Below, piece after piece: positions 1 through 64,000 of a stretch of DNA of 64,000 nucleotides. Made by a program: the position numbers and the translations under genes. Within the stretch, counting starts at the first letter, position 1. Each line of letters opens with the position of its first letter. Source of the stretch: Hydrolagus affinis (Eukaryota); assembly GCA_012026655.1 (NCBI GenBank), contig JAAILG010000029.1:62001-126000 (forward strand), given 5' to 3'. The notes under the pieces were generated by a model. It was not told where the DNA came from. It searched no databases and saw only the letters and a list, made by a program, of their open reading frames with translations.

Positions 1-412
1 TCGAATCAGGCTGTGAGATGATTTCATTGCTGGAGAACAGGGCAGATTTCCTTGTTGTACCAGTTCTGAGTATGAAATGCCCCCAGGTCAGGTACAGCAT
101 GGCTTAGATACAACGAGGAGCTCCTGTATTACCATGACAACGTGCCTAGCCCAAACTGCTGAAGTCCTGACTGTATGTGAGAGTGCCTTTTGCCTTCCTT
201 GCGCTATCTCTCCCTGCAGTCTTCTACTTGCGATTGACAAATCAATGGTTTTAAGGTTAGCTTTACTCTGTGCTCTCAGGCCCAGTCCAAGCCCAAGTTC
301 ATCCTATTGCTATTTGAGAGATGGGAGAACCAATATTATAACAACAATGTGTATGTTTTCTAACTATTGTGCGGCAAGAATAAACATTTCTCTCTGGCAG
401 CTAAACATAAAC

Positions 413-433
413 CACACACACACACACACACAC
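413..433. repeat. (CA)n microsatellite
   Basis: Read directly. Similar TG/TA tracts occur at ~3628-3641 and ~7206-7262. Confidence 0.9.
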
Positions 434-1310
434 AGGTGCATTTACTGTAATGGGAACCCTTTAAGATATGTTGAAACAGTGACTCAGATGGGAGCTGCTT
501 AGCAACCAACAATAAAACTGGGTGCAGTTTAATGAGATGCCAATGCAAAATCCCATCACTTATTTATTGCTACTAGCTGTTTAAAGTGGGTAGAATTAAG
601 GGTGTCAGAAACAGAGTTGTGAGGTTTTTCTTCCTCCGTCACTGAAACCAAATAAGTGACTATATAATTAGGACCTGGCGATACTATGATTTCCAATGTT
701 GCTTTTATGTGGGCAACGTAATTCTGTTGCGCAACATTACTTTAAATAATAAGGTTTCTTACAATTAATGACATTAAGCTCTTGTACATTGGTCTGTTGG
801 ACTGTCTGTTTGGCCAAACTTTTCTAGGATTACTGATCTGTGTAATAATAATGCAAATAATTGGCCTGAGTTGGGAACGATTGAGTGTGGGTCCAGGGCC
901 ATCCCCCTTTGGTTATTGCTGACCTCTTCGCCAGTCAGACATTACTTCAGACTTTACTCATCTTCACTGGTTTGTTTCATAGACTCTATTGTAGGCAAAG
1001 CAGCCAGTCTAACCCTTGCTGTTTACTCATCAAATCCACTCAGTTTTTGACGTGTTTGGGAGTGAGTTCTACTTGTATCACCAGCCTTTGTTTTCAAACA
1101 CTTCATCTTTGCAGTGCTGCTGTGGTAACCATCACTTTGTCACCACAAGGCAGATCTACCAATAGAAACCGATCTTACCTGAAGCAGAATTTGCTTCCCA
1201 GGCGGGAGGGGTTAAAGCTGTCATATCGTTCAACCTCTTTCTACAAGTACAGCCAGAGCCCTAGACTTTCTCTGTGTAGAATATAGTGGCTAAAAGTGCT
1301 AGAGTTATCT

Positions 1311-1424
1311 ATAATAATCCTTGCATTTGTTATAGCGCCTTATCACTCTGTTTAGACATCTCAAACCACTTCATTGTGGTTATATACTGTACTGTAAAGT
1401 GAATTGACTTTAATATATTATGGG
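1311..1424 (-). mobile_element. SINE 3' fragment
   Basis: ataataatccttgcatttgttatagcgccttatcac...gtaaagtgaattgact is the reverse complement of the family tail. Confidence 0.75.
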
Positions 1425-4400
1425 AGAATTAGGAATCACTATTAGGAAGTCAAGTTTGTGATATGTGAAGAAAGATGTCTTTCTTCACATATCAAAAACA
1501 AGTAGCATTTAGTACATGTGCTGTACCACATGCTCAATCCCCCTTGAGTGAGCCCTCACCTCCATCTGGTAAAACTGGTAATTTGACAAAACAAGAGAGA
1601 CTTCCTCTGCTTCTTCTCCTCTCTGGCATTAAAGCAGAACATCACGAGGTGCTGTCACTCCCCCAATGCTGGCAGGACACAGCTAAAGACAGCAAAGCTG
1701 ATTAGAATTGGATTCAAGTGGCATTATGGGCTGTGTGTGCTCAGTGCTGTCCTTTCATCTTTATTGAGCTGATGGGACTAAAAAGATATAAACATTATAG
1801 CCACCCGTGCAATTCCATTGATAAATTTGCTGGCTTTATAACAGGTTCCTGACAGTTGTGGTGAATGCTCTTACTCGGTGTGTAAGGCGATAATAAAATA
1901 GAAATTACATAAAATAAATCAGTTTCAGCTTTTCAGCATTCATCTGTGCTGTCATTGAAAGGAAACTCAAGAATGCTTTCCTTTAGTATTTTACTGCACC
2001 ATCATTCAGCTTTTCAGCAACTTTGAAATTGCGTCTTAAAATAAAGTAAAAGGACAGGTTCCAACACGTGCTGGGCAGGCTAGTGTTGGTGACTGATTGT
2101 AGAGGTTGTGAATTGCCTGTGACCAGGCTAGGTTGAGAGAGGGACAATATATCTTTTCTTCTATGAAACAATTACAGTAACAGAAAATAAACCTGCTTCA
2201 GGAGAGGCAGCATTGCTAAATAAACACAAAAATGTGATTTAACTGAATGCAACAAACCAAATTTTAGATGTAAACTCTGACTTGGTTCCAACTCAGGATG
2301 TCTGGTAAAGGCCCTGCAAGTCTTGAAAGATTTCATTGAAGAAAAAGGAAAGTACACAGATTTACTAACTTAATCTCATCATGTAGCAGTCAGCCTCCCT
2401 GCAGCAGTGACATCAGTCTATGATGAAGAGATTCCCCCCACCTTCCACCTTTTCAGGTTCCACTGAGGGATGCTGTGTGGATTTTCATCTCAATGTGGAG
2501 GAGTTTCTAAAATCTCCTCCTTGGCTTTGCTTGCGTCGAAACTAAATATCTCAGATGCAAATGCATTAATTGGAAGGCAGACTTATCACAGCTTCATTTA
2601 AAAAACGCTTGGTCAATTGTTTTTAGTTCCCAACGCAAAGACATGGCTCCAGTTGATGTCACTTGCGTATGAGTACCGGCATTGTGACCCAGTGTGGCAT
2701 GACCGCCCCTTGCCCAGAGGGGAAAAAAAATATTCGCCAAGAACTTTTTCATGAAGATAATGACCCATAAAATCATCTGCTTCTCACAGAATTTCGCTCA
2801 AATCTCAGTGCTGTATTATTTCATGTTGAATCATGACTTTGGGAGTATCGTCATCGGCCGATTGATCTCTGAGAGTATCTATCTCTTCATTATGCCTTCA
2901 TTATGGGATAGCGCATGATGAATTGCTATTGTTAGAAATCAGCAAAGGATATATGTATCGCACAGTTGCTACTGTTGGTTGTAAGGAAAGATTTGAACCA
3001 CAGCATCATTGGAGTGGAGCCTGGATTCAGCTTGCAGATGCCTGGAAGCCTTGTGGTCTTTAGTTCTGCTGAACTATATTTAGACAGAAAAGACATTAGC
3101 TATTTTCACAATCTGGATATTCCACATTAGCACATCGGCTAATAATATAAGTCTTAGCGGATGAGATTGCCTAATGCAAGAGCAGCAAAATGGATAAGGA
3201 CATGCTTAAGTATAGCCAGGCTGTCATTATTCACATTAGTGCGAGAGCATAGTTTGTTCACAGACTTTATTAAATACAATTAGCCCATGATGCATGCATG
3301 GCTGATGATTCTATAAGCAGTTAGACTGTATTTGTGCCTCTCTGCTCGGAAGCAGAAGGAAGTGTTACTGGGAATAATCAGAGAATGTTAATCATCCAAT
3401 CATATGTGCGTGAAGTGACTCGAACAAATTGGCCACTTACATGCCACTGATTTGTTTAAAATTCTGACAAAGCAGCTGCTAACTGGCAATTCATTTTCCT
3501 GACAATTTCTGTGATTACCCTGGGAGAAAGCACTACAGAATCAAAAGTGACAGAATTGTGAAAGTCTGGCTTCTGTGTTTGATTTTGCCATCTAAGCAGT
3601 AGCTCCTGTGTGTGCAGGTCTGAGCTATGTGTGTGTGTGTGTTTTTTTTTAAAAAAAAGCATGTTTATTTGGAGTTTTATCTGCTAGAAATAAATAGTTT
3701 ATATGCAAGTTCAAGGAAATTGCAGCTGGTGAGAATGTAAACGGCAAAGCTTTCCAACAGTGTAGCACGCGCTCTGTCAACTGCCTTATGTGTGGCACAA
3801 TGCTGCCATTCACATCTCTGCAAAAAGGTTAACTTTATTTTTTAAACAAATCAAAAACTTGATGCATCCCAAAAAAGCAGACTTTTCTACTACAGCAACA
3901 GGAGGCCACCACTTGCTTTGGAAAGGTTGGGCTGAACACCGTTGTGATTTATTCAGATTAGTTTGGCGTGGACTATAGCTATAGGTAGTTGTTCAGTGTT
4001 GTTATTGTCCATATTATGAACACCTGAAGAACTAGAACTGAATTATTTCCCATTCTTCATGCAGCAAAACCAAATGGGCCGAAAGGCCTTCTTCATCCAA
4101 ACGTCTCTTGTGATCTGTGTGATTGTTAGCAGACGGATGTGTGCATTCCTTCAGAAGGAGGAGCTGAACAGGATCAGCCTCTGGTTGCTAACTTTTCATG
4201 TCAAGCACTAGCTCAGCACATATCTAGCACTTCACACTGATAAACCACAGCCCTTAAAGCATGAGTGTTTTTTTTGTGTGGGAACTATTCAGAATTGAAC
4301 GAGGAAGTACATACCATCTACAATGGTGCAAGGAATGAACACATGGATTCATTTAATGTACATATTTAATGAACTAGCTACAAAAGGACCTGCAGCGTAA

Positions 4401-4599
4401 TATAAAGCCTCTGAAATAACAGAAGTACCGAAGGGTGTCTGGGAATGGTTATTTCTCCTCAGATTATTGGGTTTGGATTTACTCTGGTGAACTGTATTGC
4501 ATCTCCTGGGTCCTTGTCAATTATGTCAGAGCAGAATGGTCATGGCTCTTCAGGTACCCAGAAGTACTGAAAACCTAGGTGACAAATGCTTCCCAGGTG

Positions 4600-4830
4600 T
4601 CAGCCTGGCTCGATTGATAACACTTTCGCCTCTCAATCAAAGGTTATTGGTTCAAGCCTCCAGTTGAGACTTTGAAGTCATGTGGTTTAGGTTGACACTT
4701 ACTTGCAGGGCTGGGGAACCAAGGCATTGATGGATGTGCCATCCTTCGAATAAGATGTTAAACCGAGGTCTCGTCTGTCTGTTGAGATGAACATTAAGGA
4801 TCTAATGATTTTATTTGAAACAAGAGAAAC
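4600..4830 (+). mobile_element. Older DeuSINE (AmnSINE1/SacSINE1-like) fragment
   Basis: Degenerate tRNA head, then gccatccttcgaataagatgttaaaccgaggtctcgtctg...aaggatc, matching the Deu domain as recalled. Confidence 0.6.
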
Positions 4831-5589
4831 AGTCAATAAATATCCTTTATAGTAAATCCTGTGAAATGCTATGAGACATATTCCTGATGGGAAACATACT
4901 CAGTGATACAATTGCCAGGAATATTATTATTATTAATATTATTCCAGACCTTAAGTACCTTATTAAATATAAGATTTTTTTTGGCCCGGTCGCAGTAAAG
5001 GCACTGAGCTCTGAGTCGGTGAAAACAAAAATGAGACGGATTGATTCCAGTTTGAATGGGGAATAAAGGGATAGGGGCTTGGATCAGAGACAGACTGAGG
5101 TTCAGGTTAGTGTCGATCAGAAGGCATGCTGATGAGCTGTGCATCTGGAGCAGCTGCAGATGTAGAGACAGCTGTTGGTTGTGAATTTCTGTCATTGGCC
5201 CTAAATGAAGGAGTAAATCACAAACACAGCCGAGCCGGCACAGGCTGAGCCTCTCCTGTTCTCTTTATTTACTCTCGTGTTTTATTCCGTCCACATCATA
5301 ATTTTCACTGCATAACATTCTGGAAAGCCGTCCACCACTTGGGCAACGCTGTGATACGTTTGTGGTTTTCTCCCTTCATTTCACATTAGTGTTAAAAAAT
5401 GCACAATCAATAGCTGTCTCAGCATCAGCAGCTTCCTTTAGAAATACAATTGTTCTGGGGGGGCCGGGGAAAATGGCATCACTAGTTAAAGATTTTCAAA
5501 CAAGCACAAGTGAGTTAATAATATTTTAACACTGCAATACCACAAAAGCCTCTAAAGTTTGGATTGTCAATGCACAGCTATTTCTCTTC

Positions 5590-5980
5590 TTAAGCCCACC
5601 CTCCCCCCTTCACTTTGCAACACTGGCTCCCCATCCTCCACAGCTTCAGCTCCTCCCTCTACCTTTGGGACCACTTACAATCCTATGTATATACTATTCA
5701 GTATATATATATTATATATCTCCTGGCACGGTAGGAGTAAATACAACTGCCTTAATATGTGGGGGGTTTTCTGGACTCTCTGTCTCAGCCACTCCCTCTT
5801 CACCTTTAAAGACTATCTGAAGACTGATCTTTTCAACCATACGTTCAATCATTTTTCACCCCTCCCGACCCTCCTCACTTACCTTCCCTATCTTGAACTC
5901 CCAGTCAGCTGGTGTGAAGCACTTTGTGACATCCTCTCAACATGATGAGCACTATATATATAAATGCAAATTGTTGTTTA
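5590..5980 (+). mobile_element. Diverged L2-type LINE 3' end
   Basis: cactggctcccc (HWLP), FKDYLKTDLF-like segment, tail gtgaagcactttg...aaatgcaaattgttgtt. Confidence 0.6.
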
Positions 5981-8900
5981 AACTTTCAATTGGGATGTCC
6001 TCCCGACGTGAAAGGTTTATACAAATGTAATGTTCTTGTAAACTAAAGGCAAACAACATTCAACATAATGAAGGCTCTATACCAAAATAATCATGGATAA
6101 ATAAAGTACAGATGAGTTAGTGAAGATGTGAGCTGGACGTTTCTTTCCAGTGGTGATTACCTGGAATGTGACTGTAGTTTCAAGCAGCGTTCAGACCTTT
6201 TGCTATTATAGACAGTTTCAATTAGGGGAAAAGAAACAGTTGCAATCAGCAGTAAGTAACTTATTTGTTTTATTTATTTCCAGCCCTCAGAAACTTTGGC
6301 GTTTTTTTAAACATGTTTCGTTTTTACGTTTCTCCTCCCCTGGGTTTCCGTGTGCCAAGCATGGTGGCCAAGCCTCTGCCAACACTACTCTATAAACAGC
6401 TGCCTGGAGATGCCAGCACAGAGCAGTCCTGCTGTGTCTTGGCTCCTTTGTCCACCCTGGGGGGAACCAGCTGGCAAAGCCTCACACCACCGCCACCACC
6501 AATGTGGCATGACTGCTGGAATTAGTATGTAAAAGATCACGGACATACATCTGTGGTCTATGGTGGCAGTCCTGTGATTGACTTTCCCCCTGGGCCTAGC
6601 TTTACTCTATTGTCTTACCGTCTCAGAACATCCAGAAATTGGCAAATACTTAATTCTGCACTCAGTTGCCTTAAGCCCCTTTTAAGAGCTGACATTGTCT
6701 ATTGTCCCTTTGTGTGTTACAGCTGTTGGATGTCTGCTGGTTGTTAGTCATCCTGCTTCACTGAGTTGTCAATCAGTAGTACTAAAAGTCACAGGTAGTG
6801 AGTTGCCCAATTCATCGGACCCATGGTCTTTGCTGTGAGCCCAATTCAGAGCAGGGTTCTATCAGTAATTAGGGTTTTTGTGTGTGAGGGCTTCCAGATG
6901 TTCAGTGCAAGATCACACAAGATGGGATGAGCTATTTAATGGGTGGGGAGGTAGAAAAAGTGGAATAGTCTGAGACACTTTCCTTAAAGTGATTGGAAAA
7001 GAGAGGCCATGGTTTACTATAATTTACTTTACTCCCTCTTCAAGGTTTTGGGTTCCCTGGTGGGAAATCAGCAAAAATCATGGTTTTGAGTGAGGTTGCA
7101 CAAGTAGTTTTCTGTGAGGTGTCATCAAATGTGAATTGGAAATGTGAAGTGACTATTGGGGTGACTGTATTACATTGCATTTTTGTTTTTATATTGTCTG
7201 ATGCTGTGTGTGTGTGTATGTGTATACAGTATATACTGTGTGTGTATATATATATATATATAAATCCATCAACCCTATCATCTTACCATCCATCAACTCC
7301 ACTCATCATTCTTCTATAAAGTTAACCCACCTATTTATGCAGCAGTTCACTCATTAACAATTATTGCAAAAATAGGCAGATGCTATAATTACAAGACAAT
7401 AATTCTTTCCAGTTTAGTTGTACATTAAATGTAAACGAACACACCCAACCGTCCAACTGTCATCCAATTCTCCATCTCCCTATCCGCCCTAGATTTTCCA
7501 GATAATTGACGAATGTGGTGGTGAAACAGACCAATACATTCTTCACTCCACCCATCTGTTAATTGAACATGTCTCGCCGTGTCTGAGAATGATGGATACA
7601 TGGAATATCGCTTTGGGACATATTCCGACATCACATTTTTAAAATATTGCCTTTAGCAGTCATTTGTTTTCACAATATCTTATTGAGACTTGTTTTCTAA
7701 TCACCGGAATAGGGACTGTGGTAGCAAATTTTTTAATTCCAGTAAATATTTTCTGGCTCTTCCATTTCTGACACCACGGTATCATTTTAATGATACTTTC
7801 ACAGGCCCTCGCTAGATTCGTATACACAAGTCAAAGACGTTAAGTGACTCATTGGATAAGTACTCAAGAATGAAAATATGAAAGGGGATTAGATCAGATA
7901 GCTCCAGAGGGGAGCTGCCACAGCAAAGGAATGATGTTCTGTCTTAATGGCCTCCATCTGTGCTGAAATTGCTTCAACTCTGTAACTCTGCTGCCGTCTT
8001 CATTCTTTGCAATTGCCATAATCAGGTAAAGGGGCAGGAATGAAGACATGGCATTGATGGAGCAGCCTCTCATTTATTGAAGGATTCAAACTACACAATG
8101 TGTTGTGAGCACATATAAATGAATACAGTACTGCAAAATTTAGGATCCTTGTCTATAATTAAGGGCACTGATAAGAAATAAGCTAATGTTACTAATCTGC
8201 TGCTCTGACTGGTGTTTTTGTTTGTACAGTATTATGTTGTACGGCTTTGATGGTCCTTGACTATCATTTTATTTTAAACAGTTTAAAAATGGAAAAGACT
8301 TATGTGAGCAGGCAATACCTGTGTCCCTGATCTAACCATTTATAAACTTATGGTTCACATAACTTGATACTAAAATAGAGATCAACATTACCCAACGTTG
8401 CTCAAATTAGGAATTCATTATCATAATAGCATTACCAAGTTTCAATCATAAACAAAATCCTTTGTCTCTAAAGTTACTCCGCTCCTGAAAGTTACTACAA
8501 CTTGCATTTATATAGTGCCCCTCACACAGGATAGCATCCCAAAATAACTCTCACTTAGCTTAATTCCTCTCGAACCATCAACTATGATGAGCAATTCTTG
8601 ATGTTTCAGGCCAGTTGTGAGTGCCAACAAGCTGTTTGCAGTTGCTTTTCAGTTCTGGATAAATCTATGGTCCTATATCTGTTACCGTCAGCGGCCTTTT
8701 TAGTAGTTTAGAAAATACACAATATGCGCACTATTTGTAGACTGAATGTTACTATAGGCAACAAAAAGGTCTTCATTCTTTGCAGTTGCCATAATCAGGT
8801 AAAGCGGCAGGAATCAAAACATTCCTCTTTGACCATGCCTCCGGTCATCTTCCCACCCCACCACCCTTGCCCTCCCCTCTTACTTTCAACCCCCAGCTCG

Positions 8901-10144
8901 GGTGAAAACCCTTGACTGACCAGCGCCTTGACAATACTGTACTTTGAATAGCAGTATAGATGCGCTACATTGGAGATGCATTACATTTTTAGCTTGCAAA
9001 TCTCTTGAAGTAGTAAAGGATAAACATAATTTGCAGGACTCACATGCAATTTTTCAAGCAAGTAAATAAGTGGCTGAAGAAAATCAATGTGTTTCAGCAA
9101 GACACTTGGTTGAATATGATGCCTTTGCTCGAAAACTCGTTCGTGTTTGAACTTAAGTAGAGCAAAGCCTTAATAAATAGCTGGAATTTCACTAAACGGA
9201 TCATACTAAGATGAAGTTCTGCTTCATGGCTCTTCAGAACCACATTGCTCCCTACAGGATTTTGTTTTGAACACTTATGAAGGTGCTCAACTGTCCTCCC
9301 CACGAAAGTGTTGACAAGTTTAAAGGTGATTGACAGAGTCCATATTGTACTGTGTGGAAGTAATTATAGCTTCCGCAATAAATCTTTGTGGTAAAGGTTC
9401 CTATTGACAGCATGGGTCAGATTATTGGTGAGATAATGTCTTTTTGAAATAAAGAGGGGGGAATGAAACACCTTGTCTTCTTGTGGTGTGTTCTGTAGTT
9501 ATTTCCAGCCTCACGTTCAGCCTAACACCTAAGAAATAAGCTAATGTAGCTGAAAGAGGTTTGAACAAATATGACACAAGCATAGTTGCAGCTAATGCTA
9601 CAGGCTTTCACTGTGCGTTATGTAACCATTAATCTTAGCAGTTCTTTTTCTGAAGCAGATTATAGTGCCATAGCCACTCGGCCATCAAATGCTTTGGAGA
9701 TTCAACTGATGAAGATTGTCAGTGGAAGGCACTGCAGCTGGATTAGCTTGATCTTCCTTTCACTGTAGTCTGCAGAATGCAACTTGGAGGTGTGTGTCTA
9801 GGTGGGGGGAGCTGGGGGTGGTGGGGGGTTGACATACAAAGTGATTCTGCTCAGTGAGGTCCAGTTGTGTTAACTGTGTGAACATCTGTATATGAAATGA
9901 TTTATGGCTTCAAGGAGAGGAGGTGGCATGGAGAGGCATTGCACCCGTTCAGTTACCAGCAAGACTTGACATTTATTAATCCTGTGCAAAATCCAGATGG
10001 CAATCAGTCATTTGACCCAAATTTGTTCCATCCTTTGTTTTCATTTCCACTTTTCATTACAATATGTTTTTAGTGTAAAATGCAGCTTAGGAGCTTTGTA
10101 TCTGCTTTACCTTGTGTTCTGAGCTCCGTTCATCTGTGTCATTT

Positions 10145-10352
10145 CATGCTGGAATGCACTGACTGAAAGTGAGGTGGAAGCGGATCAATTAATAACTTTC
10201 AAAAGGGAATTGGATACTTAGTTGAGAAGGAAAAATGTGTAAGGCTATCCGGAAAGAATGGGGAAATTGGGACTAATCGGATAGCACTTTCAAAGCGGCG
10301 GCACAGGCACAATGGATCGAATGGCCTTGCGTTGTAAGGTTCTATGATTTAG
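10145..10352 (+). mobile_element. CR1-type LINE 3' end
   Basis: tggaatgcactgactgaaagtgaggtggaagc...tttcaaaagggaattggat...ggcacaggcacaatggatcgaatggcct...ttctatgatt. Confidence 0.75.
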
Positions 10353-13347
10353 GCTAGTCAAAAACCATCTTGCCTGCAGAAGCTGCTGGAATTGAAAACA
10401 AGCCTTTCATTCAGCCAGCGACTGGCCTGAGAGAGACACTATCTACTTTTAGAGTCGGTCATTAGCTCCAGGCAAGTTTCATCAATTTAAATTCAGTTAA
10501 TCAGGGATTTGGGTCCACTCAGTCTGATTTAAGTCAGTCTATCTGTGAATAGATCACTGGAATAACATTGAAATGGTTCCTAAATGAAAAAAAATCAAGA
10601 GCAGGTAATGAAAGAATTCCTTTAGGAGAAGTTGCAGCTAGAGATGGGTACAATACAGAGAAAGGTTTATCATGAAGAACATTGTTTGGGTCTTTTACAC
10701 AACCTTAGGGAATCAGTACATTTAAACAAAATTGTGCGGCTTTCTATTCTTTATCAGTGCAGAGCCAAATATCTCATTTCTGATTCCTTTTCAAAAGCAA
10801 TGAGATGGGTTTTCTGGTGTTATGAAATTTTGCCGACAGTAAACTGACACCTGAAGAAAGCCGAGCTCTACATGTGTCACTCCATTGAAGCCTTCCTGTT
10901 TCCAACATCTGACTGATGTCAGTAACGGATTGGCAATGTTGTCAGCAAAATGCCAATTAAGCTCATTAACTGGAAGGATTGATCCAATTAAAAGTGGCCA
11001 CATTGCAGTTTCCGTATACTTAAATGGCCTGAAGGCCTGTTCTCCATGTCCCTGGAACCAAAGGGAAGAATTATTGTACAATCCAACCGGAGCTCAGCAA
11101 TCTGGCATTTCCACAAGATCACAAGAGAAGTTTGGATGAAGAAACGCATGTCAGCCCATCTGATCTTACGCTTCCAGAATTTCCACCCTATCGCCCATCC
11201 ATAACAACATCAAGGTGTTTTCTTTAATGAATCCCAGCAGACTAGTTACCCACTCAATTCATTAATTACCTTTAGTTTTGTTGCCAATGTCTTTTAGTTG
11301 AAGAGTTGGAACATGAGCAGGAAGTTTGGGATAAATCTAGTTGCCACCAATTTAAATTTTTCTTAAAAAGACAACTGCTGTATCCAGGCAGAACTGCCAG
11401 GCACATCAGACTGAAACCTATTCCAGCAACATCGCACCCAGAATAACCAATATAGACATACACACAATGGATATAAGGTTATAAGAATATAAGGATATAA
11501 GATAGATTGGTACAATAGGAGAGTAGGATGGGTTGATGGTCAAGCAAATTGATAGACAGATGGTCCCATGGGAGCTGGAATCACTGGGAACTTGAACTGA
11601 CAACATGAAAACTACACATTTAACAAACTAGGGCTGCAACATTTGCAACAAAAAATCATGACTTTCTTACAGCCGTGCTGATTAGCCTTATAAGATTGGA
11701 CTGTCTTTCTCCTTTGATCAGCTCAGAAACCATGCCTTTACTGTTGGTCTCTGGTTATCACAAATACACGTGTTTGTAAAGCAGGTAAAGCAAGAATAGT
11801 GGCATTTCATGTGTTTGCCTGAACTATTTGTCTGGTGGGACGTCCTCCCAACGTGAATGGCGCTCTACAAGTGTAATTTCATTGTTTGCTGTTTTTGTGT
11901 TTGTGATTCCTATGCTAGTCACAAATACCATAAATGAAGTTTCAGACTATAGACCTTTGAGCTTCTCCTTTCTCTCATCATAGTTCATTCTGGTAACACT
12001 GGGCATCAATCTTATCACTCTTCTCAGCAACATCTTCAGTGCCTGTATGTGTTATTTATGGTTCTATGACATTAATACTCCTTGGTGTCTGTCATTGCAT
12101 TTGGTGCAGCATAACATAGATAATGCGCCCAGTCAGTAAAGGCATAACTCCCAACAGAATGAAGAAATCACAAATAAATGCAATTGTGTAAAACACTAAT
12201 CTAATCTCAGGGTTCACATGGTGGTTAGAAACGCCAGCAGCTGTATTACATGAATAAAGATGTTCAATGAATAAACTGCTGGATTGATGCGATAGAAACC
12301 GCTCACCAATTTTACTCATTTTAAAAAAAATGTCTGTGTTGCAACTCGCTGAATTTTTATTTCCCTTGTTTGTGGGATGTTTCCGGTATGGATTAGATGC
12401 CCTGTTGGTTGTTGTTATTAGCATAACAATGTATAAGGGGTAGTTTAAGAAGAAGCCATTCGGGCAATCAAACCAGCTGCTTCACAAACCATGTTACTCA
12501 CCCCATCAAGGACCCAACCCGAGTCCTCAGTTTACTGAGGAAAGCACTCCATAATGACATTATCAAAAGCAATCAAGCAAAAGTATTCATCCAACATCAC
12601 ACTTTCACTTTTCATCCCTGGCCTACCATATATTCAGATAGCTTCCCACCACCCCACCCCCCCCCCCACCAATCCCAGCTGCAATAGTACAGGATCCATT
12701 GTGTGCATGAATGTAATTTAATATCATTGTGTCCTTGAGTGTACATTCAATATCTAGAACCTCCAATCCTATTTCTAAATAGATGTTTATTCAGATCCTT
12801 TCTTTCAAGCATTTGTTCATTGCAGAGTTGACTGATTTTGCATGTTAGGGCGGTGTAGAGGGAGCTTGGCTCTCTATTACTCCTGCTATGCCTGATGCAG
12901 GAGCATTTGATGGGTGTCAAAACAGGGTGGGAATGTGTGCCACTCCTCAGTTCTGTTCCTGTTGAGCACTAAACATATAAAATGGTTTAAAATGTGTATA
13001 ACAAAGAGCTTTGCTTCACATTTACATTTTAAACTATAGAGACAACTTGCTTGAAGGAAAATCTAGTCACGTACGAACTACTGCAGGAACGAAAATAACA
13101 AGGACACTCAAAAGAGATGACCGAAAAGGCAGCAGCGTATAGCTGGAGGTTCTCTGGCATCTTCTGTTTGGGCGGGTGTGTTACTTTTGACAACAATCCA
13201 GTGCGTTTCCAGGGGTGACATCATCTTAATGTGTCCGGCAGCTGTATTTACTGGGGCATATGTGGCAGCCGATGTGACAAAGTCGCGCATGACAGATATC
13301 CTTGAGAAGGCAAGCATTGAAGGCTTCCCCAATTCCAAGTTATCTAC

Positions 13348-13520
13348 AATAATAATACTACTGCTTGCGTTTGATATAGCGCCTTATCACATCTTCGAGG
13401 CGTCTCAACGAGCTTCACAGGATATACTGTAAAGTGTCGGGACTGTGTACCTTGTGGGCGACACAGCAACGAATTGCGCACAGCAGTGTCCCACAAACAA
13501 TCATGGATTGAGCAACCAAA
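13348..13520 (-). mobile_element. SINE 3' half
   Basis: tttgatatagcgccttatcacatcttcgaggcgtctcaa...gcgcacagcagtgtcccacaaac. Confidence 0.8.
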
Positions 13521-15780
13521 TTATCATTATTATTTATCTATCTATCACCAAGGAGAGGAATCTTTGCCAACGGTGCTGTACTTCCATTCTACAGAGAGTG
13601 AATAAAAGGGCACGAAGCAATAATAATGTAAATGAACACACTTTTTGTGCTAAACTGGAAAAATATTTTTGTTTTTGGAAAAACAATCCCAAAAGCAGCA
13701 AGTGTGATATATCGTGGAAAAATATTGTGTAATGTTGTGTGTCTGGTTTTGTAATTTGGGTTTAAAATAATAATGGACAATTTAAATTTATATACAGCAC
13801 CTCTTTTCATATTGGAAATAAACGGCTCAAAGCCCTATTCAAAATAATGGGCCAGGGCCCTGGACTCATTTAAAAAATGATTGTGTTGGGAAGACAGAAA
13901 AGAGGATGTATATTCTGGAATGAAGAGATCAAATGGACAGAAATTCCTTCTGTACCCGATCCAATCTTCCAGATGATTTAATCTGCTCTGGTTGCTAAAT
14001 TTAATCAATGTGTCGCATGAATTTATCAATCCATGTAATTAAATTAACATGCGTGTGTATCGCCCCGCCATTCACTCTCCATTGCTTTAGGTTGTCCTCC
14101 GGATGTGAAATTTGTTATATAAATGCAAGTTGTTGTTGTGGTGGTAATAACTTCAAAGTAAAACCACATTAGAAATGTAAAATTCATTGGTGCACGTAAA
14201 ATGGAGAATTGTTTGCTTATCTTATCAAATGGGGAAAGAAGAGTCCTAGACATACTTCAGCAAAGGTGCTACTTTGAACAACATGAACAGAATAATTCCA
14301 TTCGGTTGCTTGCAAGGAAATGAAATCAAAGCAGTTTGCAGTTTTGAATCATCAAGTGCCATCCTGCCCCTGAGGGTAATCTGACCAAGCAATGCCACCG
14401 CCTTCAACTCTGGCTCCTGTGTGCAATATTTTAAATATAGGGTTGCCGGTACTTTTAACATGCTGTGGGCAATCTCTGACTTGCACATCAGTTCCTCTGT
14501 ACAATATATCCAAATTATTGTTCGTTCCCAACAAACAACAGAGTTTAATTCATGAGACATCTGTCCTTGTCACTGCTGTCTCTGGCCTCACTCTGTTGTT
14601 CTATCCTCCGGTGCATGACCCGATGATAGTCTCTGTTATGCATCCTAACTTGTCCAGGACACGTTTGTCTTGGAGCTGAGCCATTGCCCGGATTATTTGT
14701 TTCCTCTGACTATCATTGGTTTGGCAACAGTGAAAGGTACAGAGGAGGAATAATTGTCAGAGCTGCGCTGCCATCATTTGCTCATTTCTTGCAATTACAA
14801 CAAACAAAAGCAGGAAAGAGAAGTGTGGGGTGGGAGGAGAAATGAAGTGACGGTGATTTGAATGAGTGCTTACATTGGCAAAGCTACCCGTCAGACAAAA
14901 TGAAGCAAGTAATTAAACTATAATGTGCACAGAGAGAGCACAAACATCCCACAACGTTAATGTCACGACTGTTTGTGAGTGGCTCAGCAAGCCACTGAAC
15001 AAAAGAACAAAATGCCTTCAGACTGGTTCCCAGTTTTAGATGCTGCAGGGACTTGAATGTTTTGGTTATACTTATTTGCTGGTCCTATAATAAACATTTC
15101 ATTTAAATATTTTGTACCTTTTTGTGAAGTAATGAAACTGTGATTTCAGCTGAGTGAGCACTTGAGGTTAGCGAACCCAGTCTTCCAAAGAACGGATTTT
15201 TTGTGTTTTAGTACCAAGATATACTTTTTGAAATCCTAGAATTTTAGTGAATTCAAACAATGGAATTTTGCAATGATTCATCATATTTCAAACCATTCCT
15301 TCTCTTGAATTCGGCAGAAATTCCATAATGTTCCTGAAAAAGTATTGCAAGTTGTGCATGTCACCATGCATCTCTGGTGTTTGCAGGACAGAAGCAATAA
15401 CAAAGCTGTGGTTTTGTGAATGCGTTCATAGAGGCCAGCTGATAGCAATGGATCGTGTCTAAATAATGGAATACTTGGTCTTATGGCAATGTCAAGAACA
15501 GCACATCTCCACTCTGCACTGTTAGAAAGGGGACAAGAAAAAGAAGTATTTTCATTACATTTCAAATCTTTGGGGTTTATAAAGTAATTTTCATTTGTGT
15601 TTTGGTTATCACTGTTTGTTACATAGAGGTGGAGTGGTAAAGGATCAGATGTGGAAGTAACACAAGCAACTATTTAACTTGAACTATCTGTTCGGAACTA
15701 AGGACAATTCCAGAATTTGCAAGGCTGATAATAATAAATATGATAAAATATTTTTGCTCCTAATAGAGCAGTTGATAGTG

Positions 15781-15839
15781 CAGGTATTTATCCTATTTCC
15801 AAACAGGAAATAGGATAAATACCTGTTTGGAAATAGGAT
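15781..15839. repeat. Compound perfect inverted repeat
   Basis: 15781-15800 is the reverse complement of 15806-15825 (20 bp); 15790-15807 is the reverse complement of 15822-15839 (18 bp). Confidence 0.9.
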
Positions 15840-16088
15840 TGAAGGTCATAGACAAAAATCTAGGCAAAAAAGATCAAATACTCCACAGGGAAACCTTGTT
15901 CCTGTGCCATTGGGACCAGGAAATGTCATCTGTAGAATAAAACTGGCCAAGTTTGAATAATACCAATGGTGTAAAGAGGCTATCATAACCTGTCCATTAA
16001 ATATAGCCATCTTTTTTAGTAATGGTTTGTTTTGGAACAGTTATCGTAGAGTTTCACTCAACTGTGAGGGTCAGCAGATAGTTATGTA

Positions 16089-16299
16089 CAGTAAAAGCCC
16101 ATTTATCCATGACCCAATCAACCGTAACTTCCATATAACCAGCACCTTAAAAAAAGTCCACATTCGATTAACCGGAATTTATCCAGCACAAAGTATTTTT
16201 TAAAACTAATTTTTTGGGGGTTTTCAGCCGAGTATCTGGCTCGCGCTTTCAATGGCATTGGCCAGGTCCTAAGGGTGCCGGATAAACAGGCTTTTACTG
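16089..16299 (+). mobile_element. Tc1/mariner-pogo-type MITE, internally deleted copy (211 bp)
   Basis: TIRs CAGTAAAAGCCCATTTATCC ... GGATAAACAGGCTTTTACTG; TA on both sides (16087-88, 16300-01). Confidence 0.85.
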
Positions 16300-17719
16300 T
16301 ACAATGTAAATATGAAGAGGCTCTCCAAGGTTGGATTGGAGTTCACTGCTTTTAGCAAGGGAGCAGTGCTAGAATTGGCCTCATGATTCTTAGATAAGGA
16401 ATTCCCTAGTGCCTTGTTGGACAATGCAGGCAGTGGATTTATGATAAGGACATAATTGAGTTTGCCAGGAAGACACCCCTCCCCTTTCCCATGCTAAAAT
16501 GGCTTGTGGATGCTCATGGTTTGGGCTTATGTATTGAAGACTAGTTACTTGAGAGACGGGCTCACCGTGGAACTGTACCCCAGCAGGTAAACAGTCAGGG
16601 AGCGGGCTAGAGAATAAAATTAGGGAGAAGAGTGCAGCCTTGTTCGGAGTCTTGAACTGTTGAGTCCAGGGCGATTCTGTGTTAATTAGCCCATTCGATC
16701 TGTTCTTCACTGTTTCACAGGAAGCAGCTATGAAGTTAGTTATCGGGAGTGTGGATGAATAGGAAACCTTTCCTTAAATATTGTGAATGTCACTGTAACG
16801 CTGTGGTGATCAAGCCATTATTAACCCTTTAGAGTATAGATGTGCAAGCCTCATTGTGTGTCATGCTCTCACATCCCTGTCCTCTCTGGCATGCGCCACC
16901 AGTAAAACCAGTAAGCCACTGCCAAACTCCACAGGTTGTTATCTAAAATGGCAGCAAGTAGCAGTAATCTGCTTCAAGGGATTTCAGCTACAAATTATAG
17001 ACTGGCGTCATTCTCGCAGTTTGTAATGTTAATCAAACTGGTTGATGAGATTAACTGCCTTGAGATCCCGCCCAGTTGTCCATTGTTTTTTATTTCTTCT
17101 TGTACCCTTGAGGGAAGATGGATTGCCGCAGTTTGAGGCTGACATCTGCGTGAACGTTCATTTAGCAGCCAGTGCTATCGCTGGTGCTCGTGCCGTTACA
17201 TTTCGTCCTGCATGCACTCACACGATGGGTGTGAATTTAATGATGTTCACCTAATATAGTGCTTTAGTCATGGTGCAAATCCATTTAATTACGAAATTCA
17301 TTAAGAAGTAGTGGAAAGATTTACTCTATCTCTCATTTGTTTCAGACCTTACCACGCCCCTCTTTGCCTTGTGTGTTCCGTTCCCCACCCCACCCCTTCC
17401 CCACCCAACACACACTGCCACACATCCAACATAAGTAGCCGATTTTGCACACATTCACCTCCGACAAACAGCCACGAAGAGAATGACCAATTGAGCCAAT
17501 GTATCCATAGAATTGCTGGTCAGGATACCAGGAGAAACTCCCTTCTCTTTTCGATTAATATGCCAGGGGATCTTTGTGTAACATTTAAATTTAGACCGTA
17601 CTCTTTGGAGACCTGTGCTGTTTCTCAATTAATTTTTAATGTGGCCCAGTGTTTAGCAAATCATTAGTTTGTCCAGTAAAAATACTGCTTTGGGAATGTT
17701 TTATGGGACATTAAAGTAA

Positions 17720-17863
<144 letters not shown>

Positions 17864-18384
17864 TGAGACACTTCCTGATGCTGACTGCAAATTAAAGACA
17901 AATCTCAAAGTTAGGGCAGCATCATTAATCCATTCATTTGGAGCTGGAGAGCTGATCTGGTATTGTTAACTGCTGGGTAGAGCCTTGCTCGGCTCCTCGC
18001 GGGGACATTGATTGTTGCTGAGAGAAAATGTTTGCTCACAGCAAGCACAGTGACACATCAGTCAATTCTGTCTGTCACTACAAATTATTTTTAGCATACC
18101 CTGGGCCTGGATTGAAAAACAAAAGTCTGAGCTTCTGTTGGATAGATTTGGGATTCAGCAGGTGCAGGCTTAATGCTAAACGCTAATGTTGATCCACAGC
18201 CAACAAACTGGACTTTGCCATTCATTTCACAGTGAGGTGGGTCTGGCTGAGAACTGTGTGTCAGTGTCCTAGGCTCCAGTTTCACACAGACTGTGCTTGT
18301 TTATCAATGTGGGTTGGAGGAAGATTGAGGGGGAGTTGGAGAAATGGTCATGATTAAATTACTCAAACATTACTTAGAATACAA

Positions 18385-18690
18385 TTACATAGGAACAGGA
18401 GTAGTCCATTCAGCAATTCAAACCTGTTCCATCATTCTATTAGATCATGGCTCAAGTCCATTAACCTGCCTTTTCTCCATATCCCATTATGCCATTACCC
18501 AGTAAATAACCTCAATTTAGCAAATTCCAATCGACACATCATCCACAATGTTTTGTGAGAGAGAATTCCAGATTTCCACAACCCTTCGTGTAAAATAAAT
18601 AAATAAATAAATGCTTCCCGGTTACATTCCTAACTGGTTTAGCTCTAATGTTAAGATTATGCCCTCTTGTTCTGGATTCTCTCACCAAAT
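18385..18690 (-). mobile_element. CR1-type LINE 3' end, with an (AAAT)n tract inside
   Basis: cataggaacaggagtagtccattcagc...agatcatggct...gagaattccagatttccacaaccc; reverse complement resembles 56530-56685. Confidence 0.75.
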
Positions 18691-20249
18691 TGTGGCTCAA
18701 CACTCCAGCAGTCCAGTTAACAGGGATAAAAAGCAGGGGAGGGTGGGAGTAAAAAAAATGACATGACCTACTGTAAAACTACAGTACTTGACTTCTAAGT
18801 GTCACAGGTAATATCTGATAACAGCTCTGCAGGGCGCGTAGCATTGCCAGTTGGTATTTCAGTTGCTGTGGGGTGCTGTGTGAAGCAACAACAACAAAAT
18901 TACAGTTATATAGCGCCTTTCAAGTCGGGTGGACGACCCAAGGCCCTAAACAATCAGGTCGGGACCAGAACAGATGGGGAGGGATCGGGGTAGGGGGAAG
19001 GAGAGTAGGAGAATTGAGCACACTAAGAAAGCTTAAATGGCAGTTTCTACCCTGACAGAACATCATGTTTGATCATGTACACTAGGACAGGGGAAAATAC
19101 CTTTTTTTTTAGAAATGTAATTTTTTTTAAAAAAAGGTATTGTAATAGAATTAAATACACAAAAGAATTTCAATCTGTTCGGCTTTCTGCCCCCGAACAG
19201 TTGGACTTGCAGATGTTGAGTTTCGCTCCTCTGTGTCCTGTTGCTACAGTATTGTTGGTGTAGGTTTATCTTGGATTGCTGCCACACCGCAAATGGTGAG
19301 CGCTGGCAAAGCAACACGGGACCTCCTATTGGAAACCTGTGAGGAATCCTGATCTGAGATTATTATGATCGTAAAAACTCCACCAAAGTTTCATGAAAAC
19401 ACAGAGGTCTGCCGAGACAAGTTTGTCTTGTCGATGCTCATTTCTCTAAAACTGGAAATTGTGCTTGTTGCTCTCCTTTGCACTCCCTCTTAGGTGCTTG
19501 TATCACAAGGTGTGGCCTGCCCAGAGCATTTCAGCTTGAGTAGGACTTGTGGGAATCTTAACTTAATTCATTTGGCAATATAGCCCAGCATGCTATTTGC
19601 CTTTTTCTATTGTTGCCTCCCACTGTTTAATATGGCAAGCAATAAGTCAACTTCAGCTTTCCCCCTCTGTAACTTCTGTCCCATCCATGTCTCCCATTCT
19701 TCCTTCGTGTATGCAGTACCTAGCGTTTATCTGTTTTGAACGTCATTTGCTGTTAAGAGCATGAGTAGAAATCATAAATCATTGCATTATACTAAGAATA
19801 AACCACCCCACTTGTCATAGGCAAAATGCACAAGGCTGCTCTTTAAAAAAGCATCTTGGCAGCTGTCTGCTGCTTTTTCTCCTAATTAAACAGCGAGTGA
19901 GTAACTAATTCAAACATATGGGCATATTAAAGCACGACTGTATAGTAATTAGTTGTTAGTGTCTATTCATTTAGCTAATGTCACCAGCCTAGGAAACTTC
20001 CTATCTGCTTTTAATCTATTGCTATTCTGATTAGGAAAAGTTTTAAATGAAAATCATTGACAGAAGCAAAATAGAATCCAGGTTTACCTGCTCAATTAAA
20101 GCAAACCTGTGGTATGAATGAAACCAAAGTTATGCTTTTAGTACTCTAAACATTCCCGCATTTAATACAGTCACGAGGACATCTTCAAAAGCTTCACAGG
20201 ATTTTACCGTAATGGCTAGTTGTGAGATATTGCTGGGAGCAAACAGTTT

Positions 20250-20684
20250 GCCTCTCTCTCTCCTCCTCTCCGCCACCTCTCTCTCCACCTCCCACTCCTC
20301 TCTCTTTCTCCCCACCCCTCTTTCCCTCTCTTTCTCCCCCCCACCCACTTCCCTCTCTCCCCTGCCCCCCCCCCCCCCCCCCCCCCCCCTATCTCTCTCT
20401 CTCTCTGCCTCTCTCTCAAACCTAGAAGTGCACTACCGGCATCATTCAGAGCTAATTCTACTGTACTTTCCTGCGACAATCGACTCATTAAATGCGCCAC
20501 AAATGGCAGCGCCATCTTCAGGCACTAGTAGCAGCATTACGAAATACTGATACGAGGGGAAAAAATGCGCCACCGCAATTGTGCCAGATAAGATCCGGTT
20601 AATTGAATGGGGACTGTTTTTTTTGAAGTGCCGGTCATACGGAAGTTACGGTTGATCGGGTCACAGATAAATGGGCTTTTACTG
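20250..20684 (-). mobile_element. Same MITE family, one-ended copy including the CT/poly-C tract
   Basis: Ends gataaatgggcttttactg|TA at 20684; reverse complement aligns by eye to 59988-60370; second TIR not seen. Confidence 0.8.
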
Positions 20685-20880
20685 TACTTGAATACATGTC
20701 CCATACATGTCTTAAGTAGCAAGCCTCCTTATGCAGTAATTATATTACAATGTTGACACCAATTTACTCCCAAAACAAGAAGTATGAATGGGGACTCGAA
20801 ATTACACTGTAACTCTGTTCCCCACAAAATCTGGAAGAGTGGTTTTCAAATCTGATGTGATTCATATCAGTCCTGTGTGA

Positions 20881-21261
<381 letters not shown>

Positions 21262-22371
21262 TAAACGGTGGTGAGTGTAGAAAGCAGTATTCCTTGCACC
21301 TGATATATTTCCTAGAATGGCAAAACTTCTCAAAATGCTTTACAGTAATTGATGTTAAGTACTTTGGGATGACCTCCCGATGTGACAGGCACTATACAAA
21401 TGTAATTTTGTTGTTGTTCTTAAATATAATGACTGTGTATTGTAGGCAAACACAGCAATAAATTTGTGTATAGATTTTTTTACTCCCACCTGCAAGGTCA
21501 GGCAATCACACCAACATAGCAATTCTTTGTAAATCCTGTGATTCTCGGCACTCCTACTCCAATGAAACCAACTTAATTCTTTAGCAAGGATGAAAGGAAA
21601 AGGCCAATTTAGCTTGTTAAATGTCTACAGAGGAACCCCTGCAGCACTGCACAAATGAGAAGACGCAATGACCGAAAACTATTTCACTCCAAATAAGTTA
21701 GTGAAATGAAAGGGGGAGAAAATTTTGAACTGTAATGACACTTGTGCCTGAATTATACACAGGGAATTGTTTGAGGATACAGGTATTGTGACCATTAATG
21801 GATGTATCACAGAGGAAGGTGTTTCTTTTATTTTGCTTTTTATACAACTGACCTTTTATGCTAGGCATTTGAAACAATGGCGTCTTAAATGGTGTATTGA
21901 AACAACAGTACCTTAAGTCATGCAGTGCTAATTGTGAATGTGGTTTGCTCCCACGTAGCTTGCTCCCTTTGTGTGCTGTGGCTCTTTTCCCAGCTCGATG
22001 TATCCTTGCTTGACCTTACTTGAAGCTCCAGAGTACAAGGTGTGCAGTTGGGAATAACTCTGTGTTTTCATCAATGGCAGACAGGCATCACTAGTGCTAT
22101 CAGAGGTGCTGCCTGCTATCACTTGTTTAGAGCTTTATCATGTTACAGAATTGTAGCAGTGGCATCTGTGGATTTGGCAACTCTCCTTCAAATGGCTTGT
22201 GTAGTCCTTCTCCAAGAAAGTTGAAACTGGCCCTGATTACATCTCTAGAGTATTGATCAGAGATATTCCTATTCTGGCTGTGTCCTGCTCATGTGCACAA
22301 GGCATTTACAAAGGAAAATAAAATCTGTGCTCCATTTCATTAACTGTGCACCATTTCTTAATGATGGAGAT

Positions 22372-22830
22372 AATAACAACAAAATCACACTTGTATAGCG
22401 CATTTCATGTCAAGAGGACGTCCCAAGGCACTGGACAGTCATTGTTTCAGACCCGATTCAGGTGACGGGGAGAATGGAGAGAAAGGGGGGTATTTGGGGT
22501 GATCCACAGGGCTGTCGAAGAGGAGGGTCTTGAGGCGGGACTTCAAGAAGGCTAGGGAGGGGGTGAGACAAAGGGATTGCCGGATGGAATTCCACAGGTT
22601 AGGGGCAGAATGGCTGAAGGCTCGCCTGCCAATGGTGGGGCGGGGGTTATGGAGCAGGCTGGAGCCTGCTGAGCGGAGTGGGCAAGCAGGTTGGTAAGGG
22701 GTTAGGAGGTTGCAGAGGTACGGTGGGGTGAGGCCATGGAGGGCTTTGAATGTGAGTACCAGTTTCTTGAATTGAATCCTCTAGGTGATGGGGAGCCAAT
22801 GGAGTCGGGCGAGGATGGGTCATGAAGCTT
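22372..22830 (-). mobile_element. L2-type LINE 3' end (ORF2 C-terminus relic plus tail)
   Basis: Minus translation PILARLHWLPIT*RIQFKKLVLTFKALHGLTPPYLCNLLTPYQP, followed by RAFSHSAPNLWNS; typical L2 ORF2 end with an in-frame stop. Confidence 0.85.
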
Positions 22831-22863
22831 GGAGTGGTAGAGGATGATAATAATAAATATATC

Positions 22864-22967
22864 ATAATAATCCTTGCATTTTATGTAGCACTGTATCACC
22901 TCGTTGAGACGTCTCAAAGCACTTCACAGGGTATACAGTAAAATGGACTATATTTGTGGGTGAATCA
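22864..22967 (-). mobile_element. SINE 3' fragment adjoining an L2 fragment
   Basis: ataataatccttgcatttt...gagacgtctcaaagcacttcacag. Confidence 0.75.
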
Positions 22968-25381
22968 ACACATGACCCAACCCACCTTCTAGTGACATCT
23001 GATTGAATCCTATGTGACTTTGTAACATGCCCTGCCTGGAGTGCTACCAGCCTCTGTTTGAAAACATGATTACCACAAGCTCTACGCTTGGCAGTTCCTG
23101 CACATGTTTGGGTGACAAGCGTCCAAAGCAGGCTAGAGGCGGCACAACTCACAGCTCCAAACGTACCAGCGGCCTGGCTCATTGGCAGAACTGGAAGGGT
23201 CAGACTGGGAGCAGGTATTCTTCCCAATCAGCTCCCGCTAGCCCTGCAAGCCAAAGCCATAAGCAGTAAGATTGTCTTAGCTGGGCAAGCAGTAGAAAAA
23301 TTGCCAGACAGTACTCTCAATAGCAAATTTTGTGTTTTTACCTGTTCAAATTCCAGCAGTGCCTCAATGTACACTCTGGGGTGTCCAAGTCTTGGCTCTT
23401 GCCACCGGATGTCTGGTAGCTCACTAGCCAAAAATGAGCCATCTCTGTTTGTTCTAATCTCACTTTGACTTCTGCTCCACAGCTGCATTCCTGGTATTTG
23501 GAGGAATACAGTGGCTGAGTAAGTGGTTCTGAAGCATGAAATATTTATTATTGTAGAAGCATTGTCAGTGACTGATACGTTCTCTGAGAAAACGCATCGC
23601 TATTGCTCAGAAGCCGTATGTACAAATGCCGATTGCTGATGCAGCTTTATCTGCATCCGATTCAAAACTGTGTTGCCCAGATTACTAGAGAAGGAATTTC
23701 AGGTGTTTACAGAGTTGGCGTTTACAAAGCTGCCTTTTATAAGGACGGCTCAGAAAGTGAAGCAACATATAAACCAAGTCTACTAAATCTTTAATGAGGG
23801 AATTTTGCTGTTGCACATTCTTGGTCCACTCCAGTCGTTCCGCGATCTTATCCAATGAATGGCTAAGCTGTACATACTCGGAAAGCCCAGGTCCGTGCTA
23901 TATTAGCTGGTCCCAGCTAGCTGAGTCGGTCCTACATGCATTATAAGGTGGCTTCGCGGGCGCTCGGTTAAAGAGGGGACATCATCCAGACCTCCAACTC
24001 CGGATGGTAACACAACAAGCCCAGTTTGAGATGCGTGCATGTGCAAACCACTTTTTACATACGTGCAGAAAGGAAATGAGATGCAGCAATTTTTCAGATT
24101 ACTGCAGGCAGAGGAAGCACTGGACACATGGCGACTTGCACCACCGACTGCATCTTTCTTTATTTGGTAACCTGTTTCTGCCATTGATATAAAGGGACTG
24201 AATGCGGAAGGGATGAAAATCATCTTACTATTTACCAAGACTTCACTTAAAAGGTAAATCAATTCCCTTGCTGTTCTCATGATTTAAACAAAAAGGCTTG
24301 AAGATAAATTATTATTATAATGATAAAATAACCCATTCTTGTGATATAGCGTCTATCATGTTGGGTGGACGTCTTGAAATGCTTAATAATGATAATAATA
24401 AGCTTTACAGGAAAGTGAGGTGATTGTGTAATTTGTAGGAACAGGTTGTACAATATCTTTGTCAAATAAAAGTAAATCATGCTGAAAGTAGTAAGAATCG
24501 CGTCAAGAATTCTCCAAAGAAACAGTGGCTTCACATCAGCCATGGTGCAACTGTCCTACAATCCCTTTACTCTAGTTGCTGGAGAGATCTAAAGAGATTT
24601 GCCTGGCAGTTTGCCAAGCTGCATCAAAAAGGGTGGCAGATCTGGGCTTGTGTTACCAACAGATTGCCAAACAACTCTGCTAACTGTGCCTAGCCAACTG
24701 TGGGCATATTGATGCAAGGATGTAATGCGTTAAAGCCAATCTGCTCCGAACCAAATACACTGATCCCTCAGATGACGCTCTGCGTACCTTCTGTGTACCA
24801 CAAAGGTGTGGGTGGAGGAGCTGAAGGGGATCCCTGCTAGCCCCTAAGGCTAATAGTCATCCTTTCATGTTTTCCAGTTCAAGATTCTAAAGGTTTTGGA
24901 GCATAAATAGTGGAACAGAACTGCCAGATAGTAAAAGGAACACTATGTTGCTTTCGGGATTGGGTATGCTTTTATTTAGTGTGTTTAGATTATATATTAT
25001 GTTTGTCACTCAATCTTTCAATTGAAAAATCTTCTAGCAACGTGTTGTGTTTTACTCTTCCAGATGTAGATTCAATGTCAAACAACAACACAACACAAAT
25101 GGGAACAAGGATTGCAGGAGGACAGAATGGACCTGAATCAGTAGAACCATCATTTGCCTCGAGCAACGTACTGGACCCCTTAGCCCAGGGCTGGCCAATC
25201 CCTCTTAGAACAAATCTTTGAAGACTGGTTTTCTCCATGAAGCCAAAGCAGTAGTTTCAAGCCACTTCTTTGGGTTGTTGCATAAACTGCTGTGACTTGG
25301 CTAAGGCTTCCCGTTCTGCAGGGTTTTGAGTGCAGCGGAGAGCGGGTGTGTCAGAGCGAGCACTGAGCTCACTCAGTCCGA

Positions 25382-25600
25382 AAACAAAACACAAAATACT
25401 ACCGATGCTGGGAATCTGAAACAAAAACAAAAGTTGCTGGGGAAACTCAGCAGGTCAGGCAGCATCCATGGAGAAAGGAAAAAGAGTCAACAAAGAGTCT
25501 GACGAAGGATTGTAGACCCGAAACGTTGACTCTTTTTCCTTTCTCAATGGATGCTGCCTGACCTGCTGAGTTTCTCCAGCAACTTTTGTTTTTGTTTCAT
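25382..25600 (+). mobile_element. Penelope-like element end with inverted partial terminal repeat
   Basis: 75-bp inverted arms at 25417-25491 and 25525-25599 (2 mismatches). The sequence gatgctgcctgacctgctgagtttctccagca...tttgtttt resembles fish Penelope termini (recalled). A 9-bp direct repeat TCAGTCCGA flanks it at 25373-25381 and 25601-25609. Confidence 0.7.
25492..25535 (+). ncRNA. Minimal type I hammerhead ribozyme-like motif (degenerate)
   Basis: AAAGAGU-CUGACGA(25499-25505)-aggauuguagaccc-GAAA(25520-25523)-CG-UU-g-ACUCUUU. Helix I has 7 bp, helix II is imperfect, helix III is minimal/palindromic (ACGU). Confidence 0.55.
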
Positions 25601-26321
25601 TCAGTCCGAGCTCACTATTGCACAGTAAGTGTCTTCTTCTGCTGCCTCTTGGGGAGTGGTGTGGGGGCGGGTTGGGCATCCGGTGGTAGATGGATCTCTG
25701 TGTCATCTTCTCCAGGGTTGGCTCTGCTGGCCACTCTTACCACATGTACAAGAGTTCTCTTGCCCCACCCAACTCAAGTCATTAATCACACTCTATTTCC
25801 AGGGCCCTAATGAGATGCAAAAAGGAAAGCTTCATAAAGTATGTACAATTGATTAGATTCAACTACACACAAAGACCTTTTTTTTTTACAGCTCTGTTTT
25901 TTAAAATTAATTTTTAAATAACCCTGCAGCAAATTGTGTATTTTTTGCATCTCTGTGGCCGCTAACAATTATATATGAATAAATATCGCAGTTATTTAAA
26001 CATGTTCTGACTATTGTGCTTTTTTTTGACATTTGCGGCCAGCCATCACCGTGAGAAGCAAAGTCTCTCTCACTCTCTACACATAATGGGTCCCTAATTG
26101 CTTTGCCTCATTAGACTATGTTCCTCCTGATTCTCTGGCTACTTCTTTGCTCTGGGTTATCAACCTTCTGCAGAACCCCATCATTTGTGATTTTTCCAAA
26201 TAAAATAGGTTGGTGCGGGGAGAATCGAACGATAACGTGACCTTACGTTCAGCTGATCTTGTTGGTAACAATTCTCTAGTTATTCGCAGTTTGTGCAGTG
26301 TTCTGTCCTCGTGCTTTGAAT

Positions 26322-26440
26322 ATAATAATAATAATAACCCTTGCATTTGATATAGCACCTTGTCACATCTTCGAGACATCTCAAAATGCTTCACAGAATA
26401 TATGAAGTGAATTGACTGTATATTTTGTGGGTGAAACGGC
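26322..26440 (-). mobile_element. SINE 3' fragment
   Basis: (ata)n-cccttgcatttgatatagcacc...cgagacatctcaaaatgcttcacagaatata. Confidence 0.8.
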
Positions 26441-26644
26441 TTTGAAGATAAATGGCTATATCAAATCAGTTACGCATGCGTGCTTTTCCACTTCTAAAGC
26501 ATTATGAGTATTTTTTTGAAAACATCCCTTGCTTCTGGGATTTCTGTTATGATATGACGGTCTCTTTGGAGATTAGTGCGGGTTTTGTAAATCCTGTAAG
26601 ATGACAAGCTTGTCTCAGATGGAGCAATGTGTTCTTTCTTGCAG

Positions 26645-27043
26645 CTGTAAAGTTTGGTCGAATGTCTAAGAAGCAGAGGGACAGTCTCTATGCAGAAGTA
26701 CAAAAGCATCGCATGCAACAGCAACAGCGGGATCACCAGCAACAACCTGGTGAGGCGGAACCACTGACACCAACGTACAATGGTATCACCAACGGGCTGA
26801 CAGAACTGAACAATGACCTTAGCAATCTGTACATGGATGGGCACACACCGGATGTGGGCAAAGCAGACTCAGGAATGAACAACTTCTATTTGGACATTCA
26901 GCCATCGCCAGACCAATCTGGCCTAGATATCAATGGTATTAAACAGGAACCCATATGTGAATACACGGCTGTGCCAGATTTCTTTCCTTATTGCTCCTTT
27001 ACAAACGGTGAAACATCTCCGACTGTTTCCATGGCAGAACTCG
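26645..27043 (+). CDS. RORA: RORA coding exon, C-terminal extension and hinge ([22 protein letters not shown]...SPTVSMAEL)
   Basis: ttctttcttgcag| ... CTCG|gtaagt; 399 nt. The hinge [27 protein letters not shown] and [14 protein letters not shown] points to ROR-alpha rather than beta or gamma. Confidence 0.97.
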
Positions 27044-28734
27044 GTAAGTTGCTCTTCTGGTGTACAGGAATGTATTCATAGCACTGAGAAAGATGCACTA
27101 TAACAAATAGACAATGCAGTGAGTTGGTTTTGGAAAATGCACATGTCCCAGATCTGGATCAGGACCAGAACCTAATGATTTGTGCCATTGTATATTTTGC
27201 CAAAAACTGAACCATTAATTGTACTTCCTCATGCCATCGCAGGTGGAGACTCCTGACTCTTCAAATGAACTAGATCAAAAAATAATATTGAATAGTTGGA
27301 CGTGGAAGAGACTTTAGAAACCTCCCTCTTCTCCCCCCCCATTCCCTCCCCAGAAAAGACATAACCATGCACAAACCGTCTCCCAGAATCTATTTTGAGT
27401 GCATCTCATTGACCGGTTTATCAGGGATTTAACCAGACAACCTGAATGAAAAATAAATCATAAAATGTCTTTTATTTTAATCATCTCAGTTGCAGCTGCC
27501 ATCTGCTGGCAGCCTCCTCCCCTTGCCTTCCCTCGCCCGAACAGACTGTTGACCCACTGCCGTACGAGCAAAAGGTTAGCAAAAAGCAGCAAATAGCCCT
27601 GCTGTGAAATTTGGTGCCCTTTGGTTAAACAAACAGCAGACCTTTGTAAATATGATTCTTGTACAAATGTGGACTGAGATTTCGGCTTTGTGAATTCTCT
27701 TCACGTGCGATTTTTAAAAAAAAAATAGACTTTTTGATGGTGTTTTTGAATCTTGGTTTGGCATTTTATAGCAATAATCTTTGCGTTTGAAACGGCACTT
27801 TATCGCATCATTGAGACATCTCAAAGTGTTTCCCGCAGTATACTTAAGTAATTGACTTCACAATGTGTTGGTAATTTTGTCACTTTAAAAAAAATGCTAC
27901 CTTTGGAGTGGTGTATTATGTGGATTGCTTCAAATTTGTTTCTGGTCCTTTATATTTTTATGTTTCTATCACAATCCAGACATGGGCATTACCTCCTTTC
28001 ACACTCACCAAGATTTGCACAACACGAACAAGATATCCTCACAAAAAAAGGCTCTTCCTCTATCTGGCCCTTCACTGTTCCCAAGTCAATTCTGACCTCT
28101 CCTAAATGCCCATACTGTAAACAGGGGCCCTTGGGTGGTATGATGATCAGTTAGGAGAAATTTTGAGAGCTTCTTTGTCATTTATAATAATAATAACCCT
28201 TACAATTGATTATAGCGCTTTTCACATCTTCTGTTTATAATCAGTTGTCAAATTAAACGAAGTGAATTCAACAAGAAAATCCATCTAATGATGGCCATTT
28301 GTAGTTTTCAGTTCAGGGTCACTGCCCAGATAACTCATGTTTATGACTAAGTTGAGCATTCCCAATAGAAAATTCTCTACAGTGTTATTTGAATATAAAT
28401 TCTGATTTTACAGCTTGTTTAAAGCATTACTGAGCCCTCCTCCTGGTGCTAAGCACTTTTGATTACACTCTTTCTGTGCCAAGTTTTTTTTTGCTGCTTT
28501 CTATTTAAATGTCATGGACTGTTGAAATTATTTTGAAAGCTCATAAGACAAACTAGTTTGTCTTTCACCCTCCCCCTCTTTCTCTTCCCTTCTCTTTCTC
28601 TCCTTCTATCACATGGACTCGCAAGAGGATTAAGGACACTTGTTTACCACTATTAAATTGTCCATCCCTTTGTGTCTTGACTTTTGTTGTGACTTTATCT
28701 ATTTGCTCTTAATTACTGAGTATTTGTCCTCTAG

Positions 28735-28856
28735 AACACCTTGCACAGAATATTTCGAAGTCGCACATCGAGACATGTCAATACTTGCGGGAAGAACTAC
28801 AGCAGATAACATGGCAAACCTACGTTCAAGAAGAAATTGAAATCTACCAAAATAAG
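28735..28856 (+). CDS. RORA: RORA coding exon, start of LBD ([41 protein letters not shown])
   Basis: gtcctctag| ... AAG|gtagtg; 122 nt, the size and position of the exon lost in the mouse staggerer allele (recalled). Confidence 0.96.
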
Positions 28857-28971
28857 GTAGTGGGTTGGGGGAAGAAATGTATTTTTTGTTCAAAATCTAA
28901 ATGTGTTTCATTAACAAAACATTATTTTCTGAATCAAATCTCCAATTTAACATCATAATCCTCTTGTACAG

Positions 28972-29104
28972 CCCAGGGAGGTGATGTGGCAGTTGTGTGC
29001 AATCAAAATAACAGAAGCAATTCAGTATGTGGTTGAGTTTGCCAAGCGCATTGACGGATTCATGGAACTGTGTCAAAATGATCAGATTGTACTTCTGAAA
29101 GCAG
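28972..29104 (+). CDS. RORA: RORA coding exon, LBD helices 3-4 ([44 protein letters not shown])
   Basis: ctcttgtacag| ... GCAG|gtatca; 133 nt; nuclear receptor LBD signature; preceded by a 115-nt intron. Confidence 0.97.
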
Positions 29105-32100
29105 GTATCAAATCCTTTCCAGTTACTTTTGTGTTTCTTAGAAAGCCGCTGCATATAGTGCGCAGGGCCAACCATTGCAAGAGGCTTTTTTTTGATCTGG
29201 AATGTTAATATTTGAAACACATGGCATGCAAATGGAAACAGAATAACTACTGGGAATTTTGAAAAGTGAACTGTGGTAGCATATCAGCAGCATTGTTAAT
29301 TTACGTGCAGGATCCTGAACACACATGGTAGGCATTGTGCGGGATATTGTTGACAGCCAGTACTTTGTGTTTCTAAACCCACTCCACATTGGAATTAGTG
29401 AATCCAGTCTGATCCCGTTTCATCACCTCCTGTAAAGCTTTCCAAATGCTGCACCACATGACCGCTGTGAAGCTCCAAGCGATAAGTGAACGTACTCGTG
29501 TATACTGCAAAGCCAACAGCTGTGGCATTAGATACCCAAACACTTGCTAGTGAGTAAATCATGGCCCTTGCATTTTTGCAATGGCCGATTTCTACGTCAA
29601 ATGTTTTTTTTTACCTAGTTTCGTATTTTCCTCCTTTTTAAAAAAAACAAAAAGTCTGTCTGTGGCCAAACGACATGCTTCCAGGCACTTGTCAGTTGCC
29701 ATGTACAGATTGATGTGTCCATTGCTTGTTTTTTATTTCTATTCCCAGTTTCCATTCTTGTGATTTCTCTCTAACAGCCCAGGTCAGAAGCTTGACTCGT
29801 GGGGAATCGCAGGCACGTACCCATGTCATGCTCCTCTATGGCCCAGCACATTTGTACAACAACCCACTACAGCACAGGTCTTTAGCAGAATTCTGTCACC
29901 ATCCATTCTGACATTTAAACAGAAAGCCCCAAAATCTGTACAAGTAGCACATTCCCATCCAGTTGATTTCTGCTGCAGACAGCAACAGGACTGAATGTTC
30001 TGCAGCTTTGGTTGAGGCTATCAGGATTATTGGTAGGAAGGAACATTGGCAACTATGATTAGAAATAAGCCAATGAGGTATTTTTTCTGATTGTACAAGG
30101 TGTACAATTTTAAAATTATTATGCTACTAGATTAATGGATAAATCGTAAGGTCTTGCAAATTATCCACAAGTTGTGGCTGACCGTAAGAATTGCGCAGGA
30201 CATGAAAAAGACCCATTGGTTTGATCTGTGATATAGACTCTTTACACCGGCTATTTTAATGGGAATCTATTTGATTCATCGCATGATAATTCACTCATAC
30301 GTTAACTGCCCCAAGTGGAGAATCAGAAGTCATTGATCCTATCATTAAATTTAGTTCCTGGCTCCATCAGCTTTAAATTGTGCCTCTTAGTCATTTCTTT
30401 TTGACAATAACACATAATTCTTGTTTAATCCGTCCCTTCATCATGACCCTTCATTATTTACAAACGTAGCAATTACCTTCAGAAGGTTTAGCCTCACGAG
30501 AGTATATTATGTCTCTGGCTCAGTGAAATAAAACCCTAGTGCCACCTTCACCATTTTTCCTGTCCCTAACACTATTTAATTTTGATGGCACTGATTTATG
30601 TGCCTCCCTCATTGACTTGGGTTTATATTCTATGGATCTATATACCCAGATATTGAATTTTCTGAAGTCACCCCCTACCTTAGACAGCAAGATGATTTAG
30701 TTTACAAAGTTGAGATTGCACAGAATCATGGAAAATTATTAAACTCAGCCCTAATGTACATCTGGTCATTTTTAATAATAGCAGAAAAAAAGGTTCCTAA
30801 TTTAGACTACATTTGAGAATTGTTGACAATTCAGTGCAATCCTACATTTTAAGACAAATGGCCTTTTTTCATTTTGAACTACATCGATAAATTCAGTAAT
30901 TAAAAAAAAATGTTGTGGTAACCCTGCTGAGTTAGCTACATACTTAAACTGACCGCAGAAGTCATAATCTTTCCTGTTCGCCTGCCATTTACCATCCCTT
31001 TGAGATCCTACAGTTACTCAGAGAAATTGTAAGTGTCTGAAATGATTTAATAGACATGCAAACATAGTCCTACAATTGCCAGTTTTGACTCACAGGATTC
31101 TCCCCCAACAGAGCTGTGTACATGTTCAGCTTCACTATTAGTTAGTGATGACAGACAGGTTCAAAAATCCGCTCAAGTAATATTAGCTGTTCATTAAATT
31201 AGATTACCTCTAGCCTGTGGTTATTGGATGGGGTCTCTTCAAAAATGGATGTACGGCTCCTTATATCCCTTCCATGGAAGGAATACTATGGCTTCTGTGA
31301 CTGCAGTTTGTTGAGGCGAGCAGAATTGTCTGACCCTCAAATAGTCCTGTATAGACAGATCTTCAGCAGCTCAGACCTGCAACAATTGCAACTCCTGGCA
31401 CAATATTTTAGTGACCACATTATTTAATGACTCACCATTGCTTTCATTGTCTGAGTTCATTTAATGGAGAATTAAGATGATTATTAAAGGCAGCGAGCGG
31501 GTGGGTGGGCTTAGATTAGATGTATAATAGGAGGCTCAGCGTGTGGCAGTGCCAATTGTGGTAGCATATGATGCTCTCCTCGTTGCTACCTCCTGTTATC
31601 ACAGAAGAATCAAAAATGGTAGTTGCATCAATGAGAATCTGATCATCTACATGGCAACTTGCAGAATCCCTGGAGCAGCAGAAACGTGTGATTTGCTGCT
31701 AGCTTGGGTTTAAGCATGATGCATGTGGGAAGTGGGTGGCGGTGGGTTGTTTGTAGAACTGAGCATCAATTCTGTCACATAATCAACTCCACCTTAAGTT
31801 TAATCTGTTCAGTTTATAGGAAGAATTTAAGGAAGAGAAGTTACCATAGTTTTCTTTCGGTCTATTGTCATCCAGTCTTGTATGCTGTCAGACTAATTCA
31901 TCCAGTGCTATCAATAAGCACCCATTCATTCATTTCAGCGAGTTAACGACTCAACAAACAATAGTCTGTGAAGAAAAGGAATACTAAAATTATTCAGAAT
32001 TCATTTTCATATATGTATTTTCCGTTAGGAGAGACATTAATAGGAGTTTTACAAAGCATTACCAGGCTTGTCATTTTTAAATTCAGAGTACACCTTAAAT

Positions 32101-32947
32101 CACTCACACCCTTGCCATTCAGGGATATTGCTTAACAAGTGAAAATTATATGTGGCAACTGAAAAATAGTTTTGCTCTTTGTTGAAATGGGGGCATTTTG
32201 AGTTTCTGATTCCAGAAGTATTTGCTGAGGAAAATTATTGCTTTCCGTGAGAGCAACTATCCCAATTCAAAGACATTTCACTTTAAATAATCAAACAATC
32301 AAATTATTGAAGTGAATTTCAGAACTGGTTAAGTTTGAAATCTACTTGATGTATCTTTGTTTTCTTATTTTATTTCACCGTCACTTTTGTACCCTTCCCA
32401 TTCTTGCAATGACATTTAGTGCAGTTCTGTGTGTGTGTTTTGGTGGGGGTGGTCTTAGTAAGTTATCGCTATTGGCAGCAATGTCACTGCTTACTGTTCA
32501 ATTATTGGAGCCACTTTTTGCAGATACAGGGATCCTCTGCTTTTATTTAATCTTGCTCTTGTCTCCCTTCACTGTGTCCTATAAATAGACTTTCAGGCAA
32601 ATCAAGACAACTGTCTTGACCCAGTCAGCAATTGATAAAATTCTTCACAAGTCTGGCTGTCAGTTTGAAATGTCAGGTTGCCTGGAATTTACAATCATCC
32701 TCCCCAGACTTGTGACACAAGCGTCTGAAAGCCCCATGCTACAGTGTGAACTATTATTTATCTAGATCCAATCATGCTCTGCTTGTCTGATATAGTGGGC
32801 ATGTAACACTGAACATTAATCTTTACTACTGCCCTTGCACCAGCTGTTTTTATCTATATTAATTGTTAAACTTAGATCCAAGCTGTTTTCTGCTTATACA
32901 GGTGTGTCATTAAAGCCAACTCTGAACAGTGACTCTTTCTCATCTAG

Positions 32948-33055
32948 GTTCTTTGGAAGTTGTGTTTGTCAGAATGTGTCGTGCCTTTGACCCACAGAAC
33001 AGTACTGTGTATTTTGATGGAAAGTATGCCGGTCCAGATGTTTTCAAATCATTAG
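32948..33055 (+). CDS. RORA: RORA coding exon, LBD ([36 protein letters not shown])
   Basis: ctttctcatctag| ... TTAG|gtaaag; 108 nt; phase 1-1; translated manually. Confidence 0.96.
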
Positions 33056-34097
33056 GTAAAGTAACACCATTTCTCATTCTGCGTTCATGAAATATTAAAG
33101 GTGGTTTCAGACTTGTGTTGTAGTCTGATTCCTTTAGGAAAGAGTAGGTCCAGTTGCCACAAGCTTTGCTATGGATTTGCTGCTGTAATTTGGGGGAGTG
33201 GTTTTAATAAGAGAGATAAGGAAAATCAAACATGAACTGAAGACAATTCATAAATGACGCCAGTGGGAGATCCAACTGAGATCTCTTTTGATTTTCAACT
33301 CAATTCACTGCTCTCAGGAGGTCACGATAGAGACAGAGGGAGACGATGAACTCTTTTCTCAGACTGTTTTGTGGAGTAAAGTGAAAAATGCATGTCGCTG
33401 CTTTAGATACACCTCCCATGAGCACACAGCGTAAAACTGACCCAGAGTTCACAAAGGAAAACACCATTATAAAACTATTAAACTTGGATAGCAACTTGCT
33501 ATCTCGAGTTTGTATGGAGAAAGTTCAACTGTTCGAAGACCCCTCATCCTTAACTGGTCTAGTTAATTAGAAAACTGATTGAAATGGAGGAATATACAAT
33601 TGTTTGCATGTATCCAACCAACAAAGCAAATTTGGTATCTTGTGTCAGTCGGTACTCTGGGTGTGAGAGCAGTGTTTTCTGTTTAATTATATATTTTGAG
33701 TTATACAGTGATATCTATTAGACAAGATTTGTAGGCTGATTTGGCAGAAACGCATGCACAAGTGTGAAAGTAATTGTTCTGTTACATTCAAGATAAGATA
33801 GTTTCTCGGGTATTTGAAATATCATGAAGAAAAATGCTTAATAAATGATGGTGTGGTTTCCAAGAAGGCATTCTCACCATCCATCAGCCTCTAGATTGCT
33901 GAACATTATGAAATAAGATCTATAAAAAACGCAAAATAAATTCTTCCTTTTTTCAATGAAGTGAAGGCTTGATTTGTGTTAATACTCAAGCATTTGTACG
34001 TACACCTGCAAATTTATCCCGGGACGAGTTGGTTTTGGATGGGTGATGTAGTTTGCCTGTCATTTTCACGTTGCTGTTTATTCCCTCTTCCTGGCAG

Positions 34098-34208
34098 GTT
34101 GTGATGACTTGATCAGCTCCATTTTTGAATTTGGTAAAAGCTCGTGTTCATTGCACCTTGGGGAGGATGAGATTGCCTTGTTTTCGGCATATGTGCTGAT
34201 CTCCGCAG
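34098..34208 (+). CDS. RORA: RORA coding exon, LBD ([37 protein letters not shown])
   Basis: ctcttcctggcag| ... GCAG|gtgagt; 111 nt; phase 1-1. Confidence 0.96.
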
Positions 34209-35587
34209 GTGAGTGCCTCACTGAACAATTTCTCTTCCGTGTCTTTTTATTGATCTGTTGCCTCTTCTCATAGTTTACCTTCTGAAAAAAAACGCTTCCT
34301 TTTATTTCCCGTGTGACACACAGAGACTCATAGCCAAAAACCCATGGCTACTTGCACCCTGTTTCCACTAGTCACAAGTAGATGTGTAAGGAAGCCTTTG
34401 ATGTTCTGTCCTGTGAGGATGCATTCACCTTCCATCCGAGACACCTTCTGACCAAACACCTGAGGTGGTAACCTGGCATGCGGGGCTTGGACCACCCACA
34501 CCTCTTAGCCCTTTTTAAGTTTCCTATATTTGCAGTAATCGATTAGCCCACCCACGGTATTCACTCTGGATTAAAAGGTTTTTGGGGGCTGTTTTCAAGT
34601 TCCTCGTGCGTCACTTCGACAGTGAAGTAATAGGGGCACAGCGTGGCATAGATGATACAGAGAACATAAAGAGATTTAAAGTCAATTGGCCTGGAAACAC
34701 ACAGTTACCAGCAGCGCTACCAAATGATTCAGAGCCCTAAAGCCCCCAAATAATGATGTGCAGGTTAAGTCTTGGCTCTGCTGAGCTACAGCTGTGAAGA
34801 AGTCAAGAGTTTCCATAGGTTTCCGTTACCTTTGGAATACACTGGATTTCTGCCCCTCTCTTCGTCTCTTGGAGCGGTGAATGGAGCAGGATATCGCCCC
34901 GATATCATGTCATTGTCCTCCGAGAAGCATTCAGAATGAATTACTTTTCAATAAAAGTCTCAGCAGGATCCATCCGTCACTGTTTGCAGTGACAGATATT
35001 GCTGTTCTGTTTGATTGCGTAGCTCATTCAGAGGGGGCAGCTCACATTTATATCTGCCTAATGGGACAAGACAATGATCATAAAGTGTAAAGTGTCAGAA
35101 CATCTCGGCTGAGAAATTCCTCTTGCCACGAAGAGCAGCGAGCTTGACGATCCGCACCTATAATGGGAAGATCCATTATGTCAGTGTCAAAGAGTGACAG
35201 TAGTTAGGAAAATGACAAAAAATGTGACCTTGTCTCATACTAATGAATAAGGACACGTTGAAGGGAGGATGAGACAGTCAGAGAACTGACTGTTTATAAT
35301 TCACCGGATTGACACTAGTCTGAGCGGAGGATCTGTAAATGAAAGACTCACTATTCCACTGGAACATTCGCTTGTGACTTTGGAGATGGAAGTTTAATTT
35401 GCAATGTCTCAGTCTAATTTGTTATCTCTTCCAGAGTAGGGACAATGTATGGTTCAGAAAATTTAAATTGATGTTGGTACTGTGCTTGTCTCAGGAACAA
35501 TCTGTCCCCGTACAGAGCAGCCAAAACCCATGTATGAATCCCCACGGGAAGCTCTTAATGCTTCTTGTAATCAAATTCTCTTCCTAG

Positions 35588-35700
35588 ATCGGCTGTGGCT
35601 TCAGGAGAAAGTGAAAGTTGAGAAACTCCAACAGAAAATCCAGCTGACACTTCAACACGTTCTGCAAAAAAATCACAGAGAGGATGGGATCCTGACAAAG
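35588..35700 (+). CDS. RORA: RORA coding exon, LBD ([38 protein letters not shown])
   Basis: ttctcttcctag| ... AAG|gtaacc; 113 nt. Confidence 0.96.
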
Positions 35701-35784
35701 GTAACCCAACAGACATCAATCCATCTTTCACTTTTCGAATCACTGGGGTGGTCTGTAACTTAAGGCTAAAACCTGGGCATGGGG

Positions 35785-36175
35785 AGGTTGGTGTACTTGC
35801 CTCTGACTCAGATGATTGTGGATTCACTTTAGATCACAATCTAGGTGGACGCTCCCCTGCAGCACCAGGGGAATTCTCCACGATAGGAGGTGACAGTCTT
35901 CAGATGAGATATTAAAAAAATGCGGTTATGCCTGTCTGTTCTTCAGAGGGACACTGAAAATCCTGTGACATTGTTTGAATAGAAAAGGGAGTTTCTTCCA
36001 ATGCCATGGTCAACAATCCTCCAGAATAATTAGTACTTCACCCTGTGGTTATTTGCAGGCTGTTTTGATGCAAATGACAGCAGCATTCGCTTTTTCAAAA
36101 GAAAGCCATCTTACATGACAGTAATAACCTGTGAACCACTTTGAAGCATTTTAATGTGATAAGATGCTGTGAATC
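35785..36175 (+). mobile_element. Older DeuSINE, near full length and highly diverged
   Basis: cttgcctctgactcaga ... gtcttcagatgagatattaaa ... gaaaatcctgtgacattgtttgaa ... gtgataagatgctgt; same domain order as 4600-4830 plus a tail. Confidence 0.55.
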
Positions 36176-37127
36176 TTTGTGCTTCCTTCTTCCTTTCCTT
36201 CTCCTTATTTTGAAGACATGATCTGTTGTTCTTGAAGTTTGTATGTGATAAATGTGAATCCAAGTTACCCAAACCCTTTGTAAACTAAATATATCCATCA
36301 AATCCCCTTTTGTTGTCTCAATTCAAGAATGAAAGTTTAGGGTTGCCAACCCTCCACATTGTTGTACCCTCTAAATTCTGGATTTAATGTTGCACTCCCT
36401 CCCAACGCATGACCAAATAGACTGAAACAGAGAGTCTCCTGTATTTTAGGCTGTCCAAGTAAAAGTCCTGGGACAGTGAGGCAATAGTGAGACACTGCCC
36501 TGTCCCATAACTGTACCACAAACATCCTTCGCAATGACAGATTGTAATTGAAGATTTGATTAAATCAATGCAATGCCAATTTTTAGTAATGAAAAAGCAC
36601 CTTTTTTTCCCCCTTTTTTTGTTATCTCTATGCCTGTTCACCAGCTCATCATTGACACGTTGCCATTACTCTTCGGGGCTGACATAACCTTACAGTCTTC
36701 TAGGAAAACCCATCTCCCCGCAGAGGACACTTGTGCTTGTCAGCCAAAGCAGTTAATGTAAATTATTACCCTGCTATTAGTCTCCTACTGTTACAGGGAT
36801 GCATTGATTTCCCTTCACAATGATGAGTAGTGGAGTTCATTCCTCATGTTGGTAAACAGGATGAACTTCACCATTGAAGCTTCAGAGAAAATAAATGACT
36901 GCCTCTGTGAGCTGTCTCACTGAAATAAAATTGAAAGTAACGCTAGTATTCGGGTGTGCCAGATTGACGGTATGAAACATTGAAATTTCCGTAAGCATTC
37001 CATTATTAATCAAATTTCAATCTTATATGGTGATGTGACAAAAATGTTGCATTCAGTTGGCGTTGCAGGATACGGCTGGTGCGGGCATTCACCTTGCTTT
37101 CTGTTGACATGTTCAATAATATTGACA

Positions 37128-37275
37128 GATTAGATTAGAGTTTTCTTTTTAGATAGGAAATAACATTGTGGAATATAGTACATAGGCAGTTCGGGACATA
37201 TGTGCAGGCGATCGCCAGCAGGGTGGAAGGCGAACTAGATGGGCCTTGGACTTTTTTACGGCTAGCATCATTTAT
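37128..37275 (+). mobile_element. CR1-type LINE 3' end fragment
   Basis: ttagatagagttttc...ggcgaactagatgggccttggac. Confidence 0.5.
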
Positions 37276-38229
37276 TTTCTAATACATGCTATCATGTTAT
37301 CATGAGATTAACAGATTTTAATGTCCCAGTGTTGTCATTGGGTTTATCCAGTGAATTGCTAAAATGAGCTTTGATCCCTGGTCATGTGCTGAGTTATCTG
37401 ATTTCAAACCAGGCGGCAGTGCTCTGGGTTAGTAAAGGAGATAAATCAGGCAGGATTTTTGTCACTGAACAGTACCTAGAGCCATCTGCTGGAGGTATAT
37501 GTGCAGATTTTAACATCAACCCCTTCCCCCGGCCAAAACTTGAAACTGTACCCAGTAAATGAAAATAGAAGTTACATTTGTTCACAAGAGGATGGGAGAA
37601 AATTAGTTTGGAAAATAAACAAAGAAACAAACAAGTCCAGATATGTTAACCTCCCATTAATATCAGTATTTTAACAAAAAAGAATTCAGCAATGGCTTTT
37701 TGTGCGTTTTTTCAATACGGAACATTAAACATGAAACTGCAATAGTGTCATCTAGAGTCATAATGTGGAACTGCAGAAAGGAAAAAGTGGAGACTCAAAT
37801 GTGACCATTTCATACTCCTGTGACTGCAGTTTTGTATTCTGTTTTGTGTTCTGTTTTGTAGCAGCTATTGATGCTTTGACCTACTTTCTCCCCACCCCAC
37901 CACCTCCCTCATTTGCCTGTCACATTAGCTTACACTGTCACTACACTTTAGGGTGAATCCAGTGAAGCCCAATATGAAAGGCACTATATCATATGCAAGG
38001 AATTATGACTATATTTATCAGAGTAATTTCATATGGAGGTGGCAAACTGCAGTGTAAAAACAGAATTACTGAAATGTCTTTACTGCCATCTTGATAAACA
38101 CAATGATCACACTCTGCTGACTGAAGAAAGCGAATCTTGATTGAGAGCCTACTGAAGGTTCCATTTGCAGATGTGGGATGTACCTCAACACTACAGATGT
38201 TCTAAATTTATTTTTCTTTCCCTCTGCAG

Positions 38230-38394
38230 TTGTTATCTAAAGTGTCTACCTTACGAGCGCTATGTAATCGACACACTGAAAAGCTGACTTCGTTCAAAGC
38301 AATACACCCGGACATTGTACGGGCCCATTTCCCTCCGTTGTATAAGGAGCTGTTTAGCTCAGAGTTTGAGCAGACGATGGCTACAGAAGGGTAA
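38230..38394 (+). CDS. RORA: RORA last coding exon with AF-2 ([54 protein letters not shown])
   Basis: tttccctctgcag|; [10 protein letters not shown]-2 motif; TAA at 38392-38394. The nine exons total 1379 nt; with 1 nt from the missing upstream exon this is 460 codons. Confidence 0.97.
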
Positions 38395-41300
38395 ACTTTA
38401 TCACCAGAGAACTTCAGAAAACTTGAAGTACAGTCATTGAATAAATTGAAGACACTTTACGTGGCTACACTGCAGTGCCCATGCACAGACCAGGAGAGCA
38501 AACACGATGCCCATTACTTTTTTTTGGGGTGGGGGTGGGGGGGGGGAGGGGGAGGGGAGGGTTAATTAATATTAGCTTCCTAGCGGAAGTTGAACTTGTT
38601 TTTCTCATGCATATAATTTCTATAGAGCACAAAAGTACGATAGCATTATAATGCTGAGAAGCTAATTTAGAGCAAACGTATTACAGGGTATATGGACAAA
38701 ATACACTGAATATAACATTGAAAATAACCTTTAGCAATGGTCGGTATGTCATTTTAATGTTGATGTACGGATCTACTTTTTAAGCACCTTTTTTTCAATT
38801 TGTACGTGTTATGTTCATGTATTTATTAGTTCTCTTAATGCACGTGCACAAGAAATACAAGTTTAACATTTACGTTTATGGAGGGGAGGTGGGCGTTTTG
38901 GATGCTGCTGTTTCTTTAGGTTATTTGTCTTGTGTACAGTAGAATGCCAGCACACTTTGTTTGGTTTACAAACTCACTCCAAGTTGCATAAGTCTGTGTG
39001 GCTGCTTCGAAGCTGTCATGTGTCGTTGATTCAGATAAAGAATACTATGGTCAAGCAAAGAAGAAGGAATCAAATGATTTATAATATACAAAGCCTTGTC
39101 TGGACCACTTTAGAGAGAGAGTTCTATTTTTATAACCCTCGTATAAATATTAGGAAGCACTTAAACTATTCCTGCAATAAAAAAAATAAAAATAAAGATG
39201 TGATTTGTGTAAGAGAAAACATTTTTTGTAATGCGAGACAATGATAGAAAGAAATGTTATTTTCTAAAAGCTTGGTATTATTTTCTTGCGAGAATATGTC
39301 TGATTCTGTCTAGCAAAATCTTTTCATCTAATGTGCCATAGTGTCAGTGTTTTTTTTCTGATAACTGATAACAAGGAAAAAACCTTTTAACCTTGAAATG
39401 GTGGTTTCTTTGTGAAACAACATTCCAAAAAAAGTACATACAAAAATGTAGAAATGTCTAAGGAAAGCATTTGTAAGTGTTTTGAGTAGCTAGCCTGTAT
39501 CACTGTTGCTTTTTGCACATTTACTTCATTCCTCTGTAGTGCAATATGTACATAGGGCACTTGCGGGTGTACATTTAATCCCTCAGGGAAGAAAACCATA
39601 TGTTTGTACAGTCTCTTATTTTGCTAAGGGATGTTGACTGGATCACTTGGTCGTTTGTGTGTGAGGCAGCCAGTCTTGATCCTGCAGTGAGGCCACTGTT
39701 TGCTTGAAATGCTTAAACACCAATCGTTACTTTTTCGTTTTGTTTAGTTTTTTGAGATGCACCTTACGAATGCTGTAGCTGTGAATGACAATCCAGAGTT
39801 ATAACTAAACGATAGGAGACCTAGGAAGCAAAACCGAGGCTGGTTCAAGGAGTTGAAATTTTTGCTCAGGGATAATGTAAAGATTTTAAAGAGGGTACGA
39901 GAATGGCCAGTATTTCTTGCAACAGTTAAAACACAGCAATTACATGCAAACCCGAAGATGCAAATTGACTGTACTTCTTAAAATAAAGTTTTAAAAAAAA
40001 GTGTTTGAAAGCCTCAAAAGCTGTAGACAGCTGGTTGAGACACAACAGTATTTACAATAAAAAAATTTATAGCATGAAAACCGTTAGTGAAGACTCCTAT
40101 GGAACACTGCCAAAGAATACATTGTGATCTTTATAAATCAACTTATCATGACACAAATTCAAGAACTCTCCCCTTTGACTCTTTACTGCCTCAACTGCTG
40201 GGTGTGTTCCCGCAGTCTGTAATGAGTGTATTACACCACATCATATAGAGAGAGTATAAAGATCCACTATTTCCTTACAAGCACAATTGCAACACGAGCT
40301 CTGTGGACGTGTTGGCATTTCCTGTCTACCTCCCCCCCCACCACCCACCACCCGCATAGGCATAACCTGTGACACCATTTGCAAGTGCACATGTGTGAAA
40401 TTGTGCCCTAGGTCCATAACAGCCAGTGTATGCAGGAAAATAAAGGGTTTGGGAGTGAAAGGGAATGGGGTTGAGCAATAATGCGACAGCTATCTGCATT
40501 CTGCCACCACACCTTGCAATTCCCTGTACGCATTAAGAAATCTATTGTGTGTGCAGCTCTCAAACTGTGTTCATTTTGTTAGGGAATGTGCCCAGCTCTC
40601 ACCTTAGATACCCGTTTCATTGGCCATGTTTTTTAAGGGGGATTAAAAAGAGCGAGAAAGCTGCTCAGCATCAATTCCACTTTTGCACAAACTGACCATC
40701 CTCAGTATATGCACAATCTGCCGTAGTGGCACAGGGGGAGGAACAGAAAATGCACCTGGATATGAAATTAAACATGATTTTGCCCACAGGATTATGCTTT
40801 TGCAACTCACAAGAAACCCACTTTGTCCATGCTTGCTTGTCCACTTATCAGGAATGTAGAGATGATGTGAAAGCTGTGGCAATTATTAGTTGAAAACTCC
40901 CTTTTACATCATTCCATTATCTTTTTCATCCATTTCTTAGTTCTGCACTCACTGCACCCGACTCCCTTCCTCCTTCAGACCTGGTGGGTTGCTATGACAT
41001 TGCAATACTGTCAAGAGCTCATGGTGACTGATCTCACAGGGTACTTCCAGTTCCTGAGTTCAATCAATTGCCAGAGACATTGGTTTTGTTGCTTATAAAA
41101 GCATAGCGTCCTAAACGACATGGTGTACCTTAGAACAGATGTCCTCAATGATCTTCTTCAATAAGCAAAAGAAGTCATGGCAACTCAGGATCCTTCAGTA
41201 AGTCAGCCCTTACAGTAACTCAATGGTTAGGAAAGGAAGTAGAGGAAATTATTGTAGTTGGAAGGAATAACTTTACTCCTTTGGTTTAATAACCTTTTAA

Positions 41301-41688
41301 CATAGACTATATGCAATACTGTATGCATTTATGCATAATGTTAGTTGCCGGATGTAACTGCAAAGACTTAGAATGGGAGGAGGATGGGTTGAGTGAATTT
41401 TATTCCATACTCACCTGGGGCACACATCCTAAATAATTGTCGGATTTCAAGTGTACCAGATACAGGCTCATTTCCTGCACAGGTCAAAAGGTCCCACCTG
41501 AGGCACTTCATCACTCCAGTCACCTGCTTGGTTGCCTGTAGCAACATCATTTTTCAATACTTGTTTTATTAGTGAATTAAACGTACAGATATGCGTCACG
41601 CATTGCTGACCAGAAAGCTATAAAGTGAAAGGTACTGTTCGCATTCAGATGAATCTGTGCACTTTGACTGCTGTACAGTGCACCAGTT

Positions 41689-41722
41689 ATCTATCTATCC
41701 ATCCATCCATCCATCCATCCAT
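41689..41722. repeat. (ATCT)/(ATCC)n tetranucleotide microsatellite in the RORA 3' UTR
   Basis: tatctatctatcc(atcc)n read directly. Confidence 0.9.
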
Positions 41723-43666
41723 TACTGCATAGTGTTAACAGATAGGACTCCTGCCCATTGATTGACCTATAACTGGAACAAAAACAATACTACCTTTCCC
41801 GGTGAGTTATGCGTGTTGCACTGTTCAGGTTTGTCTGCCTCCAGCTAATCTCTCGCAGTACTGTCTCTAAAACAATGCTGAGCCTTATTTTTAAATTCTT
41901 GTTTTATGTGCTTTCCTTCAAATCCCGTCAAATGCAAGATTTGCTTTTCGAAGTGCTACCCCCATCACAAAGCTTTTCAGAACCATGTGAAAATCTCTGA
42001 ATTTTACAATGAAGCTTTCTCAACTCCGAGTGCTAAAACGATGCAGCTTTAACCTCCTAAATGATGGAGTTCGAACGCAGACAAACACAGCGCATCACAA
42101 GACTGCTCTTTCTAACAGTTTCTGTAGCTCTGAGACCTATGTAGCAATTGCATTGTTCAGTTATCAATCATTCTGAGCTGCGAATAATCAAGTTATCTTT
42201 GAGCACAGTTGTACTGTAGATTAAATCCTTATGTGGATTGGCAATAAAGCTTTTCTGCAGGTTAGTTTCTTCTGTCACCATATTCCTCATCATACAAGGT
42301 CTCAGTGTGACAGCATTATTATACTTGCATCAGTATTTTGTATCAAGTTGTTATCGTGCATTCATGTGAATTATATAGACACATTAGTGCATCTTGTACA
42401 CTTAACTTATTACGCCTAAACCCCCAAACTGGTTTCCATAGGAGTATTTGCTAACTTTTCATTTTGAACGATGAAATTTGGTTTCTTTTTATTAGCCGCA
42501 TATAAACTTGAGAATATTCCGAAATAATCTTTAATGTGCAAAACAGATTTTAAATCACAAGCAATAAATAAAACGTCAAATATTTTATACAGGGAAAATG
42601 AATGAAATTTCTAAACGAAAATATTTTTACCTAAAGATTTGGTTTAGTTGCTCTGTGTTTTTTAAACTCATCCAAACAATGGCCTGATTTACTGGTGATT
42701 GTTAAATGTGTTCAGATTTGAACTGGCTGCTTCTTTGTTATTTGTCTACTCCTTTCAAAGGAGCTGTGATTTTTTTTGTGTCGTGGGTTTGGGCCAACGA
42801 GAAACTTTCAAGTTGTATTATACTTTCCCAGTCTAAAGAAATGCCTAATAGACAAGCCCCAGACAAGGCTTTTACCATTTGCAGAATTACAGTGTCAGGT
42901 GGTTGACTTTCAAATAAGATATTAGTCTATCTTTATGGAATCTTAGCAATTTTCTTCTCTCCAAAGTACAAATGATAATAGATAAAACTCTAGCCATAAC
43001 ACAATGTCAAGCAATAATATAAAATAATTACTTTCTGTGCATAGTAAGACTTAGAACACCTGCATGTAAATGCAATCTTATTTATCGCTTTCTTTATTAT
43101 AAATGACTGACTACTTTTGTTGATAAATAAGGACTTGTGATGGCCCATATAAATTCTCTTCTCTCTCTCTCTGCTTTTCACTCACTATATTAATGTTGTA
43201 TCACCTGTATACAGTTATCTTTTTAAAACTGTTTCTGTATAGGTAAGAAAGAACTGCTATTATCAGCCTACTCAGTGCAAATATTTATCTGTTTATTAAA
43301 TACTGCATTATTATAATTGTATATCTCTGTTTTAGTATATGCTCTCTTAGCCATAGTTACAAACTAGGGTGTGCTATTTTGTGTTTTCTGGTGTGTGGTG
43401 CTAGATAAGTTGCTTTGTGAACAATACCTTTATTCCTAAACTATGCCACCCTATGGACACCTTATTTTCACTGAGTAGAACACCCCACAGGTACCTGTGG
43501 CAAAAGGACTAGACTTGGGATATGTTTGAGGGCTGAGGAAGCCAGTCCTTCGTTGTAAAATGCTGTGGAGGACAGTATCACTTTCCCACAACTGTATCTT
43601 ATTTTCAGATTTTCTCTAACTGCAATCTGCCTATCCTGCACAGTCTTGCTCCTTTACTGATTCCTA

Positions 43667-43877
43667 AATAAAACGAAGTATTTTGATTTGTTTTGTAAAT
43701 AAAACTGTAAAAAAAATAAGAGATTTAATGTTGTCTTTTAAATACTCAGATTTTCATTCTAATATGAATGTTGTTATATTGTACTTAGAAACTGTTATCT
43801 TTAATATTACCTTTATTAAAAGTACATTAAACACATCGATTTTAGATGTGCTTTATGTGCGTTTATCCTATAATAAA
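43667..43877 (+). terminator. Cluster of polyadenylation signals, candidate RORA 3' end
   Basis: Three AATAAA hexamers; T/GT-rich tract at ~43905-43940; repeats resume at ~43975. Confidence 0.55.
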
Positions 43878-44414
43878 ATTACTGCTTGTATTGGAGCCTG
43901 CCTGCTGTCTTTTTTTTATTGTGTATTTTATTTTTTATCAAATACATCATATTCTGCTTTCTTCATCAAGTAAATTTAAGCCCCATGCTTGGACTTTGAG
44001 CTCATAATCCAGAGTGACACTCGAGTGCAGCGCTGGGATAGTTTGGATGAAACACCAGCCAAACCAAATCTTTTGCTTGCCCAATTTGGTCCTGTAAATG
44101 TTCATTTATACTCTACCATCAATGTATCTTATCTCCAGCCTTAGAAGAACATCTGTTACTTGTTAGTTATAACCTGGGCCTGTAGGAAATATTTGCCTAA
44201 AATTGCGGGGATATTTGAAAGGAAAATGCAGGGTGAGGTGCTTGCTATTGAGTTACATTTGACTACCAACCGGCATTTTTTCACTATGTGGATTAAAAAC
44301 TAAATGTGAGGATGTAACGCAGGCCAGAGGCCCTGGAAATCAATCCCCAAACACTCAGAACCAGTGTCTATGGGGCTGCAGGAGTTCACCACCTTGAGCT
44401 TCTCACGAACCAGA

Positions 44415-44660
44415 ACCACACACGCACTCAGAGACACATTCTCAGAGAGACACACATACTCAGACACAAAGAGACATACACGCAGACAGAGGAAAGTGAG
44501 ACTTACACATTCACACAGAGGCACTCGTAAACACACACATACACACACAAGAGACATACACAGACAGACTCACACATACATACAGAAGAGAGACACAAAC
44601 ACATTCACACAGAGACACTCTCAAGCAGAAACACATAAAGAAAAAGAGACACACAGAGAA
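44415..44660. repeat. Degenerate (CA)/(GA) microsatellite tract
   Basis: cacacacgcactcagagacacattctcagagagacacacatac... over ~245 bp. Confidence 0.9.
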
Positions 44661-44679
44661 GCCAACAGCCTTACATAGG

Positions 44680-45001
44680 ATAATAACAATCCTTGCATTT
44701 GTTATAGTGTTTTACACATCTTCTAGATGTCTCAAAGCCCTTCACAGAATATACTGTGAAGTGAAGTTAATTGACTGTATGTTTGTGGGCGAAATGCGGC
44801 AGCCAATTGCGCACAGCAGCATCTCACAAACAGTCGTGGATTAAGTGACCAATTGTTTTATTGTTTAATGTTTTTTGTGAGCGATTATTATCAGGCGTGT
44901 GGAGTAAGGAAACTTGCCCAAAGTATCATCCTGCCTGGAATCGAACCCAGGTCTCTCGCTTGCAAGCCGAGTGCTCTAAACACTGAGCTACAGGACTCCA
45001 C
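44680..45001 (-). mobile_element. Near full-length tRNA-derived SINE (Deu-like core, L2-type tail)
   Basis: Minus strand head gtggagtcctgtagctcagtgtttagagc...gggttcgattcc (A and B boxes); core gctgtgcgcaattggctgccgc; tail aaatgcaaggattgttatta. Confidence 0.85.
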
Positions 45002-45462
45002 ATAGTCAAAGGATAACATAAGATGACAGATTGGACCAAACAGGGACAAAGGTAGATTATCATGTGGATTTATCCTGTGACATCAGGTACTATATCAAAT
45101 GCATAATAAAACATGCAATTGATATAGTGCTTTCCTGTCATTGAGATATCTCAAAGAGCTTCACAGGATAAAGATGGCAACAGCTCAGCAATAGCTCCCT
45201 TCCTGTCTAGCTGGTGTTTATTATATTCTTCACAAGTGCTTCTCCTCGACCCTATCCCTAGTCCCGTATCACAGGCTTTTCCGCCCCCCATATCCCTCAA
45301 CTCAGTTCTGTCCTAACCGTGTGTGCATGCAGTTGTTGTTCTTTTTTGACACTGCCGGCCCCAAAACTGACTACAGCAGAGAATCGCACACCCAAACCAA
45401 TCATGTGAATCACGTCATCTGATTCTCAGCCGTGAAAGGGCAGGTGATGAAATTTGTTTGTG

Positions 45463-45760
45463 CAGTCCTGTAAGGGGTTAGAGCACTCGCCTCCGAAACG
45501 AGAGACGTGGGTTTGATTCCTGGCCAGGGCAAAATGAAATGTTGGACAAGTTTCCTTTCTCCACAAGCCTCCGTTTACCTAGCAGTAAGTAGGAACCCGG
45601 TTGTGAGTCGATTAGCGGATCACTTTTTCGCGGGTAAAAGTTGCTTTAATAATAACAACCAAATTTATAATAAATTGGTTATTTAAACCACAAATGTTTG
45701 TGGGACTCTGCTGTGTGCGATTAGCTACCGTGTTTCAGCCACAAAATATACAAGACATGA
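45463..45760 (+). mobile_element. Same SINE family, diverged copy with truncated tail
   Basis: cagtcctgt...ggttagagcactcgcctccgaaacgagagacgtgggtttgattcc ... tgtttgtgggactctgctgtgtgcg. Confidence 0.75.
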
Positions 45761-45771
45761 TAAGGTATCCT

Positions 45772-46053
45772 GTAGAGTCCTGTAGCTCAGTGGTTAGAGC
45801 ACTCGCCTTACAAACAAGTAGACCTGGGTTCAATTCCAGGCAGGGTGAAACCTTGGGTAAATTTCCTTACTCCACACTCCCAATAATAATCCCTCCAAAA
45901 AAATTGGTGACTTCAATCCACGACTGTTTGTGGGACACTGCTGTGCGCAATTGGCTGCCGCGTGTCACTTCACTTTACGGTATATTCTGTGAAGCGCTTT
46001 TGAGACGTCTAGAAGACGTGAAGAGCGCTACATCAAATGCAAGGATTATTATT
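45772..46053 (+). mobile_element. Same SINE family, near full-length copy abutting the ICE2 CpG island
   Basis: gtagctcagtggttagagc (A box), ggttcaattcc (B box), Deu-like core, tail aaatgcaaggattattatt. Confidence 0.85.
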
Positions 46054-46290
46054 ACATATCAAATGTAAGGATTGTTATTATAATATATCAATGTAAGTAC
46101 AGTATAGTGTATTATTACTGTAATGGCAGACTATTCCGAGGGATAGGGTTTAATTTCCCCGCAGCTGCTGAGCTGCTCTGGTGCTGTAGGTGGCGCTGTG
46201 TTGCGGTGTGCTGCTGTGAGCGGGCGGACCGTTCCTCGCCGGCCCCGCTGTTCCCGGGGATGTGTTTTGCCGCTGCACCGCTCGAGGGCC

Positions 46291-46298
46291 ATGTCGTG
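46291..46298 (+). CDS. ICE2: ICE2 first coding segment (ATG TCG TG|gtgagg)
   Basis: gccATG context. The phase-2 donor joins 46897 to give MSWDCAPKNG, which matches human NWDISPKNG (recalled). Confidence 0.75.
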
Positions 46299-46460
46299 GT
46301 GAGGACCGTTGCTCCCGAGGCCCGCGCGGGGGCTGTGAGCTCCAAACAAACCCCAGGCACCCACCCACCCCCCACAGCGGGGCCGGCCCTTCCCTGGGGG
46401 CTGAGCTCGCCGGGTCTAACAGGGGCTTTGGTGGGCACAGGGTGGGCGGAGAGGTGATGT

Positions 46461-46537
46461 GGGGTAGGCTCCTGTGGGGGTCAGGGGTAGGCTCCTGTGG
46501 GGGTCTGGGGTAGGCCCCTGTGGGGGTGGGGGGTAGG
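46461..46537 (+). repeat. 23-bp G-rich minisatellite, ~3.3 copies
   Basis: GGGGTAGGC(T/C)CCTGTGGGGGTNN units start at 46461, 46484 and 46507, with a partial unit at 46530. Confidence 0.9.
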
Positions 46538-46659
46538 TTGACGAGGGGTCTGATGTGTGGGGAAGCTCTTGGGGGGGAGGGGGAAGTATAGGTGCCCATT
46601 TTGACTCGGAGGGAGGGTTTGTCCCTGCCGTGATGGTGCCATTATCAAGTGATCAATAG

Positions 46660-46757
46660 ATATACAGTCAATTCACTTTACAGTATATTCTGTGAGGCGC
46701 TTTGAGACGCCTCGACGATGTGATAAGGTGCCATATCAAATGCAAGGGTTATTATTG
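46660..46757 (+). mobile_element. SINE 3' fragment in ICE2 intron 1
   Basis: atacagtcaattcactttacagtatattctgtgaggcgctttgagacg...atcaaatgcaagggttattatt. Confidence 0.8.
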
Positions 46758-46896
46758 CCCCTCCTTTTGTCAGCCAGACAAGCACCTCCTTCTGTGGGTA
46801 CCGGGGAATCTGGGCTTAGAGACGTCTTTAATAGATTGAGCTAAATTTGTGCGTGTTTGGGATTGATATTGAATTTTCTGTTTTTTAATTTAACAG

Positions 46897-47001
46897 GGAT
46901 TGTGCGCCTAAAAATGGGATTGAGGAATTTTTTTCCCGTGAAATGTATGACCGCTACACCATATCACCAACTGTCACAGAATTATGGTCTTTACCAAAAA
47001 G
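46897..47001 (+). CDS. ICE2: ICE2 coding exon 2 (DCAPKNGIEEFFSREMYDRYTISPTVTELWSLPK)
   Basis: ttttttaatttaacag| ... AAAG|gtattg; 105 nt; resembles human DISPKNGLKTFFSRENY (recalled). Confidence 0.88.
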
Positions 47002-48031
47002 GTATTGCAGTATTTATACCATCCTCTAGTTTACTAAAGGATTATTCATTCTCACGCTTTCTCTTTATAATAATGGAAGTGCATCCCGTAGCACTCTCGC
47101 CTTTGAAGCAGACGATTATGGAAACTAGACAACCAGTTTGTGCATGTGCAATTACTTCCTGACCACAAGCCTTCACGAAAGCTTTGAGAAAGACTTGTCC
47201 AAGTCAGCAATGTTGTCAAATGCAAGGATTTGTATGATGTGAAGATTGCATTGGTACATTGCTGAGGAGGGAGATCTGAAAGCTCAATCTGGTTAAGAGG
47301 GTGTGAGGAAGGCTAGTTTGGGAGATGGAAGATATCAAACTGGTGTGGCAGTGGTTCTCCGATTTGGGGGTTAAGTGACGTTATTGGGGCTAAAGCTTTA
47401 CTGTGCATATAGTATACCTGGCCCGAGAGAGCCATTCATTCAACGTCTCAAGATTAGTTCCCTGACATTGGACAAACCATAATTCAGACCGAGAGTGCTA
47501 TCGAATGCACAAGGCTGATGCCTAAAGAGACAGGAAACCCGGTTTCAAAGTACAGTTTCTTGTCAATGTATAATTTACAATCAAACCTGTCTTCACTAAC
47601 GTCTCGAGGGACTGGGCCAAAGTGGACTTTAAATAAGGGTGGCCTCTGAGTAAGGTTTGCTGGTGTATGAACATGGCTGATTTGACTGAGCCAGGGCGGT
47701 TGCTGAATAATTGCTGGTGCTTTAAGTGCACTGGGACTCTTCCCCCTCGTGAAGTGCACTATATAAATACAAGTTGTTGTTGAATGCTGGTGGTCGCTTG
47801 AACAGTATTTGTAAATATGTCTTGACTACAAAGCCTCTAAAGCTTTACCAACCTACCTTTATCTTCTGCTCTGCAGGTACTGGCCTGCTTCATGTCCTCT
47901 GCGCGTGTGCCTTAGCATCCTGGGACCTCCTTCCCATGTGAAATTGCTCTATAAATGCAATTTGTTGTTGTTAATATGCTCAGAATTTTGCAGCAATGCT
48001 TTTACACACTTGACGCATTTCTTCCTGTCAG

Positions 48032-48305
48032 GCAAAGGGTGGAAAATGAGACTTCAAGCTCCTCACAGCCGCAGCTGTTGCCAGTTGAGAGCTCCAGCAA
48101 GGCACCTGATCCAGCACCAGCAAAGAAGATCAACAACAACTGTGCTTCAATTACTTTCCCAGAACCCAGGGTCCCATATCCACGCTTATCCAGGCTGGAA
48201 TATTGGGAACAAAATAGATATGTATCCTTAATGAAAAAATTTAAGAATGGATACACATATATGATTCATATAGCTAAGAATGATGGAGACTTTGTTCAGT
48301 TCACG
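48032..48305 (+). CDS. ICE2: ICE2 coding exon 3 (...FPEPRVPYPRLSRLEYWEQNRYVSLM...)
   Basis: tttcttcctgtcag| ... ACG|gtgagt; 274 nt; contains the PRVPYPR motif of NARG2/ICE2. Confidence 0.9.
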
Positions 48306-48479
48306 GTGAGTAAAGTGGAAAAGCATGATTTTATAATACAGCCCAAATAACCACATTCAATCTACAATACTGGTCAATATTATTATTATGATAATATCTG
48401 ACCAAGAGCTTGATCAGCAAGAAGCACCATCCAAATGTACCAAACTACACAACCCCCTCCCTCCACACACACTATAAGT

Positions 48480-48835
48480 GTGGAGTCCTGGAGCTTAATG
48501 GTTAGAGTACTCGCCTCGCAAGCAAGAAACCTAGGTTCAATTCCCGGCAGGGCTAAATATTGGGTATGTTTCCTTACTCCACATGCCTCTGTTTACCTAG
48601 CAGTAAGTAGGATCTGGTTGTTAATTCAATTGGCGGATTGCTTTTCTGGGTGTAATATATATTTTTTTAATTTGATAATTCAATCTGCAACGTTCATAGG
48701 ACACTACTGTGCGCAATTGTATTTCGCTCTTAAAATATACTGACAATTCACTTTACAGTATACTATATTAAGTGGTTTGAGATGTCTTAAAAATGTGATA
48801 AGGCACTGTATCAAATGCAAGGTATTATTTATTAT
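48480..48835 (+). mobile_element. Same SINE family, full-length copy in ICE2 intron 3
   Basis: gtggagtcctggagcttaatggttagagtactcgcctcgcaagc ... atcaaatgcaaggtattatttatt. Confidence 0.85.
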
Positions 48836-48921
48836 ACGTGTGTAAGCCCCATATTAAGTCATTAATTTCCAGTCACTAATGTGCACAAGCAAGAATGATA
48901 ATGCAGAGTTGTCTCTTACAG

Positions 48922-49041
48922 GAACTGAAGAAAATAGTCTGTATTGAAACAGCAGAATTCATGAAGTATCTGCAGAATGTTGCCAGAATGTGTGCTGAGG
49001 ACTACGATTTCATTATTCCTGACTCACTCCGCTACGCTGAG
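48922..49041 (+). CDS. ICE2: ICE2 coding exon 4 (ELKKIVCIETAEFMKYLQNVARMCAEDYDFIIPDSLRYAE)
   Basis: gtctcttacag| ... GAG|gtattt; 120 nt; EF.K.LQN.A..CA.DY motif. Confidence 0.9.
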
Positions 49042-49927
49042 GTATTTGCTCTGCACGTTTACATTGGGGGAAGGTACTGTATTACCTCTTCGTTTTTTGT
49101 AAGCTTGAATCCCAGATTGAAAGAAAAAGACTGGCCGAAGTATCCATTGCCTGGACTCACAACTCACTGATTTTTCAACACCGTTTTCACCTCTGACTTG
49201 TATACAGACTCTATATTTATGCTAAAGTAAGGTTTGGATTTCAGGAAAAATGCAACAACACATTGCATTGATATAGCTCCTTTCTCATCGGGAGGATGTC
49301 CAAGGCGTTGAAAATATTGCAATTGCAACTCTATTGAAACTCCCTTTTGTTGACTTCATTGACTTCCAGAAAGTTTTTTGATCTTTTAAATAAATGAGAA
49401 GCTATTGGACGTATAGTGGAATCCGAGATATCAGCTGTAATGTGTCCTCACTCCATCTCCAATGGTTAATGCCTGTTCCAATTGAAAGAGGAATGGGTAT
49501 TCTCAACCAAATGATTAATTCATCAACTGTCTTGTCAGATGGCATTGAAAAGGAGTTCTTTTGGGAATGTCTGTTAGGACAGCATAGTGATAGCCCATGT
49601 AGTTCACTGACACTCGCAGTTCCTATGAGTTCCTGAAAAACATGTGCAGACCTACCTCTGAAAGAGCTGAGTGTGTTTAACAGCAGTGGCAAGGATTGGC
49701 CCACAACAAGCTATTTCTGTTCTGCTGTTTAATATTCATTAAAATTAGTTGATCATCATAATTATTTCCCCCTTGCATATAATGCTGTATTAGAAATTTG
49801 CATGTGATTTCTTGTCTTATAGGAACAAATGAAACGGCACTGCTGAAAAGTGGATTTATCAGCTCTAGATTTATCTGTTGCAAATGCAATTGCAACATTC
49901 ACTTATTCACTTTCACTTTGTTTATAG

Positions 49928-50062
49928 GATGTTTTAAGAGAATGGAGTAATGCTGTGAAGAGATATCCACAGTATTATTGTGTACAAGATATTACAAGCA
50001 TTATGGGAGGCAAATTCATCCCAGATCTCGAGTTCAAATTGGAAAAGAATCTATTCAGCATG
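49928..50062 (+). CDS. ICE2: ICE2 coding exon 5 (DVLREWSNAVKRYPQYYCVQDITSIMGGKFIPDLEFKLEKNLFSM)
   Basis: ctttgtttatag| ... ATG|gtcagt; 135 nt; phase 0-0; translated manually. Confidence 0.88.
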
Positions 50063-50336
50063 GTCAGTTTCACCTACAAAATATACAAACAGTGCATTTA
50101 AGTAATGATAAGCCTAATGACCTCATCTATTGCTTTACATAATTTATCATGATATTGTCTTATCAGTGATATTAAGAAATGTATTGCTCTATGCCATTTG
50201 CAAGAAAGTGAGATGTTTCATGTAATTGAATAATATGTATTTGCAGGTTGTGATGTTTGTACAGATCCTCTGATTGAAACATGAATTCAGTCTTCAAAGG
50301 TTACTGATTGATTCATTTGTGTTTTCTGATTTTCAG

Positions 50337-50459
50337 GGGAAGAGTGGCTTTTTGAAGTTGCCAGTTTCAAGATTTCCGTTCAAGATTGCGTTATCAACAG
50401 AATACAAACACATTTCTTCTTTTGCTTCACCCAAGGAAAGGGATTGTATTGTGAACTCT
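50337..50459 (+). CDS. ICE2: ICE2 coding exon 6 (GKSGFLKLPVSRFPFKIALSTEYKHISSFASPKERDCIVNS)
   Basis: ttctgattttcag| ... TCT|gtaagt; 123 nt; phase 0-0. Confidence 0.85.
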
Positions 50460-50871
50460 GTAAGTCTTGTGTTGACGTAATGGAGGCTACAGTGTTCTGC
50501 AAGCTGCTATAGAAATAGTACATTACATCCACATTGTTACCAAGGGGTTTATTTTGATTATTAGATTTGATTTAAATGGAAGATGGTAACATGACTTGTT
50601 TCACTTATTTCAATAGATTTCAATAGATTTTGATGATTACATTGCAGCGGGTCTCTGAAGTATTTGAGTTGAATTTATTGACTGACTGTTTCCATGTACT
50701 CTTTACTCATTATTATTATTATTGGATTATAACTCTTCATAAAGCCCATATCTGTCGAAGGTTTAAACATTGCTTTCTTGTCTGGCAGTCGCTCTATTTG
50801 TCTCATACTTTTGTAGAGATTCAAGAAAAGGTTTGTTGTTGCTTTCTTGAGCACAACAACATTCTTTTCTT

Positions 50872-50982
50872 CGATTGCGCCCACAAAATATACAGTCAAT
50901 TCACAGTATATTCTGTAAAGCGCTTTGAGACATCTCAAAGACATGATAATGCGATATATAAAATGCAAGGATTATTATTATT
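50872..50982 (+). mobile_element. SINE 3' fragment in ICE2 intron 6
   Basis: cgcccacaaaatatacagtcaattcac...aaatgcaaggattattattatt. Confidence 0.8.
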
Positions 50983-51278
50983 TTGGTTATTAGTGTGGTT
51001 AATCCTCTGCTGAACATTCCGCCTAAACTTCATATATTACATACTATTTCTTCATCCTGGTTCTCAACCAAGTCAAAGTAAAACAAATTATATCAAGTTT
51101 GATTTAATTGAGAACCAGACCAATTTATTGCATCATCTCGTATTATTAATTTATTTTATTTTCTACAAAACATATTAACTCTATGCCTGTACTATGGGTG
51201 TTAGTCCTCTGCCCTGATTTGTTAATATATACTCACAAAGTGTGACTATGTACAAACATCCCTGTGCTTTTGTTTCAG

Positions 51279-51438
51279 GATATTATAAATGATAGAAATG
51301 CAGCAAAGCTTAGTGTGAAGTATGGTGCTCAGTTCTGCATGACAACCCAGGCCTTGTATACCCTATTAAATAACCATGGGCCAAACTATACAGAGCAATG
51401 GGAGATTCCAATTTGTGTGAAAACCATCAATGACAAAG
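51279..51438 (+). CDS. ICE2: ICE2 coding exon 7 (DIINDRNAAKLSVKY...LYTLLNNHGPNYTEQWEIPICVKTINDK)
   Basis: cttttgtttcag| ... AAAG|gtacgt; 160 nt; conserved TLLNNHGP.Y.EQWEIP. Confidence 0.92.
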
Positions 51439-51818
51439 GTACGTTTTGCTGTTCAGGACTACAGACAATTTCCAGCCTGAGTTTTTTTTTAAGTCTTACC
51501 TATATTCCTCTCTACTCCCTTATAACAATCTGATTCAGGATTTAATCTCCCCATTTGCTTAAAAATCAACTTCCTAAAGTTGTACTTTTCTATTGTAAGT
51601 TCGACTTTAAATTTAATCATATTCTCTGACATTATTTCCAAAGTGCCCTTTTCATCCCCTACTTGTACATCACATAATCTGCAATATTATCATCTTTCTG
51701 ATATGCTCTGCAACTATTTGGGTCCAAGAACAGTCAAGTTATGTTCAGAAACACATTGTTGCTCCTTTGCTCTCACTATAATCCTTACTCTAAAGGAACC
51801 CATAATGATCCCTGACAA

Positions 51819-51877
51819 CCCTGATGCTTTTATTTGAGAATTCAATTGATCCCTGATGCTCTTATTTGAGAATTCAA
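51819..51877. repeat. Tandem duplication, period 32
   Basis: ccctgatgct(t/c)ttatttgagaattcaa at 51819-51845 and 51851-51877. Confidence 0.9.
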
Positions 51878-52677
51878 ATTAAAATCTAATGTTGTATGCT
51901 GTGATGTCCTATAACCTTAATTTTGCTTACATTAACTTTACATTCTTTCCACCTGGTCAGGTCCTAATCTAGATTTGTCTAACTTCATTAACTTCTTTAA
52001 TGTAAACAAGTTATACACCTTCCTAATTTATCCTTTCTTTCTCTGCAAATCAATCTATAATCCTTTTAAACTGACCACCGACTTCCATCCATTACTTAGT
52101 CAAGTTTCTGTGATATCCACAATGTCATAACCTTCCTTTCTGGCTTGGATCGCAGACGAACAATTTTATTCCTAAAAATCATGGCATTTCTTTCTGAAAT
52201 GTTGAGGAATTCCTTATGCTGCTGTTCTGTGCTTTGAGGGGTACTATATAAATGCAAGTTGTTTTTTCTGTTCATATCCCTAAACTAATATCTTTGACTA
52301 TAATCCTATTGCTACTCACTGTTCTTTCAAAAAAATCTTTGAATCCTGTTTTTTGTTTTACTCCTTCTTGCTTTCCCAGTTTACTTTTCCTACATTTAAG
52401 TAAAAGTAGGAACAACTGATATTCCTGAATCTTAACTTGGGCTCTTCAGTTGAAAACTTTTCTTGCCAAATGTACACTGTTTAATTACGCATTTTTTAGT
52501 CATATTCTGAAGTGTTTGGGAGTTTTTTTCACTAATTGTGCTATCAGCGTTTGGCCAGCGGGTGGTGCCAGATTTATTTTAAGTTCTGAAATGGAAGCTT
52601 CTGTATTTGATGGTATTGGATGCCGAGCCATTTATTTGTACTAAATATGTATAAATTACCATTTCTTAATCTTTAGG

Positions 52678-52755
52678 CTATTCTGTGAAGCTCTTTCAGA
52701 CACCTCAATACCATGATAAGTCGCAATATCAAATGCAAGGATTATTATTATTATT
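52678..52755 (+). mobile_element. SINE tail fragment in ICE2 intron 7
   Basis: tattctgtgaagctctttcagacac...atcaaatgcaagg(att)n. Confidence 0.75.
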
Positions 52756-54029
52756 TACAGAACTTTATTTGATTTCAAGATAGTTGTGGTGAATAAATTA
52801 AACCTTGTTTTAATACCAAGGGTGAGGGTTGGGCTCACTATTTTGGAAATGTTGATTTAGAAAAGGGACAGGAGCTGTTTACCATTGTTTAGACTTTTTC
52901 CCCATCTCTCTTAAGCTTCTGTTTTACATCACTGTTCACTGGCGTAGTAGATTCATTTTGTTTTTTCTCTCCACTTTCCAATCTCCATCTCTGTTCCAAT
53001 TTAATTTAATCAACTGCGGCTGATTATTCTTTCTTCCTCAATCTGGGCCCTTCTGCTGGTGGCAGTTAAATAATTATTAATGTTGGTTATTAATAACAAT
53101 ATGACATCTGATCGATAAGTGCAGCTCTTTGTTGCTGCTGTTATTGATCAGAGTGGTGGTATTGCCAGAACAACAGTTTCATGGAAGCTTTCAGATGCTG
53201 GACAACCCGTTCGATTGATCTTTAGGAAATGGGCGAATGTTGAGAGTTAATAGAAAGGAGAGTGAATGCTTTTTCAGGAAGCCAAATATTGCTGCCATGA
53301 AATGTAGCTCTCATCCACATATGGCTTCCCAGCTATTTATGTGTAAAATATTACATGCATTCCTCATGAACTACAGAAGAAACCAAACATATTATTTTTG
53401 TTTCAGTCAGACAGTACGATATTGATATCACTAATAATGCAAATATTTTTGTGAACAATTTGGACTGACGTTTTAAGAGAATAACCCAAGGCTAGTGAAT
53501 TGATAAACGATTCACTCACTGTAATTTTTTTTTCATCTTTCTGGTTTATTAGAATCTAGACAGTCATCTTTTGCAACCTAATTCTATCAGTGGATACAAT
53601 CAAATAGTCAGTTGGAGTAAAGGCAAATCATTGAAAATTAAGCTCTGTGCCAGTGCAATCCATCCTCTTTCATCTTGTTTATCAGTGTAATGTCTGAAGG
53701 GCTTCTAGTTCATCATTTAATTAAATTTTTTTACTTTGAATTATTGCATTATAATTAGAAGGACTATGATAATCCAATTTAAGTCCTTGAAGTAGTGAAG
53801 GGTAGTTAGGGTAGATAATTGATAAGGTATATCGTTCCTTCCTCTGATAGACAAATCCAGCCCAATCGAATATTTTAAAAATTATAACTAAACAAAACCA
53901 GAAAACAGTTCTTAGCATTGCAACTGTCTGGAAACACTTGTGAGAGGAGTTACTGACTTCCTGCGCACATGTACATATAGTAATCAGGAAGTGACTTAAA
54001 CCACAGCCACCACATACTCACACACTATT

Positions 54030-54391
54030 ATAATAATAATATCCCTGCATTTGGTATAGTACTTTTATCAAGTCTTTGAGATGACTCCAGCGCTTCACAG
54101 CATATACCATAACGTGAATTAAGTGTATATTGAGGGCATAACCAGTAGCCAATAGCGCACAGCAGTGTCTCATGAACAGTCGTGGATTGAATGATCAGAT
54201 GATTTTAATTTTTTTTAAGGAATTATTACCCTTGCAACAGAGATCCGCCAATTGACATAACAACTATTGTTTGGTAAACAGAGGCATGTGGAGTAAGGAA
54301 ACTTGCCCAACGTTTTGCTCTGCCAGGAATTAAACCCAGGTCCTCTCGCTTGCGAGGCGAGTGCTCTAACCACTAAGCTAAAGGACTCCAC
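54030..54391 (-). mobile_element. Same SINE family, full-length inverted copy in ICE2 intron 7
   Basis: Minus strand head with anticodon-like arm CTCGC-ctcgcaa-GCGAG (Ala CGC-like); tail at 54030-54060. Confidence 0.85.
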
Positions 54392-55019
54392 AGCATGCAT
54401 CCATACATCGATACACACAGATGTACAAATTTACTATTCAGAGAATGTGGGTGTGCATTATTGATAGGAGAGTTTTGAGATGTGTGTGTGTAAAAAAAAA
54501 AAGAAGCAAGTTTGGTTGTTTATTGATCAGTTCCCACAGTTTGATTTTAAGCTAAGAAGCTGCTTTGAATTACCAGCTGGGATGCTTCAACACATAGCCC
54601 TTTCCAACATAAACAAATCAGCTATGCAGACTGAAGTTTGAACATTTTGTATTGAGTGCTATTCTTTGTGTTCAGCGCAGATTTTTTTCATATTCTCGGT
54701 ATTGTGGTACGATCCAGTGCATTTATTTTGGCACAGGCAAGTTCAAACAACTAATTCTCATTGGTATGCAAGTATAAGATATTATCATAGCAAGCTATCC
54801 TTTAAGGCTGGCTGTACCTACTAATTGTACTATCACAATACTGTGCAAGCTTTTTCTTAGTTAATGTATTTGTCATATTTTAGAAGTACCTATATACAGT
54901 ATTATATTGTCAGTTGTTATTACATTTGTATGCGGGTGAAGTATGTTGAGTTTTTGTTTTGAAAGTTGTTTGGAATTTGCCGTGGTGAGTAGTGCAACTT
55001 AAATTTTTCTTTTTTACAG

Positions 55020-55201
55020 GAAATAAAGTAAAAGTTGTCTGTATCGACTCACCCCTTGTGAAGAAAGAGCTTACTGTGAGGGAGAAGAATTCACTTTATT
55101 ACGAAGTTCCTCTAGACCTATTGATGTCAAAAAAATCTGATGTGCCGTTGTCTGCTATGACTTTAGACAAACCAGAAGACCTTAATAGACTGGAGGAGAA
55201 T
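55020..55201 (+). CDS. ICE2: ICE2 coding exon 8 (GNKVKVVCIDSPLVKKELTVREKNSLYYEVPL...DKPEDLNRLEEN)
   Basis: tttcttttttacag| ... AAT|gtaagt; 182 nt. Confidence 0.92.
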
Positions 55202-55431
55202 GTAAGTTTTCAGGAAGACAGAGCACAGTTTTGCTCTTCTGGTCCTAATTTCCTATCTGTGATATGAAGGGTGACTATGTTTGGTTCTAATTCAATTTAA
55301 ATCATCTCACATTGTGTTTATCCACTGATGGGCGAGGTTTGCTGGACACATTTAATATAATCTCTTCTCTTTTCACTTGCACATGCATATGTTCTGATGA
55401 TTGGATGGTTTTTAACTCTCATTCAATATAG

Positions 55432-56320
55432 ATGCTCGTCAGAAAGCAGGAGCATTATGAAAACTTCTTTGAAAATGCAGATTTTGACGCCACAGATTTA
55501 GAGACATTTGGCACTGTAACCACCAGGTCATCAAAACGACTCTCCCAAAACAGGGCCTCTGTCAGAAATGATAAACGTGGAAAATCTCTTAGCTCTAACA
55601 CCTCAACTGCCAAAAAGCAGGACAAGAGTAAAGAGAATTCTGAAGACATACCAGTGACTCTAGGAATAAAAGTAAAGTTAAATCAAGAGCAATGTCTTCC
55701 GTCTGATCCGTCCGAAATACAATATGATGATAAACCGAATACAACGCAATGCAATGATTGCAAGGAAGAGAAGCAAGAGAGTAACCTCAAAGAGGAAACG
55801 AGAACTAAATCAGGCACTAATTTGTTGACAACAGGGACAGAATCAGACGACACATCTCTCAAGCCATCCAATAAAGAAATTTTGGATCACAGTGATACAG
55901 ACGATGAGCGACTTGTCATTGACACAGATCATCAGATACGTGTTCCCGAGGAAACTAATTCGAGAACCTTGAATTCCCTCCCTGAAAAGACCTCACTTCA
56001 TGAGGCAGAAGACATTCCAGATACCCCCCGATCACCATCTCCTGAACAAGATGTGATCAGTAGATCAGTGCAGAGAAAGAAGGAGATTAAAAGGCCTGTG
56101 CGTAAACTTTCAAAGGAATTTGATCCACTTGGGCAGATTCTGAAAATGCAATGCAAACTGTTAAAGCCAGATCCCAAACCTGTTGTGGAACAGCTACCCG
56201 TAAATCAAGAGGCAAACGTGCTGGATACGCATCCAATGCAAGGTCCTGTCCTGCTGGAAAACAATCCTGCAGAACCTATTGTGTCTGAGTCCTCTGGTTC
56301 AAAAGGCTCCAATTCCAAAA
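55432..56320 (+). CDS. ICE2: ICE2 large coding exon 9 (acidic/low-complexity; DLETFG, DSDTDDERLVID, DPLGQILKMQ motifs)
   Basis: Lies inside the 300-aa ORF 55432..56334; acceptor attcaatatag|, donor AAAA|gtaagc; 889 nt. Confidence 0.92.
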
Positions 56321-56529
56321 GTAAGCGTTTTTAATATTTTTTTTACTTTGTTAGACACTGTGTCCCTCGTCCCAACTGCTCCACAATTGGCACAGACCGT
56401 GGTTTTAGACACTATCACCCAAAACTGGAACTCTGGCTAAATGCCTTCTCCTTGCCCCTATGTTGTCCCTCTTCAGATCACACCTGAAATCCTTCATTTT
56501 CAACCATGCCTACAGTCACCTTTTGATTT

Positions 56530-56685
56530 GATAGATTTCTTATGGATAGAGGGATTAAGGAGTACGGGGATAAAGCGGGCAGATGGTGTTAGATTAGAAG
56601 ATCAGCCATGATCTTATTGAATGGCGGCACAGGCTCAAGGGGCTGAATGGCCTACTCCTGCTCCTTATTCGTATGTTCTTGTGTT
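56530..56685 (+). mobile_element. CR1-type LINE 3' end nested in an L2 fragment (~56355-56770)
   Basis: gatagatttctt...agatcagccatgatcttattgaatggcggcacaggctcaaggggctgaatggcctactcctgctcct; L2-like sequence on both sides. Confidence 0.8.
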
Positions 56686-57109
56686 CACGTCCCCAGCTCA
56701 GTGTCAAGCTCCTCCATTATTTTGCGCTGCAAGACTATCCCATTAGAATGGTGCTATATTAATGCATTTTGCTCTTATCATTGAGTTTTAATATGTTTAA
56801 TTGATAAGCTCTGGAGAAAGAGCATCAACTGATAATATTCAATTAACCCTCAGTTTAACTCCTAATTTCAATGAGAATATCAAATAGATCCTAGTGGAAA
56901 AAGTAGGATGTGCTATAAAGATCACCCCCTTTATCATTTTGCAGCAGGTGAAGACATTGTAGGGCCTTTGCTTAAAGTATCTTGAATGTACCTCGAGTGT
57001 TTTTTCTTTTTGAAAAATGAAATGGAATTTAAATGGATTTTAAGTATCCAAAATGTAGTTATAGATATGCACATAAATTGTGAATTCTAACTAGGCGTCT
57101 ATCTTTTAG

Positions 57110-57285
57110 CATTGCTCTCAGATGAGCTCCGCCAGTGTACTGAAAATGTGTGTGACTACACAGACTCTTCAACGGGGAACATCTCCTATAAACTCTTCAG
57201 TTTGGCTGAGATGCTAATTGTTGTACGTGGGCAAGTGTTCAAAGCGCAAACAAAACCACGTTCAATTAAAGAGGGACTAAAAAGG
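57110..57285 (+). CDS. ICE2: ICE2 coding exon 10, start of NARG2_C region (LLSDELRQCTENVCDY...GNISYKLFSL...GLKR)
   Basis: ctatcttttag| ... AGG|gtgagt; 176 nt; branch-point-like ttctaac at ~57085-57091. Confidence 0.9.
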
Positions 57286-57462
57286 GTGAGTTATTTACTT
57301 TTTGCAGATTGTCTGAGCACTGAGGAATGATCACATTTCGGTTGATCAATATTTCTGATGAATAAAATTGAAAAAGTCCAATGATGCCTTCACAGTGTCT
57401 TAATAACAACATGAAATATTAGTTAGATAAATTGCTCACAAATAATACGTTTGTCTCACCAG

Positions 57463-57592
57463 CATATCCCAGTCTTTTTATACCCCAAACTGAATTATCA
57501 GGCCTCGTATGGAGTAGAAGATTTTACTGACAGTGAAGCGTGTCGGTTTTGGACCGAAACCCTCTTCAATTCTAATAGTTGGTTTTATGTAG
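57463..57592 (+). CDS. ICE2: ICE2 coding exon 11 (HIPVFLYPKLNYQASYGVEDFTDSEACRFWTETLFNSNSWFYV)
   Basis: ttgtctcaccag| ... GTAG|gtgagt; 130 nt; PK..YQ..YGVE motif. Confidence 0.92.
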
Positions 57593-59234
57593 GTGAGTAT
57601 TACTTTCGTCTAGTGAATAATGTTCCCAATTTCTATAAGACATGGAGAAAATTATTTTGGGAAATTGTTGAGTGTTTAAATTAAGCCTTCAATGGCATTT
57701 CCTGGGTGAGGAGTGTATTTTTTTTAAAAAGGGGTGAAACATGAGTCAAAGTTTCTTAATGGAAAGCTGCTATGTTGTAGAATTTATGAAACTTATATGT
57801 GAACTCAATTGATACCTAAGCAGGTTTGCTTATTGAGCAAATATTCATACTGTATTAAATAATCTTTACAAAAATGAAACAAAATCTTTTCCAAGTGTTT
57901 CTTTCCTTTGATTTCCATTCTCCTCTAATTTTTGTGCTATTTCTGTTTGTTTATTTCATACTTTCAGATTGAATTTTCTCTCTCTTTCGCCCTCCCACCT
58001 CCCACACATACATTGTAAGAAAAGGGAGGGTGTGGGATCCTTTTGCTGTCATTCAGCTATGAACATAAAGCTTGTCACCTCAATACTGAAATGCAATCTG
58101 AAAACAATGAGAGGTTATCGATGTACACATGAGGATTATAAACTGCGGGCTATGCAAAATGAGCCAGGGTGTAATATATATTAAGCTGAGGTGCTAGACA
58201 AAATGGCTTTGGATATAGTGCAGGGCTAACCAATGGAAGCATCTAACAGCATATCAACTTTAGCTTGCCAGGGGCTATCTTTGTAGAGTATGACTGTGGT
58301 TAAAGCTGTTCTCTGATGAGAGTGACAAGAATGCATTACATACTGGGCGAGGCTGGGTGTGGAAATTGCTAGGTGGAGCGACTACCAATGAAATCATTTT
58401 TATTATACTAACCGTTTGTTGACTTAATGATTTTTATGTTTTTGAGACTTTCGTTTGGATATTCCAAAATGATAGCCTTTTAAAAAGATTGTGAATGCTA
58501 AATTGCTGAAGGAAATCAGGGCTGCGATAATCATCTGGGTGAAAAATCTGGAAGTCGGTGAGAAAATAGTTCAATGACATCAAGAAACCTATCGAGTCCC
58601 AAGCATGAGAAAGTGACAAAAAATTGTGGGAGGAGATACCAGCCAGCCCACTAATACCCCACTATTCATAACATTCCTCATGTTGTATGAATAATGGATC
58701 TCTGAGAAGTCTATTGTTCCAATGTCAAACAACTTGCCCATGTTTAATCCTATAAAAACAGCAATATTTTAATTTAAAATTAATAAAGTTTATTTGTAGT
58801 ACTGTAGGTAATTGCTGTGAGTATTTGGGCTTCTGCATTCGCCTGCATAAAGCATATTCAATCCACTTCACAGTTGTTAATTATTATAGTGAAACGCTTT
58901 AGAGCATCCTCCCAACATAAAAAGCATTATACAAATGTAATTTTGTTGTTGTTTAATGAGAACAACAACTTGCATTTATATAGCACCCCTGCATGCGGAC
59001 TGCATCTCAGAGTACTTAACAGTGGGGGAATCCAAATAGTTAATTGATATGACAATGTGGTTTCAAAGATGGCATTTCAGAGATGTTCAATAAAAGGCAC
59101 AATTCAGCTCTAGGAATTATTTGGAAGACCCTCCTACAGTTCTGCTCACTAGCATGTTTTAATACTTGAAGGTGCTAAACAAGTTTAATTTTGCTGTTGT
59201 TTTGACTTCCATTTTGTTTTCCCCTTTATGGCAG

Positions 59235-59319
59235 GGCATATTGATATCTTTGCATCGAAGATGATTTTTTTGGACCAATTTCCAGCAGCATCTCTTGGAA
59301 CAAAGTTTAAATCTTTCAA
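59235..59319 (+). CDS. ICE2: ICE2 coding exon 12 (GHIDIFASKMIFLDQFPAASLGTKFKSF)
   Basis: cccctttatggcag| ... TTCAA|gtaagt; 85 nt; phase 1-2. Confidence 0.88.
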
Positions 59320-59987
59320 GTAAGTGAATGGAAAATGTTGCTCATGTTTCAAGTATGAGTCATCCAATAGCCAGTTTAGTTTAATGGATTATTTGAGATC
59401 AGCCACTCAATTTTTATTGTGTGTCTTCACTGTCTGTGTTAATTATATCCAAATGCTTAGGAACTGAAGGGCAGTGGAGGCAATGCACCCCAATCTAAGA
59501 TATTTGTAAGTGTTGTAGACCTGCAAAGCGAAGTAAACTAAACTCAAAAAGCCATTGAACTAAATAAAGGAAAATTTAAACCTTGAATTGAAGGCAAACA
59601 GAAATTGTATCTCGTCTCCGATCCCGCTTACGGCCACCTTTCCCTCCCCCCGACTCAGCTTCAGGCTCCACCATTGTGAAGTGCTCTGAGCCACCGCTCA
59701 GCCTGGATGGAAAGATATAAGTGTAAGTTGTTGTATCAAATGCTGCGTTTATACTCTCGGTGCATTTTCTCTCTAAGATGAAGAAAACTGTGGAATGATA
59801 TGGAGCAAAAAGCTGTGACTTGCCACCAAATGAGTAATAATTAATGCAATATTCGTGGCTTTAGCAGTGTTGGGATTTCCATTCTAGTTTCTTATGCAAT
59901 CATAATTATTCTTGTTTTTGATACACTGCCTTATCCTGTTGATGAGACACTCAAAGGGTGAATATGCTGTAAAGTGATTTCATTGTA

Positions 59988-60723
59988 CAATAAAAGCCCG
60001 TTTATCCATGACCCGATCAACCGTAACTTCCATATAACCGGCACCTCAAAAAAAAAGGTCCCCATTCGATTAACCGGATCTTATCCGGCACAATCGCATT
60101 TTTTTCCCCTCGTATCAGTAGCAGTATGCTGCTACTAGTGCCTGAAGGTGGCGCTGCCGTTTTTTCCCTCACAGAGTACAGTACGATTACCTCTGAATGC
60201 ACAGCAGTGCACTTCCGGGTTTGAGAGAGAGGCAGGGAGAGAGAGAGAGAGGGTGGGGCGGTGGGGGGGTGGAGAGAGAGGGTGGGGCGGTGGGGGGGTG
60301 GGGAGAGAGGGAAAAGTGGGGGAAGAAAGAGAGAGGAGAAAGAGGTGGGGGAGAGGAGGGGAGAGAGAGAGGGGTTGAGTTGATTAATTTACATGGAAAA
60401 TGAGAGGAGTGGAAGGGTATTGGGTTTGGAGCCATTGAGATGCCAGACTGACTGGAGTGTGTGTGTGTGAAAGAGAGAGAGAGAAAGAAAGGAGAGTACC
60501 CCTTTGATTGTGTTTTATTTATAGACTGTAATTGATATTTATTGCTTTATTGGTAGGTATCCATACAATATTCTGTTATTATTTTGTCTATTATTAATAT
60601 TTTTTTTTTTAAATTGTTTTGGGTTTATTTTTAAAAAATTGTGCTGGCCACCCGAATATCCGGCATGTGGTTTAACCGGCATTGATCAGGTCCCGAGAGT
60701 GCCAGATAAACAACCTTTTACTG
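59988..60723 (+). mobile_element. Same MITE family, long copy (736 bp), nested in a SINE
   Basis: TA|caataaaagcccgtttatcc ... agataaacaaccttttactg|TA; both ends are shared with 16089-16299. Confidence 0.85.
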
Positions 60724-61097
60724 TATATTTCATTGGTGAAACGTGGCAGCCAATTGTGCAGTGTCCCACAAACAGTTGTGGATTGAGTAGATGGGGGTAG
60801 AGTTCACATTAGGAGGCTTTGTACAGGTATGGGGAAGAAGCAGCCCCAAAGGACGAAGTGTTTTTATCTTATTCCCTGCTTTAAGGTTTGGGTTCTTTTA
60901 GCCTTGTTGGTCAAAAAATCCCTCCACAATTCACTTTATTGATTCCCTTACTTTTTAAAGCTTTTTTCCCCTCAATAGATTTAGCTTGCTTAGTGCCTCA
61001 CCATAACCAAATAATTGATGTAAACCAAACTACACATTATTTTTTATATTGATTTTTCATGACTTTGACAGTGCTTGTTCTCTTCATTTCTTTCTAG

Positions 61098-61148
61098 GCC
61101 TATAAATTCATTGAATATTCTTCACTACATATTAAAATTGGTGTCTGG
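61098..61148 (+). CDS. ICE2: ICE2 coding exon 13 (PINSLNILHYILKLVS)
   Basis: catttctttctag| ... TCTGG|gtaagt; 51 nt; phase 2-2 keeps the frame. Confidence 0.85.
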
Positions 61149-61840
61149 GTAAGTTCAGTTTTTGTAAATTACACAGTAATTTTGAACTTAAGGAATTTAT
61201 TGATATCCTTTCAGATATCCTTTTTTGTTTGGTGGTTAACAGATGAGCTTTAATTCTTGAAAGGATCCAGTTCCATATGCTGCCTTCTTACCTAAGAGGC
61301 TATTTATTTTTATTGTACTAAGCATCAACAAGCTATTTGAGTGTGGAAGAAACCTTAGGAGTGCCCAATTTTGCTCATACCTGACTCAGAGGGGAGTGTG
61401 TGCACTGGAAACCAATAAGGAGTAGAAATACTGGCTTGCTTTCCTCTTTGCCCATCCCCAACTAAGGTCTGGTTGTAGCAGCCCAACTGAAATCAGCTAA
61501 CTCAGCACAGACTGATTGGGAATGATCTTGCAATCTATCCCTCCATTTGGCCCAGTGGGATCATACTCTATTTGTAGGATTCAATCATAGAACCCATCTG
61601 GCAAGATTTCTACTTTTTTTAACAAAAAAAATCATTTTGTACCAAAGCACAAATTCAAGCTTTTCCCCCACAAACAACTCTCATCTGCCACAGAAAAATA
61701 TTTTTGTAATTTCTTGTGTATTGTTTCTTGTTTCAAGGGAAATCTGTAAGCAGACTTTGAGAAACTCTTTAAGGCTGTTTTTCATGTTGGTTTGCTGTTA
61801 AGCGTCTCAGCTTATTTTTCATTCTTATTTTGAACTGTAG

Positions 61841-62099
61841 CTTAGAAGAAGGCAACTATCTGTTGAGTCATGCCAGAAGAGATTCTTCCTTGACTATATA
61901 CAGCAGCTGTCAAGATAAGCCCACAAGAACGGCCTACAACCTTCATGCTGCACACCACGAACTTCCAAATGTTCCATCCACCCTGTCAGTGCCCTGGGTA
62001 CCACTGGATCCTGACATCATGATGCCGTATCACGTTCATTTTGGGAGAATTCCATGCACATTTCCTCCGAAACCCTCGCAAAAACCTAAAAATAAAAAG
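61841..62099 (+). CDS. ICE2: ICE2 coding exon 14 (LEEGNYLLSHA...VPWVPLDP...HFGRIPCTFPP...KNKK)
   Basis: tttgaactgtag| ... AAG|gtttgt; 259 nt; NARG2_C motifs YLLSHA and GRIPCTFPP. Exons 1-14 total 2697 nt (899 codons); terminal exon not located. Confidence 0.92.
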
Positions 62100-64000
62100 G
62101 TTTGTGTTTATTTTCAACGTATTTTCATCAAATTAGAATTCCAATATCTATAATGCTGAGTTGTAGATCTTTAAGATAAACTATTGCATTGAAGCTTGGT
62201 TTTACAACAACATGTTCCTTCATAGTGTCACACCCAAAGGTTGCTATAACAATTTGAAAGACGTTGATTCAACAGTGCCACACTGTAGCAGAGTTGTGCA
62301 ATTAATTTCCCAATTTTAATCTGGGGGATCTAGATCTAAATCAAAGGGAAAATAGAAAGAGCATTCAGATCTTTTCAGAAACCAAGCCAGCAGATGGCAA
62401 ATAGCTTGTAGTGCTGAAAAAATAATGTCTTAAGTATTGGAGCAAAGATAGAAAATAGCTGACAAGCATGGAGAGCGCTGATCAGGAAAGGTAAGTTCAT
62501 TAACATTTTCAGGTGTGTCAGCAATGAAAAAGATAAGTTGGAACTTCAACAGATGGATAGAATGCAAATCAAAAGAGGTGATTTTGTTACTGCAATAAAG
62601 AACTGGTTGAATATGTGCAGTACTATTGTTCATATCAGAGGAAAGATGCTATTGCATTTTAGAGAGTGCATTTTCAATATGTTTCAAGGGTGTAAATTAT
62701 GCGCAAGAGTTAACGTTAGTATAGGTTTGTCTCTGCTGGAAATTAGGGTTGTTTTGAAGTTGAGTACTCAAAAATCATATTTCACTGCTTTTTGTATGAT
62801 TGGAGAAATTCACAAAATCCCCAAAACAAAATGAGCAAGAGACTTTGGCAAGCGACCAGATATGGGTGTGAGCCCACAACACGTGTAAAGATTCTATGGC
62901 AGTGGTCACCCACTTTACCATTATACAGGAGCAATGCTAACGACCAATCAAATGTTTCATGAACTGAAGATCTTCTAACTTGCTGTGGAAGATGGGAAGC
63001 TGCCATTTACACTTGTGCACAGACCTTGGCAGTAGTAGGTGAAACAACTGTTTTAGTTACCTTGTGTGCAAATTACATCCTCTTTTGTTTTATGGAGTTA
63101 ATTTATCTGCAATTTCCCAGCAGATTTTTCAGCATCTGAAGACCATTTACTGTATACAGCTGGAGCAGCCAGCCCTGACTCTCGCCACAGTTCTGGGTTT
63201 CCGGAGACACTAATACCCAGCTACAGAGTGTTTTTTTTTACACACTGCTACTGCCAACAGTTTTGTAAATCATGCCAACAGAGATGTAATCTGCCATTTA
63301 GCTATCTGTTTGCAAGCTTGCCAAATAATCAGCCCAACTCATGGCTCGTTTTCCTGAAAACCAGACATTCTCCAGTGATCAAGGAGGGTTCAGAGATCAG
63401 AAGTGAAATTGGCAGACCTGACTTACAGTCAACGGCTTGCACACATGTGCCTCTTGTTGGTACCAGTTTCTGTATACCCAGCACAGAAGGGTCACTCTGT
63501 GCTATTCTATTAGGAAATAACAAATTCACTTCATTAATTTAGTGCAAATGAGTTGGTTGACCCAAGTCGGTGTTAGTTTGTTGCTGCTATGTTATGAATC
63601 AGAATGATGTAAGATATAAAGGGATGATTCAGATATAAGGATATGGTGGAAATGACGCAAGATAAAGAGAATAGACAAAAGTGCAGCAACAACTGAGATT
63701 GAGTAACTAGAAAGGGTGAAAAAAGGGAACACAGATTTTATAAGGGCTAAAAGGTTTTGCTACAGGCAAAACCTGGACATTTCTTGGAAGTTGGACATTT
63801 CTTGCAGATAAAACATTGGATAAAGATAAAACATTCACCTACAAGCCACCCAGTCACTACGCTTTACAGTTTATCTTGTGAAATGCTTTGAGATTGAAAT
63901 ATTCTGTAACAAATGCCAGGTTAATGATAATTGGAGAGAGAATGAGCAGTGGGAATCCAGCTTTGTGGTTTTATTCAATAGGGCACAGAATCGGAGAGGG

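Follow-up and report, generated by a model that had tools for sequence, protein, structure and literature searches.

A hairpin with a minimal hammerhead motif in an intron of RORA is most likely a short insertion of a Penelope-like retroelement with an inactive ribozyme

RORA, a regulator of circadian rhythm and development, carries in one of its introns the letters of a hammerhead ribozyme enclosed in a long hairpin. Does this ribozyme cut the RORA pre-mRNA, with the hairpin acting as a lock upon it, or are ribozyme and hairpin together the trace of a mobile element? The locus lies in a window of 64 kb (the whole stretch of Hydrolagus affinis DNA that was analysed, 64,000 nucleotides), to which all positions refer. 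The host gene was identified from its exons: an exon for the ligand-binding domain (LBD) had ROR-alpha as its best match in a PDB search (E 1.6e-25, vs 2e-19 for beta and 1e-17 for gamma), the best PDB match of the second LBD reading frame was likewise ROR-alpha, and the exon for the second half of the DNA-binding domain (DBD) matched Pfam zf-C4 (E 9e-19). The RORA exons are all on the + strand, and the intron between the DBD and hinge exons spans 21137-26644 (5.5 kb). These exon matches confirm that the hammerhead core is sense to RORA and lies between its DBD and hinge exons, as a sequence-only reading of this DNA had claimed. The hairpin is about 1 kb upstream of the intron acceptor (Table 1).

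The hairpin in the RORA intron is real. Each of its inverted arms has 75 nt; the arms are 97% complementary and flank a 33-nt spacer, which is what had been described earlier (73 of 75 positions paired). Two positions lack a Watson-Crick pair: one is G25441-T25575, which in RNA would be a G.U wobble, and the other is G25470 x A25546. Folded as RNA, the arm hairpin has an energy of -145.5 kcal/mol (z = -19.6), and none of 200 shuffles was equally stable. The loop letters also read as had been stated, i.e., AAAGAGT-CTGACGA-AGGATTGTAGACCC-GAAAC, followed by GTT-G-ACTCTTT at the start of the right arm. On both sides of the unit stands the direct repeat TCAGTCCGA, already noted as resembling a target-site duplication (TSD) of 9 bp; this TSD was read by eye, and the automatic TSD finder gave a neighbouring 9-mer. 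The pattern CTGANGA-N(8-30)-GAAACGTH has one match in the 64-kb window and is found in 3.5% of 200 base shuffles.

Table 1. Features of the RORA intron insertion and of the neighbouring exons.
Feature	Position	Strand	Basis or remark
RORA exon, second half of DNA-binding domain (start approximate)	20991..21136	+	Pfam zf-C4; contig of a relative covers 20991-21136; donor site
TSD, 5' copy	25373..25381	+	9 bp, or as many as 13 if one mismatch is allowed; sequence
Penelope "tail", about 35 nt, inverted copy only	25382..25416	-	in long copies, extends the sense 3' end
Left arm, inverted 5'-truncated element end	25417..25491	-	ends at core position +27; covers cut site and helix I 3' strand
Putative junction filler AAAGAGT, repeats left-arm letters	25492..25498	+	replaces native CCCCAGTY; helix I register off by one base
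Hammerhead core C3-A9 (CUGACGA) and unpaired A typical of minimal hammerheads of Penelope-like elements	25499..25506	+	sequence; as described in PMC4209133
Helix II with A25509 x C25517 mismatch	25507..25519	+	G at this site in most of the family
GAAA core and GUU triplet, with palindromic ACGU where helix III would be	25520..25527	+	nominal cut after 25527
Right arm, sense copy of element end	25525..25599	+	ends at +101, without tail
TSD, 3' copy	25601..25609	+	sequence
RORA hinge exon (end approximate)	26645..27043	+	acceptor site; contig of a relative 26644-27043; ROR match of exon start
Frames with two RORA ligand-binding-domain exons	28713..29205	+	best PDB matches ROR-alpha

All letters of the catalytic core are intact in the RORA-intron copy: C3-A9 are at 25499-25505, helix II at 25507-25519, GAAAC at 25520-25524 and GUU at 25525-25527, in a position numbering aligned with that of PMC4209133. 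The letters are those of the minimal type I motif: C3UGANGA9, G12AAA15.1, U16.1-H17, the pair G10.1-C11.1, an extra base after A9 and a palindromic 15.1-16.1. Thus, the earlier claim of a minimal hammerhead stood as far as the letters go; the Rfam check that had been proposed for it did not support it, as the covariance models gave no hammerhead match for the RORA-intron copy at E up to 10. A native copy of the family likewise had no hammerhead match, so the Rfam miss says little. The Rfam matches that were found are to hairpin-shaped miRNA models only, far below the gathering scores. Identity as a miRNA was rejected, since these are generic hairpin matches with scores under the gathering thresholds.

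The defects of the motif lie around this core. The native letters before the core, CCCCAGTY, have 377 exact matches in the genome and form a helix I of 4 bp, AGUY/GACU. The AAAGAGT that stands there in the RORA-intron copy has, together with the core, one match in the genome, this copy alone, and was probably templated on the left arm as a filler of the junction. With this filler, the 5' strand of helix I lacks one base compared with the native strand, so that either C3 is paired into an 8-bp helix, and is thereby lost from the core, or one base too many stands after the cut site. An "extra G" before helix I had been listed as a weakness; in native copies, too, the 3' strand of helix I begins with that G, and the real defect is the missing base on the 5' side. 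There is one contiguous helix I pair in the RORA-intron copy, whereas at least four are present in 59 of 100 copies and at most one in 15 of 100. In an active hammerhead, helix I is contiguous with both C3 and N17; here, the 8-bp helix requires a paired C3. An active hammerhead also has a stable helix II, for which the value here is +1.1 vs -5.6 kcal/mol in the native form, and the mismatch noted earlier in this helix is indeed present. Helix III is absent. A search for a second copy as dimer partner found none within the 64-kb window, and there is one exact core on the contig.

Small hammerheads of Penelope-like elements (PLEs) reportedly cleave as dimers, this being the subject of one paper by its title. 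That minimal hammerheads often need to dimerise had been given as a caution; in the assays described in PMC4209133, single minimal hammerheads did not cleave and dimers cleaved little. According to the account in PMC11167929, mutating C3 abolishes the activity of a PLE hammerhead, and the PLE hammerhead of Anolis needed protein. The RORA-intron motif and its family are like the minimal type I hammerheads of metazoan PLEs (as presented in PMC4209133) and PAc of Anolis (as presented in PMC11167929) in the CUGANGA core, the extra base between 9 and 10.1, the G10.1-C11.1 pair, the palindromic ACGU without helix III and the 4-bp native helix I. Unlike these, the RORA-intron copy has the one-base defect of register in helix I and the A-C mismatch in helix II, and the native helix II of the family has 5 bp, rather than the 7-8 bp given for them there. 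The hammerhead in the RORA-intron copy is predicted to be inactive. The CPEB3 HDV-like ribozyme and the intronic hammerheads of amniotes are found at single loci, conserved and active as monomers. The RORA-intron copy is like them in being a sense ribozyme motif in an intron (see PMC6765202 for the conserved cases) and unlike them in that its fold is damaged and that it belongs to a set of hundreds of young repeat copies.

How would this RNA fold? In ViennaRNA, pairing between cut site and left arm has a probability of at least 0.99, and folds of growing prefixes have the left arm capture the 3' strand of helix I once position 25532 is transcribed. In these models, the left arm does sequester the cut site and the 3' strand of helix I, as had been suggested, and the 75-bp hairpin is predicted to form in the RORA pre-mRNA. 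When the left arm is removed, hammerhead-shaped folds with C3 free have probabilities of 7e-7 and 7e-9 in the RORA-intron copy, vs 4e-3 and 1e-2 for the active register in native copies (n=2); the active-register fold is thus predicted to be rarer here than in the native copies by a factor of about 10,000, as figures of a secondary-structure model that is blind to tertiary contacts and proteins. The RORA-intron ribozyme is damaged independently of the left arm.

Such folds bear on the idea of a regulated switch, in which the hairpin would be opened by a helicase or through editing by ADAR, so that the ribozyme could cut the RORA pre-mRNA. A near-perfect duplex of 75 bp in a pre-mRNA is a typical substrate of ADAR. 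The insertion is also common to a DNA set that is about 1.3% diverged, in which contigs enter the element from both unique flanks; a search for an empty allele, in four runs from an organism farther removed, gave no contig reaching the insertion site, and no empty allele was found. Intronic ribozymes for which regulatory roles have been proposed do exist (among those treated in PMC6765202). Against the switch stands a mimic of editing, in which A was replaced by G at 25, 50 or 100% of the A's of the arms: at each level, all 20 folds kept the cut site paired, G being an imperfect stand-in for inosine. The opening by ADAR that had been put forward was therefore not reproduced, even with all of the arm A's replaced. 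Opened by whatever means, the ribozyme would still be out of register and without a dimer partner in the 64-kb window, and the decay of the arms equals that of the family (identity 97.0% vs a median of 96.7% in 39 copies that are locked in the same way). No RNA run was listed as carrying this locus, and the runs that were compared are of other organisms or dominated by repeat copies. Excesses of A>G and T>C are also present in a DNA-like run, so these excesses are no evidence of editing. We regard the switch as extremely improbable. The same holds for a broader form of the idea, to which we give hardly any weight: once unwound, a hammerhead in bulged register would, with a retroelement protein or a partner RNA, cut the RORA pre-mRNA, so that retroelement activity tunes RORA, while caging lets ribozymes persist in sense introns throughout the genome. 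Were the switch real, a developmental regulator would carry a ribozyme that derives from a retroelement and cleaves conditionally.

The hairpin could instead have a minor side effect of its own, being edited or diced, or slightly changing how the 5.5-kb intron is spliced, an effect that intronic inverted repeats can have. This hairpin is very stable and lies about 1 kb upstream of the acceptor, and RNA runs from other organisms contain much sequence of the family. Hundreds of equal hairpins throughout the genome and the miRNA scores far below their gathering thresholds speak against such an effect, which we consider unlikely.

The origin of the unit can be traced through longer copies. These run upstream into a pyrimidine-rich UTR and then into the end of an ORF, the peptide of which has 2998 candidates in the genome. 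In most of 30 loci that were picked by this peptide, the core lies about 190-310 nt behind the C-terminus of a GIY-YIG domain, and in most of them both core and tail follow the ORF end. At one of the loci (L066), the frames read, in order, an RT-like part, thumb/HTH, a CxxxxCxxC linker and GIY-YIG. Its GIY-YIG scores 25.3 bits with Pfam PF01541 (cut-off 22.6), its RT-like part has an Atlas feature score of 0.96 to clusters with RVT_1 on 26-27% of their members, and its translation has, upstream of GIY-YIG, a YIDD motif that we take to be the RT motif. The RT half of this frameshifted copy had no Pfam or PDB match, the best PDB matches being chance (E at least 0.086). The L066 translation also has the CX2-5CxxC linker before GIY-YIG by which Neptune and Nematis are recognised; these PLEs are defined, as set out in PMC8557442, by a Zn-finger-like linker between RT and GIY-YIG. 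The order of domains in the parent ORF, as read in the frameshifted copy, is likewise that described there for Neptune/Nematis PLEs. Judged by this ORF, the parent is probably an endonuclease-positive Penelope-like element with a linker of the Neptune/Nematis type. Since the RT-like part, the linker and GIY-YIG are linked in an ORF, the unit is read as the 3' end of a Penelope-like element, and the Penelope-like origin, at first a suggestion, is borne out by the linkage of the core to the RT/GIY-YIG ORF.

The family is abundant. The genome is that of a vertebrate, and the repeat would seem similar to repeats of cartilaginous fishes. In the species' own genome (1.11 Gb) there are 1630 candidates, and both arms were present in all 40 that were scored, these having been selected for likeness to the RORA-intron copy. 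A 34-nt core with two variable positions allowed has 829 exact matches, compared with 0 for the reversed control. Architecture was examined in 100 of the 829 matches, namely those that come first when sorted by contig; they comprise the RORA-intron copy and 98 fetched regions, with one head-to-head pair counted twice. An inverted copy is adjacent in 59 of the 100, and in 43 it covers the cut site. Of 55 paired copies, 52 have the tail of about 35 nt at one end and not at the other, either on the inverted copy (29) or on the sense copy (23). A TSD of at least 8 bp is present in 64 of the 100 copies vs 9 of 187 control intervals, the family TSDs being mostly 8-16 bp vs 3-7 in the controls. A tight pattern gave 87 further closely caged copies, in each listed one of which the junction reads differently; thus, each is an independent event.

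The RORA-intron copy has the marks of an insertion by an endonuclease-positive PLE, i.e., an inverted 5'-truncated neighbour, a tail on one end and a short, variable TSD. PLE insertions are described in PMC8557442 as having an inverted 5'-truncated copy and a tail of 30-40 bp at one end, and Pen2a_Av of Adineta vaga is reported in PMC3846280 with an inverted pLTR, a 31-bp tail and a 9-bp TSD; the hammerhead in the pLTR is a further likeness to these accounts. Unlike Pen2a_Av, both copies in the RORA intron are very short (about 100-110 nt) and without an ORF, and their junction has a filler of 7 nt. The "cage" is the published insertion product with inverted pLTR and one-sided tail. Since inverted copies are common in the family, frequently over the cut site, the cage is not an adaptation of RORA. 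The remark that Penelope insertions often have an inverted partial repeat was correct, both here and in what is published for PLEs; the idea that a lock explains why the insertion is tolerated found no support, as the left arm is the usual by-product of insertion.

A MITE-like, non-autonomous palindromic element that moves as one unit of 219 bp would also explain why many copies are alike in length and have a TSD and both arms. Such an element would hardly account for a central junction that varies by copy and is unique in the RORA intron, for a tail that switches sides (29 vs 23), or for the gradual transition from single-arm and long ORF-bearing copies to short ones. Because the junctions are heterogeneous, the MITE reading was rejected; its probability is minute. 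It is highly probable that an abundant Penelope-like retroelement left the unit as a short insertion, with two truncated 3' ends head to head within a TSD, and that its minimal hammerhead is inactive and of no consequence for RORA. As one of hundreds of such insertions, the single locus matters little.

Even so, caging could act as a filter throughout the genome: an uncaged ribozyme would cut the RORA pre-mRNA, and insertions would survive in sense introns only because the antisense arm locks them. The near-complete pairing of the cut site with the left arm agrees with this, and tandem hammerhead retrozymes are reported to be under-represented in Xenopus introns in the account given in 10.64898/2026.07.22.740005. 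The direction of host transcription was approximated by T/A skew and the skew of T-runs vs A-runs in repeat-masked 10-kb flanks, a weak proxy that was calibrated on the 64-kb window alone (0.00 to +0.06 in eight bins, genes on the + strand) and mixes intronic and intergenic copies. In the first sample of 99 copies, 24 locked copies were sense-like and 18 antisense-like, vs 26 and 31 of the uncaged (Fisher p = 0.31); the uncaged copies with intact helix I had a run skew of -0.094, in the direction that the lock predicts (nominal p = 0.011, one of 9 tests). A replication with the prediction fixed beforehand took in 60 further copies, all with intact helix I. Of these, the 51 that are uncaged had no bias in run skew (+0.003, one-sided p = 0.61) or T/A skew (-0.003, p = 0.20), with 23 sense-like and 28 antisense-like, and the 9 locked copies leaned antisense, opposite to the prediction. 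Among copies with intact helix I in this sample, uncaged ones were the commoner (51 vs 9). Over both samples, the skew proxy gave no reproducible link of caging to orientation, which had been expected as an enrichment. A strong orientation filter is not supported, and a modest effect may exist. The RORA-intron copy is, moreover, defective even without the arm, and caging is the default product of insertion. A lock that decides which insertions survive is thus very unlikely.

For an insertion of the Penelope-like element, the following course is proposed. The GIY-YIG nuclease of the element would nick both strands about 9-13 bp apart, and reverse transcription would start at two internal sites about 35 nt apart, at +134 and +101, giving one copy with the tail and one without it. 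That two internal RT start sites define the tail is described in PMC11167929. Both copies would end at or inside the hammerhead and be joined through the 7-nt filler, for which the arm would have been the template. Even without the hairpin, little cutting is to be expected of the ribozyme, as a lone monomer without helix III, with helix I out of register and helix II mismatched.

The 5' ends in the family indicate in what state the RNA was copied. In 29 arms that were chosen by downstream sequence, regardless of the core, 18 of the 5' ends lie between -6 and +21, at the front edge of the hammerhead or within it, one at +27 (the left arm in the RORA intron), one at +32 and one at +46, and 8 are farther upstream; there is no pile-up at the cut site (+30). 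The 5' ends of the inverted arms in the first sample also peak, at -4 to +1. Reverse transcription thus usually passed the cut site, which suggests that the RNA templates were uncut. The family 5' ends would be a genomic record of templates uncut at the time of copying, in line with the in vitro work described in PMC11167929, in which PLE insertion uses unprocessed RNA. This record at the level of the family is more useful than the RORA locus itself. The cluster of 5' ends at the front edge of the hammerhead could reflect a transcription start, a splice acceptor or stalling at structure. The native CCAGTY resembles an initiator, and the native front edge also has letters like those of a splice acceptor, a pyrimidine tract followed by CAG. 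In D. virilis, an intron is described as ending at helix I (PMC4209133).

Among the Penelope-like family copies at loci L092-L219, the 5′ ends cluster at the hammerhead's front edge, between -6 and +21, in sense and inverted copies alike, and there is no peak of 5′ ends at the cut site (+30); the RNA templates of these copies seem to have been uncut. The clustering at the front edge could be due to a transcription start, a splice acceptor or stalling of the reverse transcriptase. In three copies (L039, L041 and L042), helix I is directly preceded by a long pyrimidine tract with a terminal CAG, resembling, in its sequence, a 3′ splice site. For the Penelope of D. virilis, PMC4209133 describes an intron that ends at helix I.

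The fillers at the junctions between inverted and sense arms often repeat nearby arm letters (L102, L108, L120, L172 and others), several times over in the filler of L172. Such repeats suggest that the template was switched repeatedly, or that ends were joined with inserts copied from a template. Two long copies (L266 and L267) lie on contig C4288 in opposite orientation, about 33 kb apart; in both, the native sequence extends about 1.6 kb upstream.

Within the target site of the RORA-intron stub, a short local repeat, GAGCTCACT, overlaps both copies of the target site duplication. Shortly 5′ of the hinge exon lies an intronic segment that is retained, at about 90% identity, in contigs from an organism that is more distant; it may be a conserved non-coding element. 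The exon-like frames downstream of RORA presumably resemble ICE2/NARG2, the usual neighbour of RORA; Pfam gave no support for this. The window also holds copies, 70-85% identical, of a second short repeat family that is much more abundant than the Penelope stub and unrelated to it.

Coordinates of further features in the window
Feature	Position	Strand
Local repeat	25365-25373, 25608-25616	
Candidate conserved element	25931-26124	
Exon-like frames	48880-57700	+
300-aa ORF among these frames	55432-56334	+
Second repeat family	1311-1430, 13345-13540, 22850-22960, 26321-26440	
Second repeat family, further on	44670-45000, 45460-46070, 46655-46756, 48480-48846	
Second repeat family, continued	50875-50990, 52680-52765, 54017-54396
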